A stretch of 64,000 nt of DNA from an uncultured Clostridia bacterium (GTDB lineage: Bacteria > Bacillota > Clostridia > TANB77 > CAG-508): positions 3,976 to 67,975 of the forward strand of contig CAMMZC010000003.1 of NCBI GenBank assembly GCA_946529215.1, given 5' to 3'. Below the pieces are notes generated by a model. It worked only from the letters and a program-made list of their open reading frames with translations. It was not told where the DNA came from and did not search any database. The position numbers and the translations under genes are program-made. This document shows positions 1 through 64,000 of this stretch, piece by piece (within the stretch, counting starts at the first letter, position 1; the number at the start of each line of letters is the position of its first letter).

Positions 1-2888
1 TCTTTTTGATATTTATCTATAACTAAATCATATTGTTTTGCAATCATTAACCCTAATTTATTTGCTGCTGTAAATGTAGAGTATTTACCTGCATCTGTTA
101 ATATTGAAAAATATACTCCATGTTCACTATATGATATTTCATTATATTTTATACCTTCTGGTAAATTCACCTCATAAACAAATTTATGACTTTCACCTTT
201 ATGTAATCTATATTGTCCAAGGTCGATTAAGTATGATTTAATTTCATTCCAATTTGTAATTTCATTTGTTTTTTTCCATTTATTTGCTTCATTTGTTAAA
301 TCATTTGATGGCTTTTCTTCTGTAGAATAATAAATAGTAGCGTATTGTGTTAACTCTTCAGGTATATGAATACCAGTATTTGATATGGTTGTAGAATATG
401 TAGAACCTAATTCATTATCTCCTATAATAAACTTGTTCCCTCTAAATGGTATTACACCTTGTAATACAACATCTGTTATGTCTTGTGAGTAATTATTTGT
501 TATGCTTAATTCTATTTCTGCATTTCTTTGTTGTTTTCTAACTGTTGCAACTCTAGGTGCTATAGTTTCACTATTATTATTGTCATAATTAAATGCTTTT
601 TGGCTTGTTAATAATTCGTTTGAAGATATTAATGAAATTTGAGTAGTTATATAATTGATTTTTTCATTTTGATTCAAATCTCCATCTATATCATATATAT
701 CTTTACTCTTAAATAAGTAATCTGACGCTTCTTCATTTATAGCATATAGTTCAATCTTTCTGGTAACTGTTGTGTTTCTAGGGTCTGGAGTCATATTACA
801 ATCAATTTTCAAATTATATTTTTGTTCTGTATTATTCTCTGTTAAAATATTTATAAAATAACATTCATCTTCTTCGTGTAAATCATATCCTAATATAGAT
901 ACATTTTCATTATCTATTTCTACAGAATTAATTTTCATATCTATTATTTCTTTAGGTATTTTTACTAGGAATATGCCATTTTTCCATTTTTGTGTATTTT
1001 CTCCGTCATTTATATTTATATTTATTATTTGATTTTCTAATGTTTCTTGTGTTGATATCTTATCTTTTTCTATATTAATTTTTGCAACAGAAAGTGGAGC
1101 TTCATAGTATGCATTATTTGTGACTTTACTTAAATCTGTTCCATAATAACCAGACAAGGTAGTCTTTATATATTGCAATTTATTAAAACTATCTCTGTCA
1201 TAATTATAAGTTATATAATTGTCATCTAATTCTTTAATATTATACACATAGAAACTTGTATTTTTATTTACACTGCTAGTTTCTACTCTTATATGTTTTA
1301 CTGAATTCTTATAATTAAATGGACTTGTTGCAGTATATTGATTCCAATTGTTTTGTGTAAAAGTTTCTATTAATTCGTTTGTTTCATCATTATAAATCTT
1401 AATCCAACCATTTTCACCCAAAGCAGAGAAAGCATCTTTAAAATATATTCCTTTATTTGTAGTTAAGTTTTCCATATCTTCCTGTGATGAATCATTCTTT
1501 ATAAAATTGTCTGAAATTTGCTCATTACTATTTTCAGCTTCTTTCATTATAATTTCTTTATTCTCACCTTGTGATCCTCTAGTTATTTTCCATAAAACAG
1601 TATAATAATCATCTTTTTCTTCTTCAGTCATTCCATTATAAATTTTTAATGGTTTTTCTTTTGATATATAATGTCTATAATATGGATATGCTGATTCTTT
1701 TCCTATTTCAGTAAAAAATCTATAGACAAAACCTTCTGTTTTTGTCCATCTTACAACAATTGTTGATTCATCTGTATTTGATACATAAGGATTTTGAAAT
1801 CCACTATTTGTATTATTAAAGCCTTCATAATATGTCTTTAATGGAATCATTAATTCCAAAACATCATCTTTCATATTATCATAAGCTTGTTTTGGATATA
1901 CTACATTAAATTTATATGTATTGCTTCTACATCCACTATCTGCAGATTTTTTTACTACTCCATTTTCATACAATTGTGCTTCTCTTTTAGCAATAAAAAA
2001 TCCTGTTTCCGAATTGTACTCAGATGTAATTCCGTCTCCTGTTATGTTTACAGATATAGGTCTATATCCATTTAGTTCTGATATTACACCTTCAATATTT
2101 GAAGTTTTTAATAATAATTTTTCATCTGTCTCTTTAGTTATAATTTCAAAATCTAATTTAACTTTATCTCCTTTTAAAAGTTGATCCATATTGTCTACAT
2201 TTTGGTTTATTTTATTAGTATATATTTTTGAAGTTACTGTTCCATACCAATCTACTGTAAAATTAATTGTTTTATTTATTGGAGTTTCATGACCATTATC
2301 ATCAATATGTGTTCCTGTAAGTGTTACACTATTTATTTTGCTGTATTTTGTTGTATCATTTCCAATTGCTGCTTTTACAATACCTGTTATTAATTTTTGA
2401 TTACCATTTTGTATATCTTTTAGTTTTATTGTTTTGGTATCTTCAGAAATATAGTTTTGTGCAATAATTTGATCTCTTACAAGTGTTGTTGCTAAGTTAA
2501 AATTGTTTGAATTTATTGTAATTACTCCATCTTTAAAATGACCATTATTTATTACTTTAAGGTCCATATATAATGTATCTTGTTTTCCTATTTCATTACA
2601 TGTTCCTCTTATTGAATCTGCTTTTCCATCTCCATCTAAGTCTTTTAGGAAAAAAGCATCAAAAAGGACATAGTCAGATTCTGTTTTTTCATCTCCAGAT
2701 TTAACTACATCATATTCTCTTGACCTTAAAATTTCTGGTGTGATTTTAAAACTCTCCGTTTTGCTATTTTTTTTAGTTACATAAATAGCTAGAACGACAA
2801 CAATAATAGCAAAAAGAACAGCCAATATCTTTTTGGTATTTACTGTTCTTTTTTTATTTTTTTTACTATTTAATTTACTATTTTTCAT
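1..2888 (-). CDS. Large secreted/surface-anchored protein, 3' end beyond window (partial)
   Basis: Reverse-strand reading from ATG at 2888 (RBS GGAGAAG upstream) gives MKNSKLNSKKNKKRTVNTKKILAVLFAIIVVVLAIYV..., a basic N-terminus followed by a hydrophobic signal/anchor segment. The frame stays open to position 1. It is absent from the ORF track, most likely because it has no in-window stop. Only short plus-strand ORFs occupy this 2.9 kb. The N/T/K/Y-rich composition is typical of surface proteins. Confidence 0.5.
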   Translation of the reverse strand, partial: MKNSKLNSKKNKKRTVNTKKILAVLFAIIVVVLAIYVTKKNSKTESFKITPEILRSREYDVVKSGDEKTESDYVLFDAFFLKDLDGDGKADSIRGTCNEIGKQDTLYMDLKVINNGHFKDGVITINSNNFNLATTLVRDQIIAQNYISEDTKTIKLKDIQNGNQKLITGIVKAAIGNDTTKYSKINSVTLTGTHIDDNGHETPINKTINFTVDWYGTVTSKIYTNKINQNVDNMDQLLKGDKVKLDFEIITKETDEKLLLKTSNIEGVISELNGYRPISVNITGDGITSEYNSETGFFIAKREAQLYENGVVKKSADSGCRSNTYKFNVVYPKQAYDNMKDDVLELMIPLKTYYEGFNNTNSGFQNPYVSNTDESTIVVRWTKTEGFVYRFFTEIGKESAYPYYRHYISKEKPLKIYNGMTEEEKDDYYTVLWKITRGSQGENKEIIMKEAENSNEQISDNFIKNDSSQEDMENLTTNKGIYFKDAFSALGENGWIKIYNDETNELIETFTQNNWNQYTATSPFNYKNSVKHIRVETSSVNKNTSFYVYNIKELDDNYITYNYDRDSFNKLQYIKTTLSGYYGTDLSKVTNNAYYEAPLSVAKINIEKDKISTQETLENQIINININDGENTQKWKNGIFLVKIPKEIIDMKINSVEIDNENVSILGYDLHEEDECYFINILTENNTEQKYNLKIDCNMTPDPRNTTVTRKIELYAINEEASDYLFKSKDIYDIDGDLNQNEKINYITTQISLISSNELLTSQKAFNYDNNNSETIAPRVATVRKQQRNAEIELSITNNYSQDITDVVLQGVIPFRGNKFIIGDNELGSTYSTTISNTGIHIPEELTQYATIYYSTEEKPSNDLTNEANKWKKTNEITNWNEIKSYLIDLGQYRLHKGESHKFVYEVNLPEGIKYNEISYSEHGVYFSILTDAGKYSTFTAANKLGLMIAKQYDLVIDKYQK

Positions 2889-3025
2889 CCCTATCTTCTC
2901 CTTCGAATTATGCAAATTTTTCCTTATTTCTTAAATTGTTTCCTCAATTTTTATTTAATCATACCTGTCGTTATTTGTCAATAATTTTACTAAGATTTTT
3001 TTAGGTATTTTTTACTATTTTGGGT

Positions 3026-4108
3026 TTAAATAAATTTTCTTGGAACCCTATCTGAAATAGTACACATAATTTCATAATTTATAGTATTACATTTATCTGC
3101 AAGTTGCTCAAGAGTAATATTTTCGTTATCCCAGATTATTACATCATCACCTAATTTTACATTATCTATTTCTGTAACATCTGCCATAAAACTGTCCATA
3201 CAAACCTTTCCTATAATAGGTGCTTTTTTGCCATTAATTAAAACTTTCCATCCATTTGAAAAATCTCTTCTAAAGCCATCTGCATAACCAATTGGAATTG
3301 TTGCAACTTTTGTTTCTTTTTCTGTTATAAAGCTTCTTCCATAACCAATACTTGTTCCTTTTTCTACAGTTTTTAGAAATGTAATCTTAGACTTTAAACT
3401 TGCAATTGGTTTTAGATTTATTTTTTCAAAAGTATTTTCTGCACCTGCATATCCATATAGAATTATCCCAGGTCTTACAAGATTAAAATGAGCTTCAGGA
3501 TAATTAAGTAAAGCATTTGATGCTGCTGCATGTATATATTTTATATCTCCTAAAATTTCTTTAGCCTTTTGAACTGCAATTTTAAAAGATTTTAATTGAT
3601 GCATAGAATACTCATCATCTACATCTGCTGCAGAAAAATGTGTGTAAATTCCTTCAACTTTAATATTTGAGCCTAAACTCTTTATGTATTGTTCAATTTT
3701 GTATGGATGAACTCCTGTTCTTCCCATTCCTGTTCCAACTTCAACATGGACTATAACGTTTTTGCCTGTTTCTGCCAATTTCTCCGCAAATTCGTAAGAA
3801 CTTATTCCAACAACTATATTATATTGGATTATTTTTTCTATTTCACTTTCATAAGGTTGATTTAATACGAATATTTCTTTTTCATATCCTATGTTTCTTA
3901 AATTTACAGCTTCATCTACATTTGCAACTGCCACAATATTAAATTTGTTTAATACTTCTAGCCTTTTGTTAATATATGTTCCATATCCATTTGCCTTTAT
4001 AACAGGCATAAGCTGAACATTTTCTCCAACATATTTTTGAATTTGTTCAATATTAAACTCTAAATTTTTTAAATTTACTTCCATATATGTAGGTCTAGTG
4101 ATTTCCAT
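3026..4108 (-). CDS. alr: Alanine racemase
   Basis: 360 aa. N-terminal PLP-binding region (VIKANGYG...) and overall alanine racemase architecture. Confidence 0.88.
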   Translation of the reverse strand: MEITRPTYMEVNLKNLEFNIEQIQKYVGENVQLMPVIKANGYGTYINKRLEVLNKFNIVAVANVDEAVNLRNIGYEKEIFVLNQPYESEIEKIIQYNIVVGISSYEFAEKLAETGKNVIVHVEVGTGMGRTGVHPYKIEQYIKSLGSNIKVEGIYTHFSAADVDDEYSMHQLKSFKIAVQKAKEILGDIKYIHAAASNALLNYPEAHFNLVRPGIILYGYAGAENTFEKINLKPIASLKSKITFLKTVEKGTSIGYGRSFITEKETKVATIPIGYADGFRRDFSNGWKVLINGKKAPIIGKVCMDSFMADVTEIDNVKLGDDVIIWDNENITLEQLADKCNTINYEIMCTISDRVPRKFI

Positions 4109-4150
4109 AAAGTCCTCCTCTTTCTTATATATTAATCAAATGTATGCAGT

Positions 4151-4801
4151 TTAAGCTTCTTCTTCATATTTTTTATGTATCTTCATAATTTCGTTATCCA
4201 TTTTGTTAATTATTCTCGCATATTTAACCATTTTTTTAGAATCTGCACTAGAAAGCTTATTTTTAGCCTTATATTTTAATTTATGTTCTGTACTTGACCA
4301 AAAGTCCATTGCCATTGTTTTTATTTGAATCTCTGTTTTAACATTTGCAAATGCATCCCCTATATTTACAGGTGTTTGAGCTATTATATGATATCCTGAA
4401 TATCCACTTTTTTTAGGCTTTGTAAGATAGTCCTTTCTCTCCAAAATTTCTAATTTTGGATTTTCTTCTATAATTTTAACTACTTTAAATACATCACTTT
4501 TAAAAGGACAAACAACTCTTATTCCTGCAATGTCATCAACATTTTCTATAAGGTTTTTGTAGTTTAAATCATATTGCTTTCTTTTCATCTTCTTTATAAT
4601 ACTATCTGGGGTTTTTACTCTGCAATTAATATTGTTTATAACATCATATTGATAATAATTACTTAAGCTGTTTTTTACATTTTCTAAATCATCTTTTACT
4701 TGAGTCATTGCCATTTCGTAAATATGCATTATTTTTTGAAATTCCTGCTCTTTTACATTAATCGGGACTAATTGATTAGAAGCAAGTGTTGGCACTTCCA
4801 T
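4151..4801 (-). CDS. Small alarmone synthetase (RelA/SpoT-domain GTP pyrophosphokinase, RelQ/RelP-like)
   Basis: 216 aa single-domain synthetase. Motifs DIAGIRVVC, GYSGYH, IQIKTMAMDFWSSTEHKLKYK match the (p)ppGpp synthetase domain. Confidence 0.8.
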   Translation of the reverse strand: MEVPTLASNQLVPINVKEQEFQKIMHIYEMAMTQVKDDLENVKNSLSNYYQYDVINNINCRVKTPDSIIKKMKRKQYDLNYKNLIENVDDIAGIRVVCPFKSDVFKVVKIIEENPKLEILERKDYLTKPKKSGYSGYHIIAQTPVNIGDAFANVKTEIQIKTMAMDFWSSTEHKLKYKAKNKLSSADSKKMVKYARIINKMDNEIMKIHKKYEEEA

Positions 4802-4946
4802 AGCGATCCCTCCTTGACTAAAATTTTATTAATATACTGTAATGTAATGATGATTGTTTTATGTTTTTTGTGTAAAATATTTTCTATTTGGATTATATCA
4901 TATTGCAATTTTTTTTTCAATAATATATAATTATTTTTGAAAGGAA

Positions 4947-5927
4947 ATGATAACAATGATACAAGAAGCGGAAAATCCCCCATATTTAAATGATTTTTTA
5001 GATTACATGATAACAATTCAAAATAAATCAAAAAATACTGTAAAAGAATATAATTATGATTTAGCAACATTTTTAAGATTTTTAAAAATGCATTTCAAAT
5101 TAACAGATGAAGATGATTTAAAAATGATAGAATTTGATGATGTAACAATTGATACATTAAAAAAAGTAAAACTTGAAGATTTGCATGCCTTTTTAGGATA
5201 TCTTACAAAAAACTATAATAGCAAGGCGACTACACGTTCTCGCAAAGTTTCAAGTTTAAGGGTATTTTTTAATTATCTATGTCAAAAAAATTTAATTGAA
5301 ATAAATCCTACACAAAATTTAGAGACTCCAAAAATAGGAAAAAGATTGCCAAGATATTTGACTTTGGAAGATAGTAGAAAACTTTTAAATGTAGCTTCTA
5401 ATGAAGATAATAGAAATAATGAAAGAAATTATGCTATAACTACCCTATTTTTAAATTGTGGAATGCGTTTATCTGAGCTTGTCGGAATAAACTTAACAGA
5501 TATTGTTTGGGACGAATGTCAATTAAATGTAATTGGAAAAGGAAATAAAGAAAGAACAATTTATTTAAATAAAGCTTGTGTTAAGGCATTAGAAGAATAT
5601 ATGAGAGTTAGACCTAAAACACATATAACAGCAGACGCAGAAAAAGCCTTATTTTTAAGTGAAAGAAAACAACGTATCTCTCGCAGAATGGTTCAAGAAA
5701 TCATTTATAGTGAACTAAAACAAGCAGGACTTGATACTTCAAAATTTTCTGTACATAAACTTAGACATACTGCTGCAACTCTTATGTACCAATATGGACA
5801 AGTTGATATTCGTGCTTTGCAAGAACTTTTGGGGCATGAAAGTATTTCTACTACTGAGATTTATACTCATGTAAGTAATAATCAAGTTAGAGATGCAGTT
5901 GAGAGAAATCCTTTGGCAAATATGTAA
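4947..5927 (+). CDS. Tyrosine site-specific recombinase XerC/XerD family
   Basis: 326 aa. C-terminal catalytic motifs HKLRHTAATLMYQYG...LLGHESISTTEIYTHV (R..H..R..Y) are typical of Xer recombinases. Confidence 0.85.
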   Translation: MITMIQEAENPPYLNDFLDYMITIQNKSKNTVKEYNYDLATFLRFLKMHFKLTDEDDLKMIEFDDVTIDTLKKVKLEDLHAFLGYLTKNYNSKATTRSRKVSSLRVFFNYLCQKNLIEINPTQNLETPKIGKRLPRYLTLEDSRKLLNVASNEDNRNNERNYAITTLFLNCGMRLSELVGINLTDIVWDECQLNVIGKGNKERTIYLNKACVKALEEYMRVRPKTHITADAEKALFLSERKQRISRRMVQEIIYSELKQAGLDTSKFSVHKLRHTAATLMYQYGQVDIRALQELLGHESISTTEIYTHVSNNQVRDAVERNPLANM

Positions 5928-5998
5928 ATGTGTAAAAAAACCTGTTGTAAGCTATACAACAACATGTATCAAAAACTTAATAATGATTCAAAAAAAAA

Positions 5999-6029
5999 CG
6001 CCTAAAAAGCCATTTTAGGTGTTTTTTTC
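5999..6029. terminator. Bidirectional rho-independent terminator downstream of xer gene
   Basis: A-run, hairpin cgcctaaaa-agcc-attttaggtg, then TTTTTTT. Confidence 0.6.
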
Positions 6030-6556
6030 TATTTTTCTTTGTTTGCTGTACAATAATTAAATATTTCTTCTGCTATTTCTTCTTCTCTGCCAGCTCTATA
6101 ATAAAATACATTATTAAAAATATTATTATTTCTAAGAATAATTGTAAAAGAATCATTTAGTGGAATGTCTATTATTTTTTCTTTAAATTCTACTCTTCTA
6201 TGTAAAGTATAAGTATTAGGACTTACTTTTACTTTTTGTCTTTTATGTGATAATTTATGAAGAAAAGATTTTAAAGCAAGTTTATCATTTAACAATATTG
6301 ACTTTTGATAATTATCAAATATAATAGTTTTTTCTACACGTGAATAATATTTTTTTGATTCTTCAATATTTGATCTACTATAAAACAATGTGGATTCTCT
6401 ATAGAACGGAGACTCAAAATCTCTATCTCTGTAATTTATTCTTATTTTCTTAGCACTAGATGGAATTACTATTTTTGGAATTAATCCGATATAAATATAT
6501 TTCTTCAACTCCTTCTTGAAATTCAATTCCAGTTGCATTATAGCTAGTAAAAGCAA
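6029..6556 (-). CDS. Hypothetical protein, possibly the C-terminal part of a frameshifted gene together with 6456..8153
   Basis: 175-aa ORF overlapping the upstream 565-aa ORF by about 100 nt in another frame. A T5/A5 homopolymer at 6473..6477 lies inside the overlap. Confidence 0.35.
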   Translation of the reverse strand: MLLLAIMQLELNFKKELKKYIYIGLIPKIVIPSSAKKIRINYRDRDFESPFYRESTLFYSRSNIEESKKYYSRVEKTIIFDNYQKSILLNDKLALKSFLHKLSHKRQKVKVSPNTYTLHRRVEFKEKIIDIPLNDSFTIILRNNNIFNNVFYYRAGREEEIAEEIFNYCTANKEK

Positions 6557-8153
6557 TCGCTTTTAGGCTTTTAGGAAATACTACATATTTACCTTTCATA
6601 TCTCTAACAATTTTTCGAGAAAATTCTTCTGCTTCTGGGCAACCAAATAGAGCTCTGTTATTAGTGTTTATATACTCTATCCCTTCAGGAACATAATATA
6701 CTTCTCTTTTAATTTTAAAAAAATTTTTTTCTTTAAGAAGTTTGTACAAAATTATTAAAGGTAATATTTGTTCATTATCTTCTACAATAGATAATCTATT
6801 ACATATTGTTTCTATAGGTAATTGCTCCTTATAACATATTGATTCCCAAGGTGTGCGTTCTGAATCAAACCAATGTGGCCCCTGATTTCCAAAATATTTA
6901 ACGTTGTTTTCTACACCTAAAAAATCTTTTCTATCAGCAATTCTTTTGAACCAGTTAATCATTTTTTCTTCTGAGTTTAGTGATACTAATAATTGTAACA
7001 AATATATATTATTTAATATATATTTTATGTCAAAATCACCTGAATCATTAGTAAAAATATTCTTTATGTAAGAAACAACATCTTTTGCATTTTCTTCACC
7101 AAATAGTTCTTGTAATGTAGAATTATTACCTCTTATAATATCTTCAATCCTTTTTTCTACTTCTTTACTATATATGTCGTATGCTTCTTCACTGTTTCCT
7201 TTTTCTAATAGCGGGCTTTTAAAAAGATTATAATCATTAGCAACAACATCAAATTTTAATTTATATAATTTAGCTTTTATGTCTTTATCTAGCAATTTTC
7301 CATATTTTTCATAGAAATTTAAATCATTTTCTAATTGATCAATTTCATTTAATAAATCTGTTAAAATGCCTGTACTTCTTTTTAAATCGATGCCTTGTAA
7401 TCTTTCAGATAATATTTCTTTATATTCAGGATGTTTATAAAAATAAGATTCAACTCTTTTTTCTAGTATTGCAATTTTAGTATATAAGTCTGTAGTCATA
7501 ACATCTATATCATCTATATTCAAAATATTTGAAGCATTTACTTTTAAGGTTTGATAATAATTTTCTAACTCATCTCTATTTATATTTTCAATTTTTAAAT
7601 TTTGTAATATTGTTTTATAACTTTCTGTTTCAAAGAGTATTGCTTCTTTTTGATTCATACATATTAAAAAACTTGTTGTTAAATTCTCAATTTCTTGTTC
7701 TATTGTGTTACGTTTCTTTTTTGGTAGACCTATTTTTTTCTTTAACTCTGTAAGTGCAACTAATCTACACAATATATCATTTTGCTTTTTTTGTATATCA
7801 CTTAAATACAGTTCAAATTTTTTTAAAAGAATCATTTTATTCATTTCAGATTTTTCTTTTAATAAATTGTCTTTTTCATTTACAAATGTTTTTGTTGTTA
7901 AAGAAATCAGCATATTTAGTTCTTTATTTAATTCTAAATTATTAAAATCTGCTGTAAAAATAATCTTCTTTTTTAGCAATTGATTAAAATCTTCTATATA
8001 ATTATCTATTCTTTCATACATATCTTTGCAATTTAAAAATGCACTTTTACTAGGTATATTAAGTGTATCTGATAATCGCATTATTGTATAGTCGTGATTA
8101 ATATTTAAATTTATTCCGAATATGCTCTTTATTATTTTAAGGATACTTATCAT
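6456..8153 (-). CDS. Hypothetical protein (no recognisable domain)
   Basis: 565-aa ORF with RBS AGGGGGAA 4 nt upstream of the ATG and a consensus sigma-70 promoter upstream. No motif recognised. Confidence 0.5.
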   Translation of the reverse strand: MISILKIIKSIFGINLNINHDYTIMRLSDTLNIPSKSAFLNCKDMYERIDNYIEDFNQLLKKKIIFTADFNNLELNKELNMLISLTTKTFVNEKDNLLKEKSEMNKMILLKKFELYLSDIQKKQNDILCRLVALTELKKKIGLPKKKRNTIEQEIENLTTSFLICMNQKEAILFETESYKTILQNLKIENINRDELENYYQTLKVNASNILNIDDIDVMTTDLYTKIAILEKRVESYFYKHPEYKEILSERLQGIDLKRSTGILTDLLNEIDQLENDLNFYEKYGKLLDKDIKAKLYKLKFDVVANDYNLFKSPLLEKGNSEEAYDIYSKEVEKRIEDIIRGNNSTLQELFGEENAKDVVSYIKNIFTNDSGDFDIKYILNNIYLLQLLVSLNSEEKMINWFKRIADRKDFLGVENNVKYFGNQGPHWFDSERTPWESICYKEQLPIETICNRLSIVEDNEQILPLIILYKLLKEKNFFKIKREVYYVPEGIEYINTNNRALFGCPEAEEFSRKIVRDMKGKYVVFPKSLKAIAFTSYNATGIEFQEGVEEIYLYRINSKNSNSI

Positions 8154-8181
8154 AATATTCCCCCTATTTTATATCAGGAAT

Positions 8182-8210
8182 ATTATACCATACGTCTGAG
8201 TTTATGTCAA
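8182..8210 (-). promoter_or_regulatory. Consensus sigma-70 promoter for the 565-aa hypothetical gene
   Basis: Minus strand reads TTGACA-17 nt-TATAAT: -35 is the reverse complement of 8205..8210 and -10 is the reverse complement of 8182..8187. Confidence 0.6.
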
Positions 8211-8253
8211 CTAGCACATTTAGGATAGGGCTTTTTGCCCATTCCGACTTGCA

Positions 8254-9993
8254 CTAGTCCAAAAAAAGACCTTTCATCCATTTAATTGCATTCTCATAAG
8301 TTGCAACATCTTCCAAATCTACATCAACCATTTTAAGCAGTTCAACAGACTTTTTTGTACAACCTTGTTTTAGCATATCTATATATTTTTCAACATATCC
8401 AGGCTTTTTTTCTAGAATATTTTTTGCAATTACAATTGCAGCCGATACTCCTGTTGCATATTTATATACATAAAAAGGAGTATAAAAATGAGGGATTCTT
8501 GCCCATTCATATTTTATTTGCTCATCTATTACTACATTTTCTCCAAAATATTCTTTGTTTAAATCATAATAGATTTTATTTAAATCTTCAGCAGTTAACA
8601 TTTCTCCAGCTTCAATTTTAGAATGAACGATTTTTTCAAATTCTGCAAACATTGCTTGTCTAAAAAATGTAGCTCTAAACATTTCCATTAGTTCATATAA
8701 AAGCTCTTTTTTCTTGTTTTCATCTTTTTCATTGTTTATTTGATACATTGCAAGTAATATTTCATTTGTAGTTGATGCAATTTCAGCTACCATAATTGTA
8801 TAATTTGCATCTATTACATTTTGATTTGTATTTGAATAGTATGAATGCATTGCATGTCCTAATTCATGAGCTATTGTACTTACATCTCTTTTTTTATTTA
8901 CAAAATTTGTAAGCACAAATGGATGTACTCCATAAACTCCCATACTATATGCTCCACTTCTCTTGTTTTCTTTTTCATATACATCTATCCAATTATTCTC
9001 AAAAGCTTCTTTTAGTTTAGAAACATATTCTTCACCAATTACAGAAAGCGCATCAAGTACTTGTTTTGAAGCTTCTTCATAAGAAATATTATCATCTTCT
9101 GCTTCTATTGGATTAACATATATATCATATAAATGCATTTCATCTTTTCCAAGTAAATCTTTTTTTATTTTCATAAATTCGTGATTTACATTTAGGTTTC
9201 TATGAACAGCTTCAATCAAAGCATTATACACCTTTATTGTAGCATCATCATTATCTACTGCTCTTTCTAAAGAAGAATTATATTTACGTAATTTACTCGT
9301 AATAGTTGCAGATTTAACTTTTGTAATATATAACTCACCAATTGTATTTAAAAATTCACTATATTTTTTATACATTAAATTAAATGCTTGTTTGCGAACT
9401 TCTTCATTTTTATCTTTTAAATAATATGTGTAATTACTATCTGTTAGCTCTACTTTTTCCCCATCTGCATTTTTTAGTTTTCCAAATTTAAATTCTGTAT
9501 TTGTTAAAATATCAAAAGTATCTTCCATACTAGAAAAAACTTCAGAATAATTTGCTAAAAGCTCTTCTTCTTTTTCAGATAGAATATGTGCCTTTTCTTT
9601 TAAAATTTCTTCTAATTCTCTTCTATATCTTTCAAGTTTTGGTTCATTATTCATAAAAGTTAAAAGCTTCTCATTTTCAATTCTAGTAATTTCTGGAGTA
9701 ATAAATGCAGTAGCTTTTTCAAATTCTGTTCCTACATTTTCTACAATCTTATATAGTTTTATATTGTTTGAATTTGCCATATCTAAATGATAAGTTAACA
9801 TTCCATAACTATAAAATTTTTCATAAACTTCCAAAGTTTCTTCATAAAGTCTATAACAGTTATATAAATTATTTGCGCTTTCTCCTAGTTTTCCTTTATA
9901 TTTCTCTAAATTTTTAAGATTATCTTTTATTTTTTGTTTTGCTTCTTCAAAATCCTCTTTTGTTTTATAAATATCTTTTAAATTCCAATTCAT
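8254..9993 (-). CDS. pepF: Oligoendopeptidase F (M3 family)
   Basis: 579 aa. HELGH zinc motif (IAHELGHAMHS) and M3B PepF-like layout. Confidence 0.88.
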   Translation of the reverse strand: MNWNLKDIYKTKEDFEEAKQKIKDNLKNLEKYKGKLGESANNLYNCYRLYEETLEVYEKFYSYGMLTYHLDMANSNNIKLYKIVENVGTEFEKATAFITPEITRIENEKLLTFMNNEPKLERYRRELEEILKEKAHILSEKEEELLANYSEVFSSMEDTFDILTNTEFKFGKLKNADGEKVELTDSNYTYYLKDKNEEVRKQAFNLMYKKYSEFLNTIGELYITKVKSATITSKLRKYNSSLERAVDNDDATIKVYNALIEAVHRNLNVNHEFMKIKKDLLGKDEMHLYDIYVNPIEAEDDNISYEEASKQVLDALSVIGEEYVSKLKEAFENNWIDVYEKENKRSGAYSMGVYGVHPFVLTNFVNKKRDVSTIAHELGHAMHSYYSNTNQNVIDANYTIMVAEIASTTNEILLAMYQINNEKDENKKKELLYELMEMFRATFFRQAMFAEFEKIVHSKIEAGEMLTAEDLNKIYYDLNKEYFGENVVIDEQIKYEWARIPHFYTPFYVYKYATGVSAAIVIAKNILEKKPGYVEKYIDMLKQGCTKKSVELLKMVDVDLEDVATYENAIKWMKGLFLD

Positions 9994-10022
9994 AATTACT
10001 CCTTTCCGTGTTAATCCCCAAA

Positions 10023-11426
10023 TTAATTCTTCGCAAGCTCATATATTGCTTCTGCATATATTTTACAAGCTAAAACTATTTTTTCTATATCTACAAATTC
10101 ATTTGCCTGATGACACATATCTTGGTCACCTGGAAAATTTGCGCCAAAAGATATACAATTTTCAAAAGCTCTTGCATAAGTACCTCCACCAATTGCAATA
10201 GGTTCAGCATTAGAATTTGTATTTTTGTTGTATATGCCACAAAGTAATTTTACAAGCTCATTATCTTTTGGAATATATAATGGCTCTTGGTTACCTGCAA
10301 CATATGTTTCTAAATCGAATTTTTCACATTTCTTTGCAATATTATCTGTAACCTCTAAAATTGGCGTATTTACAGGAATTCTTAAGTTTATTCCTATTTG
10401 CAAAAAATCTTCATAGAATTTAAAATGTCCAACATTTAAAGTAAGTACTCCTGATTCATCTTGTAATGCCAAATCTAAAAGCCTTCCGTTATATTCCATT
10501 CCAATATATTTTTCAAAAAAATCTAAAATATTAATGTTGTAATTAAAATGCTTATAAATTCTGTTTAATAAAATAATCATTTGAGAAACTGCATTTTTAC
10601 CAAGTTCAGGATGTGCTGCATGTGCTTGAACTCCTTTAGATGTAATATGAATGTCTGTATCATAAGTATCATAAGAAATATTGAAGTTTAGTTCTCTAAT
10701 AACATCACTTAAATAATTAAAACAATCTCCAACATCAATTTTATCTGGGTCAAGTTTTAAAACAACTTTGCAGTATTTTGGCACAACATTTATAGCATTA
10801 TTTTTGCAATCAATTTGTGCTATCTTTATTGGCAAATCTTCATATTTTGAATAATCTTCTTTTATATAAATTGTTGCAATTCCCTTTTCTGCATAAATAC
10901 ATGGAAAATTTGCATCAGGACTAAATCCAATGCTTGGAAGTTCTTCTTTTTCTTTGTAATGTTTAATACATTTCCAAGCTTTTTCTTCATTTACTCCTAA
11001 TATTAAACGTACCCTTGAATTCACTTTTAAATTATCTTTAACAGCTTTCATTGCGTATAGTGAACTTATTACAGGACCTTTATCATCAATTGTACCTCGT
11101 CCATAGATTTTTCCATCTCTTATATTTGCCTCAAATGGTGGTGTATCCCAACCATCTCCACTTGGAACAACATCTAAATGTCCAATTATTCCAACTAATT
11201 TTTCTCCTTCGCCAAATTCTATGTATCCACAATAATTATCTATATTTTTAGTTCTAAATCCTAATCTTTCCCCTAATTTTAAAGTATAGTCTAGAACATT
11301 TTTACATCCTTCTCCAAAAGGCATTTCAGGATCATCTGTCTCTTCAGAAACACTTGAAATATTTACTAAGTTGCATATCTCTTTAACTATTTCATTTTTT
11401 TGGCTTTCTATATATTCATCTAACAC
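10023..11426 (-). CDS. pepV: Dipeptidase PepV (M20 family, Xaa-His dipeptidase-like)
   Basis: 467 aa. M20 motifs GHLDVVP and GRGTIDDKGP. Confidence 0.85.
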   Translation of the reverse strand: MLDEYIESQKNEIVKEICNLVNISSVSEETDDPEMPFGEGCKNVLDYTLKLGERLGFRTKNIDNYCGYIEFGEGEKLVGIIGHLDVVPSGDGWDTPPFEANIRDGKIYGRGTIDDKGPVISSLYAMKAVKDNLKVNSRVRLILGVNEEKAWKCIKHYKEKEELPSIGFSPDANFPCIYAEKGIATIYIKEDYSKYEDLPIKIAQIDCKNNAINVVPKYCKVVLKLDPDKIDVGDCFNYLSDVIRELNFNISYDTYDTDIHITSKGVQAHAAHPELGKNAVSQMIILLNRIYKHFNYNINILDFFEKYIGMEYNGRLLDLALQDESGVLTLNVGHFKFYEDFLQIGINLRIPVNTPILEVTDNIAKKCEKFDLETYVAGNQEPLYIPKDNELVKLLCGIYNKNTNSNAEPIAIGGGTYARAFENCISFGANFPGDQDMCHQANEFVDIEKIVLACKIYAEAIYELAKN

Positions 11427-11709
11427 TAAAAAACACCTCTTTACATTAATTATTCTATATTATAATTTATATGTTATTATATATAAAAATGACCTCGAAC
11501 TCATAGGTTATCCGAGGTACGATTAATATATAATATAGCAATCATTTTTAAACTTGTCAAGTATGATTTTGAAAATAACAATTGATACAATAATAAAATT
11601 ATATCATCATTAAATATTTATTTAATATTTTATTTTTTATCTCAAACCATAGCGTCCAATAAATCATATTATATAATATAATGTAAAATGAAAGGAGGAA
11701 ATGTAGAAT

Positions 11710-12288
11710 TTGGAAGTAAAAGGTAAAAAAATTGGATTTGTATTTACAGGTTCATTTTGTACATTTAAAAAAACAATACCACAAATGAAAAAATTAAAAG
11801 AATATGGGGCTGAAATTTTGCCAATAATGTCATTTAACAGTTATAATTTAGATACTAAATTTGGTAAAGCTAAAGATTTTGTAAAAGAAATTGAAGAAAT
11901 TTGCAAAAAAGAAATAATTCATACAATACAAGGCGCTGAACCAATTGGCCCCAGTCACTTAACTGATATTATGATTGTTGCACCAGCAAGTGGAAATACT
12001 ATGTCCAAACTTGCTAGTGATATTATAGATACACCTGCTACTATGGCAGTAAAATCACATCTAAGGAACAACTTACCTGTTGTTATTGCCCCTTCTACGA
12101 ATAATGGGCTTGGAGCAAATATGGCAAGTATTGCAGCTCTTATAAATAGAAAAAATTATTATTTTGTTCCATTTAGGCAAGACAACCCAATAACTAAACC
12201 TCGCTCCATTGTTTTTGACCCTGAATATATATTGAAGACAACGGAACTTGCATTAGATGGAGAACAAATTGAGCCAATACTTTTGTAA
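11710..12288 (+). CDS. HFCD-family flavoprotein, dipicolinate synthase subunit B-like
   Basis: 192 aa. GFVFTGSFCT flavin-binding loop and VIAPSTNNG motif. TTG start at 11710 after GGAGG (11694..11698). No adjacent subunit A gene. Confidence 0.65.
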   Translation: MEVKGKKIGFVFTGSFCTFKKTIPQMKKLKEYGAEILPIMSFNSYNLDTKFGKAKDFVKEIEEICKKEIIHTIQGAEPIGPSHLTDIMIVAPASGNTMSKLASDIIDTPATMAVKSHLRNNLPVVIAPSTNNGLGANMASIAALINRKNYYFVPFRQDNPITKPRSIVFDPEYILKTTELALDGEQIEPILL

Positions 12289-12353
12289 AAAATAAAACTT
12301 TATTATTTTAAAAGAGGACTCTAAATGAAGTCCTCTATCCTCATACTCAAAAT

Positions 12354-12998
12354 TTATCTTCCATCTGTTTGGATTTGATGTAAATCAAGTTCTTCAAAAA
12401 GTTTTATTAAATCTTGCTCAGGATTTTTTAATAATTCTTCTGCTATTTTATCTATATCTATTTGAGCCATATCTTTCCAAAATTCAAATAAAGAATCTCT
12501 TTCAAATACTTTTAATTCGCCCTCTATCCTTGTCATCACTTTTTTGATATTTTCTGGTAATTTATCAATATAATCTTGTATTTCGTATTTATCTTCAATT
12601 TCGCCTTCGAGAACACTAAAATCATTTCTTTGATTTTTTATCCATTTTTCTAAATTTTGTTTTGCTGATACATCATCAGTTTGATTTTTTATGTATTCTA
12701 ATTCAGGTGCACCAAGAATCTTATCAATATCTATTAATTTATGGTAAAATAAATAATCAGTTACTAAATGTAAAAAATATCCTCTTTTTTGACTATTTTC
12801 TATACTTCTTCCATTTTCCTGTAAATATTTTGCTGGGTTTGACCAAGCTGCATGTAATCCATAATGAGTACGTCCTTTTTCACTTGAAGGAACCAGATCT
12901 GGTTCAAGTGTACCAATAATAAATTTTTCTTCATCTTCTTCTTGATGATTTTTTAAATATAATTTAGCTATTGCTAAATGCATTGCAAAACTTGCCAT
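12354..12998 (-). CDS. Hypothetical protein (possibly zinc-dependent phospholipase C-like family)
   Basis: 214 aa. N-terminus MASFAMHLAIAKLYL with conserved His residues. Weak resemblance only. Confidence 0.35.
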   Translation of the reverse strand: MASFAMHLAIAKLYLKNHQEEDEEKFIIGTLEPDLVPSSEKGRTHYGLHAAWSNPAKYLQENGRSIENSQKRGYFLHLVTDYLFYHKLIDIDKILGAPELEYIKNQTDDVSAKQNLEKWIKNQRNDFSVLEGEIEDKYEIQDYIDKLPENIKKVMTRIEGELKVFERDSLFEFWKDMAQIDIDKIAEELLKNPEQDLIKLFEELDLHQIQTDGR

Positions 12999-13093
12999 AT
13001 TTATCTCCTGTCTTTCTTTAAAAATAATTACATTAAAACAATTTTGTGTTTTTTATTATGCAAACTTATTTACATAACATTATATCATAAATA

Positions 13094-13834
13094 TTACCAC
13101 ATTTCAACAATTGCATGCAATTTGTTTTCGTCTTGGCTTTTAATTGTTACTATATGTTTACCTTCTTCCATAGTATAATATATTTTCACAATTTCACCTA
13201 ATCTAATTTGATGTTTATATGTAATTCTTAAATTATCCTGTTCATCTGCAAAATACACCTCATCTGGTAAAATTTCATTTGCAAGTTTTAAATATACTAA
13301 ATTATTCATATGATTATTTACATCTATATTTGCTCTTCGAACTTCATATTCAATCATTTTTTCATAAGATATAGGCTCTTTTAATTTTGTAACTTTTTCT
13401 TCAGCCTCTTGCAAATTTCCTTCAGGATTAAAGAGTTCAAGTGTTTGTGTATCTAATTTTACAATCTTTCTTTGTTCAAAATTGTAAAATAACCATTTTG
13501 ATGTTGCAGTAGCAATTAACTCATCTTTCTCATCATAAATTTCAAAATTACGGTAACAATTAAAACTTGGCTTATCTGTAGGAAGCGCATAAGTTTTCAC
13601 TTTAATAGTATCATTAAAACAAAGTCTTTTTTTTACTTCCAAACTCCAATCTAAAATTAAAAATGCACCATTATTTTTTTCTATGTCATTTACTCCATAT
13701 CCTACCAAACCAGAATGATATGTTGCTATATCTTCTAAAAATGCCAAAATTCCATAATTTGTTAATTTATTTTTCATTCCAATTTCTCTTAATCCTAATT
13801 TATATGTTTGCTCTATTTTCATTTTTAAAATCAA
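13094..13834 (-). CDS. Acyl-ACP thioesterase
   Basis: 246 aa. Hotdog-type acyl-ACP thioesterase pattern (YGILAFLEDIATYHSG..., LILDWSLEVKKR). Confidence 0.75.
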   Translation of the reverse strand: MILKMKIEQTYKLGLREIGMKNKLTNYGILAFLEDIATYHSGLVGYGVNDIEKNNGAFLILDWSLEVKKRLCFNDTIKVKTYALPTDKPSFNCYRNFEIYDEKDELIATATSKWLFYNFEQRKIVKLDTQTLELFNPEGNLQEAEEKVTKLKEPISYEKMIEYEVRRANIDVNNHMNNLVYLKLANEILPDEVYFADEQDNLRITYKHQIRLGEIVKIYYTMEEGKHIVTIKSQDENKLHAIVEMW

Positions 13835-13880
13835 TTCCTCTCTTTTAAGGTTGCTTTTTGTGACGGAGAAAAAAGTAACT

Positions 13881-15200
13881 TTAATACCCAGGTTTTTCTA
13901 GCAACCTAAACATATTCCTCTTATACTCTTCAACTCCAGGTTGATTAAATGGATTTACACCTAAAATATTTCCAGATATTGCACAAGAAAGTTCAAAGAA
14001 ATATATAAGTTCTCCAATATTTTCTTCATTTAGCTCATCAATTGTTACCATAATATTTGGAACTCCCCCTGAAACATGTGCTTCAATTGTACCTTCCATA
14101 GCTTTTTTATTTACATAGTCTAAATCTTTTCCTGCTAAATAATTTAATCCATCTAAATTATCATCATCTGCATTTAATCTAATATTCAAATTAGGATTTT
14201 TAACATTAACTACGGTTTCAAATAAATTACGTCTTCCATCTTGTACATATTGTCCCATAGAATGTAAATCTGTGGTATAATCAACTCCGGCAGGGAATAT
14301 TCCACTTCTTTCCTTTCCTTCACTTTCTCCATAAAGTTGTTTCCACCATTCTGTAAAGTAGTGTAATTTTGGTTCGTAATTAACCAAAATTTCAATATTT
14401 TTTTCACTTTTATATAAAATATTTCTTGCAATTGCATATCTGTAACATTCATTATATTTTAAGTCACTATCTGAATATTTCTCTTGAGCAACTCTTGCAC
14501 CATTCATTAGTCTGTCTATATCTATTCCTGCTGTAGCTATTGGAAGAAGGCCAACTGCTGACAAAACAGAATATCTACCACCAACATTGTCTGGCACAAC
14601 AAATCTCTCATAACCTTCCATTTCTGATAGAGTTTTTAGAGCTCCTCTTTCTTTATCTGTTGTAACGTAAATTCTACTTCTAGCCTCATCTATTCCATAT
14701 TTATTTTCTAAAATTTCTCTAAATATTCTAAAAGCAATTGCAGGCTCTGTCGTTGTTCCTGATTTTGAAATTACATTTACAGAAAAATCTTTATCTTCCA
14801 AAATTTCTATTAATTCATTAATATAATTTGGGCTTAAATTATTTCCTACATAAAAAATCATAGGATATTTTCTTTTTTCTTCTTTTTGAAGATTTACAAA
14901 AGAACTTGAAAGTGCATCTATAACAGCTCTTGAGCCTAAATATGATCCACCTATTCCAATTACTAATAAAACATCAGATTCTTTTCTAATTTTTTCTGCT
15001 GCTTTTTTTATTCTTTCAAATTCTTCTTTATCATAGTTTGTAGGAAGCTCTAACCATCCAACAAAATCTTCTTCATCTCCTGCTCTTCTGTGTAAATCTT
15101 TGTGAATATTTTCTACTTGAGATTTATATTGCATTATCTCTTTCTCATCAATTTTGGCATTTTCTAAATTTAATTTTAACATTTCTATCATCCTTTCCAT
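13881..15200 (-). CDS. pgi: Glucose-6-phosphate isomerase
   Basis: 439 aa. [13 protein letters not shown] motif and Pgi family layout. Confidence 0.9.
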
Positions 15201-15273
15201 TTGACATATTGTACATAGAATTTATATACAACTTTTTTTTTAATAATATGATTGTATCAAAACATAAAAAAAA

Positions 15274-15310
15274 TAGCAAGTAATTTTTTATTTTCTTGCT
15301 ACTTTTTTTA
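15274..15310 (-). terminator. Rho-independent terminator after rpmA (bidirectional)
   Basis: A8 run, hairpin tagcaag...cttgcta, then T7 run. Confidence 0.6.
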
Positions 15311-15312
15311 TA

Positions 15313-15594
15313 TTATTGAGCATTAGCTACTTTCTTTTCTTCTACAGGATATACACTAACTTGTTTTTTATCTTTACCTTTTCTTTCAAATTTAACTGTA
15401 CCGTCAACTAATGCATAAAGTGTATCATCACTTCCAATATCTACATTAGTACCTGGATGTACCTTTGTTCCTCTTTGCCTTACTAAGATATTTCCTGCTA
15501 GAACAAATTGACCATCAGCTCTTTTTACACCAAGACGCTTAGATTCACTATCTCTACCGTTATGGCTGCTACCTTGACCTTTTTTATGAGCCAT
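15313..15594 (-). CDS. rpmA: 50S ribosomal protein L27
   Basis: 93 aa. [16 protein letters not shown]... is diagnostic for L27. Confidence 0.95.
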
Positions 15595-15655
15595 GTTTTT
15601 TCACTCCTTCCAGTTTTCGAATTTATATACTTTTAATTTAAATTCTAATTTTTAA

Positions 15656-16075
15656 TTAAGCATTAGCAGTTGCTTTTACTTTAGCTTCTGATTTTTTTGT
15701 ACTAGTTGTTTTTGTTTCAGTTTTTTTTGCTTCAGTTGCTTTAGTTTCTGCTTTTTTTGCTGTTGCTAAATTGATTGATGTAATCTCAACCTTTGTGTAT
15801 GGTTGTCTGTGTCCTTGTTTCTTTCTTTCATTCTTTTTAGCTTTCATTTTGAAAACAATGATTTTTTTGTGTTTACCATGAGAAACAACTTTTCCTTCAA
15901 CCTTTACACCTTTAACATAAGGATTTCCAACTTGTACTTTTCCTTCATCTGAAACTAAAACTACATTGTCGAATGTAACTTTTTTTCCTTCTTCAGCTTC
16001 TAATTTTTCGAAAAATACTACATCTCCTTCTGCTACTTTGTATTGTCTTCCACAGCTTTCAATTATTGCGTACAT
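15656..16075 (-). CDS. rplU: 50S ribosomal protein L21 (with lysine/alanine-rich C-terminal extension)
   Basis: 139 aa. [14 protein letters not shown]... is diagnostic for L21. There is no prp gene between rplU and rpmA. Confidence 0.93.
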
Positions 16076-16170
16076 TTAAAATGCACCTCCCTTTTTCGTA
16101 TACTCGCTAATCCTTAAAAAAGGTAGTTAAATGTTTCATAACTTTTGTGTACCTTGACTAAGCGGATTAC
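16076..16170 (-). promoter_or_regulatory. rplU 5' leader (possible L21 leader regulatory RNA)
   Basis: About 95-nt untranslated leader between the predicted promoter and rplU. Ribosomal-protein leader elements are established in Firmicutes. The structure was not verified. Confidence 0.3.
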
Positions 16171-16178
16171 AATTACTT

Positions 16179-16207
16179 ATTATACAATAATTTTTACATC
16201 TTGTCAA
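16179..16207 (-). promoter_or_regulatory. Consensus sigma-70 promoter for rplU-rpmA
   Basis: Minus strand reads TTGACA (reverse complement of 16202..16207), a 17-nt spacer, then TATAAT (reverse complement of 16179..16184). Confidence 0.65.
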
Positions 16208-16258
16208 TGAATTTTTGGTATATTTTTGAAAAAATTTCATAAAATATTAAAAAAGTAC

Positions 16259-16287
16259 TTGACAATTCATATTAAACATATTATAAT
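16259..16287 (+). promoter_or_regulatory. Consensus sigma-70 promoter for tRNA-fMet
   Basis: TTGACA at 16259..16264, 17-nt spacer, TATAAT at 16282..16287, about 35 nt upstream of the tRNA. Confidence 0.7.
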
Positions 16288-16321
16288 TATATTTGTTTAG
16301 CACAAATATCATTTTAAACAT

Positions 16322-16397
<76 letters not shown>

Positions 16398-16402
16398 AAT
16401 AG

Positions 16403-16440
16403 AAACCTTGAAAACTTACGTTTTCAAGGTTTTTTATTTA
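16403..16440 (+). terminator. Rho-independent terminator after tRNA-fMet
   Basis: Hairpin aaaccttgaaaa-cttacg-ttttcaaggttt, then TTTTATTT. Confidence 0.75.
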
Positions 16441-16499
16441 ATAAAATTGTTAATACATTTGCAAATTTTAGTTAAGATATATATTTATTTTCTGATGCT

Positions 16500-18575
16500 T
16501 TATTGATTTTTTAATTTTAATATGTTGATTGTTTCCATAGTTTCTTTAGACTTCTCGTTATCTTTGCCATATACTTTGCATTGTAATTTGTATAATTTTT
16601 CGTATAACTCTAGCGAATTATTATATTTTTTCATTTTTTTATAAATACTAGCTAAATTATTTAAATTCCTTAATGTATTTGGATGAGTTTTCCCTAATGT
16701 TTCTTCACTCTTTTTATATGCTTCTTTTCCAAATTTTATAGCATTATCATAATTTTCTATATCACTATAATAAGTTGCAAGATTGTTTAACGATGTTAAT
16801 GTGTTAGGATGAGAGTCTCCCAATATTTCCTTTAATTTATTATAAACTATTTCACCTAATTTTACAGCTTTATTATAATTTCCCGTATGATTATAATAAT
16901 AAGAAAGATTATTTAAGCTTCTAAATGTATCTGGATGCTCATATCCTAATGTCTCTTTTCTATTTTTGTATACCTTTTCTCCTAACCTTATTGCTTCTTT
17001 ATAATCTTTTTTATAATTATAATAAATTGCAAGTCTGTTTAAACTTGTTAATGTATTTGGATGAGTTTTGCCTAATGTTTCTTTTCTTTTTTTATACACA
17101 TCTTTTCCGAGTTTTATTGCCATATCATAATTTCCTATATTACTGTAACTGACAGCTAGATTATTTAAACTAGTTAATGTATCAATATGAGTTTCTCCTA
17201 AACTTTCTTCTCTTTTTCTATATACTTCTTCTCCAAGTTTTATTGCTATATCATACTTTCCAATATCATCATAACCTCTCGCTATATTATTTAAACTATC
17301 TAATGTATATAAATTATTCTCTCCTAATACTTCTTTTTGGATTTTATAGCATTCATTGTTTACTTCCAATGCTTTGTTATAATCACCTGTATTTCTATAA
17401 GCAACAGCCAATTTAGTTAAACTTATCAATGTATTTAAATGTTTTTCTCCTAATTCTTTTTTATCTTTTTCATATACCTTTTTTTGCCACTCTAAAGCTT
17501 TTTTATAATCTAATTTTGTTCCTTTACCTTCTTCATATATATATACAAGCTCTTTCATTGCTTCTTTACATTCAAGATTTCCTGATTGTTCAAGCAGTTT
17601 TATTCCTTTTTCTTTATTTACTTCAACATCAATGCCATTTAAATATGCTAATCCTATAAAGTATAAGTGTTTTGGATCATCATTTTCCCTCCATGCTTCA
17701 TTTATTAAATACTTTTTTAAAGATTCACTTAAAAGCTCTGTATCATTTACTTTAATCGGAACAGGTATTTCTTTATATTTTTTTTGTAATTCTTCTTTAC
17801 TTGTATCTACCGCTTCAATTGGAACTATATTTTTACATTCTTTTTTAGCATTTGGATATTCTATTTTTTCCACATAGTTTTCTTCATTTACTAGATTTGG
17901 CGTTACAACCATTGCAAATAATTTACTTTTCTTCAAAGCTTCCTCTATTGACTCATTAAAATCTTGCCCTGGCTTTAAAAACTCATCATACCAAATTGCA
18001 ATATCTCTGCAAAATTCATTTTCATGAATTAAATGCATTATGTTTTCAGCATGTTTTTTGTCTTTTTTTCTATAACTTAAAAATATATATGCATCAAAAG
18101 CTTCTTGAACCTGTTTTCTCAATTCATCACTTACTAATACTGATTCTATATATTCTTTTAATTTACTTTTATATTTTTCTTCTCCAACAACTAACTTACT
18201 TAATGCTTGAAGGTTTCCACATTTTTCGTTAAAGTAGCTATCTATATTTGGCTCCATCATTATTGGCAAAATTGGAATATGATTATCCATTGCATATTGA
18301 AATTCTACTACTCTTGCATCACATTCTTCTGATATAAATTTCCATGTTACAGGTATCACAAATAAGTTTATTTGGCTCAAGTCATCTATAATTTCTCTTG
18401 AATTAATATTTTTATCAGCTTTATAATAAATTACACAATTTCTTATATCTAGAATTTCTTCAGTTATCTCTTCAAAATATTTATCAAAATCATTTTGATA
18501 GCAACAAAAATATACTCTTGATTTATCTTTTAGTTCTTTTCCTCTTGTTTTATATTTTAACTTTATTTCTTCCAT
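16500..18575 (-). CDS. Tandem TIR-like domains + TPR (TPR_10/12-type) repeat protein
   Basis: 691 aa. Residues about 160-300 match the TIR pattern (YIFLSYRKKD...IAIWYDEFLKPGQDF...FAMVVTPNLVNE). Residues about 15-150 are a second TIR/DUF4062-like module (RVYFCCYQNDFDKYF...). The C-terminal half holds about 8 TPR repeats ending in SLNNLA..Y/ LGK.HPNTL. Confidence 0.7.
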   Translation of the reverse strand: MEEIKLKYKTRGKELKDKSRVYFCCYQNDFDKYFEEITEEILDIRNCVIYYKADKNINSREIIDDLSQINLFVIPVTWKFISEECDARVVEFQYAMDNHIPILPIMMEPNIDSYFNEKCGNLQALSKLVVGEEKYKSKLKEYIESVLVSDELRKQVQEAFDAYIFLSYRKKDKKHAENIMHLIHENEFCRDIAIWYDEFLKPGQDFNESIEEALKKSKLFAMVVTPNLVNEENYVEKIEYPNAKKECKNIVPIEAVDTSKEELQKKYKEIPVPIKVNDTELLSESLKKYLINEAWRENDDPKHLYFIGLAYLNGIDVEVNKEKGIKLLEQSGNLECKEAMKELVYIYEEGKGTKLDYKKALEWQKKVYEKDKKELGEKHLNTLISLTKLAVAYRNTGDYNKALEVNNECYKIQKEVLGENNLYTLDSLNNIARGYDDIGKYDIAIKLGEEVYRKREESLGETHIDTLTSLNNLAVSYSNIGNYDMAIKLGKDVYKKRKETLGKTHPNTLTSLNRLAIYYNYKKDYKEAIRLGEKVYKNRKETLGYEHPDTFRSLNNLSYYYNHTGNYNKAVKLGEIVYNKLKEILGDSHPNTLTSLNNLATYYSDIENYDNAIKFGKEAYKKSEETLGKTHPNTLRNLNNLASIYKKMKKYNNSLELYEKLYKLQCKVYGKDNEKSKETMETINILKLKNQ

Positions 18576-18647
18576 AACAATACTCCTATCATAAAAATTC
18601 TCTACTATTTTGTAAATGGTAAATTATTTAAAAAAATAACAATGTTA

Positions 18648-19232
18648 TTAATTAGTGATTGATTTACACATATAAATCCAAATATAGCTCCACAAATTCC
18701 ACCGAATTAAATGAGAATCATGTGCTATATTATCTTTCTTTCTTAGATCTTTTATTTCATCTATAATATAAAATATTATTATTAATACTAGAGTTATTGG
18801 TATTTTATTTTCTGTAATATTAACAAATGCACTTAAAACAGTTAGCATAAAAGATATACAGCTTGCACCTTTAAGCCATTCTTTTCCTTTAATAAAATTG
18901 AAAATTCCAACCACAAATGCAGTTATTAATATCATAATTAATAAATTAACAGAACCGTACTTTTCTTCTATAAGAGGTCCGAGTAATAAAATTTTTAGAT
19001 AATTATTTGAAAGATGACTCCAATCAGCATGTCCAAGTATATGTGTAAATAATCTTATATAAGTTAATGGGTTTAGTAAAGACGCTCTTTCTGTCGAAAA
19101 TACACGTCTTGTAGATTTTCCTTTTGTAATTTTGTCTAATAGAAGCACACCAAGAGATATAAAGAACATTGTAAGAGTTACAACAGCATTATATTGAAAA
19201 TAGTCCATTATATTAATTTCTTGTATATTCAA
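18648..19232 (-). CDS. Rhomboid-family intramembrane protease-like membrane protein
   Basis: 194 aa, multi-TM. GHADWSHLSNN, GASCIS (GxSx) and AHDSHL motifs are rhomboid-like. The ORF-track start is TTG; an alternative ATG is at 19208. Confidence 0.5.
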   Translation of the reverse strand: MNIQEINIMDYFQYNAVVTLTMFFISLGVLLLDKITKGKSTRRVFSTERASLLNPLTYIRLFTHILGHADWSHLSNNYLKILLLGPLIEEKYGSVNLLIMILITAFVVGIFNFIKGKEWLKGASCISFMLTVLSAFVNITENKIPITLVLIIIFYIIDEIKDLRKKDNIAHDSHLIRWNLWSYIWIYMCKSITN

Positions 19233-19543
19233 TGTTATCTCTTCCCTTCTTTATTCACCTTTAATATATTTTTGTATATCTTTAACTGCTTTTTTATTTC
19301 TTCTTATTTCTCTTGCTCTATTGATATCTTCCTTATACAACTCTTTGCATCTTATTTATTCTATCTATAATATCTCTTATTTCTTCTTGGTTATATTCTT
19401 TCATAAACTACTCCTACTCATTTTCAAAATACTGACTAAACTGATTTTTTAATTCGTTTAAATCATCAAAATCTATCACATCTTCTTTAATTTTACCATA
19501 CCTTATGCATAAATGGGCCATGTATATTTTATTACTTTTTTTA

Positions 19544-22500
19544 TTATTCATTTATTTTTCTTATAACTATTTCATCTTTCTCTTTAATAACAAATTCATT
19601 CATTTCTTCTTTATCAATAAATTTATAATAATATTCTCCTAAAGGTAAATTTCTTGCACCTGCTTGGCCATTTTCATTGGTAGTTATTGTTATAATCTCA
19701 TCTTTATTGCTATCAAAAATCCTTATTTTTAAACCTACCTTAGGTTTATTATTTTTATCTTTAACTTGTATTGCAAATCTCCCTTTATAACGCTCTACTT
19801 TTATAACTGGATAAAAAGTTCTATTTTCGTCATCAATAGTAACTCTATATGTTGTTTCATCCATTATATAATTTCCTGTAAGACTAATTAACTTAAATAA
19901 ATACACAAATAAATAGCCATGACGCAAAGTAACATATGCTTTACCATCTCCATCTGTTACTACTTCAGTTAAATAATGTCCTTCTTTATCATAAATATAG
20001 AATGTTCCACCTTGAATTGGGTTACTTGCATCATCAACTAATGTAATAACTAGTTGATTTCTAGGATATATCAATTTAAAATTTGTTACATCTGCACCGT
20101 TAACATATACATATTTTGACATAAGTTCTTTATCCTTGTTATATTTGTCAACTAATGCGATTCTATACATTCCAACAGGAACTTTATAGTAGCTAATTTT
20201 GGCATCAGATCCAACAAATGACTGTCCTAATTTATTATCTGCACTATCATAAAGATTTACTGCATATCCTATAAGTGCATCCTCATTTAAATCAACAAAT
20301 TTTGCTTGAATTTCTCCTAAATAGCCCAGGTTCTTATTTGGAACAAATTCGCTAATATTTTGCTTTTTAACATTTAAAGCTTTAGATGTTTCTTCATCTG
20401 TCAATTCTTTGGCTATTTTAATTAATTCATTTGAAGCAAGATTTTCTGAAATTTCAATTCCAATATCTTTTAAAATTTTTTTTCTTAATTCTATAGCATC
20501 TTTCAATTGTTTTGCTTTAATCATTTCTTGTAAGATTTTGAATTGAAATAACTCATAATCTCCGACATTGTATTTTTCAAACTTTATTTTCTTAAATATT
20601 GCTTGATATTCCACACATTTTTCGTAGTTTTTAATTGCGTCCTTTGGTTTATTATTTTTGCTTTCAACTTCAGCTAATTTAGCATATATTTCGCTTAAAA
20701 AATAATCTCGTATAGCTCTACCATAAATATTATTTTCACTTATAAATTCATTATTATTTTTCACATAAGAAATAGCGTTTTTATATGCACTTGTTGCTTT
20801 TTTAAAATTAGTTTCCTTTAAACTATTTTCAGCTACTTCGTAATATTTAGTTTTCAAATCTTCTATTAATTCGTTATATTTTTCTGTTTGTTTTTTGTAG
20901 TTTTCTATTGCTTGATTTTTTTTATTTATTAAATTTTCAATTTCTTTTTTTGAACTTGTATTGTCTGGTAAAATCACAACTTTATTATTAATAACATCTA
21001 TTTCATCATCATAAAGCAAAATTAAATTTTTATACAAACCATATGTCTTATATATTTCTTCTAATTTATTAAAAGAATCAAACATAACCAAATTATAAAA
21101 TATAGGTTTTTCAAAAAGATTCTCTTTAACATAACATAGAATTTCATTATAAATACCAACAATTTCACTATAATCTTTTTCTACAAAACCAATTTTGTTG
21201 AATTTGTAATTAGCATACTTATAATAAAGGTCTATCTTGATTTCTTGTAAATCATCAAATTTTATAGAAAATTGATGATATTTAAACCATGATTTAATTG
21301 CCTTAAAATAATTATCTACAATTTTATTAAATAAACCAATATTTGTAAAATACTTAAATATTCCATATGAACTTCTAATAATAGAATATACAGCCACATC
21401 ATTTTGATTATATTTATTATTGTTTAAAGTTTTGATTATATCCGAATATATAAATATTGCTTTGTTTAAATTCTTTTTTCCCTCTTTTGTTTTTTCATCA
21501 TCAAAAAATTTTTCAGCTTCACTACAAAGTAAGTCAGCTTTAGCTAAATCTATTTCGGATTTAATAACTGTTAAATCTCTATGATTTTCAATATTTAATT
21601 CTATCTCATAAATATTATATAAAGATTTAATAGTATTTTTTGCTTTTTCAAAGTCACCACTTAATTCATAAAACTTTGATAGCTTTATTGCTAAATTCAT
21701 TGAGTAATCTATATGATTATATTCAGCCCAATCTAAATATTTTTGTATTAATTCTGCAGCTTTGCAATAATCTTCTTGTTTATTACAAAATTCTGCAAAT
21801 ATTAAAAAGGTATCTCTTTGTAAATTGTTATCTTCTTCGACTTTTATTGCTCTTTCATATGAGGCATAGATTTCTTTAACTCTATCTGGATTATTAATAT
21901 CTAAATTATATGTTTCAGCTCTTGATATTAATTCTTGTACAAATTCAGATAATTTCTTTCTTCCACTCTCCTGCTCTACTTCTATATGTACAATATCATC
22001 ATTAATTTCTTCAATATTAAGTATTTCTTTAGCAGATTCTAAGTCACCTCTTTCTAAGCATTTATACGCAGCAATTTGTTTCTTTGTAAGATTATTTTTC
22101 CCCGCTTCTTTAGAAAACTTTTTACTAAAATCAAATATTTGATTTTCTAAATTTTGAATATCTCTTTTATATTTATAATATTTCTCTGTAATTTCATCTA
22201 ATTTATTTGCTTCTTCTTTTGTATATTTTGTTTTATCAGATGATTTTAATTCCAAATATTCATCTTCAATTTTTTCAAATTTTTCTTTTAATTCAATTAA
22301 CTGCTCATTCTTAAAAAACATCGGAATTTTATCTAATACTAATATTTCCTCGCCATCTATACAAATGCTTCCATCAATTATTTCAATTGTTACATTTGAT
22401 GTTTTCATGTCATCGATTTTATTATTAATTTCATATTTAATACGATAAATATCAATATATTCACCATAGTAATGTTGCAAATTATCTCCAACATATTTAA

Positions 22501-23341
22501 TAAACTCATCTGCTTTTTTAGTTCTCTCTTTTACATCTTTTCTAACAAATGGTCTTAAATCAAGACTCTCATTTTCAATAAAATATTTATATGCATTATC
22601 AAAGTCTTTATATATTTTTTCGTCAATGTCTTTACCAACTATTAAAAATAATCCTGAACAATCTTTCAGTTGTTTTTCTGTTAGAGAAGTTATATCTTCA
22701 TTAGTAATAAAATTAAAATATACACGATGCTTTTTATATTTATCATTTATGTTCCTAATAAAATTACTAATTGCATATTTATCATTTTCTATATCTTTAT
22801 TTCCTTCAAGAAAAATAAAGTTATATTTTTTTAATTCTTCTTTTTCTAAATCTTCTTCATCAATTTTTTCAATACTATTATTTATTATTTCTTTAACCTT
22901 ATTATATAATTCTTCTTCTTCATCATATTCTTTTATTTTATTTTTAAATCCACCATTTAATACATCATTACCAAGTTTTTCTCTAAATTTAGCTACTGAA
23001 TCATCAGCATCACATTTTTTAAAGAATATAAACCTTCTTATACCTTTAACTTCTTTAGATACATCATATTCTTCAACAGTATATTCTCCTGCTCTTTTCC
23101 CAATTAGCAATATCATAACATCAGATTCTCTTAATTTTTGATTATATTGCTCTTGTTTTCTGCCTTTTACCATAGAATTATCTTCAAATTCACATTCAAA
23201 CAAATTAATCCTAATACCTTTTTCTAATAAGTCATCTTGCATTCTTCTTACTAAGTCGCCAATTTTATTTCTTTCAGTTTCAAATTCATTAATAGAAGAA
23301 GCTAAAAATATTTTTATTTCATTTTTATTATAACTTGGCAT
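19544..23341 (-). CDS. Large cytoplasmic multi-domain protein: two DUF4062/TIR-like modules + coiled-coil/TPR + C-terminal Cna-B/carboxypeptidase-regulatory-like beta-sandwich repeats
   Basis: The N-terminus IKIFLASSINEFETERNKIGDL...SDVMILLIGKRAGE fits the DUF4062 pattern. A second similar module follows (YNFIFLEGNKD...CSGLFLIVGKDIDE). The middle has TPR-like helical repeats. The C-terminal about 250 aa has repeats like TLVDDASNPIQGGTFYIYDKEGHY and GLKIRIFDSNKDE. No signal peptide. Likely start is ATG at 23341 (RBS GAGGA); the ORF-track start at 23356 is GTG. Confidence 0.6.
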   Translation of the reverse strand: MPSYNKNEIKIFLASSINEFETERNKIGDLVRRMQDDLLEKGIRINLFECEFEDNSMVKGRKQEQYNQKLRESDVMILLIGKRAGEYTVEEYDVSKEVKGIRRFIFFKKCDADDSVAKFREKLGNDVLNGGFKNKIKEYDEEEELYNKVKEIINNSIEKIDEEDLEKEELKKYNFIFLEGNKDIENDKYAISNFIRNINDKYKKHRVYFNFITNEDITSLTEKQLKDCSGLFLIVGKDIDEKIYKDFDNAYKYFIENESLDLRPFVRKDVKERTKKADEFIKYVGDNLQHYYGEYIDIYRIKYEINNKIDDMKTSNVTIEIIDGSICIDGEEILVLDKIPMFFKNEQLIELKEKFEKIEDEYLELKSSDKTKYTKEEANKLDEITEKYYKYKRDIQNLENQIFDFSKKFSKEAGKNNLTKKQIAAYKCLERGDLESAKEILNIEEINDDIVHIEVEQESGRKKLSEFVQELISRAETYNLDINNPDRVKEIYASYERAIKVEEDNNLQRDTFLIFAEFCNKQEDYCKAAELIQKYLDWAEYNHIDYSMNLAIKLSKFYELSGDFEKAKNTIKSLYNIYEIELNIENHRDLTVIKSEIDLAKADLLCSEAEKFFDDEKTKEGKKNLNKAIFIYSDIIKTLNNNKYNQNDVAVYSIIRSSYGIFKYFTNIGLFNKIVDNYFKAIKSWFKYHQFSIKFDDLQEIKIDLYYKYANYKFNKIGFVEKDYSEIVGIYNEILCYVKENLFEKPIFYNLVMFDSFNKLEEIYKTYGLYKNLILLYDDEIDVINNKVVILPDNTSSKKEIENLINKKNQAIENYKKQTEKYNELIEDLKTKYYEVAENSLKETNFKKATSAYKNAISYVKNNNEFISENNIYGRAIRDYFLSEIYAKLAEVESKNNKPKDAIKNYEKCVEYQAIFKKIKFEKYNVGDYELFQFKILQEMIKAKQLKDAIELRKKILKDIGIEISENLASNELIKIAKELTDEETSKALNVKKQNISEFVPNKNLGYLGEIQAKFVDLNEDALIGYAVNLYDSADNKLGQSFVGSDAKISYYKVPVGMYRIALVDKYNKDKELMSKYVYVNGADVTNFKLIYPRNQLVITLVDDASNPIQGGTFYIYDKEGHYLTEVVTDGDGKAYVTLRHGYLFVYLFKLISLTGNYIMDETTYRVTIDDENRTFYPVIKVERYKGRFAIQVKDKNNKPKVGLKIRIFDSNKDEIITITTNENGQAGARNLPLGEYYYKFIDKEEMNEFVIKEKDEIVIRKINE

Positions 23342-23383
23342 TCTTATTTTCCTCACTTATCTTATTACTTTTTATATATTACC

Positions 23384-25288
23384 CTATTCTGTAAAATCAT
23401 TTAACATCATTTTTACTATATCGTAATCACTTGATTTTAAATCTTTATTAATTCCCATACTTTGTAATTGATAAGAAACATTATCTAATTCTTCAAAAGG
23501 CACAAGAGCTGGGTGTCTTCTTCCTAAATAATCTCTGTGATCATTTAATATAGGATAATATCTTCTTACATCATCAATATTGGCTTTTATATACCCTATT
23601 GTTCTCATGTAGGCATTCCATCTATCATGTTCATTTTTTGCAAGCATTTCTTTTAATTCTTCTGTATAAATTTCTCTAAACATTTTCAAATTTTCTTTTA
23701 GATTTTTAGAATATTTTTCTCCTAATACAGAATACAATTTATATTTTACATGAAGTGCACTTGCTCTTGATGAACGTTTATTATATTCATTTAAATAATA
23801 ATCTGCAGAACTTCCACGATATGCTTTATGTATTTTTTCTCCAATTTTCTCAATTTCAGAATCAACTATTTTATTATCAAAATACATATCTTTTACACTG
23901 CCAAAAGCATTTATATCATATGTTGTTTCTTTTTCATTAATAAGCTTGTTTACTTGTTCTTTTTTATATTCATTTTGAATCCAAATATTTATTATTGGCT
24001 TTCTCTCATAATTTCTAATAAATAATCTTCTTAAATCTATTGCTGTATCTAAATTTTTACTATCTGTCTCCATTGATACTAATATATAATTTATGTCATT
24101 TACCTGTTCTATAGCCTCTATTGCTTTTGGAGATTTTATATCTGCATTAACAAATGTAATATCATAATTATTTAAAATGTCAGGTGTTTCAATTTCAAAA
24201 TTTTTCTTAATTTCGTCTGCTTTTATATCAATTACTAATGCTTTAAATCTATAACCTATCATCATTCCACACCATAAAGCATCTTTTAAAAATTCTTTTC
24301 CTACTTGTCCACAACCAACAATAAGCAATGATATAACATTATCAATTGCTCCTTCATAAATTGGCTTTTTATCTAATAAATTGAAAATTGCTCTTTCTTT
24401 TTCATTTACAATTTCTACATTAACAAACTCTTTATCAGATAAATCTAATTTTATAAGTTCTTGTTCGATTTTATCTTCAACTTCTGCATCTACAACATCT
24501 TTATCTGATAATCCTAATTTTGTCAGTATTTTTTTTCTTTCTTCTAATTTTATTTTATTAATAATATCTCTATTTGCCGAGTCTAAAACTATTGGCGCTT
24601 CTTCAGTATTGTTTATAACATATACTTTAATCTTTTGGTTTTTGTATTTTTCCATAATTTCTAACGCATCATTAAGATTTTGTTCTTCATTTTCAGAAAT
24701 CATATATATAGTTATATTATTATCATAATTATTTAAATTAATTTCGCTCATTTTTTCGGAAAGCTTTATAGATTTAAAAGAATCTGTTTTACCATTTCTT
24801 TTATATTCTACATTAGTAAATATAACTGCATTATTATTGTTCACATAACCTTCTGCAATCATAACAGATTTCTCATTCATTTCTGAAAAAAAGTATAAAT
24901 TTTTATTTTTTAATCTCTTAATTTTAATACCTTTAAATAAATCGTTTAAAATAGCAATTAAAGTACTTACAGTAAAAAAAGGCAAAGCAATTAAAAAGAT
25001 ATTTATCCAAATAAAATATCCAATTCCAAAAGCACTATGTGTATTAATTTTTGATAAAACATCTATATCTTCGTTTAGTGTTATACTTTTTAATGCATAA
25101 TAAAATGTATTAGTTACTTTGATGGCGATATTACTATAATCTAAAAGTGGAAACACCAAAATTCCCAAACAAATAAGTCCTATTCCCATTATTATAAAAA
25201 ATCTATATTTAGTGTCTATTTTGTAATTTTTTAATAATACAAATCCAATTATTGTTACCACAATACTTAAACTAAAAGTTATTACCAT
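23384..25288 (-). CDS. Membrane protein with 2-3 N-terminal TM helices, Rossmann (TrkA_N/RCK-like) domain and C-terminal RyR domain
   Basis: 634 aa. N-terminal hydrophobic helices. VGCGQVGKEF is a GxGxxG motif. C-terminal ...HDRWNAYMRTIGY...RRHPALVPFEELD resembles the RyR (PF02026) pattern. The start codon abuts the stop of the upstream RyR gene. Confidence 0.55.
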   Translation of the reverse strand: MVITFSLSIVVTIIGFVLLKNYKIDTKYRFFIIMGIGLICLGILVFPLLDYSNIAIKVTNTFYYALKSITLNEDIDVLSKINTHSAFGIGYFIWINIFLIALPFFTVSTLIAILNDLFKGIKIKRLKNKNLYFFSEMNEKSVMIAEGYVNNNNAVIFTNVEYKRNGKTDSFKSIKLSEKMSEINLNNYDNNITIYMISENEEQNLNDALEIMEKYKNQKIKVYVINNTEEAPIVLDSANRDIINKIKLEERKKILTKLGLSDKDVVDAEVEDKIEQELIKLDLSDKEFVNVEIVNEKERAIFNLLDKKPIYEGAIDNVISLLIVGCGQVGKEFLKDALWCGMMIGYRFKALVIDIKADEIKKNFEIETPDILNNYDITFVNADIKSPKAIEAIEQVNDINYILVSMETDSKNLDTAIDLRRLFIRNYERKPIINIWIQNEYKKEQVNKLINEKETTYDINAFGSVKDMYFDNKIVDSEIEKIGEKIHKAYRGSSADYYLNEYNKRSSRASALHVKYKLYSVLGEKYSKNLKENLKMFREIYTEELKEMLAKNEHDRWNAYMRTIGYIKANIDDVRRYYPILNDHRDYLGRRHPALVPFEELDNVSYQLQSMGINKDLKSSDYDIVKMMLNDFTE

Positions 25289-25579
25289 TTATAGTTCCTC
25301 CTTAATTATTTTAAATCCAAGTTTTTGTATTAATTTCAATGTTTCAATAGCTGTATTTCTATCATATTCTTTTTCGCTTTCTGGCAAACTTTCATAAGAT
25401 ACTAAACAAGGTGTAGTTTTCAATTTATCATCTCGTACTATTCCATATTTCCAACCTTCATTTATTCTTCCTATAGCCCATACTTCATGTGTATTCTTAG
25501 CTAGTTTCTCCGCTAGTTTTAAAATTTCCTCACTTAAAATAACATCCTTTGTATCTACAGGTTTTGGTTGATAGTTCAT
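25289..25579 (-). CDS. RyR (ryanodine-receptor repeat) domain protein
   Basis: 96 aa. LAKNTHEVWAIGRINEGWKYGIVRDDKLKTTPCLVSYESLPESEKEYDRNTAIETLKLI matches the RyR-domain consensus (W...GW.YG..RD......P.LVPYE.L.E.EKE.DR). Confidence 0.7.
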   Translation of the reverse strand: MNYQPKPVDTKDVILSEEILKLAEKLAKNTHEVWAIGRINEGWKYGIVRDDKLKTTPCLVSYESLPESEKEYDRNTAIETLKLIQKLGFKIIKEEL

Positions 25580-25904
25580 ATTTTTCCTCCTTTTTTAACT
25601 TTCTTCATAAAACTTAAATTCTTCTTCATATGTGTGTAAAAAAAATTATATATGTAAGTGGATTTAAAAGTAATTCTTCATCGTCTGTTACATCTTCATC
25701 ATATTTTTGTCTATTATATCATAAAATTTCATATTTGTCTTGTTTTAAAGTCAAAAAATAAGTTTTTTATCTTATACTTTCACAAACTCTCTCACAACTA
25801 TTTGGCTAAAAAAAGGGCAAAATGTTTACATTCACACACCATTTATAAAAAATATATTGATATTTCAGTAAATTTTGGGTTATTTGTCTTGTCCTCATCA
25901 ACCA

Positions 25905-25948
25905 AATAAAAGCCCTGAAAATATTAATTTTTCAAGGCTTATTTTTTT
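25905..25948. terminator. Bidirectional terminator hairpin overlapping stop of DUF1189-like gene
   Basis: agccctgaaaa-tattaatt-ttttcaaggct followed by T7 on the plus strand and a U-rich stretch on the minus strand. Confidence 0.5.
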
Positions 25949-26819
25949 CATTTCTTTTTTGTTTCCACAAGATTAAATACAAATAAACAAATATTATTCC
26001 AATACTTATTATATCCATAATAGAAATTCTAAATTTTGTAAAATAACTCATTATCATATATGTAACAAAAACTATCATAGACAAGGTAGAAGCGTAAATT
26101 GTATTCATTAATGATTCTTTATAAGTCCATTTGCTTTTTAAGATTTTAGTAACAAGCCACAAACCTACAGAAATTAATGAAATATATATAACATACATCA
26201 GAGCTATACTTCCGAAATATACAACAAAATATTGTGCTATATAATATGAAAATGAAGTTCTTTTTCTTAAATATTCTAAAACATCTTTTTTGCCATATTC
26301 ATAGTTTAAATCTTTTATAAAATTTGAAGAAATCTCAGAATATTTTTGTGATACAAGTCCTTCTTCATTTTTGTTTTCATGATTGTATTTATTTGAGATT
26401 AAAACATATTCTTCTTTTAGAAATATAATAACATTATTCCTATCTGTTGCTAGATCTTTATATTGTTCTATCGCTTCTTGTTTTTCAAGAAGCGGATTTA
26501 TAACAATTACATTCCTAAAAAATTCAATTATTTTTTCATCATCTAATATAGTTGCCTCTTCGTTTTCAAGTGATAAAATATTTTCTTTAAATTTAATTTC
26601 AGGTAATTTTTCATCTAAATAATTAATTGAATTTTTTACAACATCTAATTGTAAAAAAGTTGCGATTATAGCTACAATTAAAGCTAATATACATACTACA
26701 TAGAAGAAATACTTTATTGCCTTGCTAATACCTTGTTTTCTGAGTTCCTTATATTTGCTTGGTTTTGCAATTGAATACCATATTTTCTTAAAAAAATTTA
26801 TTTTTATATTTTCTTCCAA
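25932..26819 (-). CDS. DUF1189-like membrane protein
   Basis: 295 aa. N-terminus FFKKIWYSIAKPSKYKELRKQGISKAIKYFFYVV plus multiple TM helices resembles the DUF1189 family. Confidence 0.45.
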   Translation of the reverse strand: MEENIKINFFKKIWYSIAKPSKYKELRKQGISKAIKYFFYVVCILALIVAIIATFLQLDVVKNSINYLDEKLPEIKFKENILSLENEEATILDDEKIIEFFRNVIVINPLLEKQEAIEQYKDLATDRNNVIIFLKEEYVLISNKYNHENKNEEGLVSQKYSEISSNFIKDLNYEYGKKDVLEYLRKRTSFSYYIAQYFVVYFGSIALMYVIYISLISVGLWLVTKILKSKWTYKESLMNTIYASTLSMIVFVTYMIMSYFTKFRISIMDIISIGIIFVYLYLILWKQKRNEKNKP

Positions 26820-26984
26820 ATCAGATCATTCCTCTCTTAAATACTTATAGTTGTTTAATTCTTCTTTTCTTAAACTAAATCATTATTTTAAATACACATA
26901 TATAATAGCACTTGAATAAAAAAAATGCAATCAAAACTTTAAAAATAAAAAGATTTTTATGTAATCAAATTTTTAAGCGCAAAA

Positions 26985-27195
26985 AATCCCCGCTGTAGCC
27001 GTAACTTGTGCCAAAATTTTTAACAACCTGCTCTCACAAACAGGTGGGTGCCTACCTAAATACTCATGGGCTTCTTACTACTATTATATTGCAAAAAGTG
27101 TAAGCTTGCACGCCATATTCAGAGTTCAGCCCCTCTTTAAACTTGTAGGTTCTAAAAATTCTGCAATACGCACTATGCAGGGGTTTTGTTTAATT
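26985..27195 (+). ncRNA. Candidate structured small RNA of unknown class (6S-like or other)
   Basis: About 210-bp non-coding segment with clearly higher GC than its flanks, lying between two minus-strand genes. The 5' end CCCCGCTGTAG can pair with the 3' end CTATGCAGGGG, followed by TTTT. Internal hairpins include GGTGGG-TG-CCTACC and CCTAC...GTAGG. GU pairs favour the plus strand. Confidence 0.3.
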
Positions 27196-27427
27196 ATTTT
27201 ATTGTTATATTTATATTATCATATAATAGCATTTTTTTCAAATAATTTAAGGTGCTAAATTGCTTTATTAATGTTTTTTATTATGGATTAATCTTATTCT
27301 TATTAATTTATTCTCTTTTAATCTTCATTTTTTGCCACTTTATATTTTTAATTTTTCACTAGTATTATAGCTAAGAATCTTTTATTTTGCTTGAGTTGAA
27401 AATTAAAGCATTATATGAAAATATATC

Positions 27428-29746
27428 TTAAATTCTACTAGAATTGCAAGAAAAATATATAACTTGATATTTTTTCGTAAATTCTTGTAAAATTTCAAGT
27501 GCTTTTGAGGTTTTTGATTCATCTAAATTTACAAATGGGTCATCAAGCACAACAAATGGTGTTTCGCCACTAAACAAAGCATCTATTAAACTAAATCTCA
27601 TACAGATATAAATTAAGTCTTTGTATCCAGTGCTAAAAGTTTTTATTTCTTTTTGAGAACCATTTACTTCTATTTTTACATCTAAATTTGTATCAACAGA
27701 AGTTTTTAATTCTTTGGTATCAATCAAAGATAAATATTTATTAAATCCAATAACCATACTTTTTAGATAATTTGATGAAAAGTTTTCTTTTGATGTTTTT
27801 AAAAGTTCTTCTGTTTTGTTTAAAATTTTATATTTTTCTTCTAAATTGCTTATTTCTCCTTTTAAATTTTCTATATCACTTTCTAAATATTCACTTTCAT
27901 CAATTCTATTTTCTAAAACCTCTATTTGATTTTTTATTTGATTTTTTTCGTCATTTAGCATATCAATTTTGTTATTTAAAACATCTATTTTATGCTTGAT
28001 TTCTTCTTCAGAAGCGGATATTTCTTCTATATTTTTAAATTCCTCAACATTATTTTCTTTTTCATATTTTTCTTTTTTGTCAATTATATCTTTTAGTTGA
28101 TTTTTAGATTCTTCAAATTGATTTATTTTTATTTTCAAATCTTGTATTAGGTCTGTATATGATTTGTCTATACTTATATAATATGTTTTAAAGTCATCTT
28201 CTATTTCATTTTTTAATTTTTCAAGATTAATTTTTAAATTTTGTAAAGACACATCTTTTGATATTTTGTTTTTTAATAGTGTTTTATAATTACTGTATTC
28301 TGTTTTTAAACTAGTTAAATCTAAAATCTTATTTGAACTTTCTGCTGAATAATATTGTTTTAAGAAATTTTCTACATTATGGTTTATTTCTTCTTTTTTA
28401 TTTTGCATATCTTCTATTTCTTTTTGAAGATTTAAAATTTCTTTGCTCAAGCTAGAAATTTTACGTCTTTTGTTTTTAGATAAAAAACTGAATAAACCAA
28501 AAAGTATACCTGTAGAAATTAGACTTATTCCTGCTATTTTTTGTATATTTGTAATTATCAAACCACTGCCTATTATTATTAATAATAAAGATAATATTAT
28601 TGTAATTAACACCTTTTTACGTTTTTTATTAACTATGTCTAAATCATTTTGTTTTTGTTCTTTCTCTTTTTTCTTTGTATTGACTTTTTCTTCTATATCT
28701 TGTATTTGCGAATATTCAAAAATATTTTTATCTATTTCTTCTATTGAAATATTTCCATTTTTATATTTATTTTGCAGTACTTCTAATTCTTTTGCTTCTT
28801 CATCTGTTATTTTGCAATTTGATATTTCTAATTTTGTTTTTTCTATTTCATAATTTTTATTAGCTAGATTTTCTAAAAATGAATTTGTAGGAATCCCATT
28901 TGAGAAAAATTTTTCAAAATTTTTATATTCTTCTTGGTAAGAAGAATATTTAGTTAGTATTGAGTCATAAACTTCTTTTTTGGCTTTAACTCTATCTTGT
29001 TCAATCTTTTTTTTAAGTAGTTTTTGTTCCTCAATTCTTTGATTTTCTAAGGTATGTATTTCATTTATTTTTTCTTCTAATTGATTTTTTCTTGTTTCAA
29101 AATTTTCAATATCTATTTTGCTATTTTCAAATTTTCTTTGTAAATCATATAATTTAGTCTTTTTTTCGTCTATTAGTCCACCTTGTCCTCTATCTTTTTT
29201 ATATATTTTTTTTGCTTCATTGAGTTTCTTTAATGCTTCTTCTGATGTGTTTATATCATTATCACTTTCTAACATATTTGTAAGTTTAGCATTAATGCTG
29301 TCTTCCATCTCAATCTGTATTTGCCCTTGTGGTATGTATGTACTTCTTTCATAAGCACTTTTGTTTATTTTAAATATTTCTTCTCCGATATTTTCTGAAT
29401 AATCTTTGCTCTCCAAATTTGTTTCTAAATTATATAATTTAAATGTATCATCAGTAGCTTTTTTTCCAAATGTTCTTTCTATTCTATATTTTTTGCTATT
29501 TATTTCAAATTCAATACTTCCGCCATATATTCCTCCTTGCCATGGAATATATCTTTTTCTATCTGATTTTTCAAATCTTGCATTTGCTTGAGTATCTAAC
29601 CCATAAAACATAGATTTAATAAATGTTGCAAAAGTTGTTTTTCCAAATCCATTATCTTGTTTTATTGTATTTAATCCATCTTGAAAATCATAACTAAAAT
29701 CTTGCAATTTACCAAAATTTTGTATATGGCATTTTAATAATTTCAT
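27428..29746 (-). CDS. YhaN/SbcC-like AAA ATPase with long coiled coils and central TM segment
   Basis: 772 aa. N-terminal Walker A GFGKTTF. Extensive coiled coil. Internal hydrophobic stretch VLITIILSLLLIIIGSGLII. C-terminal VVLDDPFVNLDE Walker B/D-loop. Confidence 0.7.
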   Translation of the reverse strand: MKLLKCHIQNFGKLQDFSYDFQDGLNTIKQDNGFGKTTFATFIKSMFYGLDTQANARFEKSDRKRYIPWQGGIYGGSIEFEINSKKYRIERTFGKKATDDTFKLYNLETNLESKDYSENIGEEIFKINKSAYERSTYIPQGQIQIEMEDSINAKLTNMLESDNDINTSEEALKKLNEAKKIYKKDRGQGGLIDEKKTKLYDLQRKFENSKIDIENFETRKNQLEEKINEIHTLENQRIEEQKLLKKKIEQDRVKAKKEVYDSILTKYSSYQEEYKNFEKFFSNGIPTNSFLENLANKNYEIEKTKLEISNCKITDEEAKELEVLQNKYKNGNISIEEIDKNIFEYSQIQDIEEKVNTKKKEKEQKQNDLDIVNKKRKKVLITIILSLLLIIIGSGLIITNIQKIAGISLISTGILFGLFSFLSKNKRRKISSLSKEILNLQKEIEDMQNKKEEINHNVENFLKQYYSAESSNKILDLTSLKTEYSNYKTLLKNKISKDVSLQNLKINLEKLKNEIEDDFKTYYISIDKSYTDLIQDLKIKINQFEESKNQLKDIIDKKEKYEKENNVEEFKNIEEISASEEEIKHKIDVLNNKIDMLNDEKNQIKNQIEVLENRIDESEYLESDIENLKGEISNLEEKYKILNKTEELLKTSKENFSSNYLKSMVIGFNKYLSLIDTKELKTSVDTNLDVKIEVNGSQKEIKTFSTGYKDLIYICMRFSLIDALFSGETPFVVLDDPFVNLDESKTSKALEILQEFTKKYQVIYFSCNSSRI

Positions 29747-29764
29747 GTTAATCCTCCATTTGTA

Positions 29765-30850
29765 TTATAATAAATCTTCTCCTGAAAGTGCTTTAATTCC
29801 AGTGCTTATAACTTTATTTTTTTCTTCCTCTGTTAAATCTTTTTGATCTAATACAAGCCTTATAAATTCACCTTTTAAAGAAATATCATTTTGAAATTTC
29901 ATATAATCTATTTTGATATTTGGCTTATCTTCGATTTTTAGAAAAAAGAAATCTGATTCAAATTTTTTTGTTAAATAATCTATATCTCTTTCTTCTCCTA
30001 TCTCAATATCTCCGCCTAAAACTAATTTTACTAAGCTTGTTCCAGGAATACCCTTTAATTTTTCTGCTATGGATTGTTCAATTTCGTTATTTTCCTTTAA
30101 TCCTGTTAAGTCTGCATGAACTTCATATAATGTTCTATACGAAAAAGGTATAAACTCAGTTTTTATCTTATTATCTTCTATATTTAGTAGCACGAATCCC
30201 TTTTCTCCACATTCATCAAATCCTCTTCCTTCTAGACAACCAGAATAACAATATACTCCCCTATTGTCTAATTTTTCTTTTTTGTATGAATGAATATGTC
30301 CTAATGCAAGATAATCTATATTTTTGTTTTTAAGCTCTTTTAAATTTATTATCTCAGCTTTATCTTTTATAGATGTTTCTGACTCTTGACCATGCATAAC
30401 AACTATGTTTAACTTATTTTTTTCTAGAAATAAAGAATTATATATTTCATAATTTGGAGTATTTCCAAACTCTATTCCAGAAATTGTTATATTGCCATAT
30501 TCATAAGTTTGCCAATTATTTCTGTTAAATGTTTTTAAATTTGATGGTAATTCTTCATCTTCATCTATAAATCCGGCTTCATCATGATTTCCTTTTAAAT
30601 AGACAAAATCTATTTCAGGATTAGATATAATAGCATTTTTAACAGTCTTTTTAGCTTTAACAGTAACTGCTTTTTTATCAAATAAATCTCCTGCAATTAT
30701 TATTATTTTAACATCATTTTCTTTTGCATATTGTACCATTCTATCGAATGTAAGCAAAATTTCATTTTTTCTTTCTCTTGCTTTTTCTTTATCTAAGTTT
30801 GTTTCCATTTTAGAATCAAGATGTAAATCACTACAATGAATTATTTTCAT
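29765..30850 (-). CDS. Metallophosphoesterase, SbcD/YhaO-like DNA repair exonuclease
   Basis: MKIIHCSDLHLD... calcineurin-like phosphoesterase motifs (GDLFD, GNHD, GHIH). Start taken at ATG 30850; the ORF-track N-terminal extension was rejected. Confidence 0.78.
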   Translation of the reverse strand: MKIIHCSDLHLDSKMETNLDKEKARERKNEILLTFDRMVQYAKENDVKIIIIAGDLFDKKAVTVKAKKTVKNAIISNPEIDFVYLKGNHDEAGFIDEDEELPSNLKTFNRNNWQTYEYGNITISGIEFGNTPNYEIYNSLFLEKNKLNIVVMHGQESETSIKDKAEIINLKELKNKNIDYLALGHIHSYKKEKLDNRGVYCYSGCLEGRGFDECGEKGFVLLNIEDNKIKTEFIPFSYRTLYEVHADLTGLKENNEIEQSIAEKLKGIPGTSLVKLVLGGDIEIGEERDIDYLTKKFESDFFFLKIEDKPNIKIDYMKFQNDISLKGEFIRLVLDQKDLTEEEKNKVISTGIKALSGEDLL

Positions 30851-31047
30851 ATTTACTGACATTCCTTTCCTGCAAGGCACAAAATTTGATTAAAATAACT
30901 GCTTTTTCAGTTATTTTCAAACTTGCCTTGCTTTTCTAGAAGTTGACTAAAAGAAATTCTGCCCAATTTCTTTTTCAAAATATATCCTAACAAAAAAACA
31001 AAAAAATGTCAATAGTTTTTCGAACATTTTTTTGTTTTCTTTTTTTA

Positions 31048-31123
31048 TGGTGCCACCAAGCAGAATCGAACTGCTGGCCTACGGGTTACGAATCCGTCGC
31101 TCTACCAACTGAGCTATAGTGGC
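31048..31123 (-). tRNA. tRNA-Thr (CGU)
   Basis: Reverse complement reads GCCACTATAGCTCAGTTGGTAGAGCGACGGATTCGTAACCCGTAGGCCAGCAGTTCGATTCTGCTTGGTGGCACCA: cloverleaf with anticodon CGT and encoded CCA. Confidence 0.88.
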
Positions 31124-31300
31124 AAATACAATTTATATTATAGTAGTTAACTTTCAAAATGTCAATAAATATTTTAAATTTAATACCACTTCCTATTTAC
31201 AATAAACTAAATGCACTCTACATTAACATTTACATTTTCACTTAGGTTTTATTATTTAAAAGGAAGTACTACTGAAAAAATTTAGTACTTCCTTAAAACA

Positions 31301-33427
31301 TTACAAATGCAAAACCCTTGCCTTTATCTCTTTAGTCTTCCCTACATTCCAAAAATTCTCTCCCAAGTATCCACAAGTGCGACGTACAACTGTAAGTTTG
31401 CTATGGTCTTTGTTTCCGCAATTTGGGCATTCCCATTCTAAGTCTTTATTTATTTTAATTTCTCCATCAAATCCACATACATGACAATAATCAGATTTTG
31501 TATTTACTTCTGCATATTGAATATTCTCATATATGTATTTAATTAATGTTTCTAGTGCTGGAATGTTGTTTTTCATATTTGGAATTTCTACATAAGAAAT
31601 TGCTCCACCACCAGATAATTGTTGAAATTCTGATTCAAATTTAAGCTTTTCAAATGCGTCTATTTTTTCTCTAACATCTACGTGATAAGAATTTGTGTAA
31701 TATCCTTTATCTGTTACATCTTCTATAGTTCCAAATCTTTCTTTATCTATTTTTGCAAATCTATAGCACAAGCTTTCTGCAGGTGTGCCATACAAAGAAA
31801 ATCCTATATTTGTTTCTTTTCTCCATTTTAAAGTTTTATCTTTCATGTATTGCATTACTTTTATTGCAAAATCGTGTCCTTCAGGTGCTGTGTGTGGAAC
31901 TCCTTTCATTAATTTTGTCATTTCATATATTCCTATATATCCAAGAGAAATTGTTGAATATCCTCCATAAAGTAATTTATCTATTTTTTCTCCTTGCTCT
32001 AATCTTGCAATTGCTCCATATCTCCAATGAATTGGGCTAATATCTGCAGATGTTCCAACTAATGCATAATGTCTACACATTAATGCTTCTTTACATAGTT
32101 CTAATCTTTCATCTAGTAGCTCCCAAAATTTCTTTTCGTCTCCTTCTGCAACAATTGCAACTTGTGGCAAATTAATGCTTACTACCCCTTGATTAAATCT
32201 ACCTTCAAATTTGTAGTTTCCATTTTCATCTTTCCATGGAATAAGGAAACTTCTACATCCCATTGGGCTAAATACATTTCCTTCATAATTTTCTCTCATT
32301 TTTTTAGCAGAAATATAATCCGGATACATTCTTTTTGCAGAGCATTCTACAGCAAGTTTTGTTAAATAATCATATTTTCCACCTGTTAAATTATTACATT
32401 CATCTAAAACATAAACTAATTTCGGAAATGCTGGTGTAACATAAACTCCTGCACTATTTTTAATTCCTTGTAACCTTTGACGTAATACTTCTTCTATTAT
32501 CATTGCATTTTCTTCGATGTATTCGTCATTAGGGTCAATGTGCAAAAATAGTGTAACAAATGGAGCTTGACCATTTGTAGTCATTAATGTGTTTATTTGA
32601 TATTGAATTGTTTGCACTCCCGCTGCTAATTCTGTTTTTAGCCTTTTTGAGACTAATTTTTCTATTATTTTTTTATCAAAATTTTCACCTAGTTCTTCTA
32701 TTACTTCTTTTTTAAATTTTTCCTTACTTTTTCTTAAATATTTGCCAAGGTGAATCATATCTATAGATTGTCCGCCATATTGATTACTTGCAACTGTTGC
32801 TATAATTTGAGAAGTTACAATGCATGCAACTTGAAAGCTCTTTGGAGAATCTATCATTTTGCCATTCATAACAGTTCCATTGTCTAACATATCACCTATA
32901 TTTATTAAACAACAATTAAATATTGGTTGTATAAAATAATCTGCATCATGAAAATGCAAAATTCCGTCTTCCCATGCTTTTATTATTTTTTCTGGAAGTA
33001 AAATTCTTTTTGATAAATCCTTTGAAACTTCTCCTGCAATTAAATCTCTTTGTGTAGAAGCAATTAATGCATTTTTGTTTGAATTTTCTTCCATTACATC
33101 TTTATTATTTCTTCTTATTAAACCTAAAATTGATTCATCTGTAGTATTACTTTTTCTAACCAATGCTCTTGTATATCTATATACTATGTATTTTTTTGCA
33201 AGCTCATATTTTCCAAGTTCCATCAATTTTGCTTCTATTATATCTTGAATATCTTCAACTAAAATTCTCTTTTTGCCTAATTCTTCTATATATTCTGTTA
33301 TTGTTTTTATATCTTCTGTTGATGCCTTTTCTTTTTTGGTAACTTCTGTATTTGCCTTTTCTATGGCAATTTTTATTTTACTTTTGTCGTAATCTACGAC
33401 TCTTCCATCTCTTTTTATTACTTTCAT
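31301..33427 (-). CDS. nrdD: Anaerobic ribonucleoside-triphosphate reductase
   Basis: N-terminal ATP-cone (MKVIKRDGRVVDYD). C-terminal glycyl-radical motif RRTCGYLG and Zn-ribbon CxxC..CxxC. Start taken at ATG 33427; the 39-aa upstream extension in the track overlaps a repeat element and was rejected. Confidence 0.9.
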   Translation of the reverse strand: MKVIKRDGRVVDYDKSKIKIAIEKANTEVTKKEKASTEDIKTITEYIEELGKKRILVEDIQDIIEAKLMELGKYELAKKYIVYRYTRALVRKSNTTDESILGLIRRNNKDVMEENSNKNALIASTQRDLIAGEVSKDLSKRILLPEKIIKAWEDGILHFHDADYFIQPIFNCCLINIGDMLDNGTVMNGKMIDSPKSFQVACIVTSQIIATVASNQYGGQSIDMIHLGKYLRKSKEKFKKEVIEELGENFDKKIIEKLVSKRLKTELAAGVQTIQYQINTLMTTNGQAPFVTLFLHIDPNDEYIEENAMIIEEVLRQRLQGIKNSAGVYVTPAFPKLVYVLDECNNLTGGKYDYLTKLAVECSAKRMYPDYISAKKMRENYEGNVFSPMGCRSFLIPWKDENGNYKFEGRFNQGVVSINLPQVAIVAEGDEKKFWELLDERLELCKEALMCRHYALVGTSADISPIHWRYGAIARLEQGEKIDKLLYGGYSTISLGYIGIYEMTKLMKGVPHTAPEGHDFAIKVMQYMKDKTLKWRKETNIGFSLYGTPAESLCYRFAKIDKERFGTIEDVTDKGYYTNSYHVDVREKIDAFEKLKFESEFQQLSGGGAISYVEIPNMKNNIPALETLIKYIYENIQYAEVNTKSDYCHVCGFDGEIKINKDLEWECPNCGNKDHSKLTVVRRTCGYLGENFWNVGKTKEIKARVLHL

Positions 33428-33455
33428 TTCTTTCCCTTTCTCACTAGTATTTTCG

Positions 33456-33644
33456 TTACAATTCACAACCGAAAATATTTTTTTATAAAAGTTAATATAT
33501 AAATTATTTGTAATTAAATGTGGGGACCGTTCAATGATTTCCAAAAGTTTGAAAAACTTTTGATGAAATCATTAGAATGGGGATAATGTAAAATAATTTA
33601 TATATTAACTTTAACCCGTACAACAATTAGCTGAAAATTGTAAC
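33456..33644. repeat. Repeat family B copy 1 (ttacaattcaca...core) with internal 20-bp near-perfect palindrome, in nrdD 5' region
   Basis: 33456..33483 ttacaattcacaaccgaaaatatttttt and 33599..33644 tatatattaactttaacccgtacaacaattagctgaaaattgtaa match 43776..43866 at about 90% identity. The central insert holds the palindrome ttcaatgatttccaaaagttt-g-aaacttttgatgaaatcattagaa. Confidence 0.55.
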
Positions 33645-33780
33645 GTATTTTTTAAAATTATATCAATAATTATTAAAAAATCTGTTGCTATTGCAACAAA
33701 TATATGCTATAGTTATATATATCAAAATAAGAAAAATTTTAAAATATATCCAACAAAAAAATTAATAGAGGTGTAACAAA

Positions 33781-34413
33781 ATGCAATCTGAAGAAGAAAT
33801 TTCAAATTTTCTAAAATCCATTGAAACTAGATGCTATAAGACAACTAAGCACTCATTTTTAAAAGGAGAAACAATAACAACATATCTTGAAAAACGTAAT
33901 CAACTATGCATTCTTCTAAATGGAGAGGCAGATTTAATTAGATATGATTTTAATGGTAATAAAACAATAATTGGACAATTTTCTAATAATAGTATTTTCG
34001 GAGAAGCCCTTTATCCCGCAAATACAAATAACGAACTTTTTGTGCTTGCAAAAACAAATTGTGAAGTATTATTTTTTTCTTATGATAATCTTTGGACTAA
34101 ATGCAGGCAAAATTGCTCATTTCATAAAGAATTTTCCGAGCAAATAAATAAACTAATTATTAGCCAAGTAGTTGAACTTAACACTAGAATTGAGCTTCTT
34201 ACTAAAAAAAATATAAGAGACAAACTTTTATCATATTTTGATATTTTGTCTAGTAAAAAATTAAGTAAAACTATATCTATTCCTTTTACTTTTACAGATT
34301 TAGCAGATTATTTGAGTGTAGATAGAAGTGCTATGACTCGTGAGCTTTCTCATCTTATTGAAGAAGGCTTTATAGAGAAAAAGGGAAAGAAAATTAAATT
34401 ACTATATAATTAA
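33781..34413 (+). CDS. Crp/Fnr family transcriptional regulator
   Basis: 210 aa. cNMP-binding-like N-domain and C-terminal HTH (FTFTDLADYLSVDRSAMTRELSHLIEEGFI). Confidence 0.8.
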   Translation: MQSEEEISNFLKSIETRCYKTTKHSFLKGETITTYLEKRNQLCILLNGEADLIRYDFNGNKTIIGQFSNNSIFGEALYPANTNNELFVLAKTNCEVLFFSYDNLWTKCRQNCSFHKEFSEQINKLIISQVVELNTRIELLTKKNIRDKLLSYFDILSSKKLSKTISIPFTFTDLADYLSVDRSAMTRELSHLIEEGFIEKKGKKIKLLYN

Positions 34414-34423
34414 AAAGCAGACA

Positions 34424-35401
34424 TTATACATCTGCTTTTTTACTTTCTTCTATTTCTTTTTGAAAATTATTATAAGCTTCATTCCAAGCCTCAAAACTTT
34501 TGTCTTCTCTATGATCTGGAAGATCATTGTTATTTTTCAAATACTCACCAAGATAACTTGTTACTTTTAAAGCACCTGTGTAATTTAAATGCTCTCCCCT
34601 TTTTTCTTGACAATCTTTTTTCCAATTAATTTTTAATTCATCAACCTTTAAATTTAAGTCAATATATTCTATTCCTAATTTTTTTGCGATTTTTTCTATT
34701 CCATTGTGTTTATCATAATTCCAATTTGCAGGTGATGGTGAATTATACAGCATAAATTTTGCATCATTTTTTTTACATAAATCTTTAATTTCTTTTAAAT
34801 GTTTTATATTATCACTAGGTACTTTTTTAGAAACTTCATTTTCCTTCATGAAGTTATCTCTTTTGCTCTTCTTTACTTTATTGGTCTTAGTGCTAAATCT
34901 ATATCCTTTATCATTTACTATTTCTGTATATTCAGGTGTTTTATAAAAATCCTCTTTGGTTAAATTTTTCCATCTATCATGAAATTCCAAAACTGGAAAA
35001 TATTTATCAACATATTCTTTTAAATGGCGCACATATCCATTTTTAGTATATAAAGCATTTGCTTCTAAAATAACAATTTTAGGCTTTTGTCTTTTAAAAG
35101 CTACATTTAAATAATAGTAACTATTAGAAATACGCTGTGCAGGTGTCCCACAAACATAAGAAGTAAATCCATATTGATTCCATAGTTCTAGAGGTATATA
35201 TGAATTATATGATTCACTATCTCCAAGTACTATAACATCTATAGTATTTTCTGGCTCAGTATAAATTCCTGTTACAAGTTGTTTTCTTTTTCCTATTCCA
35301 GCTTCTAAAGTATTGTTTTTTGGTACAAATATTTTTGAAAGTAAAGCTAAAATTATAAAAAATATGCCTACAAAAACAATACATTTTATTGTCCTTTTCA
35401 T
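34424..35401 (-). CDS. DltD-like protein (membrane-anchored SGNH-type)
   Basis: 325 aa. N-terminal signal/anchor. Sits last in an operon with DltA/DltC/DltB-like genes. Family assignment rests on context and general similarity. Confidence 0.5.
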   Translation of the reverse strand: MKRTIKCIVFVGIFFIILALLSKIFVPKNNTLEAGIGKRKQLVTGIYTEPENTIDVIVLGDSESYNSYIPLELWNQYGFTSYVCGTPAQRISNSYYYLNVAFKRQKPKIVILEANALYTKNGYVRHLKEYVDKYFPVLEFHDRWKNLTKEDFYKTPEYTEIVNDKGYRFSTKTNKVKKSKRDNFMKENEVSKKVPSDNIKHLKEIKDLCKKNDAKFMLYNSPSPANWNYDKHNGIEKIAKKLGIEYIDLNLKVDELKINWKKDCQEKRGEHLNYTGALKVTSYLGEYLKNNNDLPDHREDKSFEAWNEAYNNFQKEIEESKKADV

Positions 35402-35578
35402 TTTACATCTCTCTTTCTATTAAAATACTTTTTATTATTGGCATTTTAGTGTATATTTTAATAATGCGCGTAAGCAACCAAACGAGCATAGCGGGTGCGA
35501 TTGGATCAACTTACAAACAAGTCATTTAGAATATGGAAGTTGCGACACACAATCATTATAAAAATATACACAAAAAAA

Positions 35579-37168
35579 CTAAAAATTAGCATACATTGGC
35601 TGTACTGCCTCATAGTTGATTCCATAAGCTCCAAATAAAAGTATTGCAAAAATTATTAAATAGTAAATAGTCCATCTAATAACTATATTTTTCTTAGAAA
35701 TTTTTTCTCTAACACTTATATCTTTTTCATGCATTATGCTAATTACAAACACTAAAATTGTAAATATAGCAATAATTATAAAATCTTGCACATCCATTCC
35801 AAGTTTTAGAATTGTTCCATCTTTAAATGAATTTAATGAGAAATTTGTAAACATCTTACCAAGCATCTCAAATCCTGATGTAACTGTTGTTGCTCTGAAG
35901 AATAACTCTCCAACAAAAACAAGTAATGTAGTTTTTATTATTTGCAATCCTTTATACCACGCTTTTTCTCTATTTATGTGTAATTTCGCACTAATCCACA
36001 AAACTGCAGGCTCAAATATTTTGCCTGATAAAATAAGTACAAAATGATACATTCCAAAAAATATAAAAGTCCAAGCTGCTCCATGCCAAAGTCCATTACA
36101 GAACCATACACAAAATAGTGCAATAGCACTTGCAATTAATGGTCCATAATATTTTCCAATTTTCTTTCTAGCATTTGTTGTTAATTTTTTTAATGGCTCA
36201 GAAAGTGATAATGGATAAAATATGTAATCTCTGAAAAATGCCCCTAAAGTTATATGCCATCTTGTCCAAAATTCTGATATGTTTTTTGAGAAAAATGGTT
36301 GTTTGAAATTTTCTGGTAATTTTATTCCAAAAATTTCTGATGTTCCAATTACCATATCCATTGTTCCTGAAAAATCCATATAAAGCTGTAATGTATAAAG
36401 AACCATACCAGCTACCATAATTCCGCCATCATATTTTGCATAATTTCGATATATTTCACCTATAAATCTGTTTAGCCTATCTGCAATAATCATTTTCTTA
36501 ATCATACCATAGCTAATTCTTAATAATCCGCTTTTTAAGTTAGCATAAGTAATCTTGTTTCCTTCCCATAATTGCATTGCAGTTTCTGAATATCTGCAAA
36601 TTGGGCCTTCCATAATTTGTGGGAAGAATGTTAAATATAAACTAAGTCTTGCAATATTTTTGTCTGCCTTAATTTTTTCGTGATATATGTCAACCAAATA
36701 CGAAACTGCTTGTAAAGTATAGAATGATATACCTATTGGCATTAATATTTTTGGTATTTGTAGCTTGAATGGTATTTTTAAAGTTTGTAATAAAGAATTT
36801 ACATTTCCACCAATAAATCCTATATATTTTACTACTAACAAAATACCAATATTTACTAAAACTCCAAATGTTAGTACTCTTCTTTGTTTTTTTAAATACT
36901 CTGCTCTTATTTTCTTTTTTTGTTCTTTTTCTGCTTCTTTTAAAATTCCATTTCTTTCATTTTGTAATAGTTCGAGCCAAATTCCTATATAATGTATTAA
37001 AAATGTAGAGCCTATTACATACACAATTAATTTTTTGCTTATAGACCAAAAAAATGCATAGCTAGCAAGCAATAGCACTTTCCATCTGTGTTTTTGTGGA
37101 ACTATGCTATAAGCAATTAATGTTAAAGGAAGAAACATAAAAAGATATGCTACTCCAAAATATGTCAT
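35579..37168 (-). CDS. MBOAT family O-acyltransferase (DltB/AlgI-like)
   Basis: 529 aa polytopic membrane protein. FWTRWHITLGAFFRDYIFYPL contains the MBOAT catalytic His motif. Confidence 0.85.
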   Translation of the reverse strand: MTYFGVAYLFMFLPLTLIAYSIVPQKHRWKVLLLASYAFFWSISKKLIVYVIGSTFLIHYIGIWLELLQNERNGILKEAEKEQKKKIRAEYLKKQRRVLTFGVLVNIGILLVVKYIGFIGGNVNSLLQTLKIPFKLQIPKILMPIGISFYTLQAVSYLVDIYHEKIKADKNIARLSLYLTFFPQIMEGPICRYSETAMQLWEGNKITYANLKSGLLRISYGMIKKMIIADRLNRFIGEIYRNYAKYDGGIMVAGMVLYTLQLYMDFSGTMDMVIGTSEIFGIKLPENFKQPFFSKNISEFWTRWHITLGAFFRDYIFYPLSLSEPLKKLTTNARKKIGKYYGPLIASAIALFCVWFCNGLWHGAAWTFIFFGMYHFVLILSGKIFEPAVLWISAKLHINREKAWYKGLQIIKTTLLVFVGELFFRATTVTSGFEMLGKMFTNFSLNSFKDGTILKLGMDVQDFIIIAIFTILVFVISIMHEKDISVREKISKKNIVIRWTIYYLIIFAILLFGAYGINYEAVQPMYANF

Positions 37169-37238
37169 TTTTATCTTTCCCTTCTCTTACTTCATAATTT
37201 TGTTTTTTTATATCTCAAATTAAAAAGATTTTTGTTTT

Positions 37239-37469
37239 CTACCCTTCTTCTTGCAAACGTGTAATCATTTCCCACATAGCTTTTGCAGAATTAAAGTTAT
37301 CTGGTATTATTTCTACTGTTGGTATTACAATGTCAAATTCATCTTCTAGCTCTGCAACAAGTGAAATGATTGCAAGTGAATCTAAATAATGCTCATCTAT
37401 TAAAGTTGTGCAATTTTCGTAATCTACTCCATCTTCTATTTCTTCTAAAATTTCAATTAATCTTTCCAT
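37239..37469 (-). CDS. D-alanyl carrier protein-like (DltC-type acyl carrier protein)
   Basis: 76 aa, acidic. Phosphopantetheine attachment motif LDSLAIISLV. Confidence 0.75.
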   Translation of the reverse strand: MERLIEILEEIEDGVDYENCTTLIDEHYLDSLAIISLVAELEDEFDIVIPTVEIIPDNFNSAKAMWEMITRLQEEG

Positions 37470-37600
37470 TTTTAACTTCCTTTCTAGGGACAGATTTCAG
37501 TTCCCATTTTACTTTAATATTTATTAACCTTTATTTATGAACTTTAGTTTATTATATATTTTATCAATAGCCAATTTCTCTTGGGGAAATACGTTCTTTT

Positions 37601-37804
37601 TTTTAAAAAATTTCGACGCACCCCCTTTTTTGGCACAAGCATAAGGATTAGCGGTAATCAATTTTTAGCGTTATTTTTGTTTAAAATCTCGCATTTTTTT
37701 ATAAAAGTCGTTATTTTTTAATCTCATTAATTTTAGCGATATTATTATATTAGGTATGATGCGTCTTGTTTGATTACAATTTTTGCGTCCAAATTTTTTA
37801 AAAA
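37601..37804. repeat. Repeat family A copy 1: about 205-bp element bounded by about 20-bp inverted repeats (MITE-like or structured RNA)
   Basis: Arms ttttaaaaaatttcgacgca (37601..37620) and tgcgtccaaattttttaaaaa (37784..37804) are reverse complements with 1 mismatch. The 5' about 60 bp (cgacgcaccccctttttttggc...aggattagcggtaatc) is shared with copy 2 at 51464..51669. Confidence 0.6.
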
Positions 37805-37915
37805 TTTTATATATTATCTATATGTTTTTAAAAATTTAAGCTTATTTAACATAATAGTTTTTCTTATTTAATGATTGAATTTTAAAGATATTTTTATTAA
37901 TGAAAGTTCAGCCTG

Positions 37916-39160
37916 TTAAAAATAATAACTTGCCTTGTTTAAAGTATATGTTTCAAATGCCTCTCTTACTAATTTGAGTTTTCCACCTTTAAGTAAAGCA
38001 ACTTCTGGCAATTCTCTACTTAAAAATAGTGAAATTCCTTCTGTCATACAATAAGCTCCTGTGTTTTTAAATATAAACACATCTCCTACTTGTAAATTAC
38101 TTACAGGATATTGTTTTATAATTATATCATTTATTGTACAAAGTGAACCCATAAGATTCCAAGCTTCTGTATTGTTGTTATCTTGCTCTGTTTTTTTGTT
38201 TTCACGCTCTTCTTTATTATCGTCTTGCTCAATATTAGTGTTATCTCGCAATTGATATATTTCAAGATGTGGAAACTTCATTGCCATTGTTTGTCCATAA
38301 TAAACTAAGTGATGAATTCCTCCATCTAGTATAGCATAATTTTGACACTTATTTGTCTTTTTGTCAACTACTTTTGTTAAATAATATCCACAAGAAGCCG
38401 CAATGCTTCTGCCAAGCTCAATTACAATTTTTCCTTTATATTTCATATTGTCAATTCCGTTAGAGAATTCTTTTAAAAATTCTACTTCATCAAATTCTTC
38501 TCCTTGGAAATAATGCACAGGAAAACCTGTTCCAAATTCAAGCTCTTCTACTATGTAGTTATATTTTTCTTCTAGTCTTGCTAAAAACTCATCTAAATAA
38601 TCTATTTCTTTTTGAAGCCTTTTGTTTGTTCTTTTTTGAGTTCCTGAAAAATATTGAATTCCTTCAAAATTCAAGTTTGTATAAGAATCTTTTTTAGATA
38701 TTATTTCTTCTATATCTTCTTCATTTATTCCAAATTGATTTCCACTTGTAAGTCTAAGTAAAACATTTAGTTTTACATTATGTTTTTTTGAAAGTTCATC
38801 TAAAAGCTTTAACTGTTCTTGCGACTCAACTGTGTATCTTCCAATTTTTTTGTTTGATGTGATCATATATTCTATTACACTTGGAGTTTTATACACTCCA
38901 GAAATAACTATTTTTTCAGGTGTAATACTTGATTCTTCACATATGCTGTATTCCCCTGGAGAACATACTTCAAATCTGTCTACATCATCATTTATTTCTT
39001 TTACAATAAATGTATTTGCTTTTATTGCATAACATAGTTCAAGCCTATTTGTTAAATTTTCTCTTAAAAATCTAATTCTTTGTTTTAGCTTGTCAATGTC
39101 AAATACATAAATTGGTGTTTCATATTTTTTTAAGATTTTTTCTATAATTTCTTGTTTCAT
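37916..39160 (-). CDS. PLP-dependent decarboxylase, Orn/DAP/Arg decarboxylase family 2 (fold type III)
   Basis: 414 aa. YAIKAN PLP-lysine motif near the N-terminus. DAP-decarboxylase-like length and layout. Confidence 0.72.
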   Translation of the reverse strand: MKQEIIEKILKKYETPIYVFDIDKLKQRIRFLRENLTNRLELCYAIKANTFIVKEINDDVDRFEVCSPGEYSICEESSITPEKIVISGVYKTPSVIEYMITSNKKIGRYTVESQEQLKLLDELSKKHNVKLNVLLRLTSGNQFGINEEDIEEIISKKDSYTNLNFEGIQYFSGTQKRTNKRLQKEIDYLDEFLARLEEKYNYIVEELEFGTGFPVHYFQGEEFDEVEFLKEFSNGIDNMKYKGKIVIELGRSIAASCGYYLTKVVDKKTNKCQNYAILDGGIHHLVYYGQTMAMKFPHLEIYQLRDNTNIEQDDNKEERENKKTEQDNNNTEAWNLMGSLCTINDIIIKQYPVSNLQVGDVFIFKNTGAYCMTEGISLFLSRELPEVALLKGGKLKLVREAFETYTLNKASYYF

Positions 39161-39221
39161 TTTTTCTCCTTCATTATTATATTTGATTAAAAAATCTACG
39201 CACTGAAAAAAGTAATTTTTA

Positions 39222-40727
39222 TTATTTTTTTAAGATTAGTGCCAACTCTTTCCTATCAATCTTCCCATTTTTAGTAATTGGAAATTTCTCTATTTGAGTA
39301 ATTTTATTAGGGACCATAAATACCGGTAAATTTTCTTTCAAATATTTAACAACTTCATCTTTTTCTATATTTCCAACATAAAAGCCATAAAGTTTTCCTT
39401 TTTGCTCATTAAATAAGCAGCAACTTCTTTCAACTCCAGTTACTTTTTCCATTGCTCTTTCTATTTCTTCAAGCTCAATTCTATGTCCCATGTGTTTTAT
39501 TTGAAAATCTTTCCTTCCCATAAAAACAATTTCGCCATCTTTGTTATATGTACCTAAATCTCCTGTTTTATATATCATATCTATATATTTGTCATTTAAA
39601 GGATTTTGCACAAAATGTGATGAAGTTTGTTCTTTGTTGTTAAAATACCCTAATGCTAAACAAGTTCCTTTTACACAAATTTCACCCTGTGTGTCTGCAT
39701 CTGTAATTAGTTTATCATCTTCATCTAATAAAAGCACTTGCTCATTTGGAAATGGCTTTCCTGCTGGGATTTTTTCGTAATTTAAATTTTTGTCTACTAT
39801 ATGATATGTGCAATTACATGTAATTTCTGTTGGTCCATATAAATTAACATACATTGCATTTGGCAAATGTTCTATCCATTGTTTTAAATGCTTAATTGGC
39901 ATTACTTCTCCACTAAACATAACTTTATTTACTGTTTCTGGTGTTTTGTAATCTAATGCATGGAAAGTTGTAATTAAGCAAAGTGCAGATACTGCCCAAA
40001 TAAGAGTTGTAACTTTGTTGTTGCAAATATAGTCAAGTAATTCTGCAGGTAGAGAAAATAGCCTTTTAGGAATTATGACTAGAGTTGCACCTTGCGAAAT
40101 ACTTGAATATATATCTTTTACAGATACATCAAAATCAAATGGTGCTTGATTTCCTATAATATCGTTTTCTGTTATATTAAAAATCTCAGTAAAATTATCT
40201 ATAAAGTCAATTACAGACCTATTTCCAACCAATACTCCTTTTGGCACACCTGTTGAACCTGAGGTAAAATTCGCATATAGTGGGTCTAAGTCAAGTGCAG
40301 CGTTTCTTATTTCTTTTAGCTTAGTTTCTCCTATTTCTGTGTTTTTTAAATCTTCTAATAATAAAATGTCTTCTTTATTTATTAACTCTGCTGCTATTTC
40401 TTCATGTGCTTTATCTGTAACAATATTTTTCGCACCTAAAACATTTATTATATGTTCTAGTCTTACTTTGGGTAAATCTGGATTTAGCAAAACATAAAAA
40501 CAACCTGCATATACTGCTCCAAAAAACGTTGCTAATGTATCTTTTCCTTTTTCCATTAAAACTGGCACAGGATTTCTTGGCTCATAATATTTGCTTAATC
40601 CTGTTCCTATTTTTTTGCTTAAATTTGTTAATTCTTTGTATGTATATTTTCCTTTTTCATCTATTACTGCTATTTTCTCACTATTTTTTTGAGTACTATT
40701 TTCTAAGTATTCTAATACTGTTTTCAT
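39222..40727 (-). CDS. AMP-binding adenylation enzyme, D-alanine--D-alanyl carrier protein ligase (DltA)-like
   Basis: 501 aa. FTSGSTGVPKGV adenylation core. Length and context with the DltC/DltB-like genes. Confidence 0.8.
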   Translation of the reverse strand: MKTVLEYLENSTQKNSEKIAVIDEKGKYTYKELTNLSKKIGTGLSKYYEPRNPVPVLMEKGKDTLATFFGAVYAGCFYVLLNPDLPKVRLEHIINVLGAKNIVTDKAHEEIAAELINKEDILLLEDLKNTEIGETKLKEIRNAALDLDPLYANFTSGSTGVPKGVLVGNRSVIDFIDNFTEIFNITENDIIGNQAPFDFDVSVKDIYSSISQGATLVIIPKRLFSLPAELLDYICNNKVTTLIWAVSALCLITTFHALDYKTPETVNKVMFSGEVMPIKHLKQWIEHLPNAMYVNLYGPTEITCNCTYHIVDKNLNYEKIPAGKPFPNEQVLLLDEDDKLITDADTQGEICVKGTCLALGYFNNKEQTSSHFVQNPLNDKYIDMIYKTGDLGTYNKDGEIVFMGRKDFQIKHMGHRIELEEIERAMEKVTGVERSCCLFNEQKGKLYGFYVGNIEKDEVVKYLKENLPVFMVPNKITQIEKFPITKNGKIDRKELALILKK

Positions 40728-40851
40728 TTATTTTATATCCCCTTTTATCTATCTGCTAAATTTTTTTTAACTTGTTTTTATTTATGATAATACATTATTT
40801 AGATTAAATAGTTTTGTATTTGGTTCATTTATTTTAAAATAATCTTTTAAT

Positions 40852-41559
40852 CTATCTGATTAAATCTTTTATAACTTCTCCAGCTAAAATAAGTCCTGCA
40901 ACTGAAGGAACAAAAGAAATGCTTCCTGGAATTTGTTTATTTGTTTCTTCATCAAAAATATTTGTTTTTATAGGTTCTTCTTTTGAATAGACTACTTTTA
41001 AACTTTCTACTCCTCTTTGCTTTAATTCTTTTCTCATAACTTTAGCTAAAGGACATATACTTGTTTTGTAAATATCTTCTACTTCAAATTTTGTAGGATC
41101 TAATTTATTCCCTGTTCCCATACATGAAATAACAGGAATATTATGACTTTTTGCTCTTACTATAATCTCTATTTTAGCTGTTACTGTATCTACACAATCT
41201 ATAATATAATCTATTTTTTCGTTAAAAAAGTCTATGCTCTCTGGCATAAAAAAATCTTTATGAATTTCAATTTTTGCATTTGGATTTATATCTAAAATTC
41301 TTTGTTTAGCTACTTCTACTTTTGACATTCCTATCGTTTGGTGAGTTGCAATTATTTGTCTATTTATATTGGTTTCATCAACCACATCTTTATCTATTAA
41401 AATAAAACTTCCAACTCCTGCTCTTACTAATCCTTCCACAACATAAGAACCGACTCCACCTATCCCAAATACTGCAACTTTTGAGTTTTGGAGTTTTTTT
41501 ATAGATTCTTTTCCAATTAAAACTTCAGTTCTTGAAAATTGACTTGTCAATATTCTCAC
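40852..41559 (-). CDS. tcdA: tRNA threonylcarbamoyladenosine dehydratase (ThiF/MoeB-type E1-like, TcdA/CsdL)
   Basis: 235 aa. GIGGVGSYVVEGLVRAGVGSFILIDKDVVDETNINRQ Rossmann/E1-like motif. Confidence 0.75.
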   Translation of the reverse strand: MRILTSQFSRTEVLIGKESIKKLQNSKVAVFGIGGVGSYVVEGLVRAGVGSFILIDKDVVDETNINRQIIATHQTIGMSKVEVAKQRILDINPNAKIEIHKDFFMPESIDFFNEKIDYIIDCVDTVTAKIEIIVRAKSHNIPVISCMGTGNKLDPTKFEVEDIYKTSICPLAKVMRKELKQRGVESLKVVYSKEEPIKTNIFDEETNKQIPGSISFVPSVAGLILAGEVIKDLIR

Positions 41560-41653
41560 TTCTTTCTTTTATGTTATTATTCTACTACATTTACGTTATA
41601 AATGCAAGTGATTTTAATTATTCTTTTACTAGTCATAAACACTTTAATGTAAA

Positions 41654-41693
41654 CAAAAAAATCCTCTAAGCAAATCAAAATTAATGCTTAGAG
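41654..41693 (-). terminator. Rho-independent terminator after rpsR
   Basis: Stem ctctaagc / gcttagag (8 bp), followed on the minus strand by GATTTTTTT. Confidence 0.65.
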
Positions 41694-41701
41694 AATAAAC
41701 A

Positions 41702-41986
41702 TTATTCAGCTGTATATGGTAATACAGCGATTTGTCTAGCTCTTTTTATAGCTAGAGTAATATCTCTTTGATGTTTTGCACATGCCCCTGTTGTTCTTCT
41801 AGGTAATATTTTACCTTTATCATTAACGAACTTTTTCATACAATCGAAGTTTTTATAATCTAAAACAAAGTTTGCATCTCCACAAAGTGGGCACACTTTT
41901 TTTCTTTGTTTTCTTAATCTTGGATTGTAATCTTCATCATAATTTTTATTGTTTCTGTTATTTCTCTTATTTTTCTTATCTGCCAT
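41702..41986 (-). CDS. rpsR: 30S ribosomal protein S18
   Basis: 94 aa. [49 protein letters not shown] matches S18. Confidence 0.92.
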
Positions 41987-42011
41987 TTATTTCACCCCTT
42001 ATACTAATTTT

Positions 42012-42455
42012 TTAGAATGGTAAATCATCAGTGCTAGATACTTCAAAATCCGAACCTGCTCCTGAATCTCCTTCCATTCCACCTGGCATTGTTGAACCAA
42101 AAGCATTATCAAAAGCTGCACTAACGCCTTCTCCATCTCTCTTGCTGTCTGCAAAGTATGTTTCCTCAGCTACAACTTCTGTTATATAATGTCTTCCTTT
42201 ATCATCATCCCAAGTTCTTGTTTGAAGTCTTCCAATAACTCCTACTTGTTGACCTTTTTTAAAGTATTTACTGCAAAACTCTCCATTTTTTCCCCATGCT
42301 ACAATATTGAAAAAATCTGCTTGTCTTTCCTCTCCCTGTCTTACAAATCTTCTATTTACTGCTAGTGCAAATGAAGCTACTAATGTATTTGAAGTTTGAG
42401 TATATCTAACTTCTGGATCCTTTGTTAATCTTCCCATTAAAATTACTTTGTTCAT
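42012..42455 (-). CDS. ssb: Single-stranded DNA-binding protein
   Basis: 147 aa OB-fold with an acidic C-terminal tail ending DDLPF. Confidence 0.92.
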   Translation of the reverse strand: MNKVILMGRLTKDPEVRYTQTSNTLVASFALAVNRRFVRQGEERQADFFNIVAWGKNGEFCSKYFKKGQQVGVIGRLQTRTWDDDKGRHYITEVVAEETYFADSKRDGEGVSAAFDNAFGSTMPGGMEGDSGAGSDFEVSSTDDLPF

Positions 42456-42539
42456 TTTTTATCACATACCTTTCTACTTTAAAAAAGCCCCTATTCTTTT
42501 TCTTTATTCTTTAATATTTTTAATTATCTTGTGCATTTT

Positions 42540-42824
42540 TTATTTGTCTTTTCTTACAACGATGAATTTTAAAACTTCATCTGTGATTCTGTAATTTCTT
42601 TCTAATTCGGCAATTGAATCAGGTTTAGCTTCGAAATTAATTAGCATATATGTAGCTTCTTTATTCTTTTTGATCTCATATGCTAATTTTTTCTTACCCA
42701 TATTCTCTACAGATTCTACTTTTCCGTTTTCATTAATTAACCCTGTAAATTTACTTTCTAAAGCTTTTATAGCTTCTTCAGTACAATTTGGATTAATAAT
42801 GATTACACTCTCGTATTTATTCAT
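42540..42824 (-). CDS. rpsF: 30S ribosomal protein S6
   Basis: 94 aa. MNKYESVIIINP... is S6-like. Gene order rpsF-ssb-rpsR is conserved. Confidence 0.92.
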   Translation of the reverse strand: MNKYESVIIINPNCTEEAIKALESKFTGLINENGKVESVENMGKKKLAYEIKKNKEATYMLINFEAKPDSIAELERNYRITDEVLKFIVVRKDK

Positions 42825-42965
42825 TATTTACACCTCCTTTTGGATTTATAACCCACAATCATAATTGTGAGTAAGGATGTTAATCATCGTTAACATTTAA
42901 CAAATACTATTCTATCACAAAAATTCTCTCTTTGCAAGTTTTTTTTAATTATTGTTTGAAATTTT

Positions 42966-43382
42966 TTAGTTTGCTATAGCTAATTTAAGTTCTTTTATTT
43001 CATTTTCATTTGAAATAATTCTAGCTTCTAACTTAGCATCGCGTTCATAGGTTATAGAGGATACTACATTTATTGCATTAACTACATCTTCTACTATTTC
43101 TTCTTTTTGTTTCTTTAAATCTTCTTTAAATTCTGCTCTTAATTCTTTTAAATCTTCTTTAAATTCTGCTCTTAATTCTTTTAAATCTTCTTTAGTTGCA
43201 AATTTCTTTAAGTCTTCTTTAGTTGCAAATTTCTTTAAGTCTTCTTTAGTTGCAAATTTCTTTGCTTCTTCTTTTGTAACCATATTTTTCAACTCACTTC
43301 TTATTTCGTCTAAAGCTGTTTGAAAATTATTAAATCCTTTTAATAATGTAATAAGTATATCATCTCTTTCTTTATTAGTCAT
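42966..43382 (-). CDS. Coiled-coil tandem-repeat protein (hypothetical)
   Basis: 138 aa with peptide repeats (KKFATKEDL)x3 and (KELRAEFKEDL)x2, encoded by perfect DNA tandem repeats. Confidence 0.5.
   Translation of the reverse strand: MTNKERDDILITLLKGFNNFQTALDEIRSELKNMVTKEEAKKFATKEDLKKFATKEDLKKFATKEDLKELRAEFKEDLKELRAEFKEDLKKQKEEIVEDVVNAINVVSSITYERDAKLEARIISNENEIKELKLAIAN
43120..43275. repeat. Intragenic perfect tandem DNA repeats (2 x about 42 bp and 3 x 30 bp)
   Basis: aattcttttaaatcttctttaaattctgctctt repeated twice, then aagtcttctttagttgcaaatttcttt repeated three times. A potential length-variable locus. Confidence 0.85.
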
Positions 43383-43687
43383 TTATTTCCTCCTTTCCTT
43401 GCTTCTAAATAATTTCTAGAAAACATTTTAATTGTATTTTTAAATATCCTCATATATAGTTAAATCATTTTTTATAAATTTTAGCATCTTCACACCTCCT
43501 AGTCTAAAATAATTTAGTATATTTAGCAAATAGCCTATCCAACCATTAATTAGTATTATATTTTATTTTTTTTATTTTTCTCTTTTTTTCTTTGATTTTT
43601 ATAAGAATCAAATTATTTGAAATAATTATCAATAATAAAAAAATATGTCTTACTGAAAAAGAAATTATTTTATCTTGTATAAGCAAT

Positions 43688-43746
43688 AAAAACTATTGCA
43701 ATTAATATATTATCACAAAATATATAATAATGCAATAGTTTTTTAA
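43688..43746. terminator. Long bidirectional terminator hairpin
   Basis: aaaaactattgcaatta...taatgcaatagtttttt: stem of about 15 bp, A-run upstream and T-run downstream. Confidence 0.55.
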
Positions 43747-43775
43747 AAAAATTACCAAATTTTTACATTTAATTA

Positions 43776-43866
43776 TTACAATTCACATCCGAAAATATTT
43801 TTTTAGTAAATGTAAATATTTATATATTAACTTTAAACAGTACAACAATAAGCTGTGAATTATATC
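43776..43866. repeat. Repeat family B copy 2 (short form)
   Basis: ttacaattcacatccgaaaatattttttt...tatatattaactttaaacagtacaacaataagctgtgaatta matches both halves of copy 1 (33456..33644). It lies 7 bp downstream of the MBL hydrolase stop. Confidence 0.55.
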
Positions 43867-43872
43867 ATTTAG

Positions 43873-44520
43873 CTAATATCCTCTTGGTTTTAGTTCCAAA
43901 TAAATAGGTTTTTCTTCTCTAATCATAGTAGATTTTCCATGACCTGGATATACAATTGTTTCATCAGGTAATTTCATAAGTTTATTTGTAATAGAATCTA
44001 TTATATCTACAAAACTAGATGTTGGTAAATCTGTTCTTCCCCAAGCACCTCTAAATAAAGTATCTCCAGATATTAATAATTTTTCAGATTCACAATAAAG
44101 TGAAGATGAACCTATTGTATGTCCAGGTGTGTGGATTACTTTAAACTCTAAATTTCCAAGATGAATTAAATCTCCGTCATCAATTCGAGAATCTGCTTCT
44201 AATTCAATCTCAGGCATATCTATTATTTGGGTTAAATTTATACTCATATCATTAAGCCCCTCCGCATCAAACCTGTGAATTAAAACTTTTCCGCCTTTTC
44301 TATTTTTTAGTTCTGTAATCCCACTAATATGATCACCATGACAATGTGTAATATAAATATATTTAAGGTTTGAATTCAAAATTTCAAGCACTTCAACTAT
44401 CCTATCTACATCACCTGCAGGGTCTACTACCATAGTCTCTTTTGTTTCTTCATCACAAATCACATAACAATTCGTAGGATCTCCAATCCAAGTTTTAATT
44501 TTTAATCTTTTAAGTATCAT
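43873..44520 (-). CDS. MBL-fold metallo-hydrolase (hydroxyacylglutathione hydrolase-like)
   Basis: 215 aa. THCHGDHISG metallo-beta-lactamase motif. Confidence 0.8.
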   Translation of the reverse strand: MILKRLKIKTWIGDPTNCYVICDEETKETMVVDPAGDVDRIVEVLEILNSNLKYIYITHCHGDHISGITELKNRKGGKVLIHRFDAEGLNDMSINLTQIIDMPEIELEADSRIDDGDLIHLGNLEFKVIHTPGHTIGSSSLYCESEKLLISGDTLFRGAWGRTDLPTSSFVDIIDSITNKLMKLPDETIVYPGHGKSTMIREEKPIYLELKPRGY

Positions 44521-44631
44521 TTATAATTTATCCTCCAATATTTTATTTAAATTAAACAATAAATTTTAAAGCGAAAAAGTTTTAACGAAACGAATTACAA
44601 TTTCTATTAAGTATGAGGTGGAGGTGCTTTA

Positions 44632-46836
44632 CTAAACTTTTTTCCTCTTTACCTCATACACACTATCAATTTTTCTTAAAGCTTTTAGCACATTATTTAA
44701 GTCATCAACTCCTTGTGTTTCAAGGGTTGCCTCAATAATTGCAATTCTATCTTTATTTGCTTTTGCACTAACTGCGTCTAATTTTGCTTTAGCATTATTT
44801 AAAGCCATAATTACATCGGAAAGAAGATTATTCCTATCATTTGCATAAATTTCAATTTCTGCTTTATAAGAAATCGTTTCTTCTTCTACCCATGAAACAT
44901 CAATCATTCTGTTTTCTTCTTTTATAAGTTCTTTAACATTTATGCAATCTTTTCTATGTATAGAAACTCCTCTGCCCTTTGTAATATAACCTACAATTTC
45001 ATCACCAGGAAGTGGATTACAACATCTTGAAAGTTTAACTAAGCAATTATCTATTCCTTTTACAATTATACCATTACTTGATTGTTTAGATTTATTTGAT
45101 TGCTTTTCTGTTGAAAGTTGTTTTATTTCTTCCTCTAAATTATTTTCTTGATGATATTTTCTATATTCAATAAGCATTCTAGCAATGACCTTATTTGCAG
45201 TATTTGCTCCAAATCCAACTGCAGCATACATTTGTTCCAAATTTTCGTATTTATATCTATCAAGCATTGGTTTAATATATTCTGGCTTGAATAGTTCTAC
45301 ATAATCTATACTAATTCTTTTAACTTCTTTTTCAATTAAGTCTTTTCCTTTTTCTATGTTCTCTTCTTTATTTTCTTTTCTAAACCAAGCATTAATTTTG
45401 TTTCTTGCAGATGAACTTTTTACAAATTTAAGCCAATCCATACTTGGTCCTTTAGAATTATCTGAAGTAATTATTTCTACAATATCTCCACTTTTTAACG
45501 GTGTTAAAATAGGCATCATCTTGCTGTTTATTTTGCAACCTACCATATGGTGTCCAATTTCAGCATGGATATTGTACGCAAAGTCTATAGCATTTGCTCC
45601 TTTAGGTAAAACCTTTATTTTTCCTTTTGGAGTAAACACATATACCTCATCTTCAAAAAGTTCTGTTTTTAATGTTTCTAAAAATTCTTGTGGATCTTGC
45701 ATATCTTTTTGCCATTCTATTGTTTCTCTAAGCCAAGCCAAATCATCTTGTTTAACTTTAACATTTTGTTTTCCAATTCCTAGAAAATTTGCTTCTTTAT
45801 ATGCCCAATGTGCAGCTATACCAAATTCTGCGACTTTGTGCATATCCCATGTACGAATTTGCACCTCAAATGGAGTTCCTTTTTCCCCTAAAAGAGTTGT
45901 ATGAATAGATTGATACATATTAGGTTTTGGAACAGCAATATAATCTTTAAACCTGCCTGGCATTGGATTATACATCTCATGTACAACCCCAAGTGAAGCA
46001 TAACAATCTTTTACTGAATTTACAATTATTCTTATAGCAAAAAGGTCATAAATTTGGTCAAGTGTTGAGTTATCTCTTTTCATTTTTTTGTAAATACTAT
46101 ATAAATGTTTTGCTCTTCCTGTAACTTCTGCATCTATCCTTTGTTTTTTTAGAGCAACTCTTATATCTTCCATTATTTTATCAAGAAATTGTAATCTTTC
46201 ATCTCTTTTTTTGTTTATGCCTTCTACAATTTCTCTATATTCTTCAGGATAAAGATATTTAAACGCCAAATCATCAAGCTCTGCTTTAATAGAATAAAGA
46301 CCCAACCTATTTGCAAGAGGGGAATATAAATCCATAGTTTCCTTTGAATTTACAATTTGTCTTTCTCTTTTTAAATATTTTAAAGTTCTCATATTATGAA
46401 GTCGATCTGCAAGTTTAATTAAAATTACTCTTATATCTTTACCCATTGCTAAAAACATTTTTCTGTAATTTTCAACTTGATTTTCTTCAATTGAGGCAAA
46501 TTGAATATTACTTAATTTTGTAACACCATCAACCATTTCAGCAACTTCTTCTCCAAATTCTTTTGCAATATCTTCATGTGTTGCATCTGTATCTTCAATT
46601 ACATCATGCAAAAGAGCTGCTGCTATAGTTTGCTCATCAAGTCCCATATCTGCCAAAGTATAAGCAACTTGTAAAGGATGAACTATATATGGTTCTCCTG
46701 AATTTCTTTTTTGTTCACCATGTTTTTGCAAAGCATAATTATATGCTTTTAATATAAACTTTGTATCAACTCTACGCGAATTCTGTTTCTTTTTTGAAAT
46801 TATATCTTGTATTGTTACTTCTTTTAATTCTGACAT
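44632..46836 (-). CDS. relA: Bifunctional (p)ppGpp synthetase/hydrolase Rel
   Basis: 734 aa. N-terminal HD hydrolase (HDVIEDT), synthetase domain, TGS and C-terminal ACT region. Confidence 0.92.
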   Translation of the reverse strand: MSELKEVTIQDIISKKKQNSRRVDTKFILKAYNYALQKHGEQKRNSGEPYIVHPLQVAYTLADMGLDEQTIAAALLHDVIEDTDATHEDIAKEFGEEVAEMVDGVTKLSNIQFASIEENQVENYRKMFLAMGKDIRVILIKLADRLHNMRTLKYLKRERQIVNSKETMDLYSPLANRLGLYSIKAELDDLAFKYLYPEEYREIVEGINKKRDERLQFLDKIMEDIRVALKKQRIDAEVTGRAKHLYSIYKKMKRDNSTLDQIYDLFAIRIIVNSVKDCYASLGVVHEMYNPMPGRFKDYIAVPKPNMYQSIHTTLLGEKGTPFEVQIRTWDMHKVAEFGIAAHWAYKEANFLGIGKQNVKVKQDDLAWLRETIEWQKDMQDPQEFLETLKTELFEDEVYVFTPKGKIKVLPKGANAIDFAYNIHAEIGHHMVGCKINSKMMPILTPLKSGDIVEIITSDNSKGPSMDWLKFVKSSSARNKINAWFRKENKEENIEKGKDLIEKEVKRISIDYVELFKPEYIKPMLDRYKYENLEQMYAAVGFGANTANKVIARMLIEYRKYHQENNLEEEIKQLSTEKQSNKSKQSSNGIIVKGIDNCLVKLSRCCNPLPGDEIVGYITKGRGVSIHRKDCINVKELIKEENRMIDVSWVEEETISYKAEIEIYANDRNNLLSDVIMALNNAKAKLDAVSAKANKDRIAIIEATLETQGVDDLNNVLKALRKIDSVYEVKRKKV

Positions 46837-46947
46837 TTTTTATTCCCTCCTAAAGTTTCTTTTTGGGACGGAGGTAAAAAGTAACCTCATTACCCTAATC
46901 TACCTTTTTATCCATTTATATATTCAATAAATTATTACAAATACAAA

Positions 46948-48651
46948 TCAAATCGCCTTCATCACATCTTTTAAATTTATCTGCACACTATCTGTGCCGT
47001 TAAATGAATTTATTTCTAAACAACCTGCAATATCTACTTTATCTCCTATAATAAATTCATTTGCCATATACCCTAAATTAAATCCAATTGCATTAATATA
47101 AGTGTTATTATTACTTTTTAAAACAAGTTTAAGATGTTTTCCTTCTGTTAAAGACCTTATAGAATCTATCTTTAAATTCTTAAAAGCAAATATCGGTGTT
47201 TTATTTCCTTCACCTAACGGTTCAAGTAAATTCAAGCTTTCTACCATTTCTTTATCTATTTTATCTATATTTATTATGCAATCTATATTTATTGTTGGAT
47301 ATATATCTTCTATATTTGCTTCTTTTACAATTTTTTCAAATTTCTCTTTTAATTTAGGCAAATTTTCTTTTTTTATACTTAATCCAACAGCCATACTGTG
47401 GCCACCAAAGCCTTCTAATAATTCTTTACATTTTGTTAAAGATTCATGTAAATCAAATCCTGATATACTTCTTCCTGAACCTTTCCCTATATTTTCTCCA
47501 TTTTCAAAACATATAAGAAGACATGGTTTATAATATAAATCTGTTATCTTTGAAGCAACAATCCCTACAACTCCATGATGCCAATCATCTCCACCTAAAA
47601 CTATGCTATTTTCGTTTTCTAAATTGTTAGCTTCAATTTGTTTAATCGCATCATCATAAATTATTTTTTCATATTCTTGTCTATCATTATTGTATTTTGC
47701 AATATTTCTAGCTTTTTCTGAAGCTTCTCTCATATTACTGCATAAAAGTAAATCTAAAGCTTCATTTGCATGTCCCATTCTACCACAGGCATTAATTCTT
47801 GGAGCAATTCCAAATGAAATTGCAGTAGAATCTATTTTTCTGTAACCCGCTAAATTAAGAAGTGAAACAAGTCCACAATTTTTGGTTTGCTTAATAAGCA
47901 TCAAGCCAAGTTTTGTAATAACCCTATTTTCATCCTTTAAAGGCACTATGTCTGAAATCGTTCCCAGAGCCACTATATCTAAAAATTTCAAATATTCTTT
48001 TTCATCTAAATTAAGTTTTTGAGAAATTGCTTGGCATAATTTAAAAGCTACTCCAACTCCTGCAAGCTCTCTAAAAGGATATTTATTATCCTTTCTTTTA
48101 CAATCTACAACAGCAATAGCATTTGGAAGTTCTTCACCTGGCTCATGATGATCTGTTACAATTGTTTCTATTCCTAAACTTTTGGCATATTCAATTTCTT
48201 CTATCCCTGTTATTCCACAATCAACTGTTATCATAAGATTATAACCCTGCTCTGCTATTTTTTTTATTGCTTCTTTATTTAAGCCATATCCTTCATATAA
48301 TCTATTTGGAATATATTCATTTACTTCAATACCCAAATCCTTGAAAAAGCTTTTTAAAACAGTAATACTTGTAATTCCATCTACATCATAATCTCCAAAA
48401 ACTATAATTTTTTCTTTATTATCTATTGCCTCTAAAATTCTTTTTACAGCTTTTTCCATATCTGGCATTTCATAAGGATTATGAAAATCATATCTTGTTG
48501 GCTCTAAATATGTTTTTATATCTTTTATTTCTCTGTTTGCTAAAATAGTCGCAAGTAAACTATTTACATTATATTTTTCTTGTATATTTTTTATTTTTTC
48601 TTCGTTTATTTTATAATATTCCCATTTTGTTTTCATACTTTTTCCTTTCAT
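46948..48651 (-). CDS. recJ: Single-stranded-DNA-specific exonuclease RecJ
   Basis: 567 aa. DHH motifs (GDYDVDGITS, TVDCGIT, VTDHH) and DHHA1 domain. Confidence 0.9.
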   Translation of the reverse strand: MKGKSMKTKWEYYKINEEKIKNIQEKYNVNSLLATILANREIKDIKTYLEPTRYDFHNPYEMPDMEKAVKRILEAIDNKEKIIVFGDYDVDGITSITVLKSFFKDLGIEVNEYIPNRLYEGYGLNKEAIKKIAEQGYNLMITVDCGITGIEEIEYAKSLGIETIVTDHHEPGEELPNAIAVVDCKRKDNKYPFRELAGVGVAFKLCQAISQKLNLDEKEYLKFLDIVALGTISDIVPLKDENRVITKLGLMLIKQTKNCGLVSLLNLAGYRKIDSTAISFGIAPRINACGRMGHANEALDLLLCSNMREASEKARNIAKYNNDRQEYEKIIYDDAIKQIEANNLENENSIVLGGDDWHHGVVGIVASKITDLYYKPCLLICFENGENIGKGSGRSISGFDLHESLTKCKELLEGFGGHSMAVGLSIKKENLPKLKEKFEKIVKEANIEDIYPTINIDCIINIDKIDKEMVESLNLLEPLGEGNKTPIFAFKNLKIDSIRSLTEGKHLKLVLKSNNNTYINAIGFNLGYMANEFIIGDKVDIAGCLEINSFNGTDSVQINLKDVMKAI

Positions 48652-48786
48652 TATAACTACTTATCTGTATTTTACTACACACATAATAAAAATGCAAGGA
48701 GAATAAAAAAAAGTTGCAAATTTCTTTGCAACTTGTTTAAATATAACAGAAAAGCCATACTCACTTTTCTGTTACGTAAAATACGA

Positions 48787-50328
48787 TTATTTAGCATAAT
48801 CAACTATTCTTTTTTCTCTAATAACATTAACCTTAATTTGTCCTGGATATTCCATTTCATCTTCAATTCTCTTTGAAACATCTCTTGCTAAAACAGTCAT
48901 TTGGTCATCATTTATTTTATCAGGTTTAACTATGATTCTAACTTCACGACCTGCTTGAATAGCAAATGATTTTTCAACTCCTTCAAATGAATCAGCAATT
49001 GCTTCTAAGCTTTCTAATCTTTTTATGTAAGCTTCTAATGTTTCGCGTCTTGCTCCAGGTCTTGATGCTGAAATTGCATCTGCAGCTTGAACTAAAACAG
49101 CTTCCATTGTTTGTGGCTCCACATCACCATGATGTGCTTCAACTGCATTTATAATAAGTGGATTTTCTTTATATTTTTTTAGAACATCTACACCTATCTG
49201 TACATGAGTTCCTTCCATATCGTGATCTAGAGCTTTTCCAATGTCATGAAGTAATCCTGCTCTTCTTGCTCTTTTGGCATCTAAGCCAAGTTCTTCTGCC
49301 ATAATTCTTGCTAAATTTGATACCTCTATAGAATGGCTTAAAACATTTTGCCCATAACTTGTCCTATATTTAAGTTTACCTAGTAATTTTATAATATCTG
49401 GATGTAAGTTATTAACTCCTGTCTCTAAAGCTGCTCTTTCACCCTCATCTTTTATAATTTGACTTAGTTCTTCTTTTGCTTTTTCTACCATCTCTTCAAT
49501 TTTTGCTGGATGAATTCTTCCATCATCAATTAATTTTTGAAGAGCAATTCTTGCAACTTCTCTTCTTAGTGGATCAAATCCTGATAAGATAACTGCTTCA
49601 GGTGTATCATCTATTATTAAATCTATTCCTGTAAGAGTTTCTAATGCTTTAATATTTCTTCCTTCTCTACCAATTATTCTTCCTTTCATATCATCACTTG
49701 GAAGGTTAACAATTGAAACTGTAGTTTCTGAAGTATGATCTGCAGCACATTTTTGTACGGCATAAGTTATAATCTCCTTAGCATTTTTATTAGATTCTTC
49801 TTTTGCTTTTTGATTTAAGTCTCTAATAATTTTAGCTTTTTCCGTGCTGATTTCCTTTTCTACTTGTGCTAATAAGAAGTTTTTAGCTTCTTCTTTACTT
49901 AAACTAGCAATTCTCTGTAATTCTTGGGATTGCTTCTCAATTAATTCATTTGCTTCCTTTTTTTGAAGTTCAATGTTTTCATACTCTTTGTCTAAGTCTT
50001 TTTCTTTTTTTTCTAAGTTGTCTGAACGTCTGTCCAAATTTTCTTCTTTTTGAATCATTCTTGATTCTTGTTTTTGTACTTCGCTTCTTCTTTCTTTAAT
50101 CTCTTTATCTAATTCATTTCTATCTTTCATTATTTCTTCTTTTGCTTTAATGATTTCTTCTTTTTTCATATTTTCTGCTTCAATTTTAGCTAAATCAACT
50201 AGTCTCTTTGCTTCTTGTTCAGCTCCTTGAATTTTAGATTCAGCAATTTTCTTTCTTAAGAACATTCCTATAAAAATTCCAATTGCTATTGAGATTAAGA
50301 AAGTTGCGATTATGACTATTGGATTCAT
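48787..50328 (-). CDS. rny: Ribonuclease Y
   Basis: N-terminal TM helix, coiled coil, KH and HD domains (GLLHDIGK). Start at ATG 50328 with RBS AGAGGTG 7 nt upstream; the track's upstream extension was rejected. Confidence 0.9.
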
Positions 50329-50616
50329 AATCATACACCTCTTTCTTATTAAATTTTCAATGTGCAAATAAATATATATATAAGATTTCGGAACATAGTT
50401 TAAATTTTGAAGAATAAATTTTAATTATGTTCCAATTTATTCTTTTATTAAATATATTTCTCTACCCTTATAGTATATAAAAATTTTGGTGAACTGTCAA
50501 GAGAAAAATGTAAAAAAATACTGCAACATTTAAATTGCAGTACTTTTATTTTGTTTAAGTGCATAAATTTCTGCACATTGGTTTTTATACTAACATTACA
50601 TTTATACTTTAGTCTG

Positions 50617-51318
50617 TTACTTTGCTTCTTTTTCTTTATTTAAAAATTTATATGTAAATGCTGCTAATGCAGAACCTACAAATGGAGCCACTATAAATAC
50701 CCAAACTTGCTTAATAGCTTCAGTTTTACCTACTATAGCCATTACTGCTGCTGGTGCTAAACTTCTTGCTGGATTAACAGATGTTCCTGTTAAAGCAATT
50801 CCAAGAATATGTACAAATGCTAACGTAAGTCCAATTACAATTCCAGCAACTGATGACTTTTTCTCATCTGAAGTAACTCCAATTATTGTATAAATGAATA
50901 CAAATGTTAAAACTACTTCAACAGCAAGTGCTGCCCACATTGAAATTCCAAGTGATGAATTTGTTCCAAATCCATTTGTTCCAAGTCCTATAGCTTGAAT
51001 TCCTCCAGCTTGTGCAACTGCTTCAGATTGACTTAAGATAAAGAAAAGGATTCCTGTTCCTATAAATGCACCTACTACTTGTGCTAAAACATAAAATAAA
51101 AATTCTGTAACAGTAATTTTTTTGTTAATTAGCATAGCAAGTGATACAGCTGGGTTTACATGACATCCTGATACATTACCTATTACATAAGCCATTGCAA
51201 CAATTGAAAGTCCAAATGCTAAAGCTATAGCTACTGTGTTTCCTGTAATTACAGCTGTTCCACATCCAAACAATACTAATACGGCTGTTCCGATTGCCTC
51301 ACAAAAATACTTTTTCAT
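50617..51318 (-). CDS. MIP-family aquaporin / glycerol facilitator
   Basis: 233 aa, six TM helices with two NPA motifs (HVNPAVS, SVNPARS). Confidence 0.85.
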   Translation of the reverse strand: MKKYFCEAIGTAVLVLFGCGTAVITGNTVAIALAFGLSIVAMAYVIGNVSGCHVNPAVSLAMLINKKITVTEFLFYVLAQVVGAFIGTGILFFILSQSEAVAQAGGIQAIGLGTNGFGTNSSLGISMWAALAVEVVLTFVFIYTIIGVTSDEKKSSVAGIVIGLTLAFVHILGIALTGTSVNPARSLAPAAVMAIVGKTEAIKQVWVFIVAPFVGSALAAFTYKFLNKEKEAK

Positions 51319-51463
51319 AAATTTTTCCTCCTTTAAAAAATCTGAATTTATTATATTATTTTTTTCATTTTAAGTCAATACATTTTTTTAGTTTTTTATT
51401 TATTGTAGTTACTGGTTAACGATTTTAAAAAAAAATTAAAGTAATTCGATTTTAGTATATATT

Positions 51464-51669
51464 TTTTTGAAAAAATTTCGACGCACCCCTTTTTTTGGCT
51501 ATAACGTGAGGATTAGCTGTAATCCATTTTAAGCACATTGCAAGTCTTTAAAAAGCAGTTTCTTAATAAAATAAGTTTATTTTTAATCTTCGTAAGATAT
51601 AAATACACATTTATAGTATGTTTCATATTCTTAATTTAGTCGAGATTTTTGCGTACAAATTTTTCAAAA
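51464..51669. repeat. Repeat family A copy 2 (about 206 bp with terminal inverted repeats)
   Basis: Arms tttttgaaaaaatttcgacgca (51464..51485) and tgcgtacaaatttttcaaaa (51650..51669). 5' core cgacgcacccctttttttggc...gaggattagctgtaatcc is shared with copy 1. Confidence 0.6.
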
Positions 51670-51717
51670 TCAATATAATATAATCACAAAATATTACTTT
51701 CTAATCTATTAATAAAT

Positions 51718-52377
51718 TTATAACTTTAATTCGTCAATTATTTGCCTATAATCTTTCGCCATAATAATCGCAGTACCTGCAACTAAAACATTTGCACCTG
51801 CGTTTTTTACAGCTTCACAAGTTTTTAAATTTATTCCCCCATCTGCTTCTATATCTATTTCCAAATTATTTTCATCAACATATTTTTTTAAAGTCGCTAT
51901 TTTATCAACCATATCAGAAAGCAAAGTTTGCCCACCTTTTCCAGGCTCAACAGTCATAACCAAACATGTATGAATATATGGCAAATATTTATAAACTTCT
52001 TCTATTGGAGTAGCTGGTTTTACAGATATTCCTACTTTACTATTATTCTGTTTTATTAAATTTATGCATTCAAAAACTTCTTTTTCATTTTTGCATGCCT
52101 CTAAATGAAATGTTATAATATTTGGCTCAACACTTGAAAAATCATCTATTCCTTTTTTTACATCTTCAACCATTAAATGCACATCTATTGGTAAATTTGA
52201 AATTCTTTTTATATATGAACTCACTTCTAACATATCATTATATGTATTATTTTTTACAAACTTTCCATCCATCACATCTATATGAAAATAATCTGTTTTT
52301 GCTTTTTCAAGCGCAAATATTGTTTCAGATTCTTTTCCTTTTATCATATTTAAAATTGAAGTTGATATTTCTGTCAT
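51718..52377 (-). CDS. rpe: Ribulose-phosphate 3-epimerase
   Basis: ILNMIKG..HIDVMDGKFVKN..DVHLMV motifs. Start taken at ATG 52377 (219 aa); the longer track ORF starts upstream. Confidence 0.8.
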   Translation of the reverse strand: MTEISTSILNMIKGKESETIFALEKAKTDYFHIDVMDGKFVKNNTYNDMLEVSSYIKRISNLPIDVHLMVEDVKKGIDDFSSVEPNIITFHLEACKNEKEVFECINLIKQNNSKVGISVKPATPIEEVYKYLPYIHTCLVMTVEPGKGGQTLLSDMVDKIATLKKYVDENNLEIDIEADGGINLKTCEAVKNAGANVLVAGTAIIMAKDYRQIIDELKL

Positions 52378-52605
52378 TTTTATTAACATCCTTTCAAACA
52401 AGACACCACACTTATTGAAAAAATAAAATATACATTTATTTTTCAACTTTGTCTCCTCTTTTTTGTATTATATATCTTTTTACTTGTTTATGCAAGTAAA
52501 AATTATTAATTCTTTGAATCCTTGAAATTTCGCAATACAAAGTGAAAACAAATATTTTATTTTCACAAGAAAAACAGCCTTGCAAAGCAAAGCCATTTTT
52601 ATATA

Positions 52606-53937
<1,332 letters not shown>

Positions 53938-53945
53938 TTATATAG

Positions 53946-54043
53946 GAAAAATCGTCAGATTTTTGTGTATATAAAAAGACAAAGTTTCCTATATTTGCGC
54001 GATTGCTTTGCAATCTGCGCAGTGGCGAAGCCACTTTTCTTAT
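53946..54043. repeat. Repeat family C copy 1: conserved promoter-proximal module upstream of eno
   Basis: aaaaatcgtcagatttttgtgtatataaaaagacaaagtttcctatatttgcgcgattgctttgcaatctgcgc...ccacttttcttat matches 61066..61162 upstream of gap at about 85% identity. Contains the palindromes AAAAATC-n4-GATTTTT and gattgc-ttt-gcaatc. Confidence 0.6.
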
Positions 54044-54249
54044 ATTTTAATGAATATATAAGTATTTTAAGAAGTAATCTTAGTTAACTAAATAGCTTAA
54101 AAATTCTTAATAATTTTGCAAGGGAATCTAAAAACAAATTTTTTTAGGGTGCTTGTAAAATTAATTAGAATTTTTAGCGTTAAATGAAAGTTACCTAAGA
54201 TTATTCGAAAAATACATATATATTCATTTAATTCACAAAATTAAATACA

Positions 54250-55008
54250 TTAATTATCTAAAATCTGATTTTTAGACGTTTTCTCTTTTTCTACCTCTTC
54301 ATGCATTTCCTCTTTTGTATGTTTATTTTTATCTTTGTTATAAACTACATTGCTAAAAATTTTACTTTTTATAGTACTTGCTTTACTAATAAGTTCATCT
54401 TTTTCATACATAACAAAATCACGAGCAGCAATATCTTCTTTACCAAACCCTATATTATGATTTTCTGTTTTAACATATAATCCTGTTTCATATAATTCTT
54501 TTTTTTGCTCATCATTACTGTTAAAATAGCTTTCAAGAATTTTTCTTTCTTCTTTGCTGTCTCCCCCTATTTTTAGATATTTATATTTCCAAATAATATT
54601 TCTTTCAAATACATCTTGTTCTGTATTAGGTAAAGTATCATATCTATATTCTATTCTAAATTTTAAATTTGCAATAGAAATGCTTAAATTTGTCCAAACT
54701 TCTTGGTCTGTATCTATAAAATCTTGTCTTAAACTCTTTATACATTTAAATAGTTCTTCTACAATTTTCAAGTATTGTTCTTCGTTTATATTAAACCTTC
54801 TAGGAACTTCATAAACATTAATATATTTTTTCTTTAAAATTCCTTTTGGCAAATAATAGAAAAACATTTCTCCTGACCCAGAGTTTTCCTCTTCTTTATA
54901 AACAGATGCATACAAATATATTTCTTCCCATTTTTCAGGTATAAGAGTAAATATATAATTTTGAATTTGTTCATATTTTTCTTTCATTGTTTTCGTAGTT
55001 CTTAACAT
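54250..55008 (-). CDS. YezG/DUF600-family immunity protein homolog with C-terminal extension
   Basis: Residues about 10-165 match the YezG pattern (LIPEKWEEIYLYASV...MFFYYLP...WKYKYLKIGGDSKEERKILESYF). RBS AAAAGGAA lies inside the gpmI 3' end; the start is 4 nt after the gpmI stop. Confidence 0.6.
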   Translation of the reverse strand: MLRTTKTMKEKYEQIQNYIFTLIPEKWEEIYLYASVYKEEENSGSGEMFFYYLPKGILKKKYINVYEVPRRFNINEEQYLKIVEELFKCIKSLRQDFIDTDQEVWTNLSISIANLKFRIEYRYDTLPNTEQDVFERNIIWKYKYLKIGGDSKEERKILESYFNSNDEQKKELYETGLYVKTENHNIGFGKEDIAARDFVMYEKDELISKASTIKSKIFSNVVYNKDKNKHTKEEMHEEVEKEKTSKNQILDN

Positions 55009-55012
55009 TTAT

Positions 55013-56560
55013 TTATTCCTTTTCTAATAGAGTTTCGCCTGTCATTTCCTTAGGCTGATCAATATTCATCAAATCTAATATAGTAGGTGCTAAATCCGCA
55101 AGTTTTCCTTCAGATTTTAGCTTTATATTTTGATTTTCAGATACTACAATCATTGGAACCAGATTTGTTGTATGTGCAGTATGTGGTTCTCCTGTTGCAT
55201 AATCTATCATTTGTTCACAATTTCCATGGTCTGCTGTAATTATTAAATTACCATGCATTTCATTTATTGCCTTTACAACTTTTCCAAGACATTCGTCTAC
55301 CGCTTCTACAGCTTTTATAGCTGCTTCTAAGCTTCCTGTATGACCTACCATATCTGGATTTGCATAATTTAAAATTATACAATCATATTTTCCACTTAAA
55401 ATTGCTTCTACAACTTTTTCTGTAACTTCATATGCACTCATTTCTGGTTGTAAATCATAAGTTTCTACTTTAGGAGATGGAATCAAAATTCTATCTTCTC
55501 CTTTGTATTGCTTTTCCTCGCCACCATTAAAGAAAAATGTAACATGAGCATATTTTTCTGTTTCTGCGATTCGAAGTTGTGTTAATCCTCTATTACTAAG
55601 TACTTCTCCTAATGTATTTTTGATTTGCTCCTTTTTAAATGCTATATGAACATTTGGCATAGTTTCATCATAAGATGTAAAACATACAAAATATGTGTTT
55701 ATTTTTTTTGTTTCAAATTCGTTAAAATCTTTATCAACAATTGCTCTTGTTATTTCTCTTGCTCTATCAGGTCTAAAGTTAAAGAATATAACAGAATCAT
55801 TTTCCTCTATTTTAGCAATTGGAGTTTCCCCATCTGCTGAAGTAATTACAGTTGGTTCAACAAATTCATCAAAAACTTCTTTTTGATAAGAATTTTCGAT
55901 TGCATTTATAACATTAGCAGATTTTATACCTTCACCATTAACTAGTGCATCATAAGCTTTTTTTACTCTTTCCCATCTTTTGTCTCTATCCATACTATAA
56001 AATCTTCCAGAAATTGAAGCTATTTTTCCAATTTCTTTTTCTTTCATTTTCTCTTGTAATTCTATAATATAGTTTTCTGCAGAAGCAGGTGGTGTATCTC
56101 TTCCATCTAAAAAGCAATGTACATAAACATTTTCAAAATCTCTTCTTTTAGCCATTTCTAAAAGACCATATAAATGTCTATTATGGCTATGAACTCCTCC
56201 GTCTGAAAGAAGTCCTAAAATATGTAATTTTGAATTATGTTTTTTACAATTCTCTATAGCATTGATAAATTCTTCATTTGAGAAAAAATCCCCATCTTCT
56301 ATAGATTTTGTTATTCTTGTTAATTCTTGATATACAATTCTTCCTGCACCTATATTTGTATGACCAACTTCAGAATTACCCATTTGTCCTTCTGGCAAAC
56401 CAACAGCTAACCCACTTGGCTTTATTTTTGTTGTTGGATACTTTTTCATAAGTGAATCAATATTAGGTGTATTCGATAATTTAACCGCATTTCCTTCTTC
56501 TTGCTCATTTATACCAAATCCATCTAATATCATTAGCATTGTTACTTTTTTTGGTTCCAT
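55013..56560 (-). CDS. gpmI: 2,3-bisphosphoglycerate-independent phosphoglycerate mutase
   Basis: MEPKKVTMLMILDGFGI... is iPGM. Start at ATG 56560 with RBS GGAGG; the track's N-terminal extension was rejected. Confidence 0.9.
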   Translation of the reverse strand: MEPKKVTMLMILDGFGINEQEEGNAVKLSNTPNIDSLMKKYPTTKIKPSGLAVGLPEGQMGNSEVGHTNIGAGRIVYQELTRITKSIEDGDFFSNEEFINAIENCKKHNSKLHILGLLSDGGVHSHNRHLYGLLEMAKRRDFENVYVHCFLDGRDTPPASAENYIIELQEKMKEKEIGKIASISGRFYSMDRDKRWERVKKAYDALVNGEGIKSANVINAIENSYQKEVFDEFVEPTVITSADGETPIAKIEENDSVIFFNFRPDRAREITRAIVDKDFNEFETKKINTYFVCFTSYDETMPNVHIAFKKEQIKNTLGEVLSNRGLTQLRIAETEKYAHVTFFFNGGEEKQYKGEDRILIPSPKVETYDLQPEMSAYEVTEKVVEAILSGKYDCIILNYANPDMVGHTGSLEAAIKAVEAVDECLGKVVKAINEMHGNLIITADHGNCEQMIDYATGEPHTAHTTNLVPMIVVSENQNIKLKSEGKLADLAPTILDLMNIDQPKEMTGETLLEKE

Positions 56561-56697
56561 TTTTTTTCCTCCATTTGTTTCTTTTTTTGGAAAAGAATTG
56601 GTCTTTTGGCTAGAAAAATTTATTTTCAAAAGAGAATGACGCATATATTTTGTATGTAACCGCGTTTTAAATAAATTTAAAAGACACCAAAAATCAA

Positions 56698-57450
56698 TTA
56701 TTTTTCAAAATTTACTATAGCAGAAAAATCATCAGCTTTAAGACTTGCTCCTCCAATAAGTCCTCCATCTATATCTGACATTTCAAGTAATTCTTTTGCA
56801 TTACTTGGCTTCATACTTCCGCCGTATTGTATTATAACTCTTTCTGACACATTTTGTCCATAGATTTCGCAAATTTTTTCACGAATTTTTTTAATTGCTT
56901 CATTTGCATCTTCTTTAGTTGCTGTTTTTCCTGTTCCAATTGCCCATATTGGCTCATATGCAATTATAGTATTTGCAACCTGTTCGTTACTTAGTCCATC
57001 TAAAGCTTTTTGAGTCTGAGAAGTAATTACTTCAAAAGCACTTCCTGCTTCTCTTTGCTCTAAAGTTTCTCCAACACATACAATTGGTTTTAATTCATTT
57101 GCAAATGCAGCTTTTATCTTTTTATTTACTGTTTCATCTGTCTCATTAAAATATTGTCTTCTTTCAGAGTGACCTATTATCACATATTCTACTCCAATAG
57201 ATTTTAGCATTTTTCCAGAAACCTCTCCAGTAAAAGCTCCTTTTTCTTCAAAATGCATATTTTGTGCACCAATTTTTATATTAGTTCCTTGAGCTATGTT
57301 TAAACAATAAAATAAATCAGTATACGGAACGCATAAAATGACTTCATTTTCAGTATCTTTTACTAATGGCTCTAGTTCTGTTATCATTGCCATTGCTTCA
57401 TTTGGAAGCATATTCATTTTCCAATTTCCAGCTATCACTTTTCTTCTCAT
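56698..57450 (-). CDS. tpiA: Triosephosphate isomerase
   Basis: MRRKVIAGNWKMN... Start at ATG 57450 with RBS AAAGGAGG 9 nt upstream. Confidence 0.9.
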   Translation of the reverse strand: MRRKVIAGNWKMNMLPNEAMAMITELEPLVKDTENEVILCVPYTDLFYCLNIAQGTNIKIGAQNMHFEEKGAFTGEVSGKMLKSIGVEYVIIGHSERRQYFNETDETVNKKIKAAFANELKPIVCVGETLEQREAGSAFEVITSQTQKALDGLSNEQVANTIIAYEPIWAIGTGKTATKEDANEAIKKIREKICEIYGQNVSERVIIQYGGSMKPSNAKELLEMSDIDGGLIGGASLKADDFSAIVNFEK

Positions 57451-57467
57451 TATTATAAACCTCCTTT

Positions 57468-57803
57468 TTAACATTTTTTATTATGTTTATATTCTCTATG
57501 CCTATTATATTGCATTTTCTCTTCAATTATTTTATCTAAATCAATATTATATGCTCCGCAAAAATCACATATTCTAATTATAACATCTGCAAATACTGAA
57601 GGTATACCACAAGGCTTATCTCCATTTTCATAATATGTTTCATTAAAGTCCTTTCCATGTCTATATTCTTCAAATGCTTCAGATAATTCTGTGTGCATTA
57701 ATGCAATTACTTCTCCAAAATCTCTTTCTTTTTCCCAAAAACCATGTTTCTTTGAATTTTCGAAAGCTTCTTTAGATATATCATTTAATGATTTCATAAT
57801 CAC
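57468..57803 (-). CDS. MazG-like nucleotide pyrophosphohydrolase (small, all-alpha)
   Basis: 111 aa. KHGFWE...ALMHTELSEAFEEYR...FADVIIRICDF matches the small MazG/NTP-PPase family. Confidence 0.65.
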   Translation of the reverse strand: MIMKSLNDISKEAFENSKKHGFWEKERDFGEVIALMHTELSEAFEEYRHGKDFNETYYENGDKPCGIPSVFADVIIRICDFCGAYNIDLDKIIEEKMQYNRHREYKHNKKC

Positions 57804-58645
57804 ACCTCTTCTAATTTATTTTTTACCCTTATAATATCTTCTTTTGGAGTTGATGCTCCTGCCATTATTCCAATTGTTTTTATATCTTTCATTTTTTTTA
57901 TATCTAATTCATTTTCATCAGCTATAAATAAAACTTTATCACAATATTTACATGATATTTCATATAATTTATTTGTATTTGAGCTTCTCTTGTCACCTAT
58001 TATTACCATCATTTCAACTTTTTTTGCTATTTCTTTAGTTTCTTTTTGTCTAATTTCAGTTGATGGACAAATTGTTTTTTTAATTTCTAAATGAACATTA
58101 TTTTTTAACTGTCTTTTTAATTCCTCTGCAATTTCATCAAATTTTATTGAACTATGTGTTGTTTGAGAAATTAATAAAATATTTTTTTCATTTTGAATTT
58201 TTTTTAATACTTTATTTATTTCCTCTTTATTAGCTATAACTGCATATTTAGTCCCCGCTCTACTTTTTATTCCTATTATTTCCGGATGTTTATTATCACC
58301 AACTATAATTATAAAAAAGTCTTTTTTTGAATAATCTTCTACCATCTGTTGAATTTTTAAAACACTTGGACAAGTTAAGTCTATAAGTGCAATATTGCTT
58401 TTTCTTGCTTTTTCATATACATCTTTTGGTACGCCATGAGCCCTTATTATTGTTTTGCCTTTTGCTTGTTCTATATTATTAATAAATATTACTCCTGCTT
58501 TTTCTAACTTTTCTATCACATTTTGATTATGAACTATTTCACCTAAGCAATATGTTACACCAATTCTAGCTTCTTTTATTGCATTATCTACTGCTCTTTT
58601 AACTCCGTAGCAAAAACCTGCATTTTCACCTATTATTATCTCCAT
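57800..58645 (-). CDS. ispH: 4-hydroxy-3-methylbut-2-enyl diphosphate reductase
   Basis: 281 aa. NAGFCYGVKRAV, VHN, and the three-Cys layout of IspH/LytB. A 4-nt overlap with the downstream mazG-like gene. Confidence 0.82.
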   Translation of the reverse strand: MEIIIGENAGFCYGVKRAVDNAIKEARIGVTYCLGEIVHNQNVIEKLEKAGVIFINNIEQAKGKTIIRAHGVPKDVYEKARKSNIALIDLTCPSVLKIQQMVEDYSKKDFFIIIVGDNKHPEIIGIKSRAGTKYAVIANKEEINKVLKKIQNEKNILLISQTTHSSIKFDEIAEELKRQLKNNVHLEIKKTICPSTEIRQKETKEIAKKVEMMVIIGDKRSSNTNKLYEISCKYCDKVLFIADENELDIKKMKDIKTIGIMAGASTPKEDIIRVKNKLEEV

Positions 58646-58751
58646 TTTCTATCATTCCTTATTATAGCATTTTCATTGCTTCTTCTTCTAGAAAATCTAC
58701 TATGCCTTCTTGCGGATTTTTTTATTTTGCTATTTAAACAATATTAATTCG

Positions 58752-59939
58752 TTACTTATCTAATAAAGCTTCAATTCCTGGTAATTTCTTACCCTCTAAA
58801 AATTCTAATGAAGCTCCTCCACCTGTAGAAACATGTGAAATTTTATCTGCAAGACCTGCTTTTTCTACAGCTGCGGCTGAATCTCCTCCACCTACAATTG
58901 TAATTGCATCATTTAAGTTTGCTAGTTTATGAGCTATAGCATCTGTTCCAACTGCGAATTGATCAAACTCAAATAATCCTAAAGGTCCATTCCATACTAT
59001 AGTTTTAGCTCCATTTAATTCTTTCCTAAACATTTCTATAGTTTTTTCTCCTATATCAAAACCTTGCCATCCATCTGGAATATCTGTCCAAGCTACAGTT
59101 TTGCTTTCTGTATCTGGCTTATATTCTTTTCCTATTTTTGTATCTATAGGAAGCACCATTTTTACACCTTTTTCTTTAGCTTTTGCCATTAATTCTAAAG
59201 CTAAGTCGCATTTATCCTCTTCACATAAAGAATCTCCAACACTATATCCTTGTGCTTTGAAAAATGTATATGCCATTGCTCCACCAATCATTAATGTATC
59301 TACTTTTTCTAATAAACTATCTATTACACCAATTTTATCAGAAACTTTAGCTCCACCTAAAATTGCAACATAAGGTCTTTTTGGATTTTCTAATGCATTT
59401 CCTAAAAATGTTAATTCTTTTTCTATCAAAAATCCTGATACAGCAGGTAAATATTTTGTTACTCCTTCTGTAGAAGCATGTGCTCTATGTGCTGTTCCAA
59501 ATGCATCATTTACAAATACTTCTCCAAATTCGGCTAATTTTTTAGCAAATTCAGGATCATTATCTGTTTCTTCTCTATGAAATCTAAGATTTTCTAATAA
59601 TAATATTTCTCCATTTTTTAATTTATTTGCTTTTTTAGTTGCATCTTCACCAATTACATCTTTTGCCATAACTACATCTGTTTTTAATTGTTTTGAAAGC
59701 TCTTTTGCAACAGGTGCTAAAGAAAATTCAGGTTTAAACTCTCCTTTTGGTCTTCCTAAATGTGAACATAAAACTATTTTGCAATTTTGTTCTAATAAGT
59801 ATTTTATAGTTGGAAGTGCAGCTACAATTCTTCTGTTATCTGTTATATTTCTATTTTCATCCATTGGAACATTAAAGTCACATCTAACTAAAACTTTTTT
59901 ATCTTTTAAATCTATATCTTTCACTGTTTTTTTATTCAT
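58752..59939 (-). CDS. pgk: Phosphoglycerate kinase
   Basis: [25 protein letters not shown]... Start at ATG 59939 with RBS AAAGGATGG. Confidence 0.93.
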
Positions 59940-60002
59940 AAATATCCATCCTTTCATAAATAAATGGGTAGAAAAGTTCCCCCTCCACCCATATTTTTCA
60001 AC

Positions 60003-61019
60003 CTAATTTAATTCTGCAAAATACTTAATAGTTCTAACCATCTGACTAGTATATGAATTTTCATTATCATACCAAGCAACTACTTGTACTTGATATAAAT
60101 CATCTGCAAGCTTCATACACATTGTTTGTGTACTATCAAATAATGAACCACATGTAATTCCAATAATATCTGAAGATACTAATGGCTCATCTGTATATCC
60201 AAATGAAGCACTTTCTTGAGCTTTCATTGCTGCATTTATAGAATCTGGTGTAATATCTGTTCCTTTAACAACTGCTGTTAAAATTGTTGTTGATCCTGTA
60301 GGAACTGGAACTCTTTGTGCTGATCCAATTAATTTCCCATTTAATTCAGGTATAACTAGTCCAATTGCTTTAGCAGCTCCTGTTGAGTTTGGTACAATAT
60401 TTACTGCTGCAGCTCTTGCTCTTCTTAAATCACCTTTTCTGTGTGGACCATCTAATAACATTTGGTCTCCAGTATATGCATGAACTGTTGTCATTATTCC
60501 TGATTGGATTGGTGCATAATCATTTAATGCTTTTGCCATTGGTGCTAAGCAGTTTGTTGTACAAGAAGCAGCTGAAATAACTGTATCTTCTTTCTTTAAT
60601 ATGTTTTCATTAACTCCAAATACTACTGTTGGTAAATCACTTCCTGCAGGTGCTGATATAACAACTTTTTTAGCACCAGCTCTTATATGAGCTTCTGCTT
60701 TTTCTTTTGTTGTATAAAATCCTGTACATTCTAATACAACGTCTACATCTAATTCTCCCCATGGTAATTGAGACGCATCTGCCATTGCATATATTTTTAT
60801 TGTTTTTCCATCTACTGTTATAGAGTCTTCTCCTGCTACTACTGTATCTGCCTTATCATATCTTTTTTGACATGAATCATATTTTAATAAATGAGCTAAC
60901 ATTTTTGGACTTGTTAAGTCGTTTATTGCAACAACCTCATATCCTTCTGCTCCAAACATTTGTCTAAATGCTAGACGTCCTATTCTTCCAAAACCATTAA
61001 TGGCTACTTTTACTGCCAT
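60003..61019 (-). CDS. gap: Glyceraldehyde-3-phosphate dehydrogenase
   Basis: 338 aa. INGFGRIGR and [10 protein letters not shown] motifs. Confidence 0.95.
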
Positions 61020-61065
61020 AAAAATTCCTCCTTTTTATTTAGCTTCATATATTTTATTATAAAGC

Positions 61066-61162
61066 AAAAATCGTTAGATTTTTGTGAATATAAAAAGACA
61101 AAGTTTCTTATATTCGTGCGATTGCAAAGCAATCTGTACATATGCGAAGCTACTTTTCTTAT
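61066..61162. repeat. Repeat family C copy 2 upstream of gap
   Basis: See copy 1. Here the hairpin loop reads aaa rather than ttt. Similarity continues weakly for about 100 bp further upstream (ttttgcaag...atttttttt). Confidence 0.6.
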
Positions 61163-61298
61163 TTTGCCTTTTTAAGACAATTTTATTCTATACTATTAAT
61201 AGTTTTTTTGCAAGTGTTTTTCAAAAATTTTTTTTAAATATTTAGACTCTTCATCAAAAAAAAATATACTAACACTATTAACTAGTAATCAGTATATT

Positions 61299-61574
61299 TT
61301 AGTTGTTATAATGACCTTTACAAGAAATAATTTTCACGCAATCATTATCTATTGTATAAACTATTCTATTTACATCATCTATTCTTCTACTCCAAAATCC
61401 CAACAAGTTATCTTTTAGAGGTTCAGGTTTTCCAATGCCTTCATAAAAATTTCTATTTATGTCTTTTATTAATAAATTGATTCTTTTTAAAGTCTTTTTG
61501 TCCTGTTTTTGCCAATAGCAATAATCTTGCCACGCTCTTTCTTCCCATAAAATTTTCATATTATTTATCATCAT
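61299..61574 (-). CDS. yoeB: YoeB/Txe-family type II toxin
   Basis: KILWEERAWQDYCYWQKQDKK...GKPEPLKDNLLGFWSRRIDDVNRIVY...KGHY. Start ambiguous (ATG at 61574, 61571 or 61559), overlapping the antitoxin stop. Confidence 0.8.
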   Translation of the reverse strand: MMINNMKILWEERAWQDYCYWQKQDKKTLKRINLLIKDINRNFYEGIGKPEPLKDNLLGFWSRRIDDVNRIVYTIDNDCVKIISCKGHYNN

Positions 61575-61839
61575 CCTCTATTAAATCATGCTCTTCAAAT
61601 TTTGCTTTTCCTGTTTTAATATCAGATACAATTTTTTCAAGATATTCTATATTACTTTTAGAATAAAATGGGTCTATTTTTATTTCAAATGGTAATCTTC
61701 TTTCTCTTAGTACTGTTTTTATAAACATATTTATTGCTACTGATACATTCATACCTGCTTCATTACAAAATAATTCAAAATTCTTTTTATCTAATTCATT
61801 AACTCTTACACTTAAATTTGTTTGAGCCATAAAAATCAC
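61561..61839 (-). CDS. RelB/DinJ-type (RHH) antitoxin paired with YoeB
   Basis: 92 aa. MAQTNLSVRVNELDKKNFELFCNEAGMNVSVAINMFIKTVLRERRLPFEI is a DinJ/RelB N-domain. Acidic C-terminus. Confidence 0.7.
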   Translation of the reverse strand: MIFMAQTNLSVRVNELDKKNFELFCNEAGMNVSVAINMFIKTVLRERRLPFEIKIDPFYSKSNIEYLEKIVSDIKTGKAKFEEHDLIEDDDK

Positions 61840-61952
61840 TTCCTTTTAGTATATTATATTACAAATATATTATTTTGTCAATACATTGTATTATTTTGCA
61901 CTCTATAGCTCCATTTTATACTATATATAATTAAAATTATTTATTATCTATT

Positions 61953-62483
61953 TTACGCTACCTCTGTCACATACTCATATTCTTCATAACTTGGCATATA
62001 TTTTTCTATCATATCCCAAAATTTTTTAGTATTTGCTCTATATTTTAGATGGCAAAATTCATATAAAACTACATATCTTAAAACTTCTTTATTATATTTA
62101 ACTATTTCAGGATTTATAACTATAGTTTTGTCTTTTAATGTTTTTGCAAGTTTATTTGGAATTCTTTTTATGACATAGTTTTCTGGTGCAATACCTTTTA
62201 GCTTAATTCTTGTTTCTTCCATAATATTTTCTATTTCAACTCTTGCAATTTCATCATACATTTTTTCTAATGCTAATTTTAAAATATTTACATCACTATT
62301 TCTTTTATATTTAAGTGGTAAATTAATTTCTATATTTTTTCCATTTAAATCTAGTTCAGGATTTTTTATTTTTTTATATATTATTTTTATCTCATAACTT
62401 TCTCCAAATATTTTTGCGTCTTTTCCTAATACTTTTTCTAAATTTGTTTTTCTATTTAATAATTTTAACATAATACAATCCAT
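61953..62483 (-). CDS. DUF45/YgjP-like (M48-type) putative metallohydrolase, possibly inactive
   Basis: 176 aa. C-terminal VVLYEFCHLKYRANTKKFWDMI resembles the YgjP HELxH...FW motif, but with Tyr where the first His normally sits. Confidence 0.5.
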   Translation of the reverse strand: MDCIMLKLLNRKTNLEKVLGKDAKIFGESYEIKIIYKKIKNPELDLNGKNIEINLPLKYKRNSDVNILKLALEKMYDEIARVEIENIMEETRIKLKGIAPENYVIKRIPNKLAKTLKDKTIVINPEIVKYNKEVLRYVVLYEFCHLKYRANTKKFWDMIEKYMPSYEEYEYVTEVA

Positions 62484-62731
62484 CCCTTTCTTTTTTGCTT
62501 TCTAGGACACATACCATGTAAATCGCTTTGCATTCTTGCTTTTTATATATCTAAATTCTAAATTTATGCCCTAAATATTTATTGTGAACTCTTGTTCGCT
62601 TTGCTGATTGTATTATATATCGTATTTTTTATTTTGTCAATACTTTTTTTAAAAGTTTTTCAAATTTCTGTTCGTATTCTTGTAAATCCTTATTAAACCT
62701 ATTATTGGTCATTATTTAATTATCTACGCAT

Positions 62732-63616
62732 CTATAAATTGGTTAATAAATTATTTAATTTATTACTTAAATCACATTTAATTACCAACTCTTTTGAAGT
62801 TACTGGATGTAAAAATTTTAGTTTATAGCAATGTAGAGCCTGCCCTTCTATTAAATCACTTTTTTTACCATATAATGAATCTCCTAAAAGTGGATGACCA
62901 ATATATGCAAAATGTACACGTATTTGATGTGTTCTTCCTGTTAATAATCTGCATTTTACTAAATTATTATTACTAAATTCGCTTATAACTTCATATTCTG
63001 TTATTGCCCTTTGTCCTGTTTCAGATACACATCTTTCTATAATGCTTCCTTCTTTCCTTTCAATAGGTTTATCTATTATTCCTTTTTTATATTCTAAAAC
63101 TCCTGTTACAATTGCTAAATACTCTTTTGTAAAAGTTTTTGTTTGCATTTGTTTAATTAGATTTTCCTGAATATATTCATTTTTTGCAAAAATAACTAGA
63201 CCTGATGTATTTAAATCTAGTCGATTTACAGGTCTAATTTTTTTATGAATTCCAATAGTTTCAAAATAGTATTTTACTCCACTTGCAATAGAATCTTCAT
63301 AATGCCTAATTGAAGGATGAATTGCAATTCCTGAAGGTTTATTTATTATTAACATTGCTTCATCTTCATATACTATATCTAAATTCATTTGTTTTGAAAC
63401 TATGTTTGAATTATCTTCTTCATAGTTTAGGTCTATTGTTATTACATCATTTTCAGTAACTTTAAGTCTCGTATCTATATTTACACCATTTACAAAAATT
63501 CTTTTGTCTCTTATAAGTTTTGTAAATAGCCTATTTGACAAATCAAATTTTTGATTAATTATTTCATTTATTATTTTATTTGTATCATTTTTATTTACAA
63601 TATATTTAAGTATCAT
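62732..63616 (-). CDS. RluA-family 23S rRNA pseudouridine synthase (RluD-like, S4 domain)
   Basis: 294 aa. HRLDLNTSGLVIFAKN catalytic Asp motif and N-terminal S4-like region. Confidence 0.85.
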   Translation of the reverse strand: MILKYIVNKNDTNKIINEIINQKFDLSNRLFTKLIRDKRIFVNGVNIDTRLKVTENDVITIDLNYEEDNSNIVSKQMNLDIVYEDEAMLIINKPSGIAIHPSIRHYEDSIASGVKYYFETIGIHKKIRPVNRLDLNTSGLVIFAKNEYIQENLIKQMQTKTFTKEYLAIVTGVLEYKKGIIDKPIERKEGSIIERCVSETGQRAITEYEVISEFSNNNLVKCRLLTGRTHQIRVHFAYIGHPLLGDSLYGKKSDLIEGQALHCYKLKFLHPVTSKELVIKCDLSNKLNNLLTNL

Positions 63617-63628
63617 AAAACTCCTTTT

Positions 63629-64000
63629 TCAGATATTTTCACATATAAAATCTATTACACCAAAATCATTTTCTGGCAAATTTGCTTTTTCTTCGTCTGT
63701 TATTTCGGTACAGTATTTATTAAGGTTTTTATTAATTGAAATTGCACCTAAAGGGTATCCTGGATTAATTTTAGTAGATATTTTATCCACCATATAAAGA
63801 TCATCTTCACTCCATATATATGTTTTTTCTTCTCCATTTTTTATTAAAGCTATTCCATATATCCATCTACAGGGTAATTTACCATCAACTCCATAATCTC
63901 TTACTAATTTAGTATAATGTTCAATCATCTCTTCGTCAGTTAATCTCTTATCATTTACTCTTCTAACATACATTCCAGGTTGTTTATCATCTGGAACTTT
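63629..64000 (-). CDS. Hypothetical protein, 5' end possibly beyond window
   Basis: ORF open to the window edge. An internal ATG at 63973 is a possible start. No motif recognised. Confidence 0.35.
   Translation of the reverse strand, partial: KVPDDKQPGMYVRRVNDKRLTDEEMIEHYTKLVRDYGVDGKLPCRWIYGIALIKNGEEKTYIWSEDDLYMVDKISTKINPGYPLGAISINKNLNKYCTEITDEEKANLPENDFGVIDFICENI

Follow-up and report, generated by a model that had tools for sequence, protein, structure and literature searches.

Does the block of minus-strand genes beside the initiator tRNA gene of this uncultured Clostridia bacterium form a defence island, and if so, what kind of system does it carry? For the window, by which we mean the whole 64,000-nucleotide stretch of DNA analysed, an initial annotation had proposed a single island at 16440-27430, between tRNA-fMet and the YhaN/YhaO genes that precede tRNA-Thr (31048-31123), encoding TIR-like, TPR and RyR-domain proteins that matched no named system. 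All six of its ORFs were recovered at the places given and on the minus strand. Its description as one minus-strand block does not set it apart, as nearly the whole 64 kb is coded on that strand. We find that the idea of an acquired TIR-like/RyR island without a named counterpart holds, while the proposed extent is too wide.

Relative to the nearest genome (L001, PGI 96%), the insertion spans just ~16443-25885, ~9.5 kb with five genes, instead of which L001 has ~40 bp between DUF1189 and tRNA-fMet; the segment is therefore not core genome in all relatives, its absence being seen in this one close genome. The insertion point is the 3' end of the tRNA-fMet gene (16322..16397, plus strand; anticodon CAT; ARAGORN, Rfam tRNA 63.8 bits), whose C1:A72 mismatch and GGG/CCC anticodon stem are of the initiator type. 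Alignments revealed an att-like direct repeat of ~65 bp that brackets the island. Its tRNA-proximal copy (16380..16442, minus strand) comprises the last ~18 nt of tRNA-fMet and a bidirectional terminator-like hairpin (16401-16434), and its far copy (25886..25951, minus strand) comprises a decayed tRNA-fMet 3' fragment (TGGTTGATGAGGACAAGAC) and a second such hairpin (25910-25940). The two copies are identical at 50/66 positions, with an alignment score of 31 versus 9.5 ± 1.9 for random sequences (random maximum 19). The unoccupied L001 site resembles the far copy (53/62 identical) more than the tRNA-proximal one. No integrase or recombinase domain was found by Pfam in the five ORFs, and there is no step in base composition at the borders (GC ~0.245 in the island, ~0.27 in the window). 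The absence from L001, together with the flanking att-like repeat of the tRNA-fMet 3' end, supports horizontal acquisition of the segment as an island, with the 3' end of the initiator tRNA gene as the site of integration.

On the tRNA-Thr and YhaN/YhaO side there is no island border in this genome. Both the gene for a 295-aa DUF1189 protein (25932-26819, minus strand), whose stop codon falls inside the far repeat copy, and the adjoining intergenic element are syntenic core genome shared with L001. The domain call for the former is confirmed (Pfam 4.5e-24), its membership of the island is not. The latter, which had been described as an odd GC-richer non-coding part of the island, is the 6S RNA gene (RF00013; 26983-27186, minus strand; 76.2 bits versus a gathering score of 46.4), matched over model positions 1-187 of 187 and conserved in L001.

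Three of the island's genes, encoding a 96-aa protein (hereafter RyR96), a 634-aa membrane protein and a 1270-aa protein, form one operon. It is preceded by a non-coding leader (25580..25885, minus strand; blastn and promoter scan) that carries a GGAGG ribosome-binding site and a promoter-like site (25741-25713; 10/12 matches plus an extended TG, not above the chance count). RyR96 (25289-25579, minus strand) is a soluble single RyR domain (Pfam RyR 6.4e-35; up to 1.9e-65 against PDB RyR repeats) with H31, W34, T56 and D73, and its stop codon directly abuts the start codon of the 634-aa gene, in agreement with the translational abutment reported initially. It is 88% identical to residues 290-384 of a fusion protein at locus L081, of which the N-terminal part is AbiD (PADLOC 1.2e-35, a whole-length match; RNICAH represents the Rx4H motif), a HEPN predicted RNase (PMC3710099). 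In blastn comparisons, homology of the RyR96 region to a further locus, L088, starts 5 bp upstream of the ATG, and the leader is unrelated to the AbiD-coding DNA at the same position in L088 and L081. By these alignments, RyR96 is the surviving C-terminal domain of an AbiD(HEPN)-RyR fusion that belongs to a fuller version of the cluster. AbiD genes, RyR-fused or not, adjoin homologues of the 634-aa gene in five loci, with N-parts matching PADLOC AbiD at 1e-35 to 2e-50. The upstream gene of the full cluster, with its whole-length AbiD match, is akin to the AbiD/AbiF (Abi_2) HEPN proteins but adds a C-terminal RyR domain, a fusion that goes without mention in the HEPN survey (PMC3710099); the window has lost the AbiD part.

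The 634-aa protein (23384-25288, minus strand) is the signature of the module. It has three hydrophobic helices (1-22, 26-56 and 84-118), tandem RCK/KTN Rossmann lobes and a C-terminal RyR domain of the R12 type, in line with the membrane Rossmann plus RyR protein annotated at first. The RCK/KTN fold is recognised with its GxGxxG...D motif, of which G325-x-G327-x-x-G330 and D354 are invariant in the family, and the Pfam TrkA_N match is marginal (E 0.11). The RyR domain is below the Pfam threshold (20.9 versus 27.4 bits) and is identified by hhalign (98.4%, E 6.5e-15); a distant family member matches the RyR profile at 8.5e-16. In alignments, H554, W557 and H592 fall on the residues through which the phage proteins RyDEP (H75/W78/H100) and RyR Tad (H129/W132/H154) contact their ligands, and the H, W and H at these positions are conserved at 95-98% across 63 members of the family, which comprises 3319 clusters. 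D621, an invariant residue of the domain, pairs with the phage Asp by hhalign only and not by MAFFT. No pore is proven in the transmembrane part, only the RCK part matching channel proteins. The protein differs from the K+ channels and transporters gated by RCK/KTN domains (TrkA/KtrA, MthK, GsuK, CASTOR) in having no K+ selectivity filter or Ion_trans_2 match, only three predicted TM helices, and an extra C-terminal RyR domain.

Directly downstream lies the gene for the 1270-aa giant (19544-23356, minus strand), a cytoplasmic protein in which no signal peptide or TM segment was found. Its N-terminal DUF4062 domain (Pfam 27.2 bits versus a cut-off of 24.7) contains an invariant E95-E96-Y97, of which E95/E96 are unchanged in eight homologues, and is above the Pfam threshold in its five close homologues too (P0229-P0233). 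A long helical, TPR-like middle follows, and the C-terminus consists of two prealbumin-like beta-sandwich domains (Pfam SpaA 7e-9; CarboxypepD_reg), both parts as first annotated. The earlier call of a double DUF4062 is secure for the first copy and moderately supported for a probable degenerate second copy at ~175-330 (hhalign 67%, E 5e-5; predicted structure with a pLDDT of only 45), in which K-D-F replaces E-E-Y. DUF4062 has been described as a TIR-like NADase defence domain (10.64898/2026.05.01.722283).

At the tRNA-proximal end of the island lies a 691-aa tandem-TIR plus TPR protein (16500-18575, minus strand), in which no TM segment was found and which is cytoplasmic. A TIR_2 domain (164-257; Pfam 5.9e-12) is followed by strong TPR matches (Sel1/TPR_12/TPR_10 repeats), and a divergent TIR-like domain at ~15-150, undetected by Pfam, matches the protein's own TIR_2 domain in profile-profile comparison (hhalign 97.9%, E 4e-13), which bears out the tandem-TIR call. 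The protein has more than 437 homologues, and E239 in its TIR_2 domain is conserved in at least 90% of 121 of them. Three contexts of this family that we examined are TIR-rich islands without the 634-aa RyR membrane gene. These contexts identify the gene as an independent, stand-alone module of a family that populates TIR-rich islands, so that the island is better described as a recurrent module plus an unrelated tandem-TIR-TPR gene than as the one grouping first proposed.

How general is the association between a TIR-like protein and the 634-aa family? We surveyed 33 non-redundant loci at which a homologue of the 634-aa protein is encoded; 31 were informative. A TIR-superfamily gene is the immediate neighbour in 18/31 (TIR-WD40 in 11, DUF4062 in five, TIR-NB-ARC-TPR in two), with one fragment in addition; these counts are not phylogenetically independent, because most loci come from related gut and rumen Firmicutes. 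The DUF4062 giant is directly downstream of the membrane-protein gene in all five contexts seen (L081-84 and L088). The TIR partner may be upstream or downstream, and the few gaps that were read span ~10-110 bp, with 320 bp in Butyrivibrio; even at ~20% effector identity, a megaplasmid of Butyrivibrio fibrisolvens still has the two genes together (WP_167562754.1 and WP_073389489.1). The TIR-WD40 and TIR-NB-ARC partners carry an S-x-W/H-C-x-x-E motif. A partner swap is visible at L093, where the effector gene is kept at 89% nucleotide identity and a TIR-NB-ARC fragment replaces the giant. The constant element across loci is the 634-aa protein, not the TIR type, and the recurrent core is a TIR-superfamily protein beside a membrane protein that combines RCK/KTN with RyR. 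The pairing is not strict, since six loci (e.g., L085-87, on 25 contigs) have a 634-aa homologue without a recognisable TIR, AbiD or RyR neighbour.

This pair is recurrent and so far unnamed, and no published description of it was found in the literature. The domain assignments on which it depends (TIR_2, TPR, DUF4062, RyR, Rhomboid) are supported by Pfam HMMs, and PADLOC returned only weak, TIR-level matches to ThsB/SAVED-TIR (E 3e-6 to 1e-3), with no model for the 634-aa family. The closest parallel is Thoeris, especially type II (TM plus Macro effector) and type X: a TIR-family gene adjoins a gene that joins a nucleotide-binding domain to a membrane or toxic module, and experiments have established that the RyR fold binds the Thoeris signals 2'cADPR, 3'cADPR and cADPR. 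As in Thoeris, we found a TIR-family protein with conserved Glu residues (E95-E96, E239) and an adjacent, though not universal, effector gene. In the Thoeris survey (Yirmiya et al. 2025, 10.64898/2025.12.03.692087), type X combines a TIR protein with an 'ion channel' effector, ThsK, and has no signal assigned. Its listed TIRs are small and ThsB-like, unlike the partners here; ThsK itself is compared here by description. Whereas ThsB of Thoeris is small, the partners here are large and sensor-fused (WD40, NB-ARC-TPR, DUF4062-TPR-beta-sandwich), and the effector sensor is RyR plus RCK/KTN. In the survey's text and the parts of its tables covered, RyR, ryanodine as effector, TrkA, PF02026 and PF02254 do not appear, and sensor-fused TIRs (NB-ARC, WD40) were deliberately excluded from the survey (10.64898/2025.12.03.692087). 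Two of the partners, at L089 and L092, are TIR_2 plus NB-ARC plus TPR proteins like those of TIR-STAND/Avs-like NLR systems, from which the loci differ in the dedicated RyR membrane protein, and the window in having no NTPase domain. A point against the Thoeris parallel is the similarity of large TIRs with fused sensors (NB-ARC, WD40) to Avs/NLR-type proteins, whose TIR is itself the effector.

Based on these comparisons, we propose with moderate, evenly balanced confidence that the island holds a reduced copy of a recurrent cluster with Thoeris-like signalling and an RyR-sensor membrane effector, together with the independent tandem-TIR-TPR module. The pair probably has an alarm-and-response antiviral role. 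The analysis demonstrates the insertion, the identities of the domains, the recurrent adjacency and the conservation of the ligand residues; from these we infer the NADase activity, signal, ligand binding, membrane effect and antiphage function that the proposal entails. The giant is proposed as the sensor and signal generator, a TIR-like NADase, and the 634-aa protein as the signal receiver and membrane effector. The TIR-like partner, large and cytoplasmic (in the window, the DUF4062 giant), would sense infection through its repeat and beta-sandwich domains and cleave NAD+ to an ADP-ribose-type product, linear or cyclic. The RyR domain of the membrane protein, possibly with its NAD-type Rossmann site, would bind this product, and the protein would perturb ion balance or membrane integrity so that the infected cell stops. 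In full clusters, AbiD(HEPN RNase)-RyR would be a second RyR-sensor effector, and RyR96 alone may serve as a buffer for the signal or as a partner of the membrane protein.

Alternatively, the giant, its TIR-WD40 and TIR-NB-ARC counterparts and the tandem-TIR-TPR protein could be self-contained abortive-infection NADases that act by NAD+ depletion, like Swarozyc or TIR-Avs, with RyR96 and the 634-aa protein as host-encoded regulators rather than effectors, which would sponge or hydrolyse stray (c)ADPR, or sense NAD/ADPR, and thus avert autoimmunity or reset the system. The likeness of the giant to Swarozyc is pertinent here: both have an N-terminal DUF4062 with a large auxiliary region after it, both reside in variable islands, and in both a conserved acidic residue, E95/E96 here and E97 in KpSwz, is found at about the same depth, ~81 residues into the domain (compared by position only). 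Swarozyc is a single-gene DUF4062 NADase (Osinski et al. 2026, 10.64898/2026.05.01.722283) whose product is linear ADPR and which works through NAD+ depletion alone, and therefore no receiver would strictly be needed; large sensor-fused TIRs are, moreover, usually effectors themselves. However, Swarozyc stands alone, whereas the giant is part of a multigene cluster behind the membrane-protein gene in 5/5 contexts and has 1270 aa, with a probable degenerate second TIR-like domain, a TPR-like region and prealbumin-like domains. The phage proteins RyDEP and RyR Tad (gp68) share the PF02026/R12 fold with the window's RyR domains, with H-x-x-W in all sequences, the second His being kept in the membrane family and the Asp in RyR96. 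They bind 2'cADPR, 3'cADPR and cADPR at nanomolar affinity, and RyR domains bind or cleave TIR-made cADPR signals; all characterised RyR-domain proteins in a TIR context sequester or cleave signals and none transduces them (PMC13232231; 10.64898/2026.06.04.730250). RyR96 has equivalents of the catalytic His-Asp dyad (H31, D73), and the 634-aa protein probably does too (H554, D621), as a regulatory role would predict. Unlike the phage proteins, those described here are host-encoded, with RyR fused to membrane-RCK or AbiD and linked to TIR, which points to signal reception or regulation in defence and not to viral counter-defence. Screening 2.9 M viral contigs returned no relative and no viral structural match, which points to a host origin. 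Against the regulator reading, it is not evident why a sponge or hydrolase should carry three TM helices together with a tandem RCK gating unit, the latter a hallmark of ligand-gated channels and transporters; RyR fused to the toxic AbiD/HEPN has the sensor-plus-toxin architecture of a ligand-activated effector; and it is the membrane protein, not the TIR type, that is constant. We consider the regulator reading unlikely.

A different concern is that the copy in the window may be an inactive relic heading for loss. The cluster recurs at chromosomal sites unrelated to one another (L081, L083 and L088). Its full form also holds two conserved proteins of unassigned function, X and Y, and has genes for a sigma-70 r3/r4-like and a rhomboid protein at its end. 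The window retains the last gene (194 aa, 18648-19232, minus strand; Pfam Rhomboid 1.1e-12, consistent with the original call), 83-87% identical to the L081 and L083 orthologues. Genes X, Y and sigma, intact in L081, L083 and L093, have left deletion scars (19341..19548, minus strand; blastn against L081/L093), namely ~79 bp of the 5' part of X and ~125 bp of the end of Y and the start of sigma, with a 23-aa sigma remnant (tblastn, E 0.003). By these comparisons, the copy in the window arose by deletion of AbiD, X, Y and sigma from a larger cluster of seven genes. Because of these losses and of a frame-altered rhomboid C-terminus (the terminal 28 aa of the L083 protein are matched in a different frame, and the TM6 GG motif is lost), the copy may be partly or wholly inactive; the decayed att repeat and the missing integrase fit such decay. 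Nevertheless, the 96-, 634-, 1270- and 691-aa ORFs are full-length with all family-invariant residues retained (the first three at 70-88% identity to relatives), RyR96 has its own leader with ribosome-binding and promoter-like sites, the latter scoring not above chance, and the rhomboid alteration also occurs in L081, whose cluster is complete in other respects. Since the membrane protein is independently paired with a solo small RyR protein in L116 and L113, the reduced form may well function as it stands. That the copy is a mere relic seems to us quite unlikely.

Co-location without coupling must also be considered, with the 634-aa protein as an ordinary nucleotide-regulated channel or transporter subunit, active in K+ homeostasis or NAD-metabolite sensing, in variable regions that also gather TIR genes, the island being a mixture of accessory genes. 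RCK/KTN domains do regulate housekeeping K+ transport (TrkA, KtrA, Kef), these gut Firmicutes are generally TIR-rich, and some family members lie beside UvrB, cellulase, Band_7 or a solute-binding protein, with no conflict-type neighbours. Yet TIR abundance alone does not yield the pairing, because the three TIR-TPR contexts are without the 634-aa gene. The fact that three unrelated TIR architectures directly adjoin the gene, on one side or the other and over ~20-100% effector identity, the translational abutment with RyR96, the co-inheritance of the whole set as a mobile cluster at different genomic sites and the existence of AbiD-RyR fusions make simple co-location very improbable.

The weakest alternative, to which we give hardly any credence, is a regulated-proteolysis/sigma circuit in the envelope, triggered by a cue from the membrane or derived from NAD and with the TIR-like domains as scaffolds, conceivable because the full cluster ends with the sigma-70 r3/r4-like and rhomboid genes (conserved in L081 and L083), has conserved X and Y proteins, and encodes prealbumin-like domains typical of surface proteins, but opposed by the dispensability of sigma, X and Y (the window has lost them and kept the three core ORFs intact, and they are missing where the partner is TIR-WD40 or TIR-NB-ARC), by the giant's lack of a signal peptide or TM segment, and by the conservation of catalytic-type Glu residues.

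Returning to the reading of the pair as signal generator and RyR-sensor effector, we tentatively suggest a broader possibility, that the 634-aa proteins are a widespread bacterial channel-like family in which the R12 domain receives TIR-made ADPR/cADPR and converts it into a membrane or ion-flux response. If so, the long-debated axis from cADPR to the ryanodine receptor in animals would have in this family its prokaryotic counterpart and possibly its evolutionary origin. Phages would have captured the receptor domain from their hosts to give the RyR sponges and glycosidases reported in 2026, and the AbiD-RyR fusion would represent a second effector class, an RyR-gated HEPN RNase that uses the same receptor.

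Very probably, the segment of the window at ~16443-25885, inserted at the 3' end of tRNA-fMet, is an acquired island of defence-type genes. All open reading frames named in the initial annotation were found where it had placed them, and Pfam supports most of its domain calls (TIR_2/TPR, Rhomboid, DUF4062, beta-sandwich, RyR and DUF1189), with the second DUF4062 copy supported only in part; its genes and most of its domains therefore stand, while its extent and two of its elements do not. The island genes, all on the minus strand, encode a 691-aa tandem-TIR and TPR protein (16500-18575; TIR_2 5.9e-12, strong TPR_12/TPR_10), a 194-aa rhomboid protein (18648-19232; Rhomboid 1.1e-12), a 1270-aa protein referred to here as the giant (19544-23356; DUF4062 at 27.2 bits with a cut-off of 24.7, and SpaA/CarboxypepD_reg beta-sandwich domains), a 634-aa membrane protein (23384-25288; weak RyR match) and the 96-aa RyR96 (25289-25579; RyR 6.4e-35), whose stop codon directly abuts the start of the 634-aa frame. 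The giant frame starts with GTG (23341-23356); the database entry for the identical protein, P0229, gives a length of 1265 aa, implying a start at an ATG five codons downstream. The GC content of the window is very low (~26-27%), and because nearly all of its genes lie on the minus strand, the 'minus-strand block' described previously is not a distinguishing feature.

The block had been drawn from 16440 to 27430, and comparison with a close relative moves its far border inwards. The tRNA-Met(cat) gene (16322-16397, plus strand, ARAGORN) is an initiator tRNA, judged by its C1:A72 mismatch and GGG/CCC anticodon stem. A scan of 185,579 species genomes with the flanking PGI protein assigned the window to an uncultured, low-GC Clostridia lineage of gut or rumen and identified a goat-omasum MAG (L001; PGI 96%) as the nearest genome. 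Its gene order is NrdD, tRNA-Thr, YhaO, YhaN, 6S RNA region, DUF1189, tRNA-fMet, L21, L27 and PGI, with only about 40 bp between DUF1189 and tRNA-fMet, and the homology traced by blastn breaks off at window ~16468 and ~25955. This order and these break points show that five genes (~9.5 kb) are inserted in the window relative to L001, and assign the 295-aa DUF1189 protein (25932-26819, minus strand; DUF1189 4.5e-24), 6S RNA and YhaN/YhaO to the syntenic core. Thus, the expected absence of the segment from a relative was confirmed at tRNA-fMet, but not on the DUF1189/YhaN/YhaO side. What had been described as an odd, GC-richer non-coding element is the 6S RNA (ssrS) gene (26983-27186, minus strand; Rfam RF00013, 76.2 bits versus a gathering score of 46.4, full model length), located between DUF1189 and YhaN and also kept in the nearest relative. 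The other 79 PGI-anchored genomes (PGI 75-81%) differ in gene order around PGI and are uninformative on island presence.

The island is flanked by two copies of a direct repeat of about 65 bp (16380-16442 and 25886-25951), consisting of a terminator hairpin and the last ~18 nt of the tRNA. The copies are identical at 50/66 positions with an alignment score of 31, where the random expectation is 9.5 +/- 1.9 with a maximum of 19 (3000 random windows). In the far copy the tRNA fragment has decayed, and the hairpin resembles the unoccupied L001 site more closely (53/62). This arrangement is the textbook signature of integration at the 3' end of a tRNA gene. The island contains neither an integrase gene nor a GC anomaly, and therefore the integration event is old or its mobility genes have been lost. 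The two att copies are the only terminator-like hairpins within the island, so the five genes may form one transcript; a promoter scan found 84 sites versus 92 expected by chance, and a named promoter-like site is thus a position only.

Several features of the surrounding core were also observed. The final codons and stop of DUF1189 (25932-25951) fall within the far att repeat/terminator hairpin, and at its C-terminus the protein departs from the L001 orthologue. L001 carries its own 2.4-kb insertion (L001 1164-3571) at the 3' side of tRNA-Thr, with genes for a 173-aa sigma factor of the ECF type and a 518-aa DUF4179 anti-sigma-like protein; neither gene occurs in the window, where the equivalent site is ~31036-31040, beside tRNA-Thr(cgt) (31048-31123, minus strand, ARAGORN). 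Since the window has its insert at tRNA-fMet and L001 at tRNA-Thr, both tRNA sites are variable, in different genomes. The YhaN-like protein (27428-29746, 772 aa), an SMC/Rad50-like homologue with a long hydrophobic stretch in mid-coiled-coil (about residues 385-430), has weak PADLOC LmuB matches (6.5e-14), yet it is syntenic core in L001.

A word-indexed search yielded 79 full-length homologues of the 634-aa protein at 38-100% identity, and its family profile matched 3319 representative clusters at E <= 1e-3 (949 at E <= 1e-30). Around these homologues a gene cluster recurs. In L081 (76%) it comprises an AbiD-RyR fusion, the membrane protein, the DUF4062 giant, the conserved proteins X and Y, a sigma-70 r3/r4-like protein and the rhomboid; L083 (59%) has the same set with the giant split into 156 + 1180 aa, and the two clusters sit at unrelated chromosomal sites. 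L088 (82%) carries the AbiD(Abi_2)-RyR fusion, the membrane protein and the giant, within which the contig ends. Elsewhere, the membrane protein is found with TIR_2-NB-ARC-TPR (L089, 52%), TIR-WD40 (L090, 42%), AbiD and TPR proteins (L091, 38%) or no recognisable partner (L085-87, 47%).

Aligned with these loci, the window copy is a deletion derivative of the recurrent cluster. At the DNA level, similarity to L088 sets in 5 bp ahead of the start codon of RyR96; in place of the sequence coding for AbiD there is ~310 bp of unrelated leader, X is reduced to ~79 bp and the Y/sigma junction to ~125 bp (19341-19548). An AbiD pseudogene hidden upstream of RyR96 was ruled out by this homology boundary and by the lack of any tblastn or blastn signal. 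Relative to the L083 orthologue, the rhomboid of both the window and L081 has its C-terminus in another frame. Through this frame change (window 18620-18705; L081 18153-18773), other sequence takes the place of the TM6 'HLIGGxxGxxFG' segment, and an ending of the L083 type can still be read in another frame of both genes.

Across loci, the giant gene is modular: in L083 (5882-9891) the split falls exactly where the DUF4062 domain gives way to the second TIR-like domain, L091 (5439-7614) has only the second-domain module with TPR pieces, beside an AbiD without RyR, and L112 (1126-1641) has the DUF4062 domain alone (171 aa). Just upstream of AbiD-RyR in L081, a 66-aa frame (8639-8839) resembles the start of a TIR domain, its first strand and helix (FISYNSEDA...; TIR_2 E 0.003) and is probably a TIR gene fragment. 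Distant family members in L116 (2556-4748) and L113 have a solo 92-93-aa RyR protein downstream, not upstream, so a large RyR protein beside a small one is a recurrent combination and not only a product of truncation.

An AlphaFold2 model of the 634-aa protein (pLDDT 84.2, pTM 0.73; 21-sequence alignment) has three N-terminal hydrophobic helices, two Rossmann-like lobes and a four-helix C-terminal domain. The Pfam RyR score of this last domain is sub-threshold (20.9 bits), and only 1/42 distant members scores; compared as profiles, the family matches the bona fide RyR domain at 98.4% (E 6.5e-15), by which we assign it as an RyR (R12) domain. No pore or K+ selectivity filter is demonstrable in the protein, and it is the RCK architecture, and that only, which suggests a channel-like reading. 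Against PDB sequences, sequence and profile searches with this family gave nothing meaningful: designed knot proteins and, marginally, an RyR1 chimera. A second, degenerate RyR repeat at residues 470-545, upstream of the RyR domain, was ruled out (hhalign 9.5%). A viral origin was ruled out by the family's absence from 2.9 million viral contigs; given no viral relative in either sequence or structure, it is a cellular protein. In PHROGs, RyR-level matches were found for RyR96 only, with none for the 634-aa or 1270-aa proteins.

RyR domains are known from phage proteins that counter Thoeris. RyDEP cleaves TIR-made Thoeris signals (residues H75/W78/H100/D117; PMC13232231), and RyR Tad gp68 sponges them (H129/W132, K147/H154, K170/D171), binding 3'cADPR with a KD of 43 nM as well as 2'cADPR and cADPR (10.64898/2026.06.04.730250). 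Both preprints, from 2026, remark on a puzzling likeness to animal ryanodine receptors (PMC13232231; 10.64898/2026.06.04.730250). We aligned gp68 directly with the membrane family, RyR96, the AbiD-RyR fusions and small RyRs, and found the ligand residues H and W conserved in every sequence. At the second His position, the membrane family keeps His (H592, 95% of 63 members), while RyR96, the fusions and the small RyRs have Thr. The ligand Asp is conserved in small RyRs (D73); the membrane family has an insertion before it, and its invariant D621 pairs with the phage Asp in the hhalign alignment only.

The best 'phage' match to RyR96 (61%) is a solo 97-aa RyR protein on L122 (MT837259.1, 'UNVERIFIED Bacteriophage sp.'), surrounded by a BT4734-like primase/DUF3987, HU-HIG, a Schlafen-AlbA_2 protein, RidA and a Mur-ligase fragment. 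This contig looks like a Bacteroidota-type bacterial mobile element rather than a phage, and was set aside as evidence of a phage origin for RyR96. A 918-aa protein in L115 (5553-8309) joins an AAA/novel-STAND NTPase region to two RyR repeats (PF02026 6e-24), a further host architecture that places RyR domains on a conflict-type NTPase.

Scanning metagenomes contributed 24 further loci; over the whole set, all neighbours were clustered and representatives domain-scanned. Among 33 non-redundant loci, 31 were informative (2/33 being too short to judge), and a TIR-superfamily gene is the direct neighbour of the membrane-protein gene in 18/31 (plus one fragment); six loci have no recognisable TIR, AbiD or RyR neighbour. 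This neighbour is a TIR-WD40 protein of ~810 aa in 10 metagenomic loci (TIR_2 2e-9, ThsB_TIR above threshold, WCKKE motif), a DUF4062 protein in five, and a TIR-NB-ARC-TPR protein in two and one fragment; it lies either upstream or downstream. AbiD adjoins the membrane-protein gene in five loci and a solo small RyR protein in three (the window, L113 and L116), and X-family proteins recur among its neighbours. The few intergenic gaps read are ~10-110 bp, and 320 bp in Butyrivibrio. Because most loci come from related Firmicutes, their counts are not independent events; the three TIR architectures and two gene orders are independent.

In L093, the membrane-protein gene is 89% nucleotide-identical to that of the window and adjoins a TIR-NB-ARC fragment, not the DUF4062 giant; on this comparison, close relatives have exchanged partners. 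A cultured organism has the pairing independently: on megaplasmid pNP243 of Butyrivibrio fibrisolvens D1, an 814-aa annotated TIR protein of the TIR-WD40 type (hhalign 100%, E 1e-48 versus the metagenomic family) is encoded directly upstream of a hypothetical protein of 604 aa; the latter belongs to the family over its full length (hhalign 100%, E 1e-53, ~20% identity) and keeps all motifs. The unexplained neighbours in L085-87, L096, L105, L106, L109 and L110 have no similarity to TIR, DUF4062 or RyR. In L085-L087 (protein P0035, on 25 contigs), where TIR, AbiD and RyR neighbours are lacking, the gene is flanked by conserved frames of 95, 448 and 179 aa upstream and 160 aa downstream, with no Pfam match and no hhalign similarity to TIR, DUF4062 or RyR profiles.

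The tandem TIR arrangement proposed for the 691-aa protein proved correct, though unseen by Pfam: its N-terminal domain (15-150), which has no Pfam support as an isolated segment, aligns to its own family's TIR_2 domain (hhalign 97.9%, E 4e-13). A Glu is conserved at >=90% in the second TIR domain only (E239). The two-domain head is kept in >437 gut Firmicutes proteins with varying Sel1/TPR tails. In the three contexts inspected (L117-L121), all of them islands rich in TIR genes, it is accompanied by further TIR_2 genes, CAP12-PCTIR_TIR/prok_STING and ThsB-like TIRs, and in no case by the RyR membrane protein; we therefore treat the 691-aa gene as an independent passenger of the island. On these gut Firmicutes contigs, arrays of up to six TIR paralogues (TIR-Sel1/TPR, TIR-LRR, short TIRs) adjoin the CAP12-PCTIR_TIR/prok_STING genes and a giant protein kinase.

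Work from 2026 established DUF4062 as a TIR-like NADase converting NAD+ to ADPR and nicotinamide, and Swarozyc as a single-gene DUF4062 defence with catalytic E97 (10.64898/2026.05.01.722283). The giant has an invariant E95-E96-Y97 at a distance from the domain start equivalent to that of E97. Its second DUF4062-like domain has no Pfam support as an isolated segment and is only partially rescued by hhalign, and the AlphaFold2 model of residues 1-345 was unusable (pLDDT 45, 5-sequence alignment). AbiD is a predicted RNase of the HEPN superfamily (PMC3710099); the L081 fusion carries RNICAH (Rx4H motif) and matches PADLOC AbiD at 1.2e-35.

We propose that, upon infection, the sensor-fused TIR-like protein would make an ADPR-type product, that the RyR domain of the membrane-RCK protein, and in full clusters also that of the AbiD toxin, would receive it, and that the effector module would then arrest the cell. 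The logic is that of Thoeris, with RyR as a new receptor domain; for this full mechanism we consider the chances evenly balanced. The main rival, which we regard as unlikely, is that the TIR proteins act through NAD+ depletion alone, as the NADase activity of DUF4062 would allow, and that the RyR proteins are host brakes or sinks, a role resembling that of the phage sponge; a pure brake is argued against by the fusions of RyR, one with a toxin domain and the other with an RCK-membrane unit of gating type. Somewhat less likely still is a decaying, inactive copy in this genome, a reading that concerns the window, with its lost AbiD, X and Y, and not the complete clusters. Co-location without coupling is improbable, the recurring TIR neighbours speaking against it and the loci without them for it, and a non-immune regulatory cluster, for which the sigma-like gene might speak, is very improbable. 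Of the earlier interpretation, the defence or conflict island and the absence of a matching named system are retained.

Host RyR proteins linked to TIR genes are not described in the two phage preprints (PMC13232231; 10.64898/2026.06.04.730250) or the HEPN survey (PMC3710099), nor in the Thoeris survey, whose text, like the parts of its tables that were accessible, contains no 'RyR', 'TrkA', PF02026 or PF02254 (10.64898/2025.12.03.692087). The same survey validates type X Thoeris, whose signal is unknown and whose effector is called an 'ion channel' (10.64898/2025.12.03.692087); this effector is a possible counterpart of the 634-aa family. What is new here is a large, uncharacterised host TM-RCK-RyR family at the centre of a variant of TIR signalling or NADase defence.

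Beyond correcting the annotation of the 6S RNA gene and the true island borders, the weight of these findings rests mainly on the recurrent pairing of TIR and RyR-membrane proteins and its bearing on the RyR-cADPR question. Both phage RyR preprints leave unasked what host-encoded RyR domains do. The locus points to an answer: a bacterial RyR domain that is linked genetically to enzymes of the TIR family and joined to modules of effector type, either a membrane/RCK unit or an AbiD toxin. If this is confirmed, Thoeris-like immunity would gain both a receptor domain and an effector class that are new to it, along with candidate receptors for TIR signals still to be identified, such as that of type X. 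Whether ryanodine-receptor R12 domains are genuine (c)ADPR sensors would become testable in a simple bacterial system, for which the Butyrivibrio proteins WP_167562754.1 and WP_073389489.1, from a cultured organism, are a ready test pair.

Follow-up and report, generated by a model that had tools for sequence, protein, structure and literature searches.

How might a TIR protein that lacks an oligomerising NTPase sense its trigger, and what would it then do? TIR NADases are an immune tool common to bacteria, plants and animals, and how they are switched on without such an NTPase is still poorly understood. The question was raised by a single gene (16500..18575, minus strand) in a 64,000-nucleotide stretch of DNA from an uncultured Clostridia bacterium, referred to here as the window. 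The initial annotation had described a 691-aa protein with two N-terminal TIR-like modules fused to tetratricopeptide repeats (TPRs), in which the repeats would sense a ligand and the TIR would degrade NAD+ or make signalling nucleotides. The ORF was confirmed to be intact and uninterrupted over 691 aa, and an identical protein is recorded on a 123-kb ENA metagenome scaffold. Its product is a cytoplasmic protein in which neither a signal peptide nor a transmembrane (TM) segment was detected.

The gene is preceded by an AGGAG ribosome-binding site (18583..18587, minus strand) located 7 nt 5' of the ATG. A bidirectional intrinsic-terminator-like hairpin (16401..16434, assigned to neither strand) lies ~65 nt 3' of the stop codon, where it stands between the gene and tRNA-Met plus the L21/L27 operon. 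Scanning for promoters returned 27 sites against 27.1 expected from shuffled sequence, and the best match 5' of the gene was considered unconvincing as it ended too near the ribosome-binding site. The order of genes in the window is pgi, L27, L21, tRNA-Met (plus strand), the tandem-TIR/TPR gene and a rhomboid protease. Beyond the rhomboid gene follow a 1270-aa DUF4062/TPR/SpaA protein, a 634-aa membrane protein (hereafter u634) and a 96-aa RyR-domain protein, and then DUF1189, 6S RNA, SbcC/SbcD-like genes and NrdD. This neighbourhood is chromosomal and largely housekeeping. The whole window is AT-rich (G+C 22-33%), with a flat base composition that shows no break at the tandem-TIR/TPR gene.

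Domain architecture and the putative active site

The most readily recognised part of the protein is a canonical TIR_2 domain (aa 156-296; 17688..18110, minus strand). This is the TIR_2-like core of the initial annotation, and Pfam TIR_2 (PF13676) matched it at aa 164-257 well above the curated threshold (46.6 bits against a gathering score of 28, E 5.9e-12). The typical motifs were all present, including betaA (FLSYRKKD), the BB-loop (WYDEFLKPGQ), betaC (LFAMVV), alphaC (NYVEKIEYP) and betaD (NIVPIE), and the module has the flavodoxin-like alpha/beta fold of TIR domains. Across 118 aligned family members, F165-L-S-Y-R-K-K-D172, W195, D197, E198, N233, E239 and P241 were invariant. The catalytic glutamate anticipated by the initial annotation therefore has a clear candidate in E239 (codon 17859..17861, minus strand; 118/118 homologues). 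AbTIR, the structural reference named at the outset, was recovered when a profile of the TIR module was compared with PDB sequences (E 7e-5), as was Caenorhabditis elegans TIR-1 (E 1e-3). In the TIR-1 alignment, E239 falls on the Glu of WVHKE, which we take to be the catalytic Glu equivalent to SARM1 E642, and in aligned sequences the spacing between E239 and betaD (NIVPI) equals that of SARM1 and TIR-1. E239, the putative catalytic residue, thus occupies the conserved alphaC glutamate position of catalytic (NADase) TIRs.

The N-terminal region (aa 1-155; 18111..18575, minus strand), comprising a cryptic module followed by a helical linker (aa 132-155), was much harder to identify. Pfam returned nothing for aa 1-160, nor for this region in 20 family members at E up to 10, and no sequence match was found among PDB chains, even with a 20-sequence profile. 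However, hhalign aligned this module to the protein's own TIR_2 module with a probability of 95.9% (E 6e-9), and modelling aa 1-155 alone with AlphaFold2 gave a confident structure (pLDDT 91.9, pTM 0.87) with strands at aa 20-23, 48-52, 71-76 and 102-106. Sequence comparison and modelling together identify the N-module as a diverged duplicate of the TIR_2 module with a TIR fold. The same alignment sets E91 (codon 18303..18305, minus strand) opposite E239. This N-module site, equivalent to the catalytic Glu, is acidic in 115/118 homologues (Asp in 107, Glu in 8), the remainder having Asn (2/118) or Ala (1/118). The initial annotation had called this module TIR/DUF4062-like; the TIR half of that description stood and the DUF4062 half fell, since hhalign against the DUF4062 domain of the neighbouring gene gave a probability of 0.2% and no Pfam match was found.

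AlphaFold2 modelling of both modules together (aa 1-340, 117 homologues in the alignment) agreed with the predicted TIR folds (pLDDT 88.3). The model consisted of two alpha/beta modules bridged by a long helix (aa 132-159), their mutual placement being of only moderate confidence (pTM 0.71). Two Sel1-like helical repeats (aa 297-374; 17454..17687, minus strand; Pfam Sel1 at 305-333, modelled helices at aa 301-313 and 321-333) link the TIR to the TPR array. The array itself (aa 375-668; 16572..17453, minus strand) was of the kinesin-light-chain type, as initially proposed, with TPR_12 (E 3.4e-79) and TPR_10 (E 8.8e-65) each matching seven stretches. The earlier count of about eight repeats was refined to seven exact 42-aa units plus the two Sel1-like repeats. 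A C-terminal cap helix (aa 669-691, 23 aa) and the stop codon occupy 16500..16571 (minus strand). No Pfam match to NB-ARC, AAA or STAND domains was found in the 691-aa protein and the Walker A motif was also absent, in agreement with the STAND-less layout first suggested. The TIR pair is joined straight to the Sel1/TPR alpha-solenoid with no NTPase between them. With the DUF4062 alternative removed, the initial interpretation is supported.

Distribution, selection and genomic context of the family

We further investigated the occurrence of related proteins. Full-length relatives, sharing 35-58% identity over 95-100% coverage, were plentiful among Clostridia metagenome-assembled genomes (MAGs) and, among the matches listed, were ~700-1200 aa long. 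All named relatives were annotated "tetratricopeptide repeat protein". A profile of the N-module retrieved 2289 clusters (50% identity) at E up to 1e-3, and 1350 at E up to 1e-30. The module was almost always N-terminal in proteins of 600-1400 aa and its profile usually matched two stretches per protein, the second of which we read as the TIR. At least 532 species-representative genomes held a relative, mainly Lachnospiraceae, Oscillospiraceae, Acutalibacteraceae and Ruminococcus of animal guts, alongside a small number of Erysipelotrichaceae, Bacilli, Spirochaetes and Muribaculaceae MAGs. Two copies occurred in some genomes and loci. No tblastn match to the family was found in the phage and plasmid collections.

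Selection was uneven along the protein. Compared with orthologues of 87% and 85% identity, dN/dS was 0.06-0.11 for the N-module, 0.05-0.06 for the TIR and 0.06 for the Sel1 region, versus 0.21 for the TPR array. The TIR modules are therefore under strong purifying selection, whilst the TPR array is the fastest-evolving part, at 3-4x the TIR rate. Homologue length (565 to >1400 aa) and repeat number also varied widely. Faster evolution of the repeats over a constrained enzymatic head is the pattern expected of a ligand-recognition surface. Nucleotide homology to the same two orthologues was confined to 16507 to 18597, equating to the ORF plus ~22 nt, and the flanks were unrelated; even orthologues of 87% identity did not share a syntenic location, and the gene thus acts as a single-gene cassette.

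When the 799 ORFs of 80 family loci were clustered all against all, no neighbour family occurred in >5 loci. Among 145 flanking ORFs from 25 loci, analysed with PADLOC and Pfam, most were housekeeping genes, such as ABC transporters and methyltransferases. Scattered amongst these were conflict genes, including AbiEi/AbiEii, CARF-PDDEXK/Card1, MzaA, IetA and DpdF, as well as three other TIR_2 proteins and three RyR proteins. On these raw counts (145 ORFs), the surroundings do not form an evident defence island. PADLOC matches labelled 'mad3' and 'mad8' were dismissed as ABC transporters (ABC_tran/ABC_membrane in the member analysed in detail, ABC_tran in 5 members). For the 691-aa protein itself, membership of a catalogued defence system was rejected, as PADLOC gave weak TIR-domain matches alone (best 3e-6), some of them to ThsB models. 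NCBIfam likewise returned only TPR similarity to FxSxx_TPR, which fell under the cut-off.

Competing explanations and the RyR-domain neighbours

The best-supported reading, to which we would give about an even chance, is that the protein is a self-contained STAND-less TIR NADase that both senses phage infection and executes the response. Its observed base comprises the folds, the invariant Glu and the pattern of selection, together with cassette behaviour and the absence of both an NTPase and a conserved partner. In the resting cell, the TIR pair would be held inactive by the TPR solenoid together with the linker between the domains. The ligand would come from the phage, probably as a structural protein that is abundant or oligomeric, and on binding the concave TPR face would either release or cluster the TIR modules. 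Head-to-tail TIR:TIR contacts could then form a composite active site around E239, at which NAD+ would be split into nicotinamide and either ADPR or its cyclic isomers; the resulting loss of NAD+ would abort infection. The catalytic TIR may find its in-cis partner in the cryptic N-terminal TIR, which would be either the built-in half of an asymmetric TIR dimer or a regulatory/nucleotide-binding lid. Counted against a role in defence are the housekeeping flanks, the lack of a catalogued system and the lack of phage or plasmid homologues.

A second possibility, which we consider realistic though on balance unlikely, is that the protein is a sensor and signal synthase, comparable to Thoeris, whose main TIR output is a cyclic ADPR-type messenger read by a separate effector. 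In the window, the candidate effector acting in trans is u634 (23384..25288, minus strand), located ~5 kb from the tandem-TIR/TPR gene. This protein has three N-terminal TM segments, a GxGxxG motif of the Rossmann/TrkA_N-like kind and, at its C-terminus, an RyR-like domain; the copy in the window had no confident Pfam match. Throughout the u634 family, GxGxxG, EHxRW, HP and D621 are invariant. One homologue bears TrkA_N and is named "NAD-binding protein". In RyDEP, a phage RyR-domain protein, the ADPR product is contacted by His, Trp, His and Asp residues (PMC13232231). The invariant EHxRW, HP and D621 of u634 reproduce this set of residues, which favours a nucleotide-reading role, although the likeness lies at the level of motif pattern. 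Abutting u634 is a stand-alone RyR-domain protein of 96 aa (25289..25579, minus strand), which a signalling system might use to buffer the messenger or to switch it off. In that case the tandem-TIR/TPR protein would be the second of two sensors, beside the immediate partner of u634, a 1270-aa protein (19544..23356, minus strand) with DUF4062 (NIR), TPR-like and SpaA/Ig-like domains.

The occurrence of RyR-domain genes across loci bears on this possibility in both directions. RyR/u634 homologues were present in 8/80 family loci (~10%), and in about 5-8/80 they adjoined the tandem-TIR/TPR gene. In five (L016, L052, L056, L050 and L075) the two genes were co-directional and abutted or overlapped. 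This adjacency in ~10% of loci may be a sign that the TIR output is a signal and not depletion alone, and the weak matches of the TIR to ThsB models point the same way. However, ~90% of loci had neither an RyR/u634 gene within 8 kb nor any other conserved partner, and homology of the cassette stops at the ORF borders. Furthermore, the direct neighbour of u634 in the window is the DUF4062 protein, with the tandem-TIR/TPR gene lying past the rhomboid gene that separates it from the DUF4062-u634 module; in a syntenic relative (L090), three additional genes stand between this module and the rhomboid. TIR NADases commonly yield both ADPR and cyclic isomers, and the depletion and signalling readings are therefore non-exclusive.

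Across independent u634 loci, the adjacent co-directional gene encoded a ~800-aa TIR_2/ThsB_TIR+WD40 protein in 11, a TIR_2+NB-ARC+TPR protein in one (L092) and a DUF4062 protein in L090, L091, L112 and the window, whilst in one locus (L109) the adjacent ORF ended in a prokaryotic STING domain. In nearly every case, then, u634 lies immediately beside a gene for a TIR or DUF4062 sensor, which suggests a Thoeris-like pairing of such sensors with an RyR-domain membrane protein. RyR/TrkA effectors were absent from the text and from part of the supplements of a Thoeris survey preprint (10.64898/2025.12.03.692087). We tentatively propose, whilst regarding it as rather unlikely, that tandem-TIR+TPR, TIR+WD40, TIR+NB-ARC+TPR and DUF4062+TPR+Ig proteins form one set of interchangeable sensors, whose cyclic-ADPR-type product would be read by the RyR domain of u634, with the small RyR proteins acting as host buffers. 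If true, u634 readout would amount to a Thoeris-like system not previously described, and would parallel in bacteria the cADPR-ryanodine receptor link of animals. The position of u634 beside TIR or DUF4062 sensors makes the RyR domain as a host receptor of cADPR-type signals directly testable.

The two remaining explanations fit the data less well. The TIRs could serve as protein-protein or nucleotide-binding domains of a non-immune scaffold or regulator, whose TPRs recruit cellular partners, for example in NAD(P)/nucleotide homeostasis or stress signalling in gut Clostridia. The chromosomal, largely housekeeping neighbourhoods, the absence from phages and plasmids, the very wide spread within one ecological group and the strong purifying selection on both TIR modules would all suit such a role. 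We nevertheless consider it improbable, as the family keeps, without exception, the Glu and the BB-loop residues characteristic of catalytic TIRs, and the variable repeat number and length, the faster evolution of the TPRs, the cassette-like, non-syntenic location and the presence of two copies in some loci and genomes are traits of conflict genes, not of housekeeping regulators. Finally, bacterial TIR effectors such as Tcp, BtpA and TirS disrupt TLR signalling in eukaryotes or intoxicate the cells they target, and the family is concentrated in animal-gut bacteria, yet a host-directed or interbacterial effector of this kind is highly improbable here, as the protein lacks the secretion features noted above, no secretion-system or immunity gene conservedly adjoins it and a large intracellular-type TPR sensor array is a poor fit.

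Returning to the self-contained NADase for phage defence, Pfam misses the N-terminal TIR, and with it half of the putative enzymatic head. A built-in TIR pair mounted on a ligand-binding-type solenoid would offer a minimal model of the assembly and gating of TIR active sites, and the family could mark a major unrecognised determinant of phage resistance in gut commensals.

Comparison with known systems

A close parallel in architecture is TIR-II of Escherichia coli, a single-protein antiphage system combining TIR and TPR in which the TIR active-site residues are needed for defence (PMC11350192). TIR-II was the most widespread of the new TIR systems in that study, and ~30% of TIR-II systems carry an ATPase (PMC11350192). 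The family described here likewise places TIR and TPR in one polypeptide with no partner. Unlike TIR-II, it has no ATPase, it possesses a cryptic second TIR of a kind not described for TIR-II, and it comes from gut Clostridia rather than Proteobacteria. Vulcan, a single gene encoding DUF4062/NIR and HEAT repeats, depletes NAD+ when triggered by a phage protein and requires its catalytic Glu (10.64898/2026.09.04.749371). Both join, within one gene and with no STAND module, a TIR-like NADase fold at the N-terminus directly to an alpha-solenoid at the C-terminus. They differ in the effector (TIR, not DUF4062), in the number of effector-fold domains (two versus one) and in the repeats (TPR versus HEAT).

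SpbK of Bacillus subtilis is small, with one TIR and no repeat array, and is triggered by the YonE portal (PMC12847820). SARM1 has a single TIR, oligomerises through SAM domains and uses an N-terminal solenoid to sense the NMN/NAD+ ratio; unlike SARM1, the protein described here has no SAM domains. In common with ThsB of Thoeris, its TIR may make cADPR-type signals, a likeness extended by the weak PADLOC matches and by the minority of loci that abut u634. However, neither a ThsA-type nor another catalogued effector adjoins it, and ThsB has no fused TPR sensor. Unlike the STAND/NLR-like Avs and TIR-NLR proteins, it has no central P-loop NTPase between effector and repeats. Taken together, the logic of an autonomous sensor-effector is supported by published work on TIR-II (PMC11350192), Vulcan (10.64898/2026.09.04.749371) and SpbK (PMC12847820). 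Whilst single-protein defence by TIR and TPR is already known, what is new here is a cryptic second TIR in a protein with no ATPase, a very large gut-Clostridia clade that the sources searched neither name nor characterise, and its optional association with RyR-domain membrane proteins.

Mobility and setting of the tandem-TIR/TPR gene

The flanks of this gene were compared with those of its orthologues. The nucleotide match between the window (16507-18597) and the 87%-identical orthologues at two loci, L006 and L007, ends no more than ~22 nt from the ORF ends, and the flanking DNA is unrelated. Confinement of the homology to the ORF and these few nucleotides indicates a mobile single-gene cassette. 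The gene's place in the window is between a rhomboid gene and a tRNA-Met (CAT) gene (16322-16397, plus strand; region 16259-16434) followed by a bidirectional hairpin terminator. The tRNA is preceded by a promoter perfectly matching TTGACA-17-TATAAT (16259-16287, plus strand), and a second perfect-consensus promoter (16207-16179, minus strand) faces the L21/L27 operon.

Multiple copies of the family were also observed. Two family genes stand in tandem at L081 (5727-10166), and two MAGs have a pair of copies split over separate contigs (L015/L069 in one, L019/L042 in the other). In the 1903-aa protein P0121, four stretches match a profile of the N-terminal module (best, aa 936-1091), and this protein resembles two family members joined head to tail.

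The neighbouring DUF4062 protein

Two genes away from the tandem-TIR/TPR gene, a 1270-aa protein (19544-23356, minus strand) has a DUF4062 domain (27.2 bits; cut-off 24.7), recently renamed NIR NADase, at its N-terminus, SpaA/Ig-like domains at its C-terminus, and TPR-like helices. This second effector-repeat fusion without an NTPase is conserved together with u634, a 634-aa membrane protein, at L090/L091, where synteny is kept (70% identity). Between the DUF4062 and rhomboid genes, L090 (12778-15113) carries three genes, encoding 242-aa, 377-aa and sigma-70-like proteins, which are missing from the window (19233-19543). Only a 125-nt remnant (19341-19464) still matches this stretch, which indicates a local deletion or insertion polymorphism.

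u634 and its putative sensor neighbours

u634 (23384-25288, minus strand) has three TM segments, a TrkA_N-like GxGxxG motif and a C-terminal RyR-like domain in which EHxRW/HP/D is invariant. A TIR or DUF4062 'sensor' gene directly adjoins u634 in most loci examined (window, L016, L052, L056, L081, L088-L104, L109, L112), with partner architectures of TIR+WD40, TIR+NB-ARC+TPR, tandem-TIR+TPR and DUF4062+TPR+Ig. Upstream of the pair there is often an Abi_2-RyR fusion or a small RyR-domain protein, the latter encoded at 25289-25579 (minus strand) in the window. Further along, the interval between DUF1189 and an SbcC-like gene holds a 6S/SsrS RNA gene (26983-27186, minus strand; Rfam, 76.2 bits).

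At L050 (3487-7841), the middle of a 1356-aa protein resembles u634, and the same protein contains a protein kinase domain and a Card1-like endonuclease domain; next come genes for a 93-aa RyR protein and then for a tandem-TIR/TPR family member, all co-directional and tightly spaced.

Together, u634 and its TIR or DUF4062 sensor resemble a Thoeris-like module, so far undescribed, in which the receptor would carry a RyR domain. TIR-STING-type CBASS effectors may be further partners of u634, because at L109 (1-597 and 609-2423) a u634 homologue is directly adjoined by an ORF that ends in a prokaryotic STING domain (E = 2.7e-16).

Follow-up and report, generated by a model that had tools for sequence, protein, structure and literature searches.

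The window, a 64,000-nucleotide stretch of DNA from an uncultured Clostridia bacterium, carries on its minus strand a long gene at 19544..23341, comprising 1265 codons and a stop. The source genome is low in G+C, at about 26%. A chance ORF can be ruled out, because the open frame extends over 3.8 kb at 24% G+C and its homologues are 67-78% identical. The longest reading, of 1270 codons (19544..23356, minus strand), begins at a GTG that overlaps a Shine-Dalgarno sequence, GAGGA (23350..23354, minus strand, as read from the sequence), which lies 8 nt upstream of an ATG at 23341; the true product is therefore a protein of 1265 residues, and the public gene call P0001 corresponds to this protein at 100% identity. 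The length of 1270 residues given in the first-pass annotation thus has to be corrected, while the interval it assigned to the gene, 19544-23341, agrees with 1265 residues.

From N- to C-terminus the protein consists of a DUF4062 module, a degenerate DUF4062 module, a hairpin and stalk, a region of TPR-like helices and three CnaB domains. Neither a signal peptide nor a membrane segment was found in it (the highest 19-residue Kyte-Doolittle mean is 1.17), and its C-terminus, ...IVIRKINE, carries no LPXTG motif. The lack of a signal peptide recorded earlier is therefore borne out, and the product is a large cytoplasmic protein. NCBIfam returned no match for it, and a PADLOC scan of the protein and five neighbours gave weak TIR matches on a nearby 691-residue TIR-TPR protein and otherwise a spurious CorA-like match on the 1265-residue protein.

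The gene of a probable partner, a 634-residue protein, lies 42 nt upstream (23384..25288, minus strand) and is itself abutted by a gene for a 96-residue RyR-domain protein (25289..25579, minus strand). No terminator-like hairpin was predicted on the minus strand from 25910 to 16432. On the downstream side, 19336..19521 (minus strand) holds the deletion scars of three genes, encoding products of about 200 residues, about 370 residues and a sigma-like type, all of which in related genomes sit between the homologue of the 1265-residue protein and a rhomboid gene.

Domain organisation of the 1265-residue protein

Module 1 (residues 7-158; 22868..23323, minus strand) is identified by Pfam, by fold and by its homologues: it matches DUF4062 (PF13271) with 30.1 bits, above the gathering cut-off of 24.7, and is 39-56% identical to stand-alone DUF4062 genes of 144-169 residues. 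The TIR/NDT-like five-stranded alpha/beta fold is present. At the catalytic position, within the motif YTVEEY (23066..23083, minus strand), lies E91-Y92, which aligns with the catalytic E-Y of the DUF4062 proteins Eva01 (E87-Y88) and KpSwz (E97) and, as part of GEYTVEEY (GxYTxEEY in the family), is invariant across all module-1 relatives aligned. F12, in the first strand (IKIFLASS), is invariant in 23 aligned sequences and, judging from its position, may be the counterpart of the N-terminal aromatic F11 of Eva01. We therefore take module 1 to be a bona fide DUF4062 domain and presume it to be an NADase. The TIR_2 profile reached module 1 only at E = 0.06. The module-1 sequence matched nothing in the PDB, even at E = 10, and a tblastn search of PLSDB (72,556 plasmids) returned one DUF4062 gene, from the cyanobacterium Acaryochloris, and none in Staphylococcus or Enterococcus, so that this search gave no sign of close kinship to plasmid-borne Eva01-type proteins. 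Without a match to solved structures or to plasmids of those two genera, module 1 represents a distant lineage, and its activity is accordingly extrapolated.

Module 2 (residues 171-311; 22409..22831, minus strand) was assigned from profile-profile comparison and its AlphaFold2 fold. The sole route to a DUF4062 match was hhalign against module 1 (96.8%, E = 2.4e-10). At the position of the catalytic Glu it has K245-D246-F247 (22601..22609, minus strand) in place of the E-Y pair, and Asp replaces the Glu in all five fused orthologues. By its sequence, module 2 is thus best described as a decayed copy of a DUF4062 module. The two DUF4062/TIR-like modules proposed in the first-pass annotation are in this way confirmed, one by Pfam and the other by profile-profile comparison and predicted fold.

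Beyond the modules lie beta-hairpins (residues 319-335) and a long helical stalk (residues 346-479; together 21905..22387, minus strand), both kept throughout the DUF4062-TPR family, and then a helical region (residues 480-985; 20387..21904, minus strand) of degenerate TPR-like repeats with a coiled-coil-like stretch. This is the most variable large region of the protein, with a mean identity of 59%. The TPR repeats claimed for it stand in part: all matches in the 1265-residue protein fall under the Pfam cut-offs (the best, TPR_12, with 21.5 bits against 30.1), but sub-threshold matches recur in each of the five relatives, and a PDB search with the region found the TPR of STIP1 at E = 0.0028. 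Of 54 other family members, all bacterial, 50 give strong TPR matches and 39 match the TPR_NPHP3 model. The eukaryotic protein NPHP3 likewise has a DUF4062-type head followed by TPR_10/12 repeats; it carries a NACHT-type ATPase between the two, whereas the bacterial family has the hairpin and stalk alone in this position.

The C-terminus consists of three CnaB, or prealbumin-like, beta-sandwiches (residues 1008-1091, 1096-1184 and 1186-1264; 19550..20320, minus strand). Pfam SpaA matches the block with 36 bits (cut-off 23.1), an AlphaFold2 model (pLDDT 80) shows three sandwiches of seven strands each, and Foldseek places the Bacillus anthracis TIE protein (PDB 6fwv) first, at E = 8.5e-21, followed by pilins and SdrD B domains; the Cna-B-like repeats described earlier are thereby upheld. 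Over three consecutive domains the block shares about 40% identity with repeats of the sortase-anchored LPXTG thioester adhesin P0039. It thus shares fold and sequence with the CnaB/SpaA repeats of TIE LPXTG adhesins and pilins, but the 1265-residue protein differs from them in having no export signal, no sortase motif and no isopeptide Lys. This Lys is missing from 12 of 12 CnaB domains, where the Glu and Asn are mostly replaced too, whereas all three residues are invariant in six repeats of P0039. The idea that the CnaB domains retain isopeptide bonds was rejected on the absence of the Lys in all 12. The first-pass annotation was right to find Ig-like, normally extracellular domains odd in a cytoplasmic protein, and their presence there is explained by the kinship of the block to adhesin repeats and the loss of the isopeptide residues. 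A tblastn search of 50,697 phage records with the CnaB block as query gave one weak match (27%, E = 4e-5), which lends no support to a phage origin.

Relatives, gene fission and neighbouring RyR-domain genes

The fused form is rare: it is found in five protein clusters only and is missing among 185,579 species-representative genomes (GTDB), where the best match is 50% identical. The contig that holds the window, like those of the closest homologues, stems from a metagenome assembly. Full-length matches to the C-terminal part (TPR-like and CnaB) are confined to one 50%-identity cluster, and since 67 related genome loci contained no match to HMMs built from the helical and CnaB regions, this sensor is specific to a small clade together with the protein P0104. 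P0104 (1180 residues) matches the fused form from module 2 onwards, through the stalk and helices to the three CnaB domains, and its gene is preceded, with a 4-nt overlap, by a gene for a 156-residue DUF4062 protein, in the same gene neighbourhood as the fused form. Pairs of a small and a long gene also occur at L006, L007, L009, L012, L014, L017 and L018; in each of them at least the YT is gone from the long partner's copy of [YF]TxEEF, a motif that is intact in nearly all single-gene relatives. Read from these sequences, the gene in the window unites in one chain what its relatives split over two genes.

Identity between the 1265-residue protein and its relatives ranges from 34 to 78%, against 83-87% for the flanking rhomboid gene, and is unevenly spread along the chain (means of 59% for the helical region, 52% for CnaB domain 2 and 85% for module 2). 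Tandem arrays of family paralogues were seen at L019/L023, L053 and L066, and genes for Abi_2, TIR-TPR, toxin-antitoxin and NERD proteins are among the family's neighbours. The earlier suggestion of diversification under conflict finds support here: the relatives diverge far more than the rhomboid gene, the sensor parts vary most, and DUF4062 proteins are anti-phage NADases.

The 634-residue protein upstream has four membrane helices, a TrkA_N-like Rossmann domain and an RyR-like C-terminus (EHxRW...HPxL). The 96-residue protein matches PF02026 with 119.7 bits and corresponds to residues 288-386 of an Abi_2-RyR fusion found in related loci. Like RyDEP, with which it shares PF02026, it keeps the H-x-x-W motif and the Asp of the ligand/catalytic site, whereas the second ligand His of RyDEP is replaced by Thr. 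An RyR or RyR-like gene is present at 17 of 71 family loci, in both Firmicutes and Bacteroidota, and in all 17 it is directly adjacent to and co-oriented with the family gene, in some at a distance of 13-35 nt. Across 1.05 Mb of family loci, no RyR match lies more than 3.2 kb from a family gene. Modules found joined to the RyR-like core are membrane helices, a Card1-type nuclease, a protein kinase and Abi_2. About three-quarters of the family loci have no RyR gene within the flanks examined, and the orthologue locus L002/L003 lacks both the RyR gene and the gene for the 634-residue protein. The recurrent partners of the DUF4062 family are therefore RyR-domain genes and not the gene for the 691-residue protein, a link of which the preprints consulted make no mention.

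Proposed function and its alternatives

Two DUF4062 defence proteins provide the background. KpSwz (Swarozyc) is a TIR-like NADase that acts by NAD+-depleting abortive infection and needs both its Glu and an auxiliary sensor region; its auxiliary domain binds to the phage portal, its stalks shift the position of the TIR-like heads, and the product is plain ADP-ribose, killing proceeding through NAD+ depletion (bioRxiv 10.64898/2026.05.01.722283). Eva01 (Evangelion) is an NAD+-depleting abortive-infection defence that also requires its Glu and an auxiliary region (bioRxiv 10.64898/2026.06.25.731849). The 1265-residue protein resembles KpSwz, compared by description, in its N-terminal DUF4062 with a catalytic Glu, its beta-strands and helical stalk and its C-terminal sensor, and an abortive-infection outcome would be expected for it too. 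It differs in combining an active-looking DUF4062 module with a degenerate one, in the far greater size of its sensor (about 790 residues of TPR-like helices and three CnaB domains) and in the RyR partner genes at its locus; the two sequences lie too far apart to be matched directly. With Eva01 it shares the DUF4062 core, the N-terminal aromatic, the E-Y motif and a diversified auxiliary region, but Eva01 is short and plasmid-borne, and its auxiliary region is small.

We consider it probable that the 1265-residue protein, as a member of the DUF4062 (TIR-like NADase) superfamily, defends the cell against phages from within the cytoplasm and works as follows. The variable C-terminal arm, made up of TPR-like helices and three adhesin-derived CnaB domains, would bind a protein that appears during infection, and the resulting change would be relayed, by analogy with KpSwz, through the conserved hairpin and helical stalk. 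Module 2, its catalytic Glu lost, would act as a built-in docking partner of module 1, as the split and fused gene forms suggest. Module 1 keeps the active-site residues F12 and E91-Y92, and the assembled module-1 sites would, judging from the activity of the family, cleave NAD+, the loss of which would halt the infected cell.

It is a serious possibility, if somewhat short of an even chance, that an ADP-ribose-type product is also read, in a Thoeris-like manner, by the RyR-type domains of the co-transcribed 634-residue protein, with the 96-residue RyR protein as a buffer or off-switch. Such a signalling arm is suggested by what RyR domains bind, namely 2'/3' cyclic ADP-ribose and ADP-ribose (PMC13232231); since KpSwz yields plain ADP-ribose and kills by depletion, a signalling product stays a proposal for DUF4062 proteins. 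In Thoeris, too, a TIR-type NAD+-processing sensor (ThsB) stands beside a protein with a nucleotide-binding domain and swappable effectors (ThsA), but here the enzyme is DUF4062 and not a canonical TIR, the putative receptor is RyR/TrkA_N-like and not SLOG or Macro, and Pfam and PADLOC found no ThsA-type domain in the neighbours of the gene. RyDEP serves phages as a counter-defence enzyme or sponge (PMC13232231), whereas the RyR copies of this family are host-encoded, stand beside a TIR-like NADase and are often fused to effectors. More tentatively, the locus may encode an undescribed Thoeris-like system in which NAD+ is turned into an ADP-ribose-type messenger and which combines host RyR/TrkA_N receptors, swappable killers, an RyR buffer and an adhesin-decoy sensor. 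Here the killer would be the 634-residue membrane protein, its place being taken at other loci by a Card1-type nuclease, a kinase or Abi_2; the decoy would be a cytoplasmic copy of the host's own adhesin stalk, free of isopeptide bonds, that catches newly made phage receptor-binding proteins.

A partnership of another kind had been suggested in the first-pass annotation, namely that the 1265- and 691-residue proteins are a paralogous sensing/effector pair. Each begins with a TIR-type region and continues with helical repeats, and no terminator is predicted between their genes, but BLASTP aligns them only at E = 1.2, their Pfam families differ (TIR_2 in the 691-residue protein, where the tandem TIR is itself a weak match at E = 0.01, against DUF4062), the conserved rhomboid gene lies between them, and the 691-residue TIR region has no homologue at 75 other loci, L002 and L076, which reach beyond the rhomboid gene, included. 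Paralogy and co-occurrence thus both fail, the 691-residue protein was rejected as the partner, and such a pair is very improbable; the common layout of tandem TIR-like domains and TPR reflects, on these sequences, parallel design. What survives of the two-component idea is that relatives encode module 1 on its own, and that RyR-domain genes are conserved partners. It is a real, if less likely, possibility that the 1265-residue protein instead both senses and kills unaided, depleting NAD+ in the Swarozyc manner, the RyR and 634-residue genes being a separate system or regulators in the same defence island. KpSwz and Eva01 are single-gene systems, and both the orthologue at L002/L003 and the many family loci without RyR genes favour this. 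The adjacent, co-oriented RyR-type genes at 17 loci in two phyla argue against it, as do the effector modules swapped on the RyR-like core, as in signal receptors, and the binding of NAD-derived signals by RyR domains.

A non-immune cytoplasmic role, as an NAD/nucleotide housekeeping enzyme or a scaffold of the kind proposed for some eukaryotic DUF4062 proteins, would suit a chromosomal locus flanked by core genes and without a PADLOC match, and DUF4062 is also found in TEP1 and NPHP3. We regard it as improbable in view of the patchy distribution (five clusters, none among the GTDB representatives), the rapid divergence, domain swapping and tandem paralogues, and the defence-type neighbours. 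Least credible is an exported adhesin or toxin with CnaB at the cell surface and the TIR-like domain delivered into other cells: the kinship of the CnaB block to the P0039 repeats speaks for it, but the signal peptide, membrane segment and LPXTG motif are all missing, the Lys invariant in the adhesin repeats is gone throughout, and the layout of N-terminal enzyme, stalk and sensor is that of a cytoplasmic family.

The recognition of DUF4062 as a defence NADase family dates from 2026, and only short single-gene forms have been studied so far. The family members described here form a natural series, from one gene, through an enzyme gene with a pseudo-enzyme sensor gene, to a fusion, which hints at how TIR-like heads pair. 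They also show plainly that adhesin domains, otherwise extracellular, have been taken up into a cytoplasmic immune sensor, which raises a testable receptor-decoy idea. Because binding of cyclic ADP-ribose by RyR domains has newly been shown, a new branch of bacterial immune signalling becomes directly testable, and the RyR link may bear on the original role of the RyR repeat domain in animal channels.

Domain architecture and adhesin-derived putative sensor arm of the fused DUF4062 protein

The open frame of the gene runs from 23356 to 19544 on the minus strand, with GTG as its first possible start. Because this GTG overlaps the GAGGA ribosome-binding site 8 nt upstream of the ATG at 23341, the product is 1265 aa long, not 1270 aa as the first-pass annotation had it; it is identical to the public gene call P0001, and all residue numbers refer to it. 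Its enrichment in K, E, I and N is as expected from a DNA of 24-25% G+C. Module 1 (residues 7-158) matches Pfam DUF4062 at 30.1 bits against a curated cut-off of 24.7. Module 2 (residues 171-311) has no Pfam match on its own and, when each module was compared as an alignment with its relatives, matches module 1 at 96.8% probability (E = 2.4e-10). F12 and GEYTVEEY (E91-Y92) are retained in module 1 and invariant across its relatives, whereas module 2 has K-D-F in place of the catalytic E-Y motif. A helical region (residues 480-985) with a coiled-coil-like stretch then leads to a CnaB block (residues 1008-1264) of three seven-strand beta-sandwiches (pLDDT 80), which scores above the Pfam SpaA cut-off and matches in structure the B. 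anthracis TIE protein (E = 8.5e-21), followed by Gram-positive pilins and SdrD B domains. The protein has no hydrophobic segment (the 19-residue hydropathy mean peaks at 1.17) and lacks both a signal peptide and a C-terminal sortase motif. The DUF4062 modules, CnaB-like sandwiches and missing signal peptide described at first pass were thus all recovered, while the TPR part proved degenerate, all its TPR matches being sub-threshold.

The function of the DUF4062 family has been settled by two 2026 preprints (10.64898/2026.05.01.722283; 10.64898/2026.06.25.731849). DUF4062 is a TIR-like NADase, and KpSwz ("Swarozyc"), in which small beta-sheet and helical stalks lie below the TIR-like heads, hydrolyses NAD+ to ADP-ribose in an E97-requiring reaction that is switched on when an auxiliary domain binds a phage portal, with abortive infection as the outcome (Osinski et al., 10.64898/2026.05.01.722283). 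Eva01 (Evangelion) consists of a DUF4062 core (F11, E87-Y88) and an auxiliary region; loss of NAD+ accompanies its activity (Ibarra-Chavez et al., 10.64898/2026.06.25.731849); module 1 shares this aromatic and E-Y pattern through F12 and E91-Y92.

A profile search with residues 521-1265 returned 3175 proteins, only one 50%-identity cluster of which matched the whole query; the remaining matches cover the sandwich repeats only, and most of those listed are very large proteins with many repeats. P0036 and P0039, two of the closest listed, have, besides 7-8 SpaA repeats, a signal peptide, a Pfam TED thioester domain and an LPQTG motif with a membrane anchor, and the three CnaB domains align in order to three consecutive repeats of P0039 (40% identity, E = 1e-53). 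The Lys, Glu and Asn positions that we take to be the CnaB isopeptide triad are invariant in six P0039 repeats; in the cytoplasmic domains of the fused protein and its relatives P0002, P0005 and P0104, Lys is replaced in 12 of 12 and the complete triad occurs in none. Because of this alignment and the lost triad, we conclude from the sequences that the CnaB domains are adhesin-stalk domains recruited into the cytoplasm and freed of their cross-links. Comparison of the five fused orthologues shows the greatest variation in CnaB domain 2 (52%) and the helical region (59%) and the least in module 2 and the stalk (84-85%), a pattern that fits a putative target-binding arm upon a conserved transducer.

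Single, split and fused forms of the family

The full architecture is found in only five protein clusters (67-100% identity). It is absent from 185,579 species-representative genomes, in which the top match to module 1 has 50% identity. The wider family, in which DUF4062 is followed by a hairpin and stalk and then by a C-terminal repeat region, is common in gut Clostridia, Lachnospiraceae, Oscillospiraceae, Acutalibacteraceae, Bacteroidales and Eggerthellaceae, and in 50 of 54 members its C-terminal part is a canonical TPR_10/TPR_12 array.

Its genes take three forms. In the single form, [YF]TxEEF is intact in the DUF4062 domain of one long protein. In the split form, found in seven of the loci fetched around relatives (L006, L007, L009, L012, L014, L017, L018), a stand-alone DUF4062 gene of 144-169 aa with YTxEE[YF] adjoins the long gene, either upstream or downstream, and in the DUF4062-like domain of the long protein at least the YT of the motif is gone, often together with the catalytic Glu. 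In the fused form, that of the gene studied here, the long protein carries the small enzyme as an N-terminal extension. The profile of residues 521-1265 found P0104, a protein of 1180 aa that opens with module 2 and continues, like the fused protein, into the helical region and three CnaB domains (34-37% identity); ahead of it, with a 4-nt overlap, lies a 156-aa DUF4062 gene whose product is 48-56% identical to module 1, in the same neighbourhood as the fused genes. By sequence, P0104 is the decisive link between the split and fused forms, which make up a fusion/fission series.

Some contigs carry two to four family paralogues in tandem (L019/L023 on an Eggerthellaceae contig, L053, L066, L014), with catalytic motifs intact in some and degenerate in others. 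The split DUF4062 system of P0007 has a RelB / YafQ-ParE toxin-antitoxin pair immediately upstream (L006 295-880).

Genomic neighbourhood and RyR-domain genes

On the minus strand the gene order is SbcD-like, SbcC-like, DUF1189, RyR (96 aa), 634-aa, 1265-aa, rhomboid, 691-aa TIR_2-TPR, rplU and rpmA. Across related contigs the fused gene diverges fast (34-78% identity), compared with 59-82% for the 634-aa gene and 83-87% for the rhomboid gene. These contigs hold three extra fast-diverging genes (~200 aa, ~370 aa and sigma-like) between the fused gene and the rhomboid gene, and the 312-nt spacer at this position in the window contains short translated remnants of them (76% over 25 aa, 82% over 17 aa and 52% over 23 aa), which identifies 19336-19521 as a deletion scar. 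Within 16300-27500 the minus strand has just two terminator-like hairpins, at 25940-25910 before the RyR gene and at 16432-16403 after the 691-aa gene. They bracket the RyR, 634-aa, 1265-aa, rhomboid and 691-aa genes and are compatible with one long transcript, hairpins being weak evidence in AT-rich DNA. Further upstream (27428-30880), the SbcD-like phosphoesterase (371 aa), with a faint, far sub-threshold match to the NCBIfam 'anti-phage phosphoesterase' model (E = 8e-5), adjoins an SbcC/Rad50-like ATPase (772 aa) with hydrophobic segments in mid coiled coil. In the P0005 genome (L002 17803-23747), two NERD-domain genes and AAA_14/DUF4143 genes lie downstream of the rhomboid gene, so the flank past it is variable too.

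The 691-aa protein (16500-18575) comprises a TIR_2 domain (residues 164-257), which its first 160 residues weakly resemble (E = 0.01), seven TPR_12 units and a Sel1 repeat. The proposed paralogous pairing with the 1265-aa protein found no support: the two lack similarity (E = 1.2), and the TIR region has a homologue in no other fetched locus, including two related loci that extend beyond the rhomboid gene. Confined to the window's genome among related loci, the 691-aa gene is probably an independent one of defence type.

Across the fetched loci, which together span 1.05 Mb, we surveyed every six-frame ORF for RyR domains (PF02026), and all matches lie within 3.2 kb of a family gene, several just 13-35 nt upstream. 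RyR or 634-like genes occur in 17 of 71 loci, among them loci of Lachnospiraceae, Clostridiaceae, Acutalibacteraceae, Ruminococcus, Eggerthellaceae and Bacteroidales, and the pattern spans Firmicutes and Bacteroidota; RyR or RyR-like genes stand beside family genes at 23384-25579 of the window and in L004, L012-L017, L026, L029, L036, L038, L039, L043, L051 and L076. In the 634-aa protein, an RyR-like region with conserved EHxRW and HPxL motifs comes after a TrkA_N-like Rossmann domain, and the two form a shared core. This core is joined to four membrane helices (window, L004, L005, L012, L014, L015, L017, L076), a Card1-type endonuclease domain (L026, L039), a protein kinase with a Card1-type endonuclease (L042) or a kinase alone (L019), and canonical RyR is joined to Abi_2 (L004, L076). 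Residues 288-386 of this 387-aa Abi_2-RyR fusion, its C-terminal domain, are the counterpart of the 96-aa RyR gene (89-92% identity); at 25289-25931 the Abi_2 half is missing, so that the RyR domain stands alone and has a Met of its own.

A candidate NADase sensor and its possible RyR partners

The fused protein is likely to be a defence-type DUF4062 NADase sensor: module 1 would act as an NADase in an immune role, the C-terminal arm would do the sensing, and module 2 would be a pseudo-enzyme that docks and holds the active subunit, giving an asymmetric counterpart of the symmetric TIR-like dimer that KpSwz is reported to form.

If it is such a sensor, it may also signal to the RyR domains, although we regard this functional coupling as tentative and somewhat short of probable. 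Effector modules swapped on a ligand-binding domain are the usual mark of signal-activated effectors, as in CBASS, Thoeris and type III CRISPR. Lopez Rivera et al. (PMC13232231) found phage proteins with an RyR domain to bind 2'/3' cyclic ADP-ribose at nanomolar affinity or to cleave it to ADP-ribose, with H75, W78, H100 and D117 involved; the H-x-x-W and Asp of these are kept in the 96-aa protein, but the second His is Thr. The main evidence against coupling is the absence of RyR and 634-aa genes beside the L002 orthologue and in most family loci, together with the fact that the sole characterised DUF4062 products are ADP-ribose and nicotinamide. The association of RyR with DUF4062 genes goes unmentioned in PMC13232231 and both DUF4062 preprints, and our literature search found nothing further on it.

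As of 2026, DUF4062 anti-phage NADase systems are already known; an adhesin-derived putative sensor and RyR-type candidate partners are, to our knowledge, undescribed in the literature searched. What is new in this gene is its tandem of a presumed active and a degenerate head, brought together by gene fusion, together with the adhesin-derived putative sensor and the RyR-type candidate partner genes.

Follow-up and report, generated by a model that had tools for sequence, protein, structure and literature searches.

Two adjoining genes on the minus strand of the window, which is the whole stretch of 64,000 nucleotides that was analysed, were explored. The first encodes a protein of 96 aa with a ryanodine-receptor-type (RyR) domain. 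The second encodes a membrane protein of 634 aa, here called the core. These genes and the features of the island around them are as follows.

25910..25940, minus strand: terminator-like hairpin where the upstream DUF1189 gene ends (12-bp stem with a T-run; pattern match only)
25713..25741, minus strand: promoter-like site, AAGACA-17-TATAAT with a TG, within the 352 nt of non-coding DNA upstream of the small gene
25289..25579, minus strand: 96-aa RyR gene (ORF list)
25297..25301, minus strand: GGAGG Shine-Dalgarno of the 634-aa gene (sequence inspection)
23384..25288, minus strand: 634-aa core gene (ORF list)
19544..23341, minus strand: gene for a 1265-aa protein with DUF4062, second TIR-like, TPR and SpaA/prealbumin-like domains (Pfam)
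18648..19232, minus strand: rhomboid protease gene (syntenic in relatives L001 and L003)
16500..18575, minus strand: gene for a 691-aa TIR-like, TIR_2 and 7x TPR protein, the island's second TIR-type gene
16403..16432, minus strand: terminator-like hairpin after the TIR-TPR gene (pattern match)

A sequence-only reading of this DNA had placed the two genes back to back, with a GGAGG inside the end of the first, and both points hold. The TAA of the small gene (25291-25289) is directly followed by the ATG of the core (25288-25286), and the GGAGG (25301-25297) falls in the final codons of the small gene, with 8 nt between it and that ATG. A close junction between the core and its upstream gene was also found in relatives L001, L003, L017, L019, L029, L031, L048, and L053, where the spacing runs from a 1-nt overlap to a 7-nt gap. 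The promoter-like site is weak evidence, such matches being no commoner in this AT-rich region than in shuffles. The gaps among the first three genes are 0 nt and then 42 nt, and the DUF4062 gene begins at the ATG at 23341, which was preferred to a GTG at 23356. The hairpin at 25910..25940 is the predicted upstream boundary of the island. No further terminator-like site was found on the minus strand between the 16403..16432 hairpin and 25910. It appears that 16403-25940 has an operon-like layout, with terminator-like hairpins only at its two ends. The rhomboid protease gene is possibly a member, and it is perhaps merely a conserved flank. The cassette is chromosomal, with genes for ribosomal L21, PGI, and NrdD nearby, and the same gene arrangement is present in many MAG chromosomes. 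When the 96-aa gene was compared with the RyR modules of relatives, dN/dS was 0.10-0.29, and the value for the core was 0.26. Judged from these ratios (0.1-0.3), both genes of the pair, the window copy included, are under purifying selection.

The small gene had been read as an RyR domain, and it encodes a canonical one of the Repeat12 type. The 96-aa protein matches Pfam RyR (PF02026) with E=6.4e-35 and 119.7 bits against a gathering cut-off of 27.4, over profile positions 1-89 of 91. It also matches the solved stand-alone RyR protein of Bacteroides thetaiotaomicron, 3NRT (phmmer E=1.5e-32). The ligand pocket was compared with those of two characterised phage proteins, RyDEP (H75, W78, H100, D117) and RyR Tad (H129, W132, K147, H154, D171). 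H31, W34, R49, and D73 are present in the 96-aa protein, and T56 stands in place of a phosphate-contacting His. In the alignment with RyR Tad gp68, the protein retains the H, the W, the basic residue, and the Asp.

The core consists of three TM helices, a tandem RCK/KTN pair, and a C-terminal helical domain that ends in a divergent RyR fold (AF2 model, pLDDT 86, pTM 0.74). Its parts are encoded as follows.

24917..25288, minus strand: aa 1-124, membrane region (three hydrophobic helices, one amphipathic)
24389..24916, minus strand: aa 125-300, first RCK-like alpha/beta domain (alignment and model)
23879..24361, minus strand: aa 310-470, second RCK/KTN domain (alignment and fold comparison)
23387..23875, minus strand: aa 472-634, helical C-terminal domain (alignment, profile and model comparison)

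The TM helices that had been claimed are present as three hydrophobic segments at about aa 1-21, 27-50, and 86-116, and a basic stretch, KGIKIKRLKNKN, directly follows TM3 on the cytoplasmic side. The membrane part does not resemble any known pore. No K+ selectivity-filter motif is conserved in the TM region among 33 aligned homologues, and the idea of a K+ channel was rejected on that ground. The nucleotide-binding Rossmann module of the earlier reading is upheld. It is not a single domain; it is a tandem RCK/KTN pair of the TrkA/KtrA/GsuK gating-ring type. The first domain has a degenerate glycine motif, FSEMNEKS, and holds a lineage-specific insertion of about 35 aa. The second carries the expected GxGxxG (G325-x-G327-x-x-G330) together with D354, all invariant across the 33 homologues, and these residues form a predicted adenine-nucleotide site of the NAD/ATP type. 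The core has the Rossmann RCK fold, the tandem arrangement, and the GxGxxG with its acidic residue. The TrkA_N search that had been proposed as a check failed, Pfam PF02254 giving no match to the core at E<=0.1; one homologue, P0024, has a precomputed match.

The last 95 or so residues of the core have an RyR fold with profile-level RyR homology. The claim of an RyR domain in the core can be kept at the level of fold and profile, and it falls short in Pfam, where the score is below the cut-off (17 bits, E=0.007). A local RyR HMM of narrow scope missed the core, detection of which required hhalign, a broader HMM, and a domain model. More distant members of the family (P0222, P0200, P0204, and P0227) do pass the Pfam RyR cut-off. 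A PDB profile search with the whole family was led by designed trefoil-knot proteins, which was set aside as a spurious match, and it gave an RyR1 chimera only at E=0.006. H554, W557, the R585-equivalent, and H592-P593 are invariant among the 33 homologues. The canonical Asp position is not conserved, and D621, at best a candidate equivalent, is invariant at a different place. Aligned with RyR Tad gp68, the core retains the H, the W, the basic residue, and the His-Pro.

The core family comprises 960 clusters at E<=1e-30, and neighbourhoods were counted at 32 dereplicated loci. The pair was expected to be co-conserved, and a canonical RyR accompanies the core in 15 of the 32. It is free beside the core in 10, fused to Abi_2 beside the core in three lineages, and fused to the C-terminus of the core itself in two (L025 and L026). 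An extra C-terminal RyR is also present on the core in the distant members P0200, P0204, and P0227. L053 is a bare two-gene unit of the core and an overlapping 92-aa RyR. The free form of about 95 aa is the commonest state in the family (10 lineages plus L053). Abi_2, with its RxxxxH motif intact, was found in L001-5, L011, L013, L019, L023, L025-27, and L048. Abi_2 (PF07751) is absent from positions 15001-31000 of the window. Other conserved neighbours, c18 (111 aa), c4 (179 aa), c11 (160 aa), c3, and c7, gave no RyR similarity with hhalign and no Pfam match.

A further expectation, that the pair would co-occur with TIR genes, is borne out by the neighbourhoods. A Pfam census of the 62 immediate neighbours of the 32 cores gave RyR 13, TIR_2 10, TIR-STING 3, DUF4062 4, and Abi_2 7. 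The control, 93 genes at positions +-4/5, gave no TIR, no RyR, and two DUF4062, the rest being housekeeping genes. Counted together, TIR-type genes account for 17 of the 62 neighbours and for 2 of the 93 controls (Fisher p=3e-6). A TIR-type gene directly adjoins the core in 17 of the 32 loci and lies within two genes of it in 21. Eight different TIR architectures were found beside the core, among them TIR-WD40, TIR-MORN, TIR-STAND-TPR, and TIR-STING at other loci. This is the pattern expected of variable sensors and a constant effector. No TIR-type gene was found close by in the L006 group, L018, L035, L041, L047, and L053, so the pair can occur without a TIR in cis.

The 1265-aa protein of the window passes the Pfam DUF4062 cut-off (27.2 vs 24.7 bits), and a DUF4062 gene is the conserved downstream partner in L001-5, L013, L027, and L048. 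DUF4062 has been described as a TIR-like NADase with anti-phage activity (doi 10.64898/2026.05.01.722283; doi 10.64898/2026.06.25.731849). A T-V-E-E-Y motif is present in the window protein and is a candidate counterpart of the catalytic Glu E97 of KpSwz. Swarozyc and Evangelion are single-gene DUF4062 defences, whereas the window protein has a TPR and SpaA-like auxiliary region and belongs to a multigene cassette. The 691-aa TIR protein gave only weak PADLOC matches to ThsB (E 2e-4 to 1e-3).

The function of bacterial RyR domains had been taken as essentially unknown. This is out of date, as two 2026 preprints report that phage RyR domains bind or cleave cADPR isomers made by TIR proteins. 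RyDEP binds and cleaves 2'/3'cADPR through H75, W78, H100, and D117; six of eight tested homologues bind it without cleavage, and two were characterised as nanomolar sponges (PMC13232231). RyR Tad gp68 binds 1''-3' gcADPR with a Kd of 43 nM via H129/W132, K147/H154, and K170/D171 (doi 10.64898/2026.06.04.730250). The two studies together establish binding of 2'/3'cADPR, cADPR, and ADPR by RyR domains. RyDEP (mycobacteriophage DyoEdafos gp78) and RyR Tad (Pectobacterium phage CB1 gp68) have the Pfam family, the fold, and the H..W pocket in common with the window protein. However, they are phage counter-defence proteins, whereas the window gene lies in a chromosome among housekeeping genes and is coupled to a host membrane protein. 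The window RyR stands on the TIR side of the conflict, and T56 also sets it apart. Its chromosomal context and its coupling rule it out as a phage anti-Thoeris protein. Foldseek against viral models gave no significant match, with RyR-named phage proteins in the top five at E 1.3-1.9. Two contigs labelled 'Bacteriophage sp.' carry RyR genes that are 61% identical. They are short and 'UNVERIFIED', and in the one inspected, MT837259.1, the RyR gene has a RidA-like neighbour and the core is absent, for which reasons they were not taken as evidence of phage origin.

Other known systems resemble the pair in part. The Bacteroides thetaiotaomicron protein (3NRT/4N05/6UAG) is a structural-genomics protein without an assigned function or partner; unlike it, the window RyR is translationally coupled to a membrane RCK protein, and relatives are fused to the RCK core or to Abi_2. 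The RCK/KTN modules of TrkA, KtrA, GsuK, MthK, and CASTOR are known relatives of the Rossmann part of the core, which differs from them in its 3-TM region without a selectivity filter, its first domain without a glycine motif, and its appended RyR. As in Thoeris (types I-XI; type II has Macro and TM), a TIR gene lies beside a putative effector that would combine nucleotide sensing with a cell-killing module, the TIR is variable, and the effector is exchangeable. The sensing domain here would be RyR (plus KTN), whereas Thoeris sensors are SLOG, Macro, DUF6650, and TPR. The effector of type X Thoeris, ThsK, with IMG entries 8023446598, 2611628341, and 643630790, is an 'ion channel', and the core is likened to it by description only. 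A tblastn search with the type X TIR on plasmids gave only type II (Macro) operons as neighbours. The TIR partners found here are large repeat, STAND, or STING proteins, kinds purposely left out of the systematic Thoeris survey, and the terms RyR, TrkA, and RCK were not found in that survey or its tables. PADLOC and NCBIfam models did not match either protein of the pair. The relatives also recall Abi_2 (AbiD/AbiF-type HEPN) proteins, as their Abi_2 is fused to or adjoins the RyR/core pair. Finally, Repeat12 (R12) of the animal ryanodine receptor is the same domain as the window RyR, and the cores of L025, L026, P0200, and P0204 carry a tandem [RyR-like][RyR] that recalls the two-repeat R12 of that membrane channel. 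The bacterial protein is about 600 aa with an unrelated membrane part, and the likeness does not imply that the architecture as a whole has a common ancestor.

The pair could well form the conserved centre of an anti-phage cassette of the Thoeris kind, coupled to TIR, whose RyR domains recognise ADPR-type nucleotides and control a membrane effector; from the computational evidence, this reading is held with about even confidence. If so, the pair probably represents a nucleotide-gated effector that is new to bacterial anti-phage immunity. A neighbouring TIR-type protein would detect infection through its repeat or STAND domains and convert NAD+ to ADP-ribose-type products, either ADPR or a cyclic ADPR isomer. 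The candidate signal makers in the window are the DUF4062-TPR and TIR-TPR proteins. The RyR domains would be the receptors of the nucleotide, and the 634-aa protein, with its three TM helices and a cytoplasmic tandem RCK/KTN resembling the gating rings of Trk, Ktr, GsuK, and MthK, would be the ligand-gated effector. The RCK/KTN module may supply a second adenine-nucleotide site (GxGxxG...D) besides the divergent C-terminal RyR. Ligand binding would open or rearrange the membrane part, ion gradients would collapse, and the infection would be aborted. Through translational coupling, the free 96-aa RyR would be produced in fixed proportion to the core, and it could pair with the single RyR-like repeat of the core to form a two-repeat, Repeat12-like module. 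Where relatives carry the Abi_2/HEPN RNase fusion, this pairing might bring or co-activate a second effector. More tentatively, the core family is possibly a prokaryotic channel gated by ADPR or cADPR isomers, with a receptor made of the divergent repeat of the core and a free or fused canonical repeat, as in Repeat12. DUF4062, TIR-STAND, and TIR-STING proteins have been described as terminal NAD+-depleting effectors and self-sufficient defences, not signal makers, so the TIR genes may adjoin the pair for another reason, for example because the pair responds to the loss of NAD+ or to ADPR, or because of regulation.

It is also conceivable, and rather unlikely, that the free RyR is a host buffer or off-switch, a sponge or RyDEP-like glycosidase of the same cassette, instead of joining the core as a structural partner. 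By absorbing or degrading the ADPR-type signal while its level is low, it would set the activation threshold and prevent self-killing. Phage RyR proteins work in just this way, and H31 and D73, the equivalents of the RyDEP catalytic pair, are retained in the 96-aa protein. The protein would also be produced stoichiometrically with the effector, and the stand-alone RyR domains of 3NRT, RyDEP, and RyR Tad form homodimers. However, the T56 substitution in the window lineage removes the phosphate-contacting His. An RyR module is also repeatedly fused to the C-terminus of the core (L025, L026, P0200, and P0204) and to Abi_2, which makes a sensor or adaptor module a better fit than a competitor of the effector.

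A housekeeping role is less probable still. The core would be an ion-transport regulator of the Trk/Ktr/Kef kind with the RyR as an ATP/ADP-sensing accessory subunit, and the TIR neighbours would be coincidental. The RCK/KTN fold with its GxGxxG site is typical of K+ transport regulators, animal RyR Repeat12 binds ATP/ADP, most loci are flanked by housekeeping genes and not by defence islands, and the TIR is missing at some of them. Against such a role stand the enrichment of TIR-type neighbours in eight unrelated architectures, the Abi_2/HEPN abortive-infection domain that recurs as a linked or fused partner, the missing K+ pore signature, and the patchy distribution and variable context of the family.

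In the closest relatives (core identity 82%, 76%, and 59-60%), a 384-387-aa Abi_2-RyR fusion occupies the position of the small gene, whose RyR corresponds to the C-terminal module of that Abi_2 (HEPN) fusion, so the free gene of the window is a derived state. That it is a mere leftover of a deleted Abi_2-RyR gene in a crippled or decaying cassette is the least probable reading: the 88% DNA identity between the window and L048 does end 5 nt before the ATG, and two unknown genes and a sigma factor that L001/L003 have downstream are missing from the window (a remnant lies at 19341-19464), but the ORF is intact behind a strong Shine-Dalgarno (AAGGAGG) 6 nt upstream, its dN/dS is close to that of the core, the free form prevails in the family, and the coupling to the core is kept.

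In the literature searched, no description of host-side use of an RyR domain was found, and functional RyR data came only from the two 2026 preprints, which deal with the neutralisation of TIR signals by phage proteins (PMC13232231; doi 10.64898/2026.06.04.730250). The large host family of about 960 clusters unites an RyR domain with an RCK-regulated membrane module beside TIR proteins. If the TIR-coupled effector reading is true, TIR-based immunity would gain a receptor domain and an effector class that are both new to it, and TIR-STAND and TIR-STING proteins, which earlier surveys had excluded as 'terminal NADases', would be covered as partners. The reading would explain the phage RyR decoys, as these would mimic a host receptor. 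It would also offer a simple bacterial test system for RyR repeats as receptors of cyclic ADP-ribose-type messengers that control a membrane channel. If the channel reading is true as well, the family would be the bacterial equivalent of a link that has long been debated for animals, that of cADPR to the gating of ryanodine receptors, and this link may have evolved from it.

Two adjoining minus-strand genes, one for a 96-aa RyR protein and one for a 634-aa membrane protein (the core), are followed in order by genes for a 1265-aa DUF4062-TPR-SpaA protein, a rhomboid protein and a 691-aa TIR_2-TPR protein.

25289..25579, minus strand: small RyR gene, 96-aa ORF, with TAA at 25291-25289
25301-25297, minus strand: GGAGG within the final codons of the small gene, 8 nt 5' of the core ATG
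23384..25288, minus strand: core gene, 634-aa ORF, with ATG at 25288-25286
19544-23341, minus strand: 1265-aa DUF4062-TPR-SpaA gene, with start ATG at 23341, 42 nt past the core stop, matching the public gene call
16500-18575, minus strand: 691-aa TIR_2-TPR gene, with a Pfam-scoring TIR_2 at aa 164-257 and then seven TPR_12 repeats

The sequence-only reading described the first two genes as a coupled RyR pair. The small gene's TAA directly abuts the core ATG, the internal GGAGG is present, and the junction is equally tight in relatives, where the genes overlap by 1 nt at one extreme and stand 7 nt apart at the other. The small gene is not decaying: its ORF is intact, its SD is strong, its dN/dS is 0.10-0.29 (core, 0.26), and elsewhere in the family the free RyR form is the one met most often. 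Pattern matching across the island span found terminator-like hairpins only at 25940-25910 and 16432-16403. The island has a GC content of 24% against 27% around it and is bordered by housekeeping genes (ribosomal L21, PGI, DUF1189, an SbcCD-like pair, and NrdD). The SbcCD-like pair (27428-30880, minus strand) consists of a 371-aa SbcD/Mre11-like phosphoesterase and then a 772-aa SbcC/Rad50-like ATPase. The latter has two hydrophobic helices in mid coiled coil (around aa 388-435) and weak PADLOC LmuB matches (E=6.5e-14).

The small protein is unambiguously a RyR domain. It scores 119.7 bits against Pfam PF02026 (E=6e-35), clearly above the cut-off, and matches 3NRT, a stand-alone RyR protein from Bacteroides thetaiotaomicron whose structure is solved (phmmer, E=1.5e-32). 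A 97-aa RyR protein that is 61% identical was found in MT837259.1 (11061-11354), next to a RidA-like gene and with the core gene absent. This entry, from human faeces, was deposited as 'UNVERIFIED: Bacteriophage sp.', and it looks more like a Bacteroides-type chromosomal fragment than a phage.

A RyR domain had been claimed for the core as well. Pfam did not bear this out (17 bits; cut-off, 27.4), and the domain was recovered by profile-profile alignment. No Pfam TrkA_N, NCBIfam or PADLOC match was obtained for the core. The family consists of proteins of about 590 aa. A word-indexed search gave 79 close homologues, and an exhaustive profile search gave 960 clusters at E<=1e-30 and 2295 at E<=1e-10. 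An AlphaFold2 model from 33 homologues (pLDDT 86, pTM 0.74) consists of a helical membrane region at the N-terminus (three hydrophobic segments), two alpha/beta domains and an all-helical C-terminal domain. We identify the last as a divergent RyR fold because it aligns with canonical RyR (91% probability, E=9e-7; NEHDRW pairs with NTHEVW, and RRHPALVPFEEL with KTTPCLVSYESL), a broader local RyR HMM matches the C-termini of many family members (1e-5 to 1e-15), and some distant members pass the Pfam cut-off outright. The first RCK-like domain carries a charged, repeat-like insertion of about 35 aa (…LGLSDKDVVDAEVEDKIEQELIKLDLSDKEF…; 24440-24560, core aa ~243-283), which is modelled as a helix at lower confidence. 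It is common to the window core and its closest relative, P0002, and absent from all other homologues.

Metagenome contigs and MAGs yielded 43 related loci, all from uncultured gut/rumen Firmicutes-type bacteria (Erysipelotrichaceae, Clostridia, Bacilli, 'Tenericutes'), and dereplication at 90% core identity left 32 lineages. Canonical RyR accompanies the core in 15 of these. It is free (93-122 aa, up- or downstream of the core) in 10, and in three it is a C-terminal fusion on Abi_2, a HEPN protein with intact RxxxxH. At two loci it is fused to the core C-terminus (L025:7899-10061, 720 aa; L026:7941-10049, 702 aa), giving a tandem [RyR-like][RyR] as in animal Repeat12. Distant members P0200, P0204 and P0227 are further core and extra-RyR fusions. 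This repeated fusion to either the core or Abi_2 argues that canonical RyR works physically with them.

Co-occurrence with TIR genes, which the sequence-only reading asked to be checked, was borne out. The 62 genes directly flanking the 32 cores, put through an unbiased Pfam census, contained RyR (13), TIR_2 (10), TIR-STING (3), DUF4062 (4) and Abi_2 (7). The 93 control genes at positions ±4/5 contained no TIR, no RyR and two DUF4062, the rest being housekeeping (TIR-type genes, Fisher p=3e-6). The TIR partners have eight architectures: TIR-WD40, TIR-MORN, TIR-NB-ARC-TPR, TIR-NPHP3_N-TPR, TIR-prokSTING, TIR-methyltransferase, TIR-TPR and DUF4062-TPR-SpaA. A distant locus, L052, has a TIR_2 gene two genes from the core. 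At L028:6874-7983, L036:6754-7866 and L037:6758-7894, the gene immediately preceding the core encodes a TIR-prokaryotic STING protein. No CD-NTase or other CBASS gene was found near these; an aquaporin, a YetF-like protein and a phosphodiesterase are encoded beside them. Members of a family of 111-115 aa with a Cys-rich C-terminus (c18) immediately precede the core in L022, L024 and L026; L031 and L034 have this family too.

DUF4062 was recently shown to be a TIR-like NADase of anti-phage defence in Swarozyc and Evangelion (doi 10.64898/2026.05.01.722283, 10.64898/2026.06.25.731849). The 1265-aa protein has this domain, a second degenerate TIR-like domain, TPRs and C-terminal SpaA/prealbumin/CarboxypepD_reg-type Ig-like domains. 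Such domains are normally on cell-surface proteins, so the mix is odd for a cytoplasmic sensor. Its counterpart in L003 and L013 is split into genes of 156-157 aa and 1180 aa. In the 691-aa protein, a TIR-like domain (aa ~18-110) appears to precede TIR_2, and the NCBIfam FxSxx-COOH-system TPR model scores 268 bits, under its cut-off of 300.

In the closest relatives (core identity 82% in L048, 76% in L001, and 59-60% in L003, L013 and L027), a 384-387-aa Abi_2-RyR fusion takes the place of the 96-aa gene, and the 96-aa protein begins precisely where the fusion has an internal Met. The 88% DNA identity to L048 ends 5 nt before the small-gene ATG, and 25585-25931 holds no Abi_2-like remains. Thus, the free gene in the window is derived, its Abi_2 part having been lost or replaced. 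SD-like AAGGAG/GAAGG is kept 8-13 nt before the internal Met in the fusion genes L001:6843-7997, L003:2761-3921 and L048:1954-3117, so these might also make free RyR by internal initiation, or may be recent two-gene fusions. Between the DUF4062 and rhomboid genes, L001 (13778-16113) and L003 (9875-11992) have a sigma-70-type factor and two conserved genes with no Pfam match, c7 (~190-240 aa) and c3 (~340-380 aa). The window has lost all three, and a remnant of ~125 nt is left at 19341-19464.

Two 2026 preprints describe phage proteins with RyR domains whose targets are TIR-made immune signals (PMC13232231; doi 10.64898/2026.06.04.730250), which changes the picture. RyDEP, an anti-Thoeris protein of a mycobacteriophage, binds and cleaves 2'/3'cADPR; six of eight tested homologues bind such signals without cleavage, with two of them characterised as nanomolar sponges (PMC13232231). 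RyR Tad (Pectobacterium phage CB1 gp68) binds 1''-3' gcADPR with a Kd of 43 nM through H129/W132, K147/H154 and K170/D171 (doi 10.64898/2026.06.04.730250). The gp68 sequence was fetched and aligned with the window RyR domains. The pocket His and Trp are invariant across the aligned sequences (H31 and W34 in the small protein; H554 and W557 in the core), and the basic residue is R49 or R585, respectively. The His-Pro is H592-P593 in the core and Thr-Pro (T56) in the small protein; the Asp is D73 in the small protein and is not at the aligned position of the core. Each pocket lacks one characterised residue. Core H554, W557, H592 and P593 are invariant in 33/33 aligned homologues.

The best-supported reading, which we hold at about even chances, is that the pair and its neighbours form a TIR-coupled, Thoeris-like cassette. 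In such a cassette, a TIR-type sensor enzyme would convert NAD+ to an ADPR-type nucleotide, the RyR domains would receive it, and the 3-TM/RCK core would carry out a membrane-level abortive response. In relatives, the Abi_2 HEPN RNase would be linked in through the same RyR module. We favour a heterodimeric sensor of the small RyR and the core RyR-like repeat, because the L025/L026 tandem mirrors the two-repeat Repeat12. Counting against the cassette, proteins like these TIR partners are usually taken to be terminal NADases, the core membrane part is unlike known pores, and a pocket residue is absent from each RyR domain. The main alternative, that the free small protein is a buffer or off-switch, appears unlikely. 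A housekeeping ion-transport role is less probable still: the core has an RCK fold and loci without TIR exist (L053 has just the core and an overlapping gene for a 92-aa RyR protein among housekeeping genes), but such a role is hard to square with the TIR and Abi_2 linkage.

The domains, and the logic of a TIR enzyme with a nucleotide-sensing effector, are already known. The literature searched contains no description of host use of the RyR domain, of this RCK-membrane effector or of a partnership with TIR-STAND, TIR-STING and DUF4062 proteins. Host RyR proteins are not discussed in either phage-RyR preprint or in the systematic Thoeris survey, which expressly left out TIRs that lie in a CBASS or Avs context and whose text and tables do not contain the terms RyR, TrkA or RCK (doi 10.64898/2025.12.03.692087). 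If the core is a channel gated by an ADPR/cADPR isomer and its receptor is a RyR repeat, bacteria would have an equivalent of the cADPR-RyR axis proposed for animals, and phage RyR proteins would be explained as receptor decoys.
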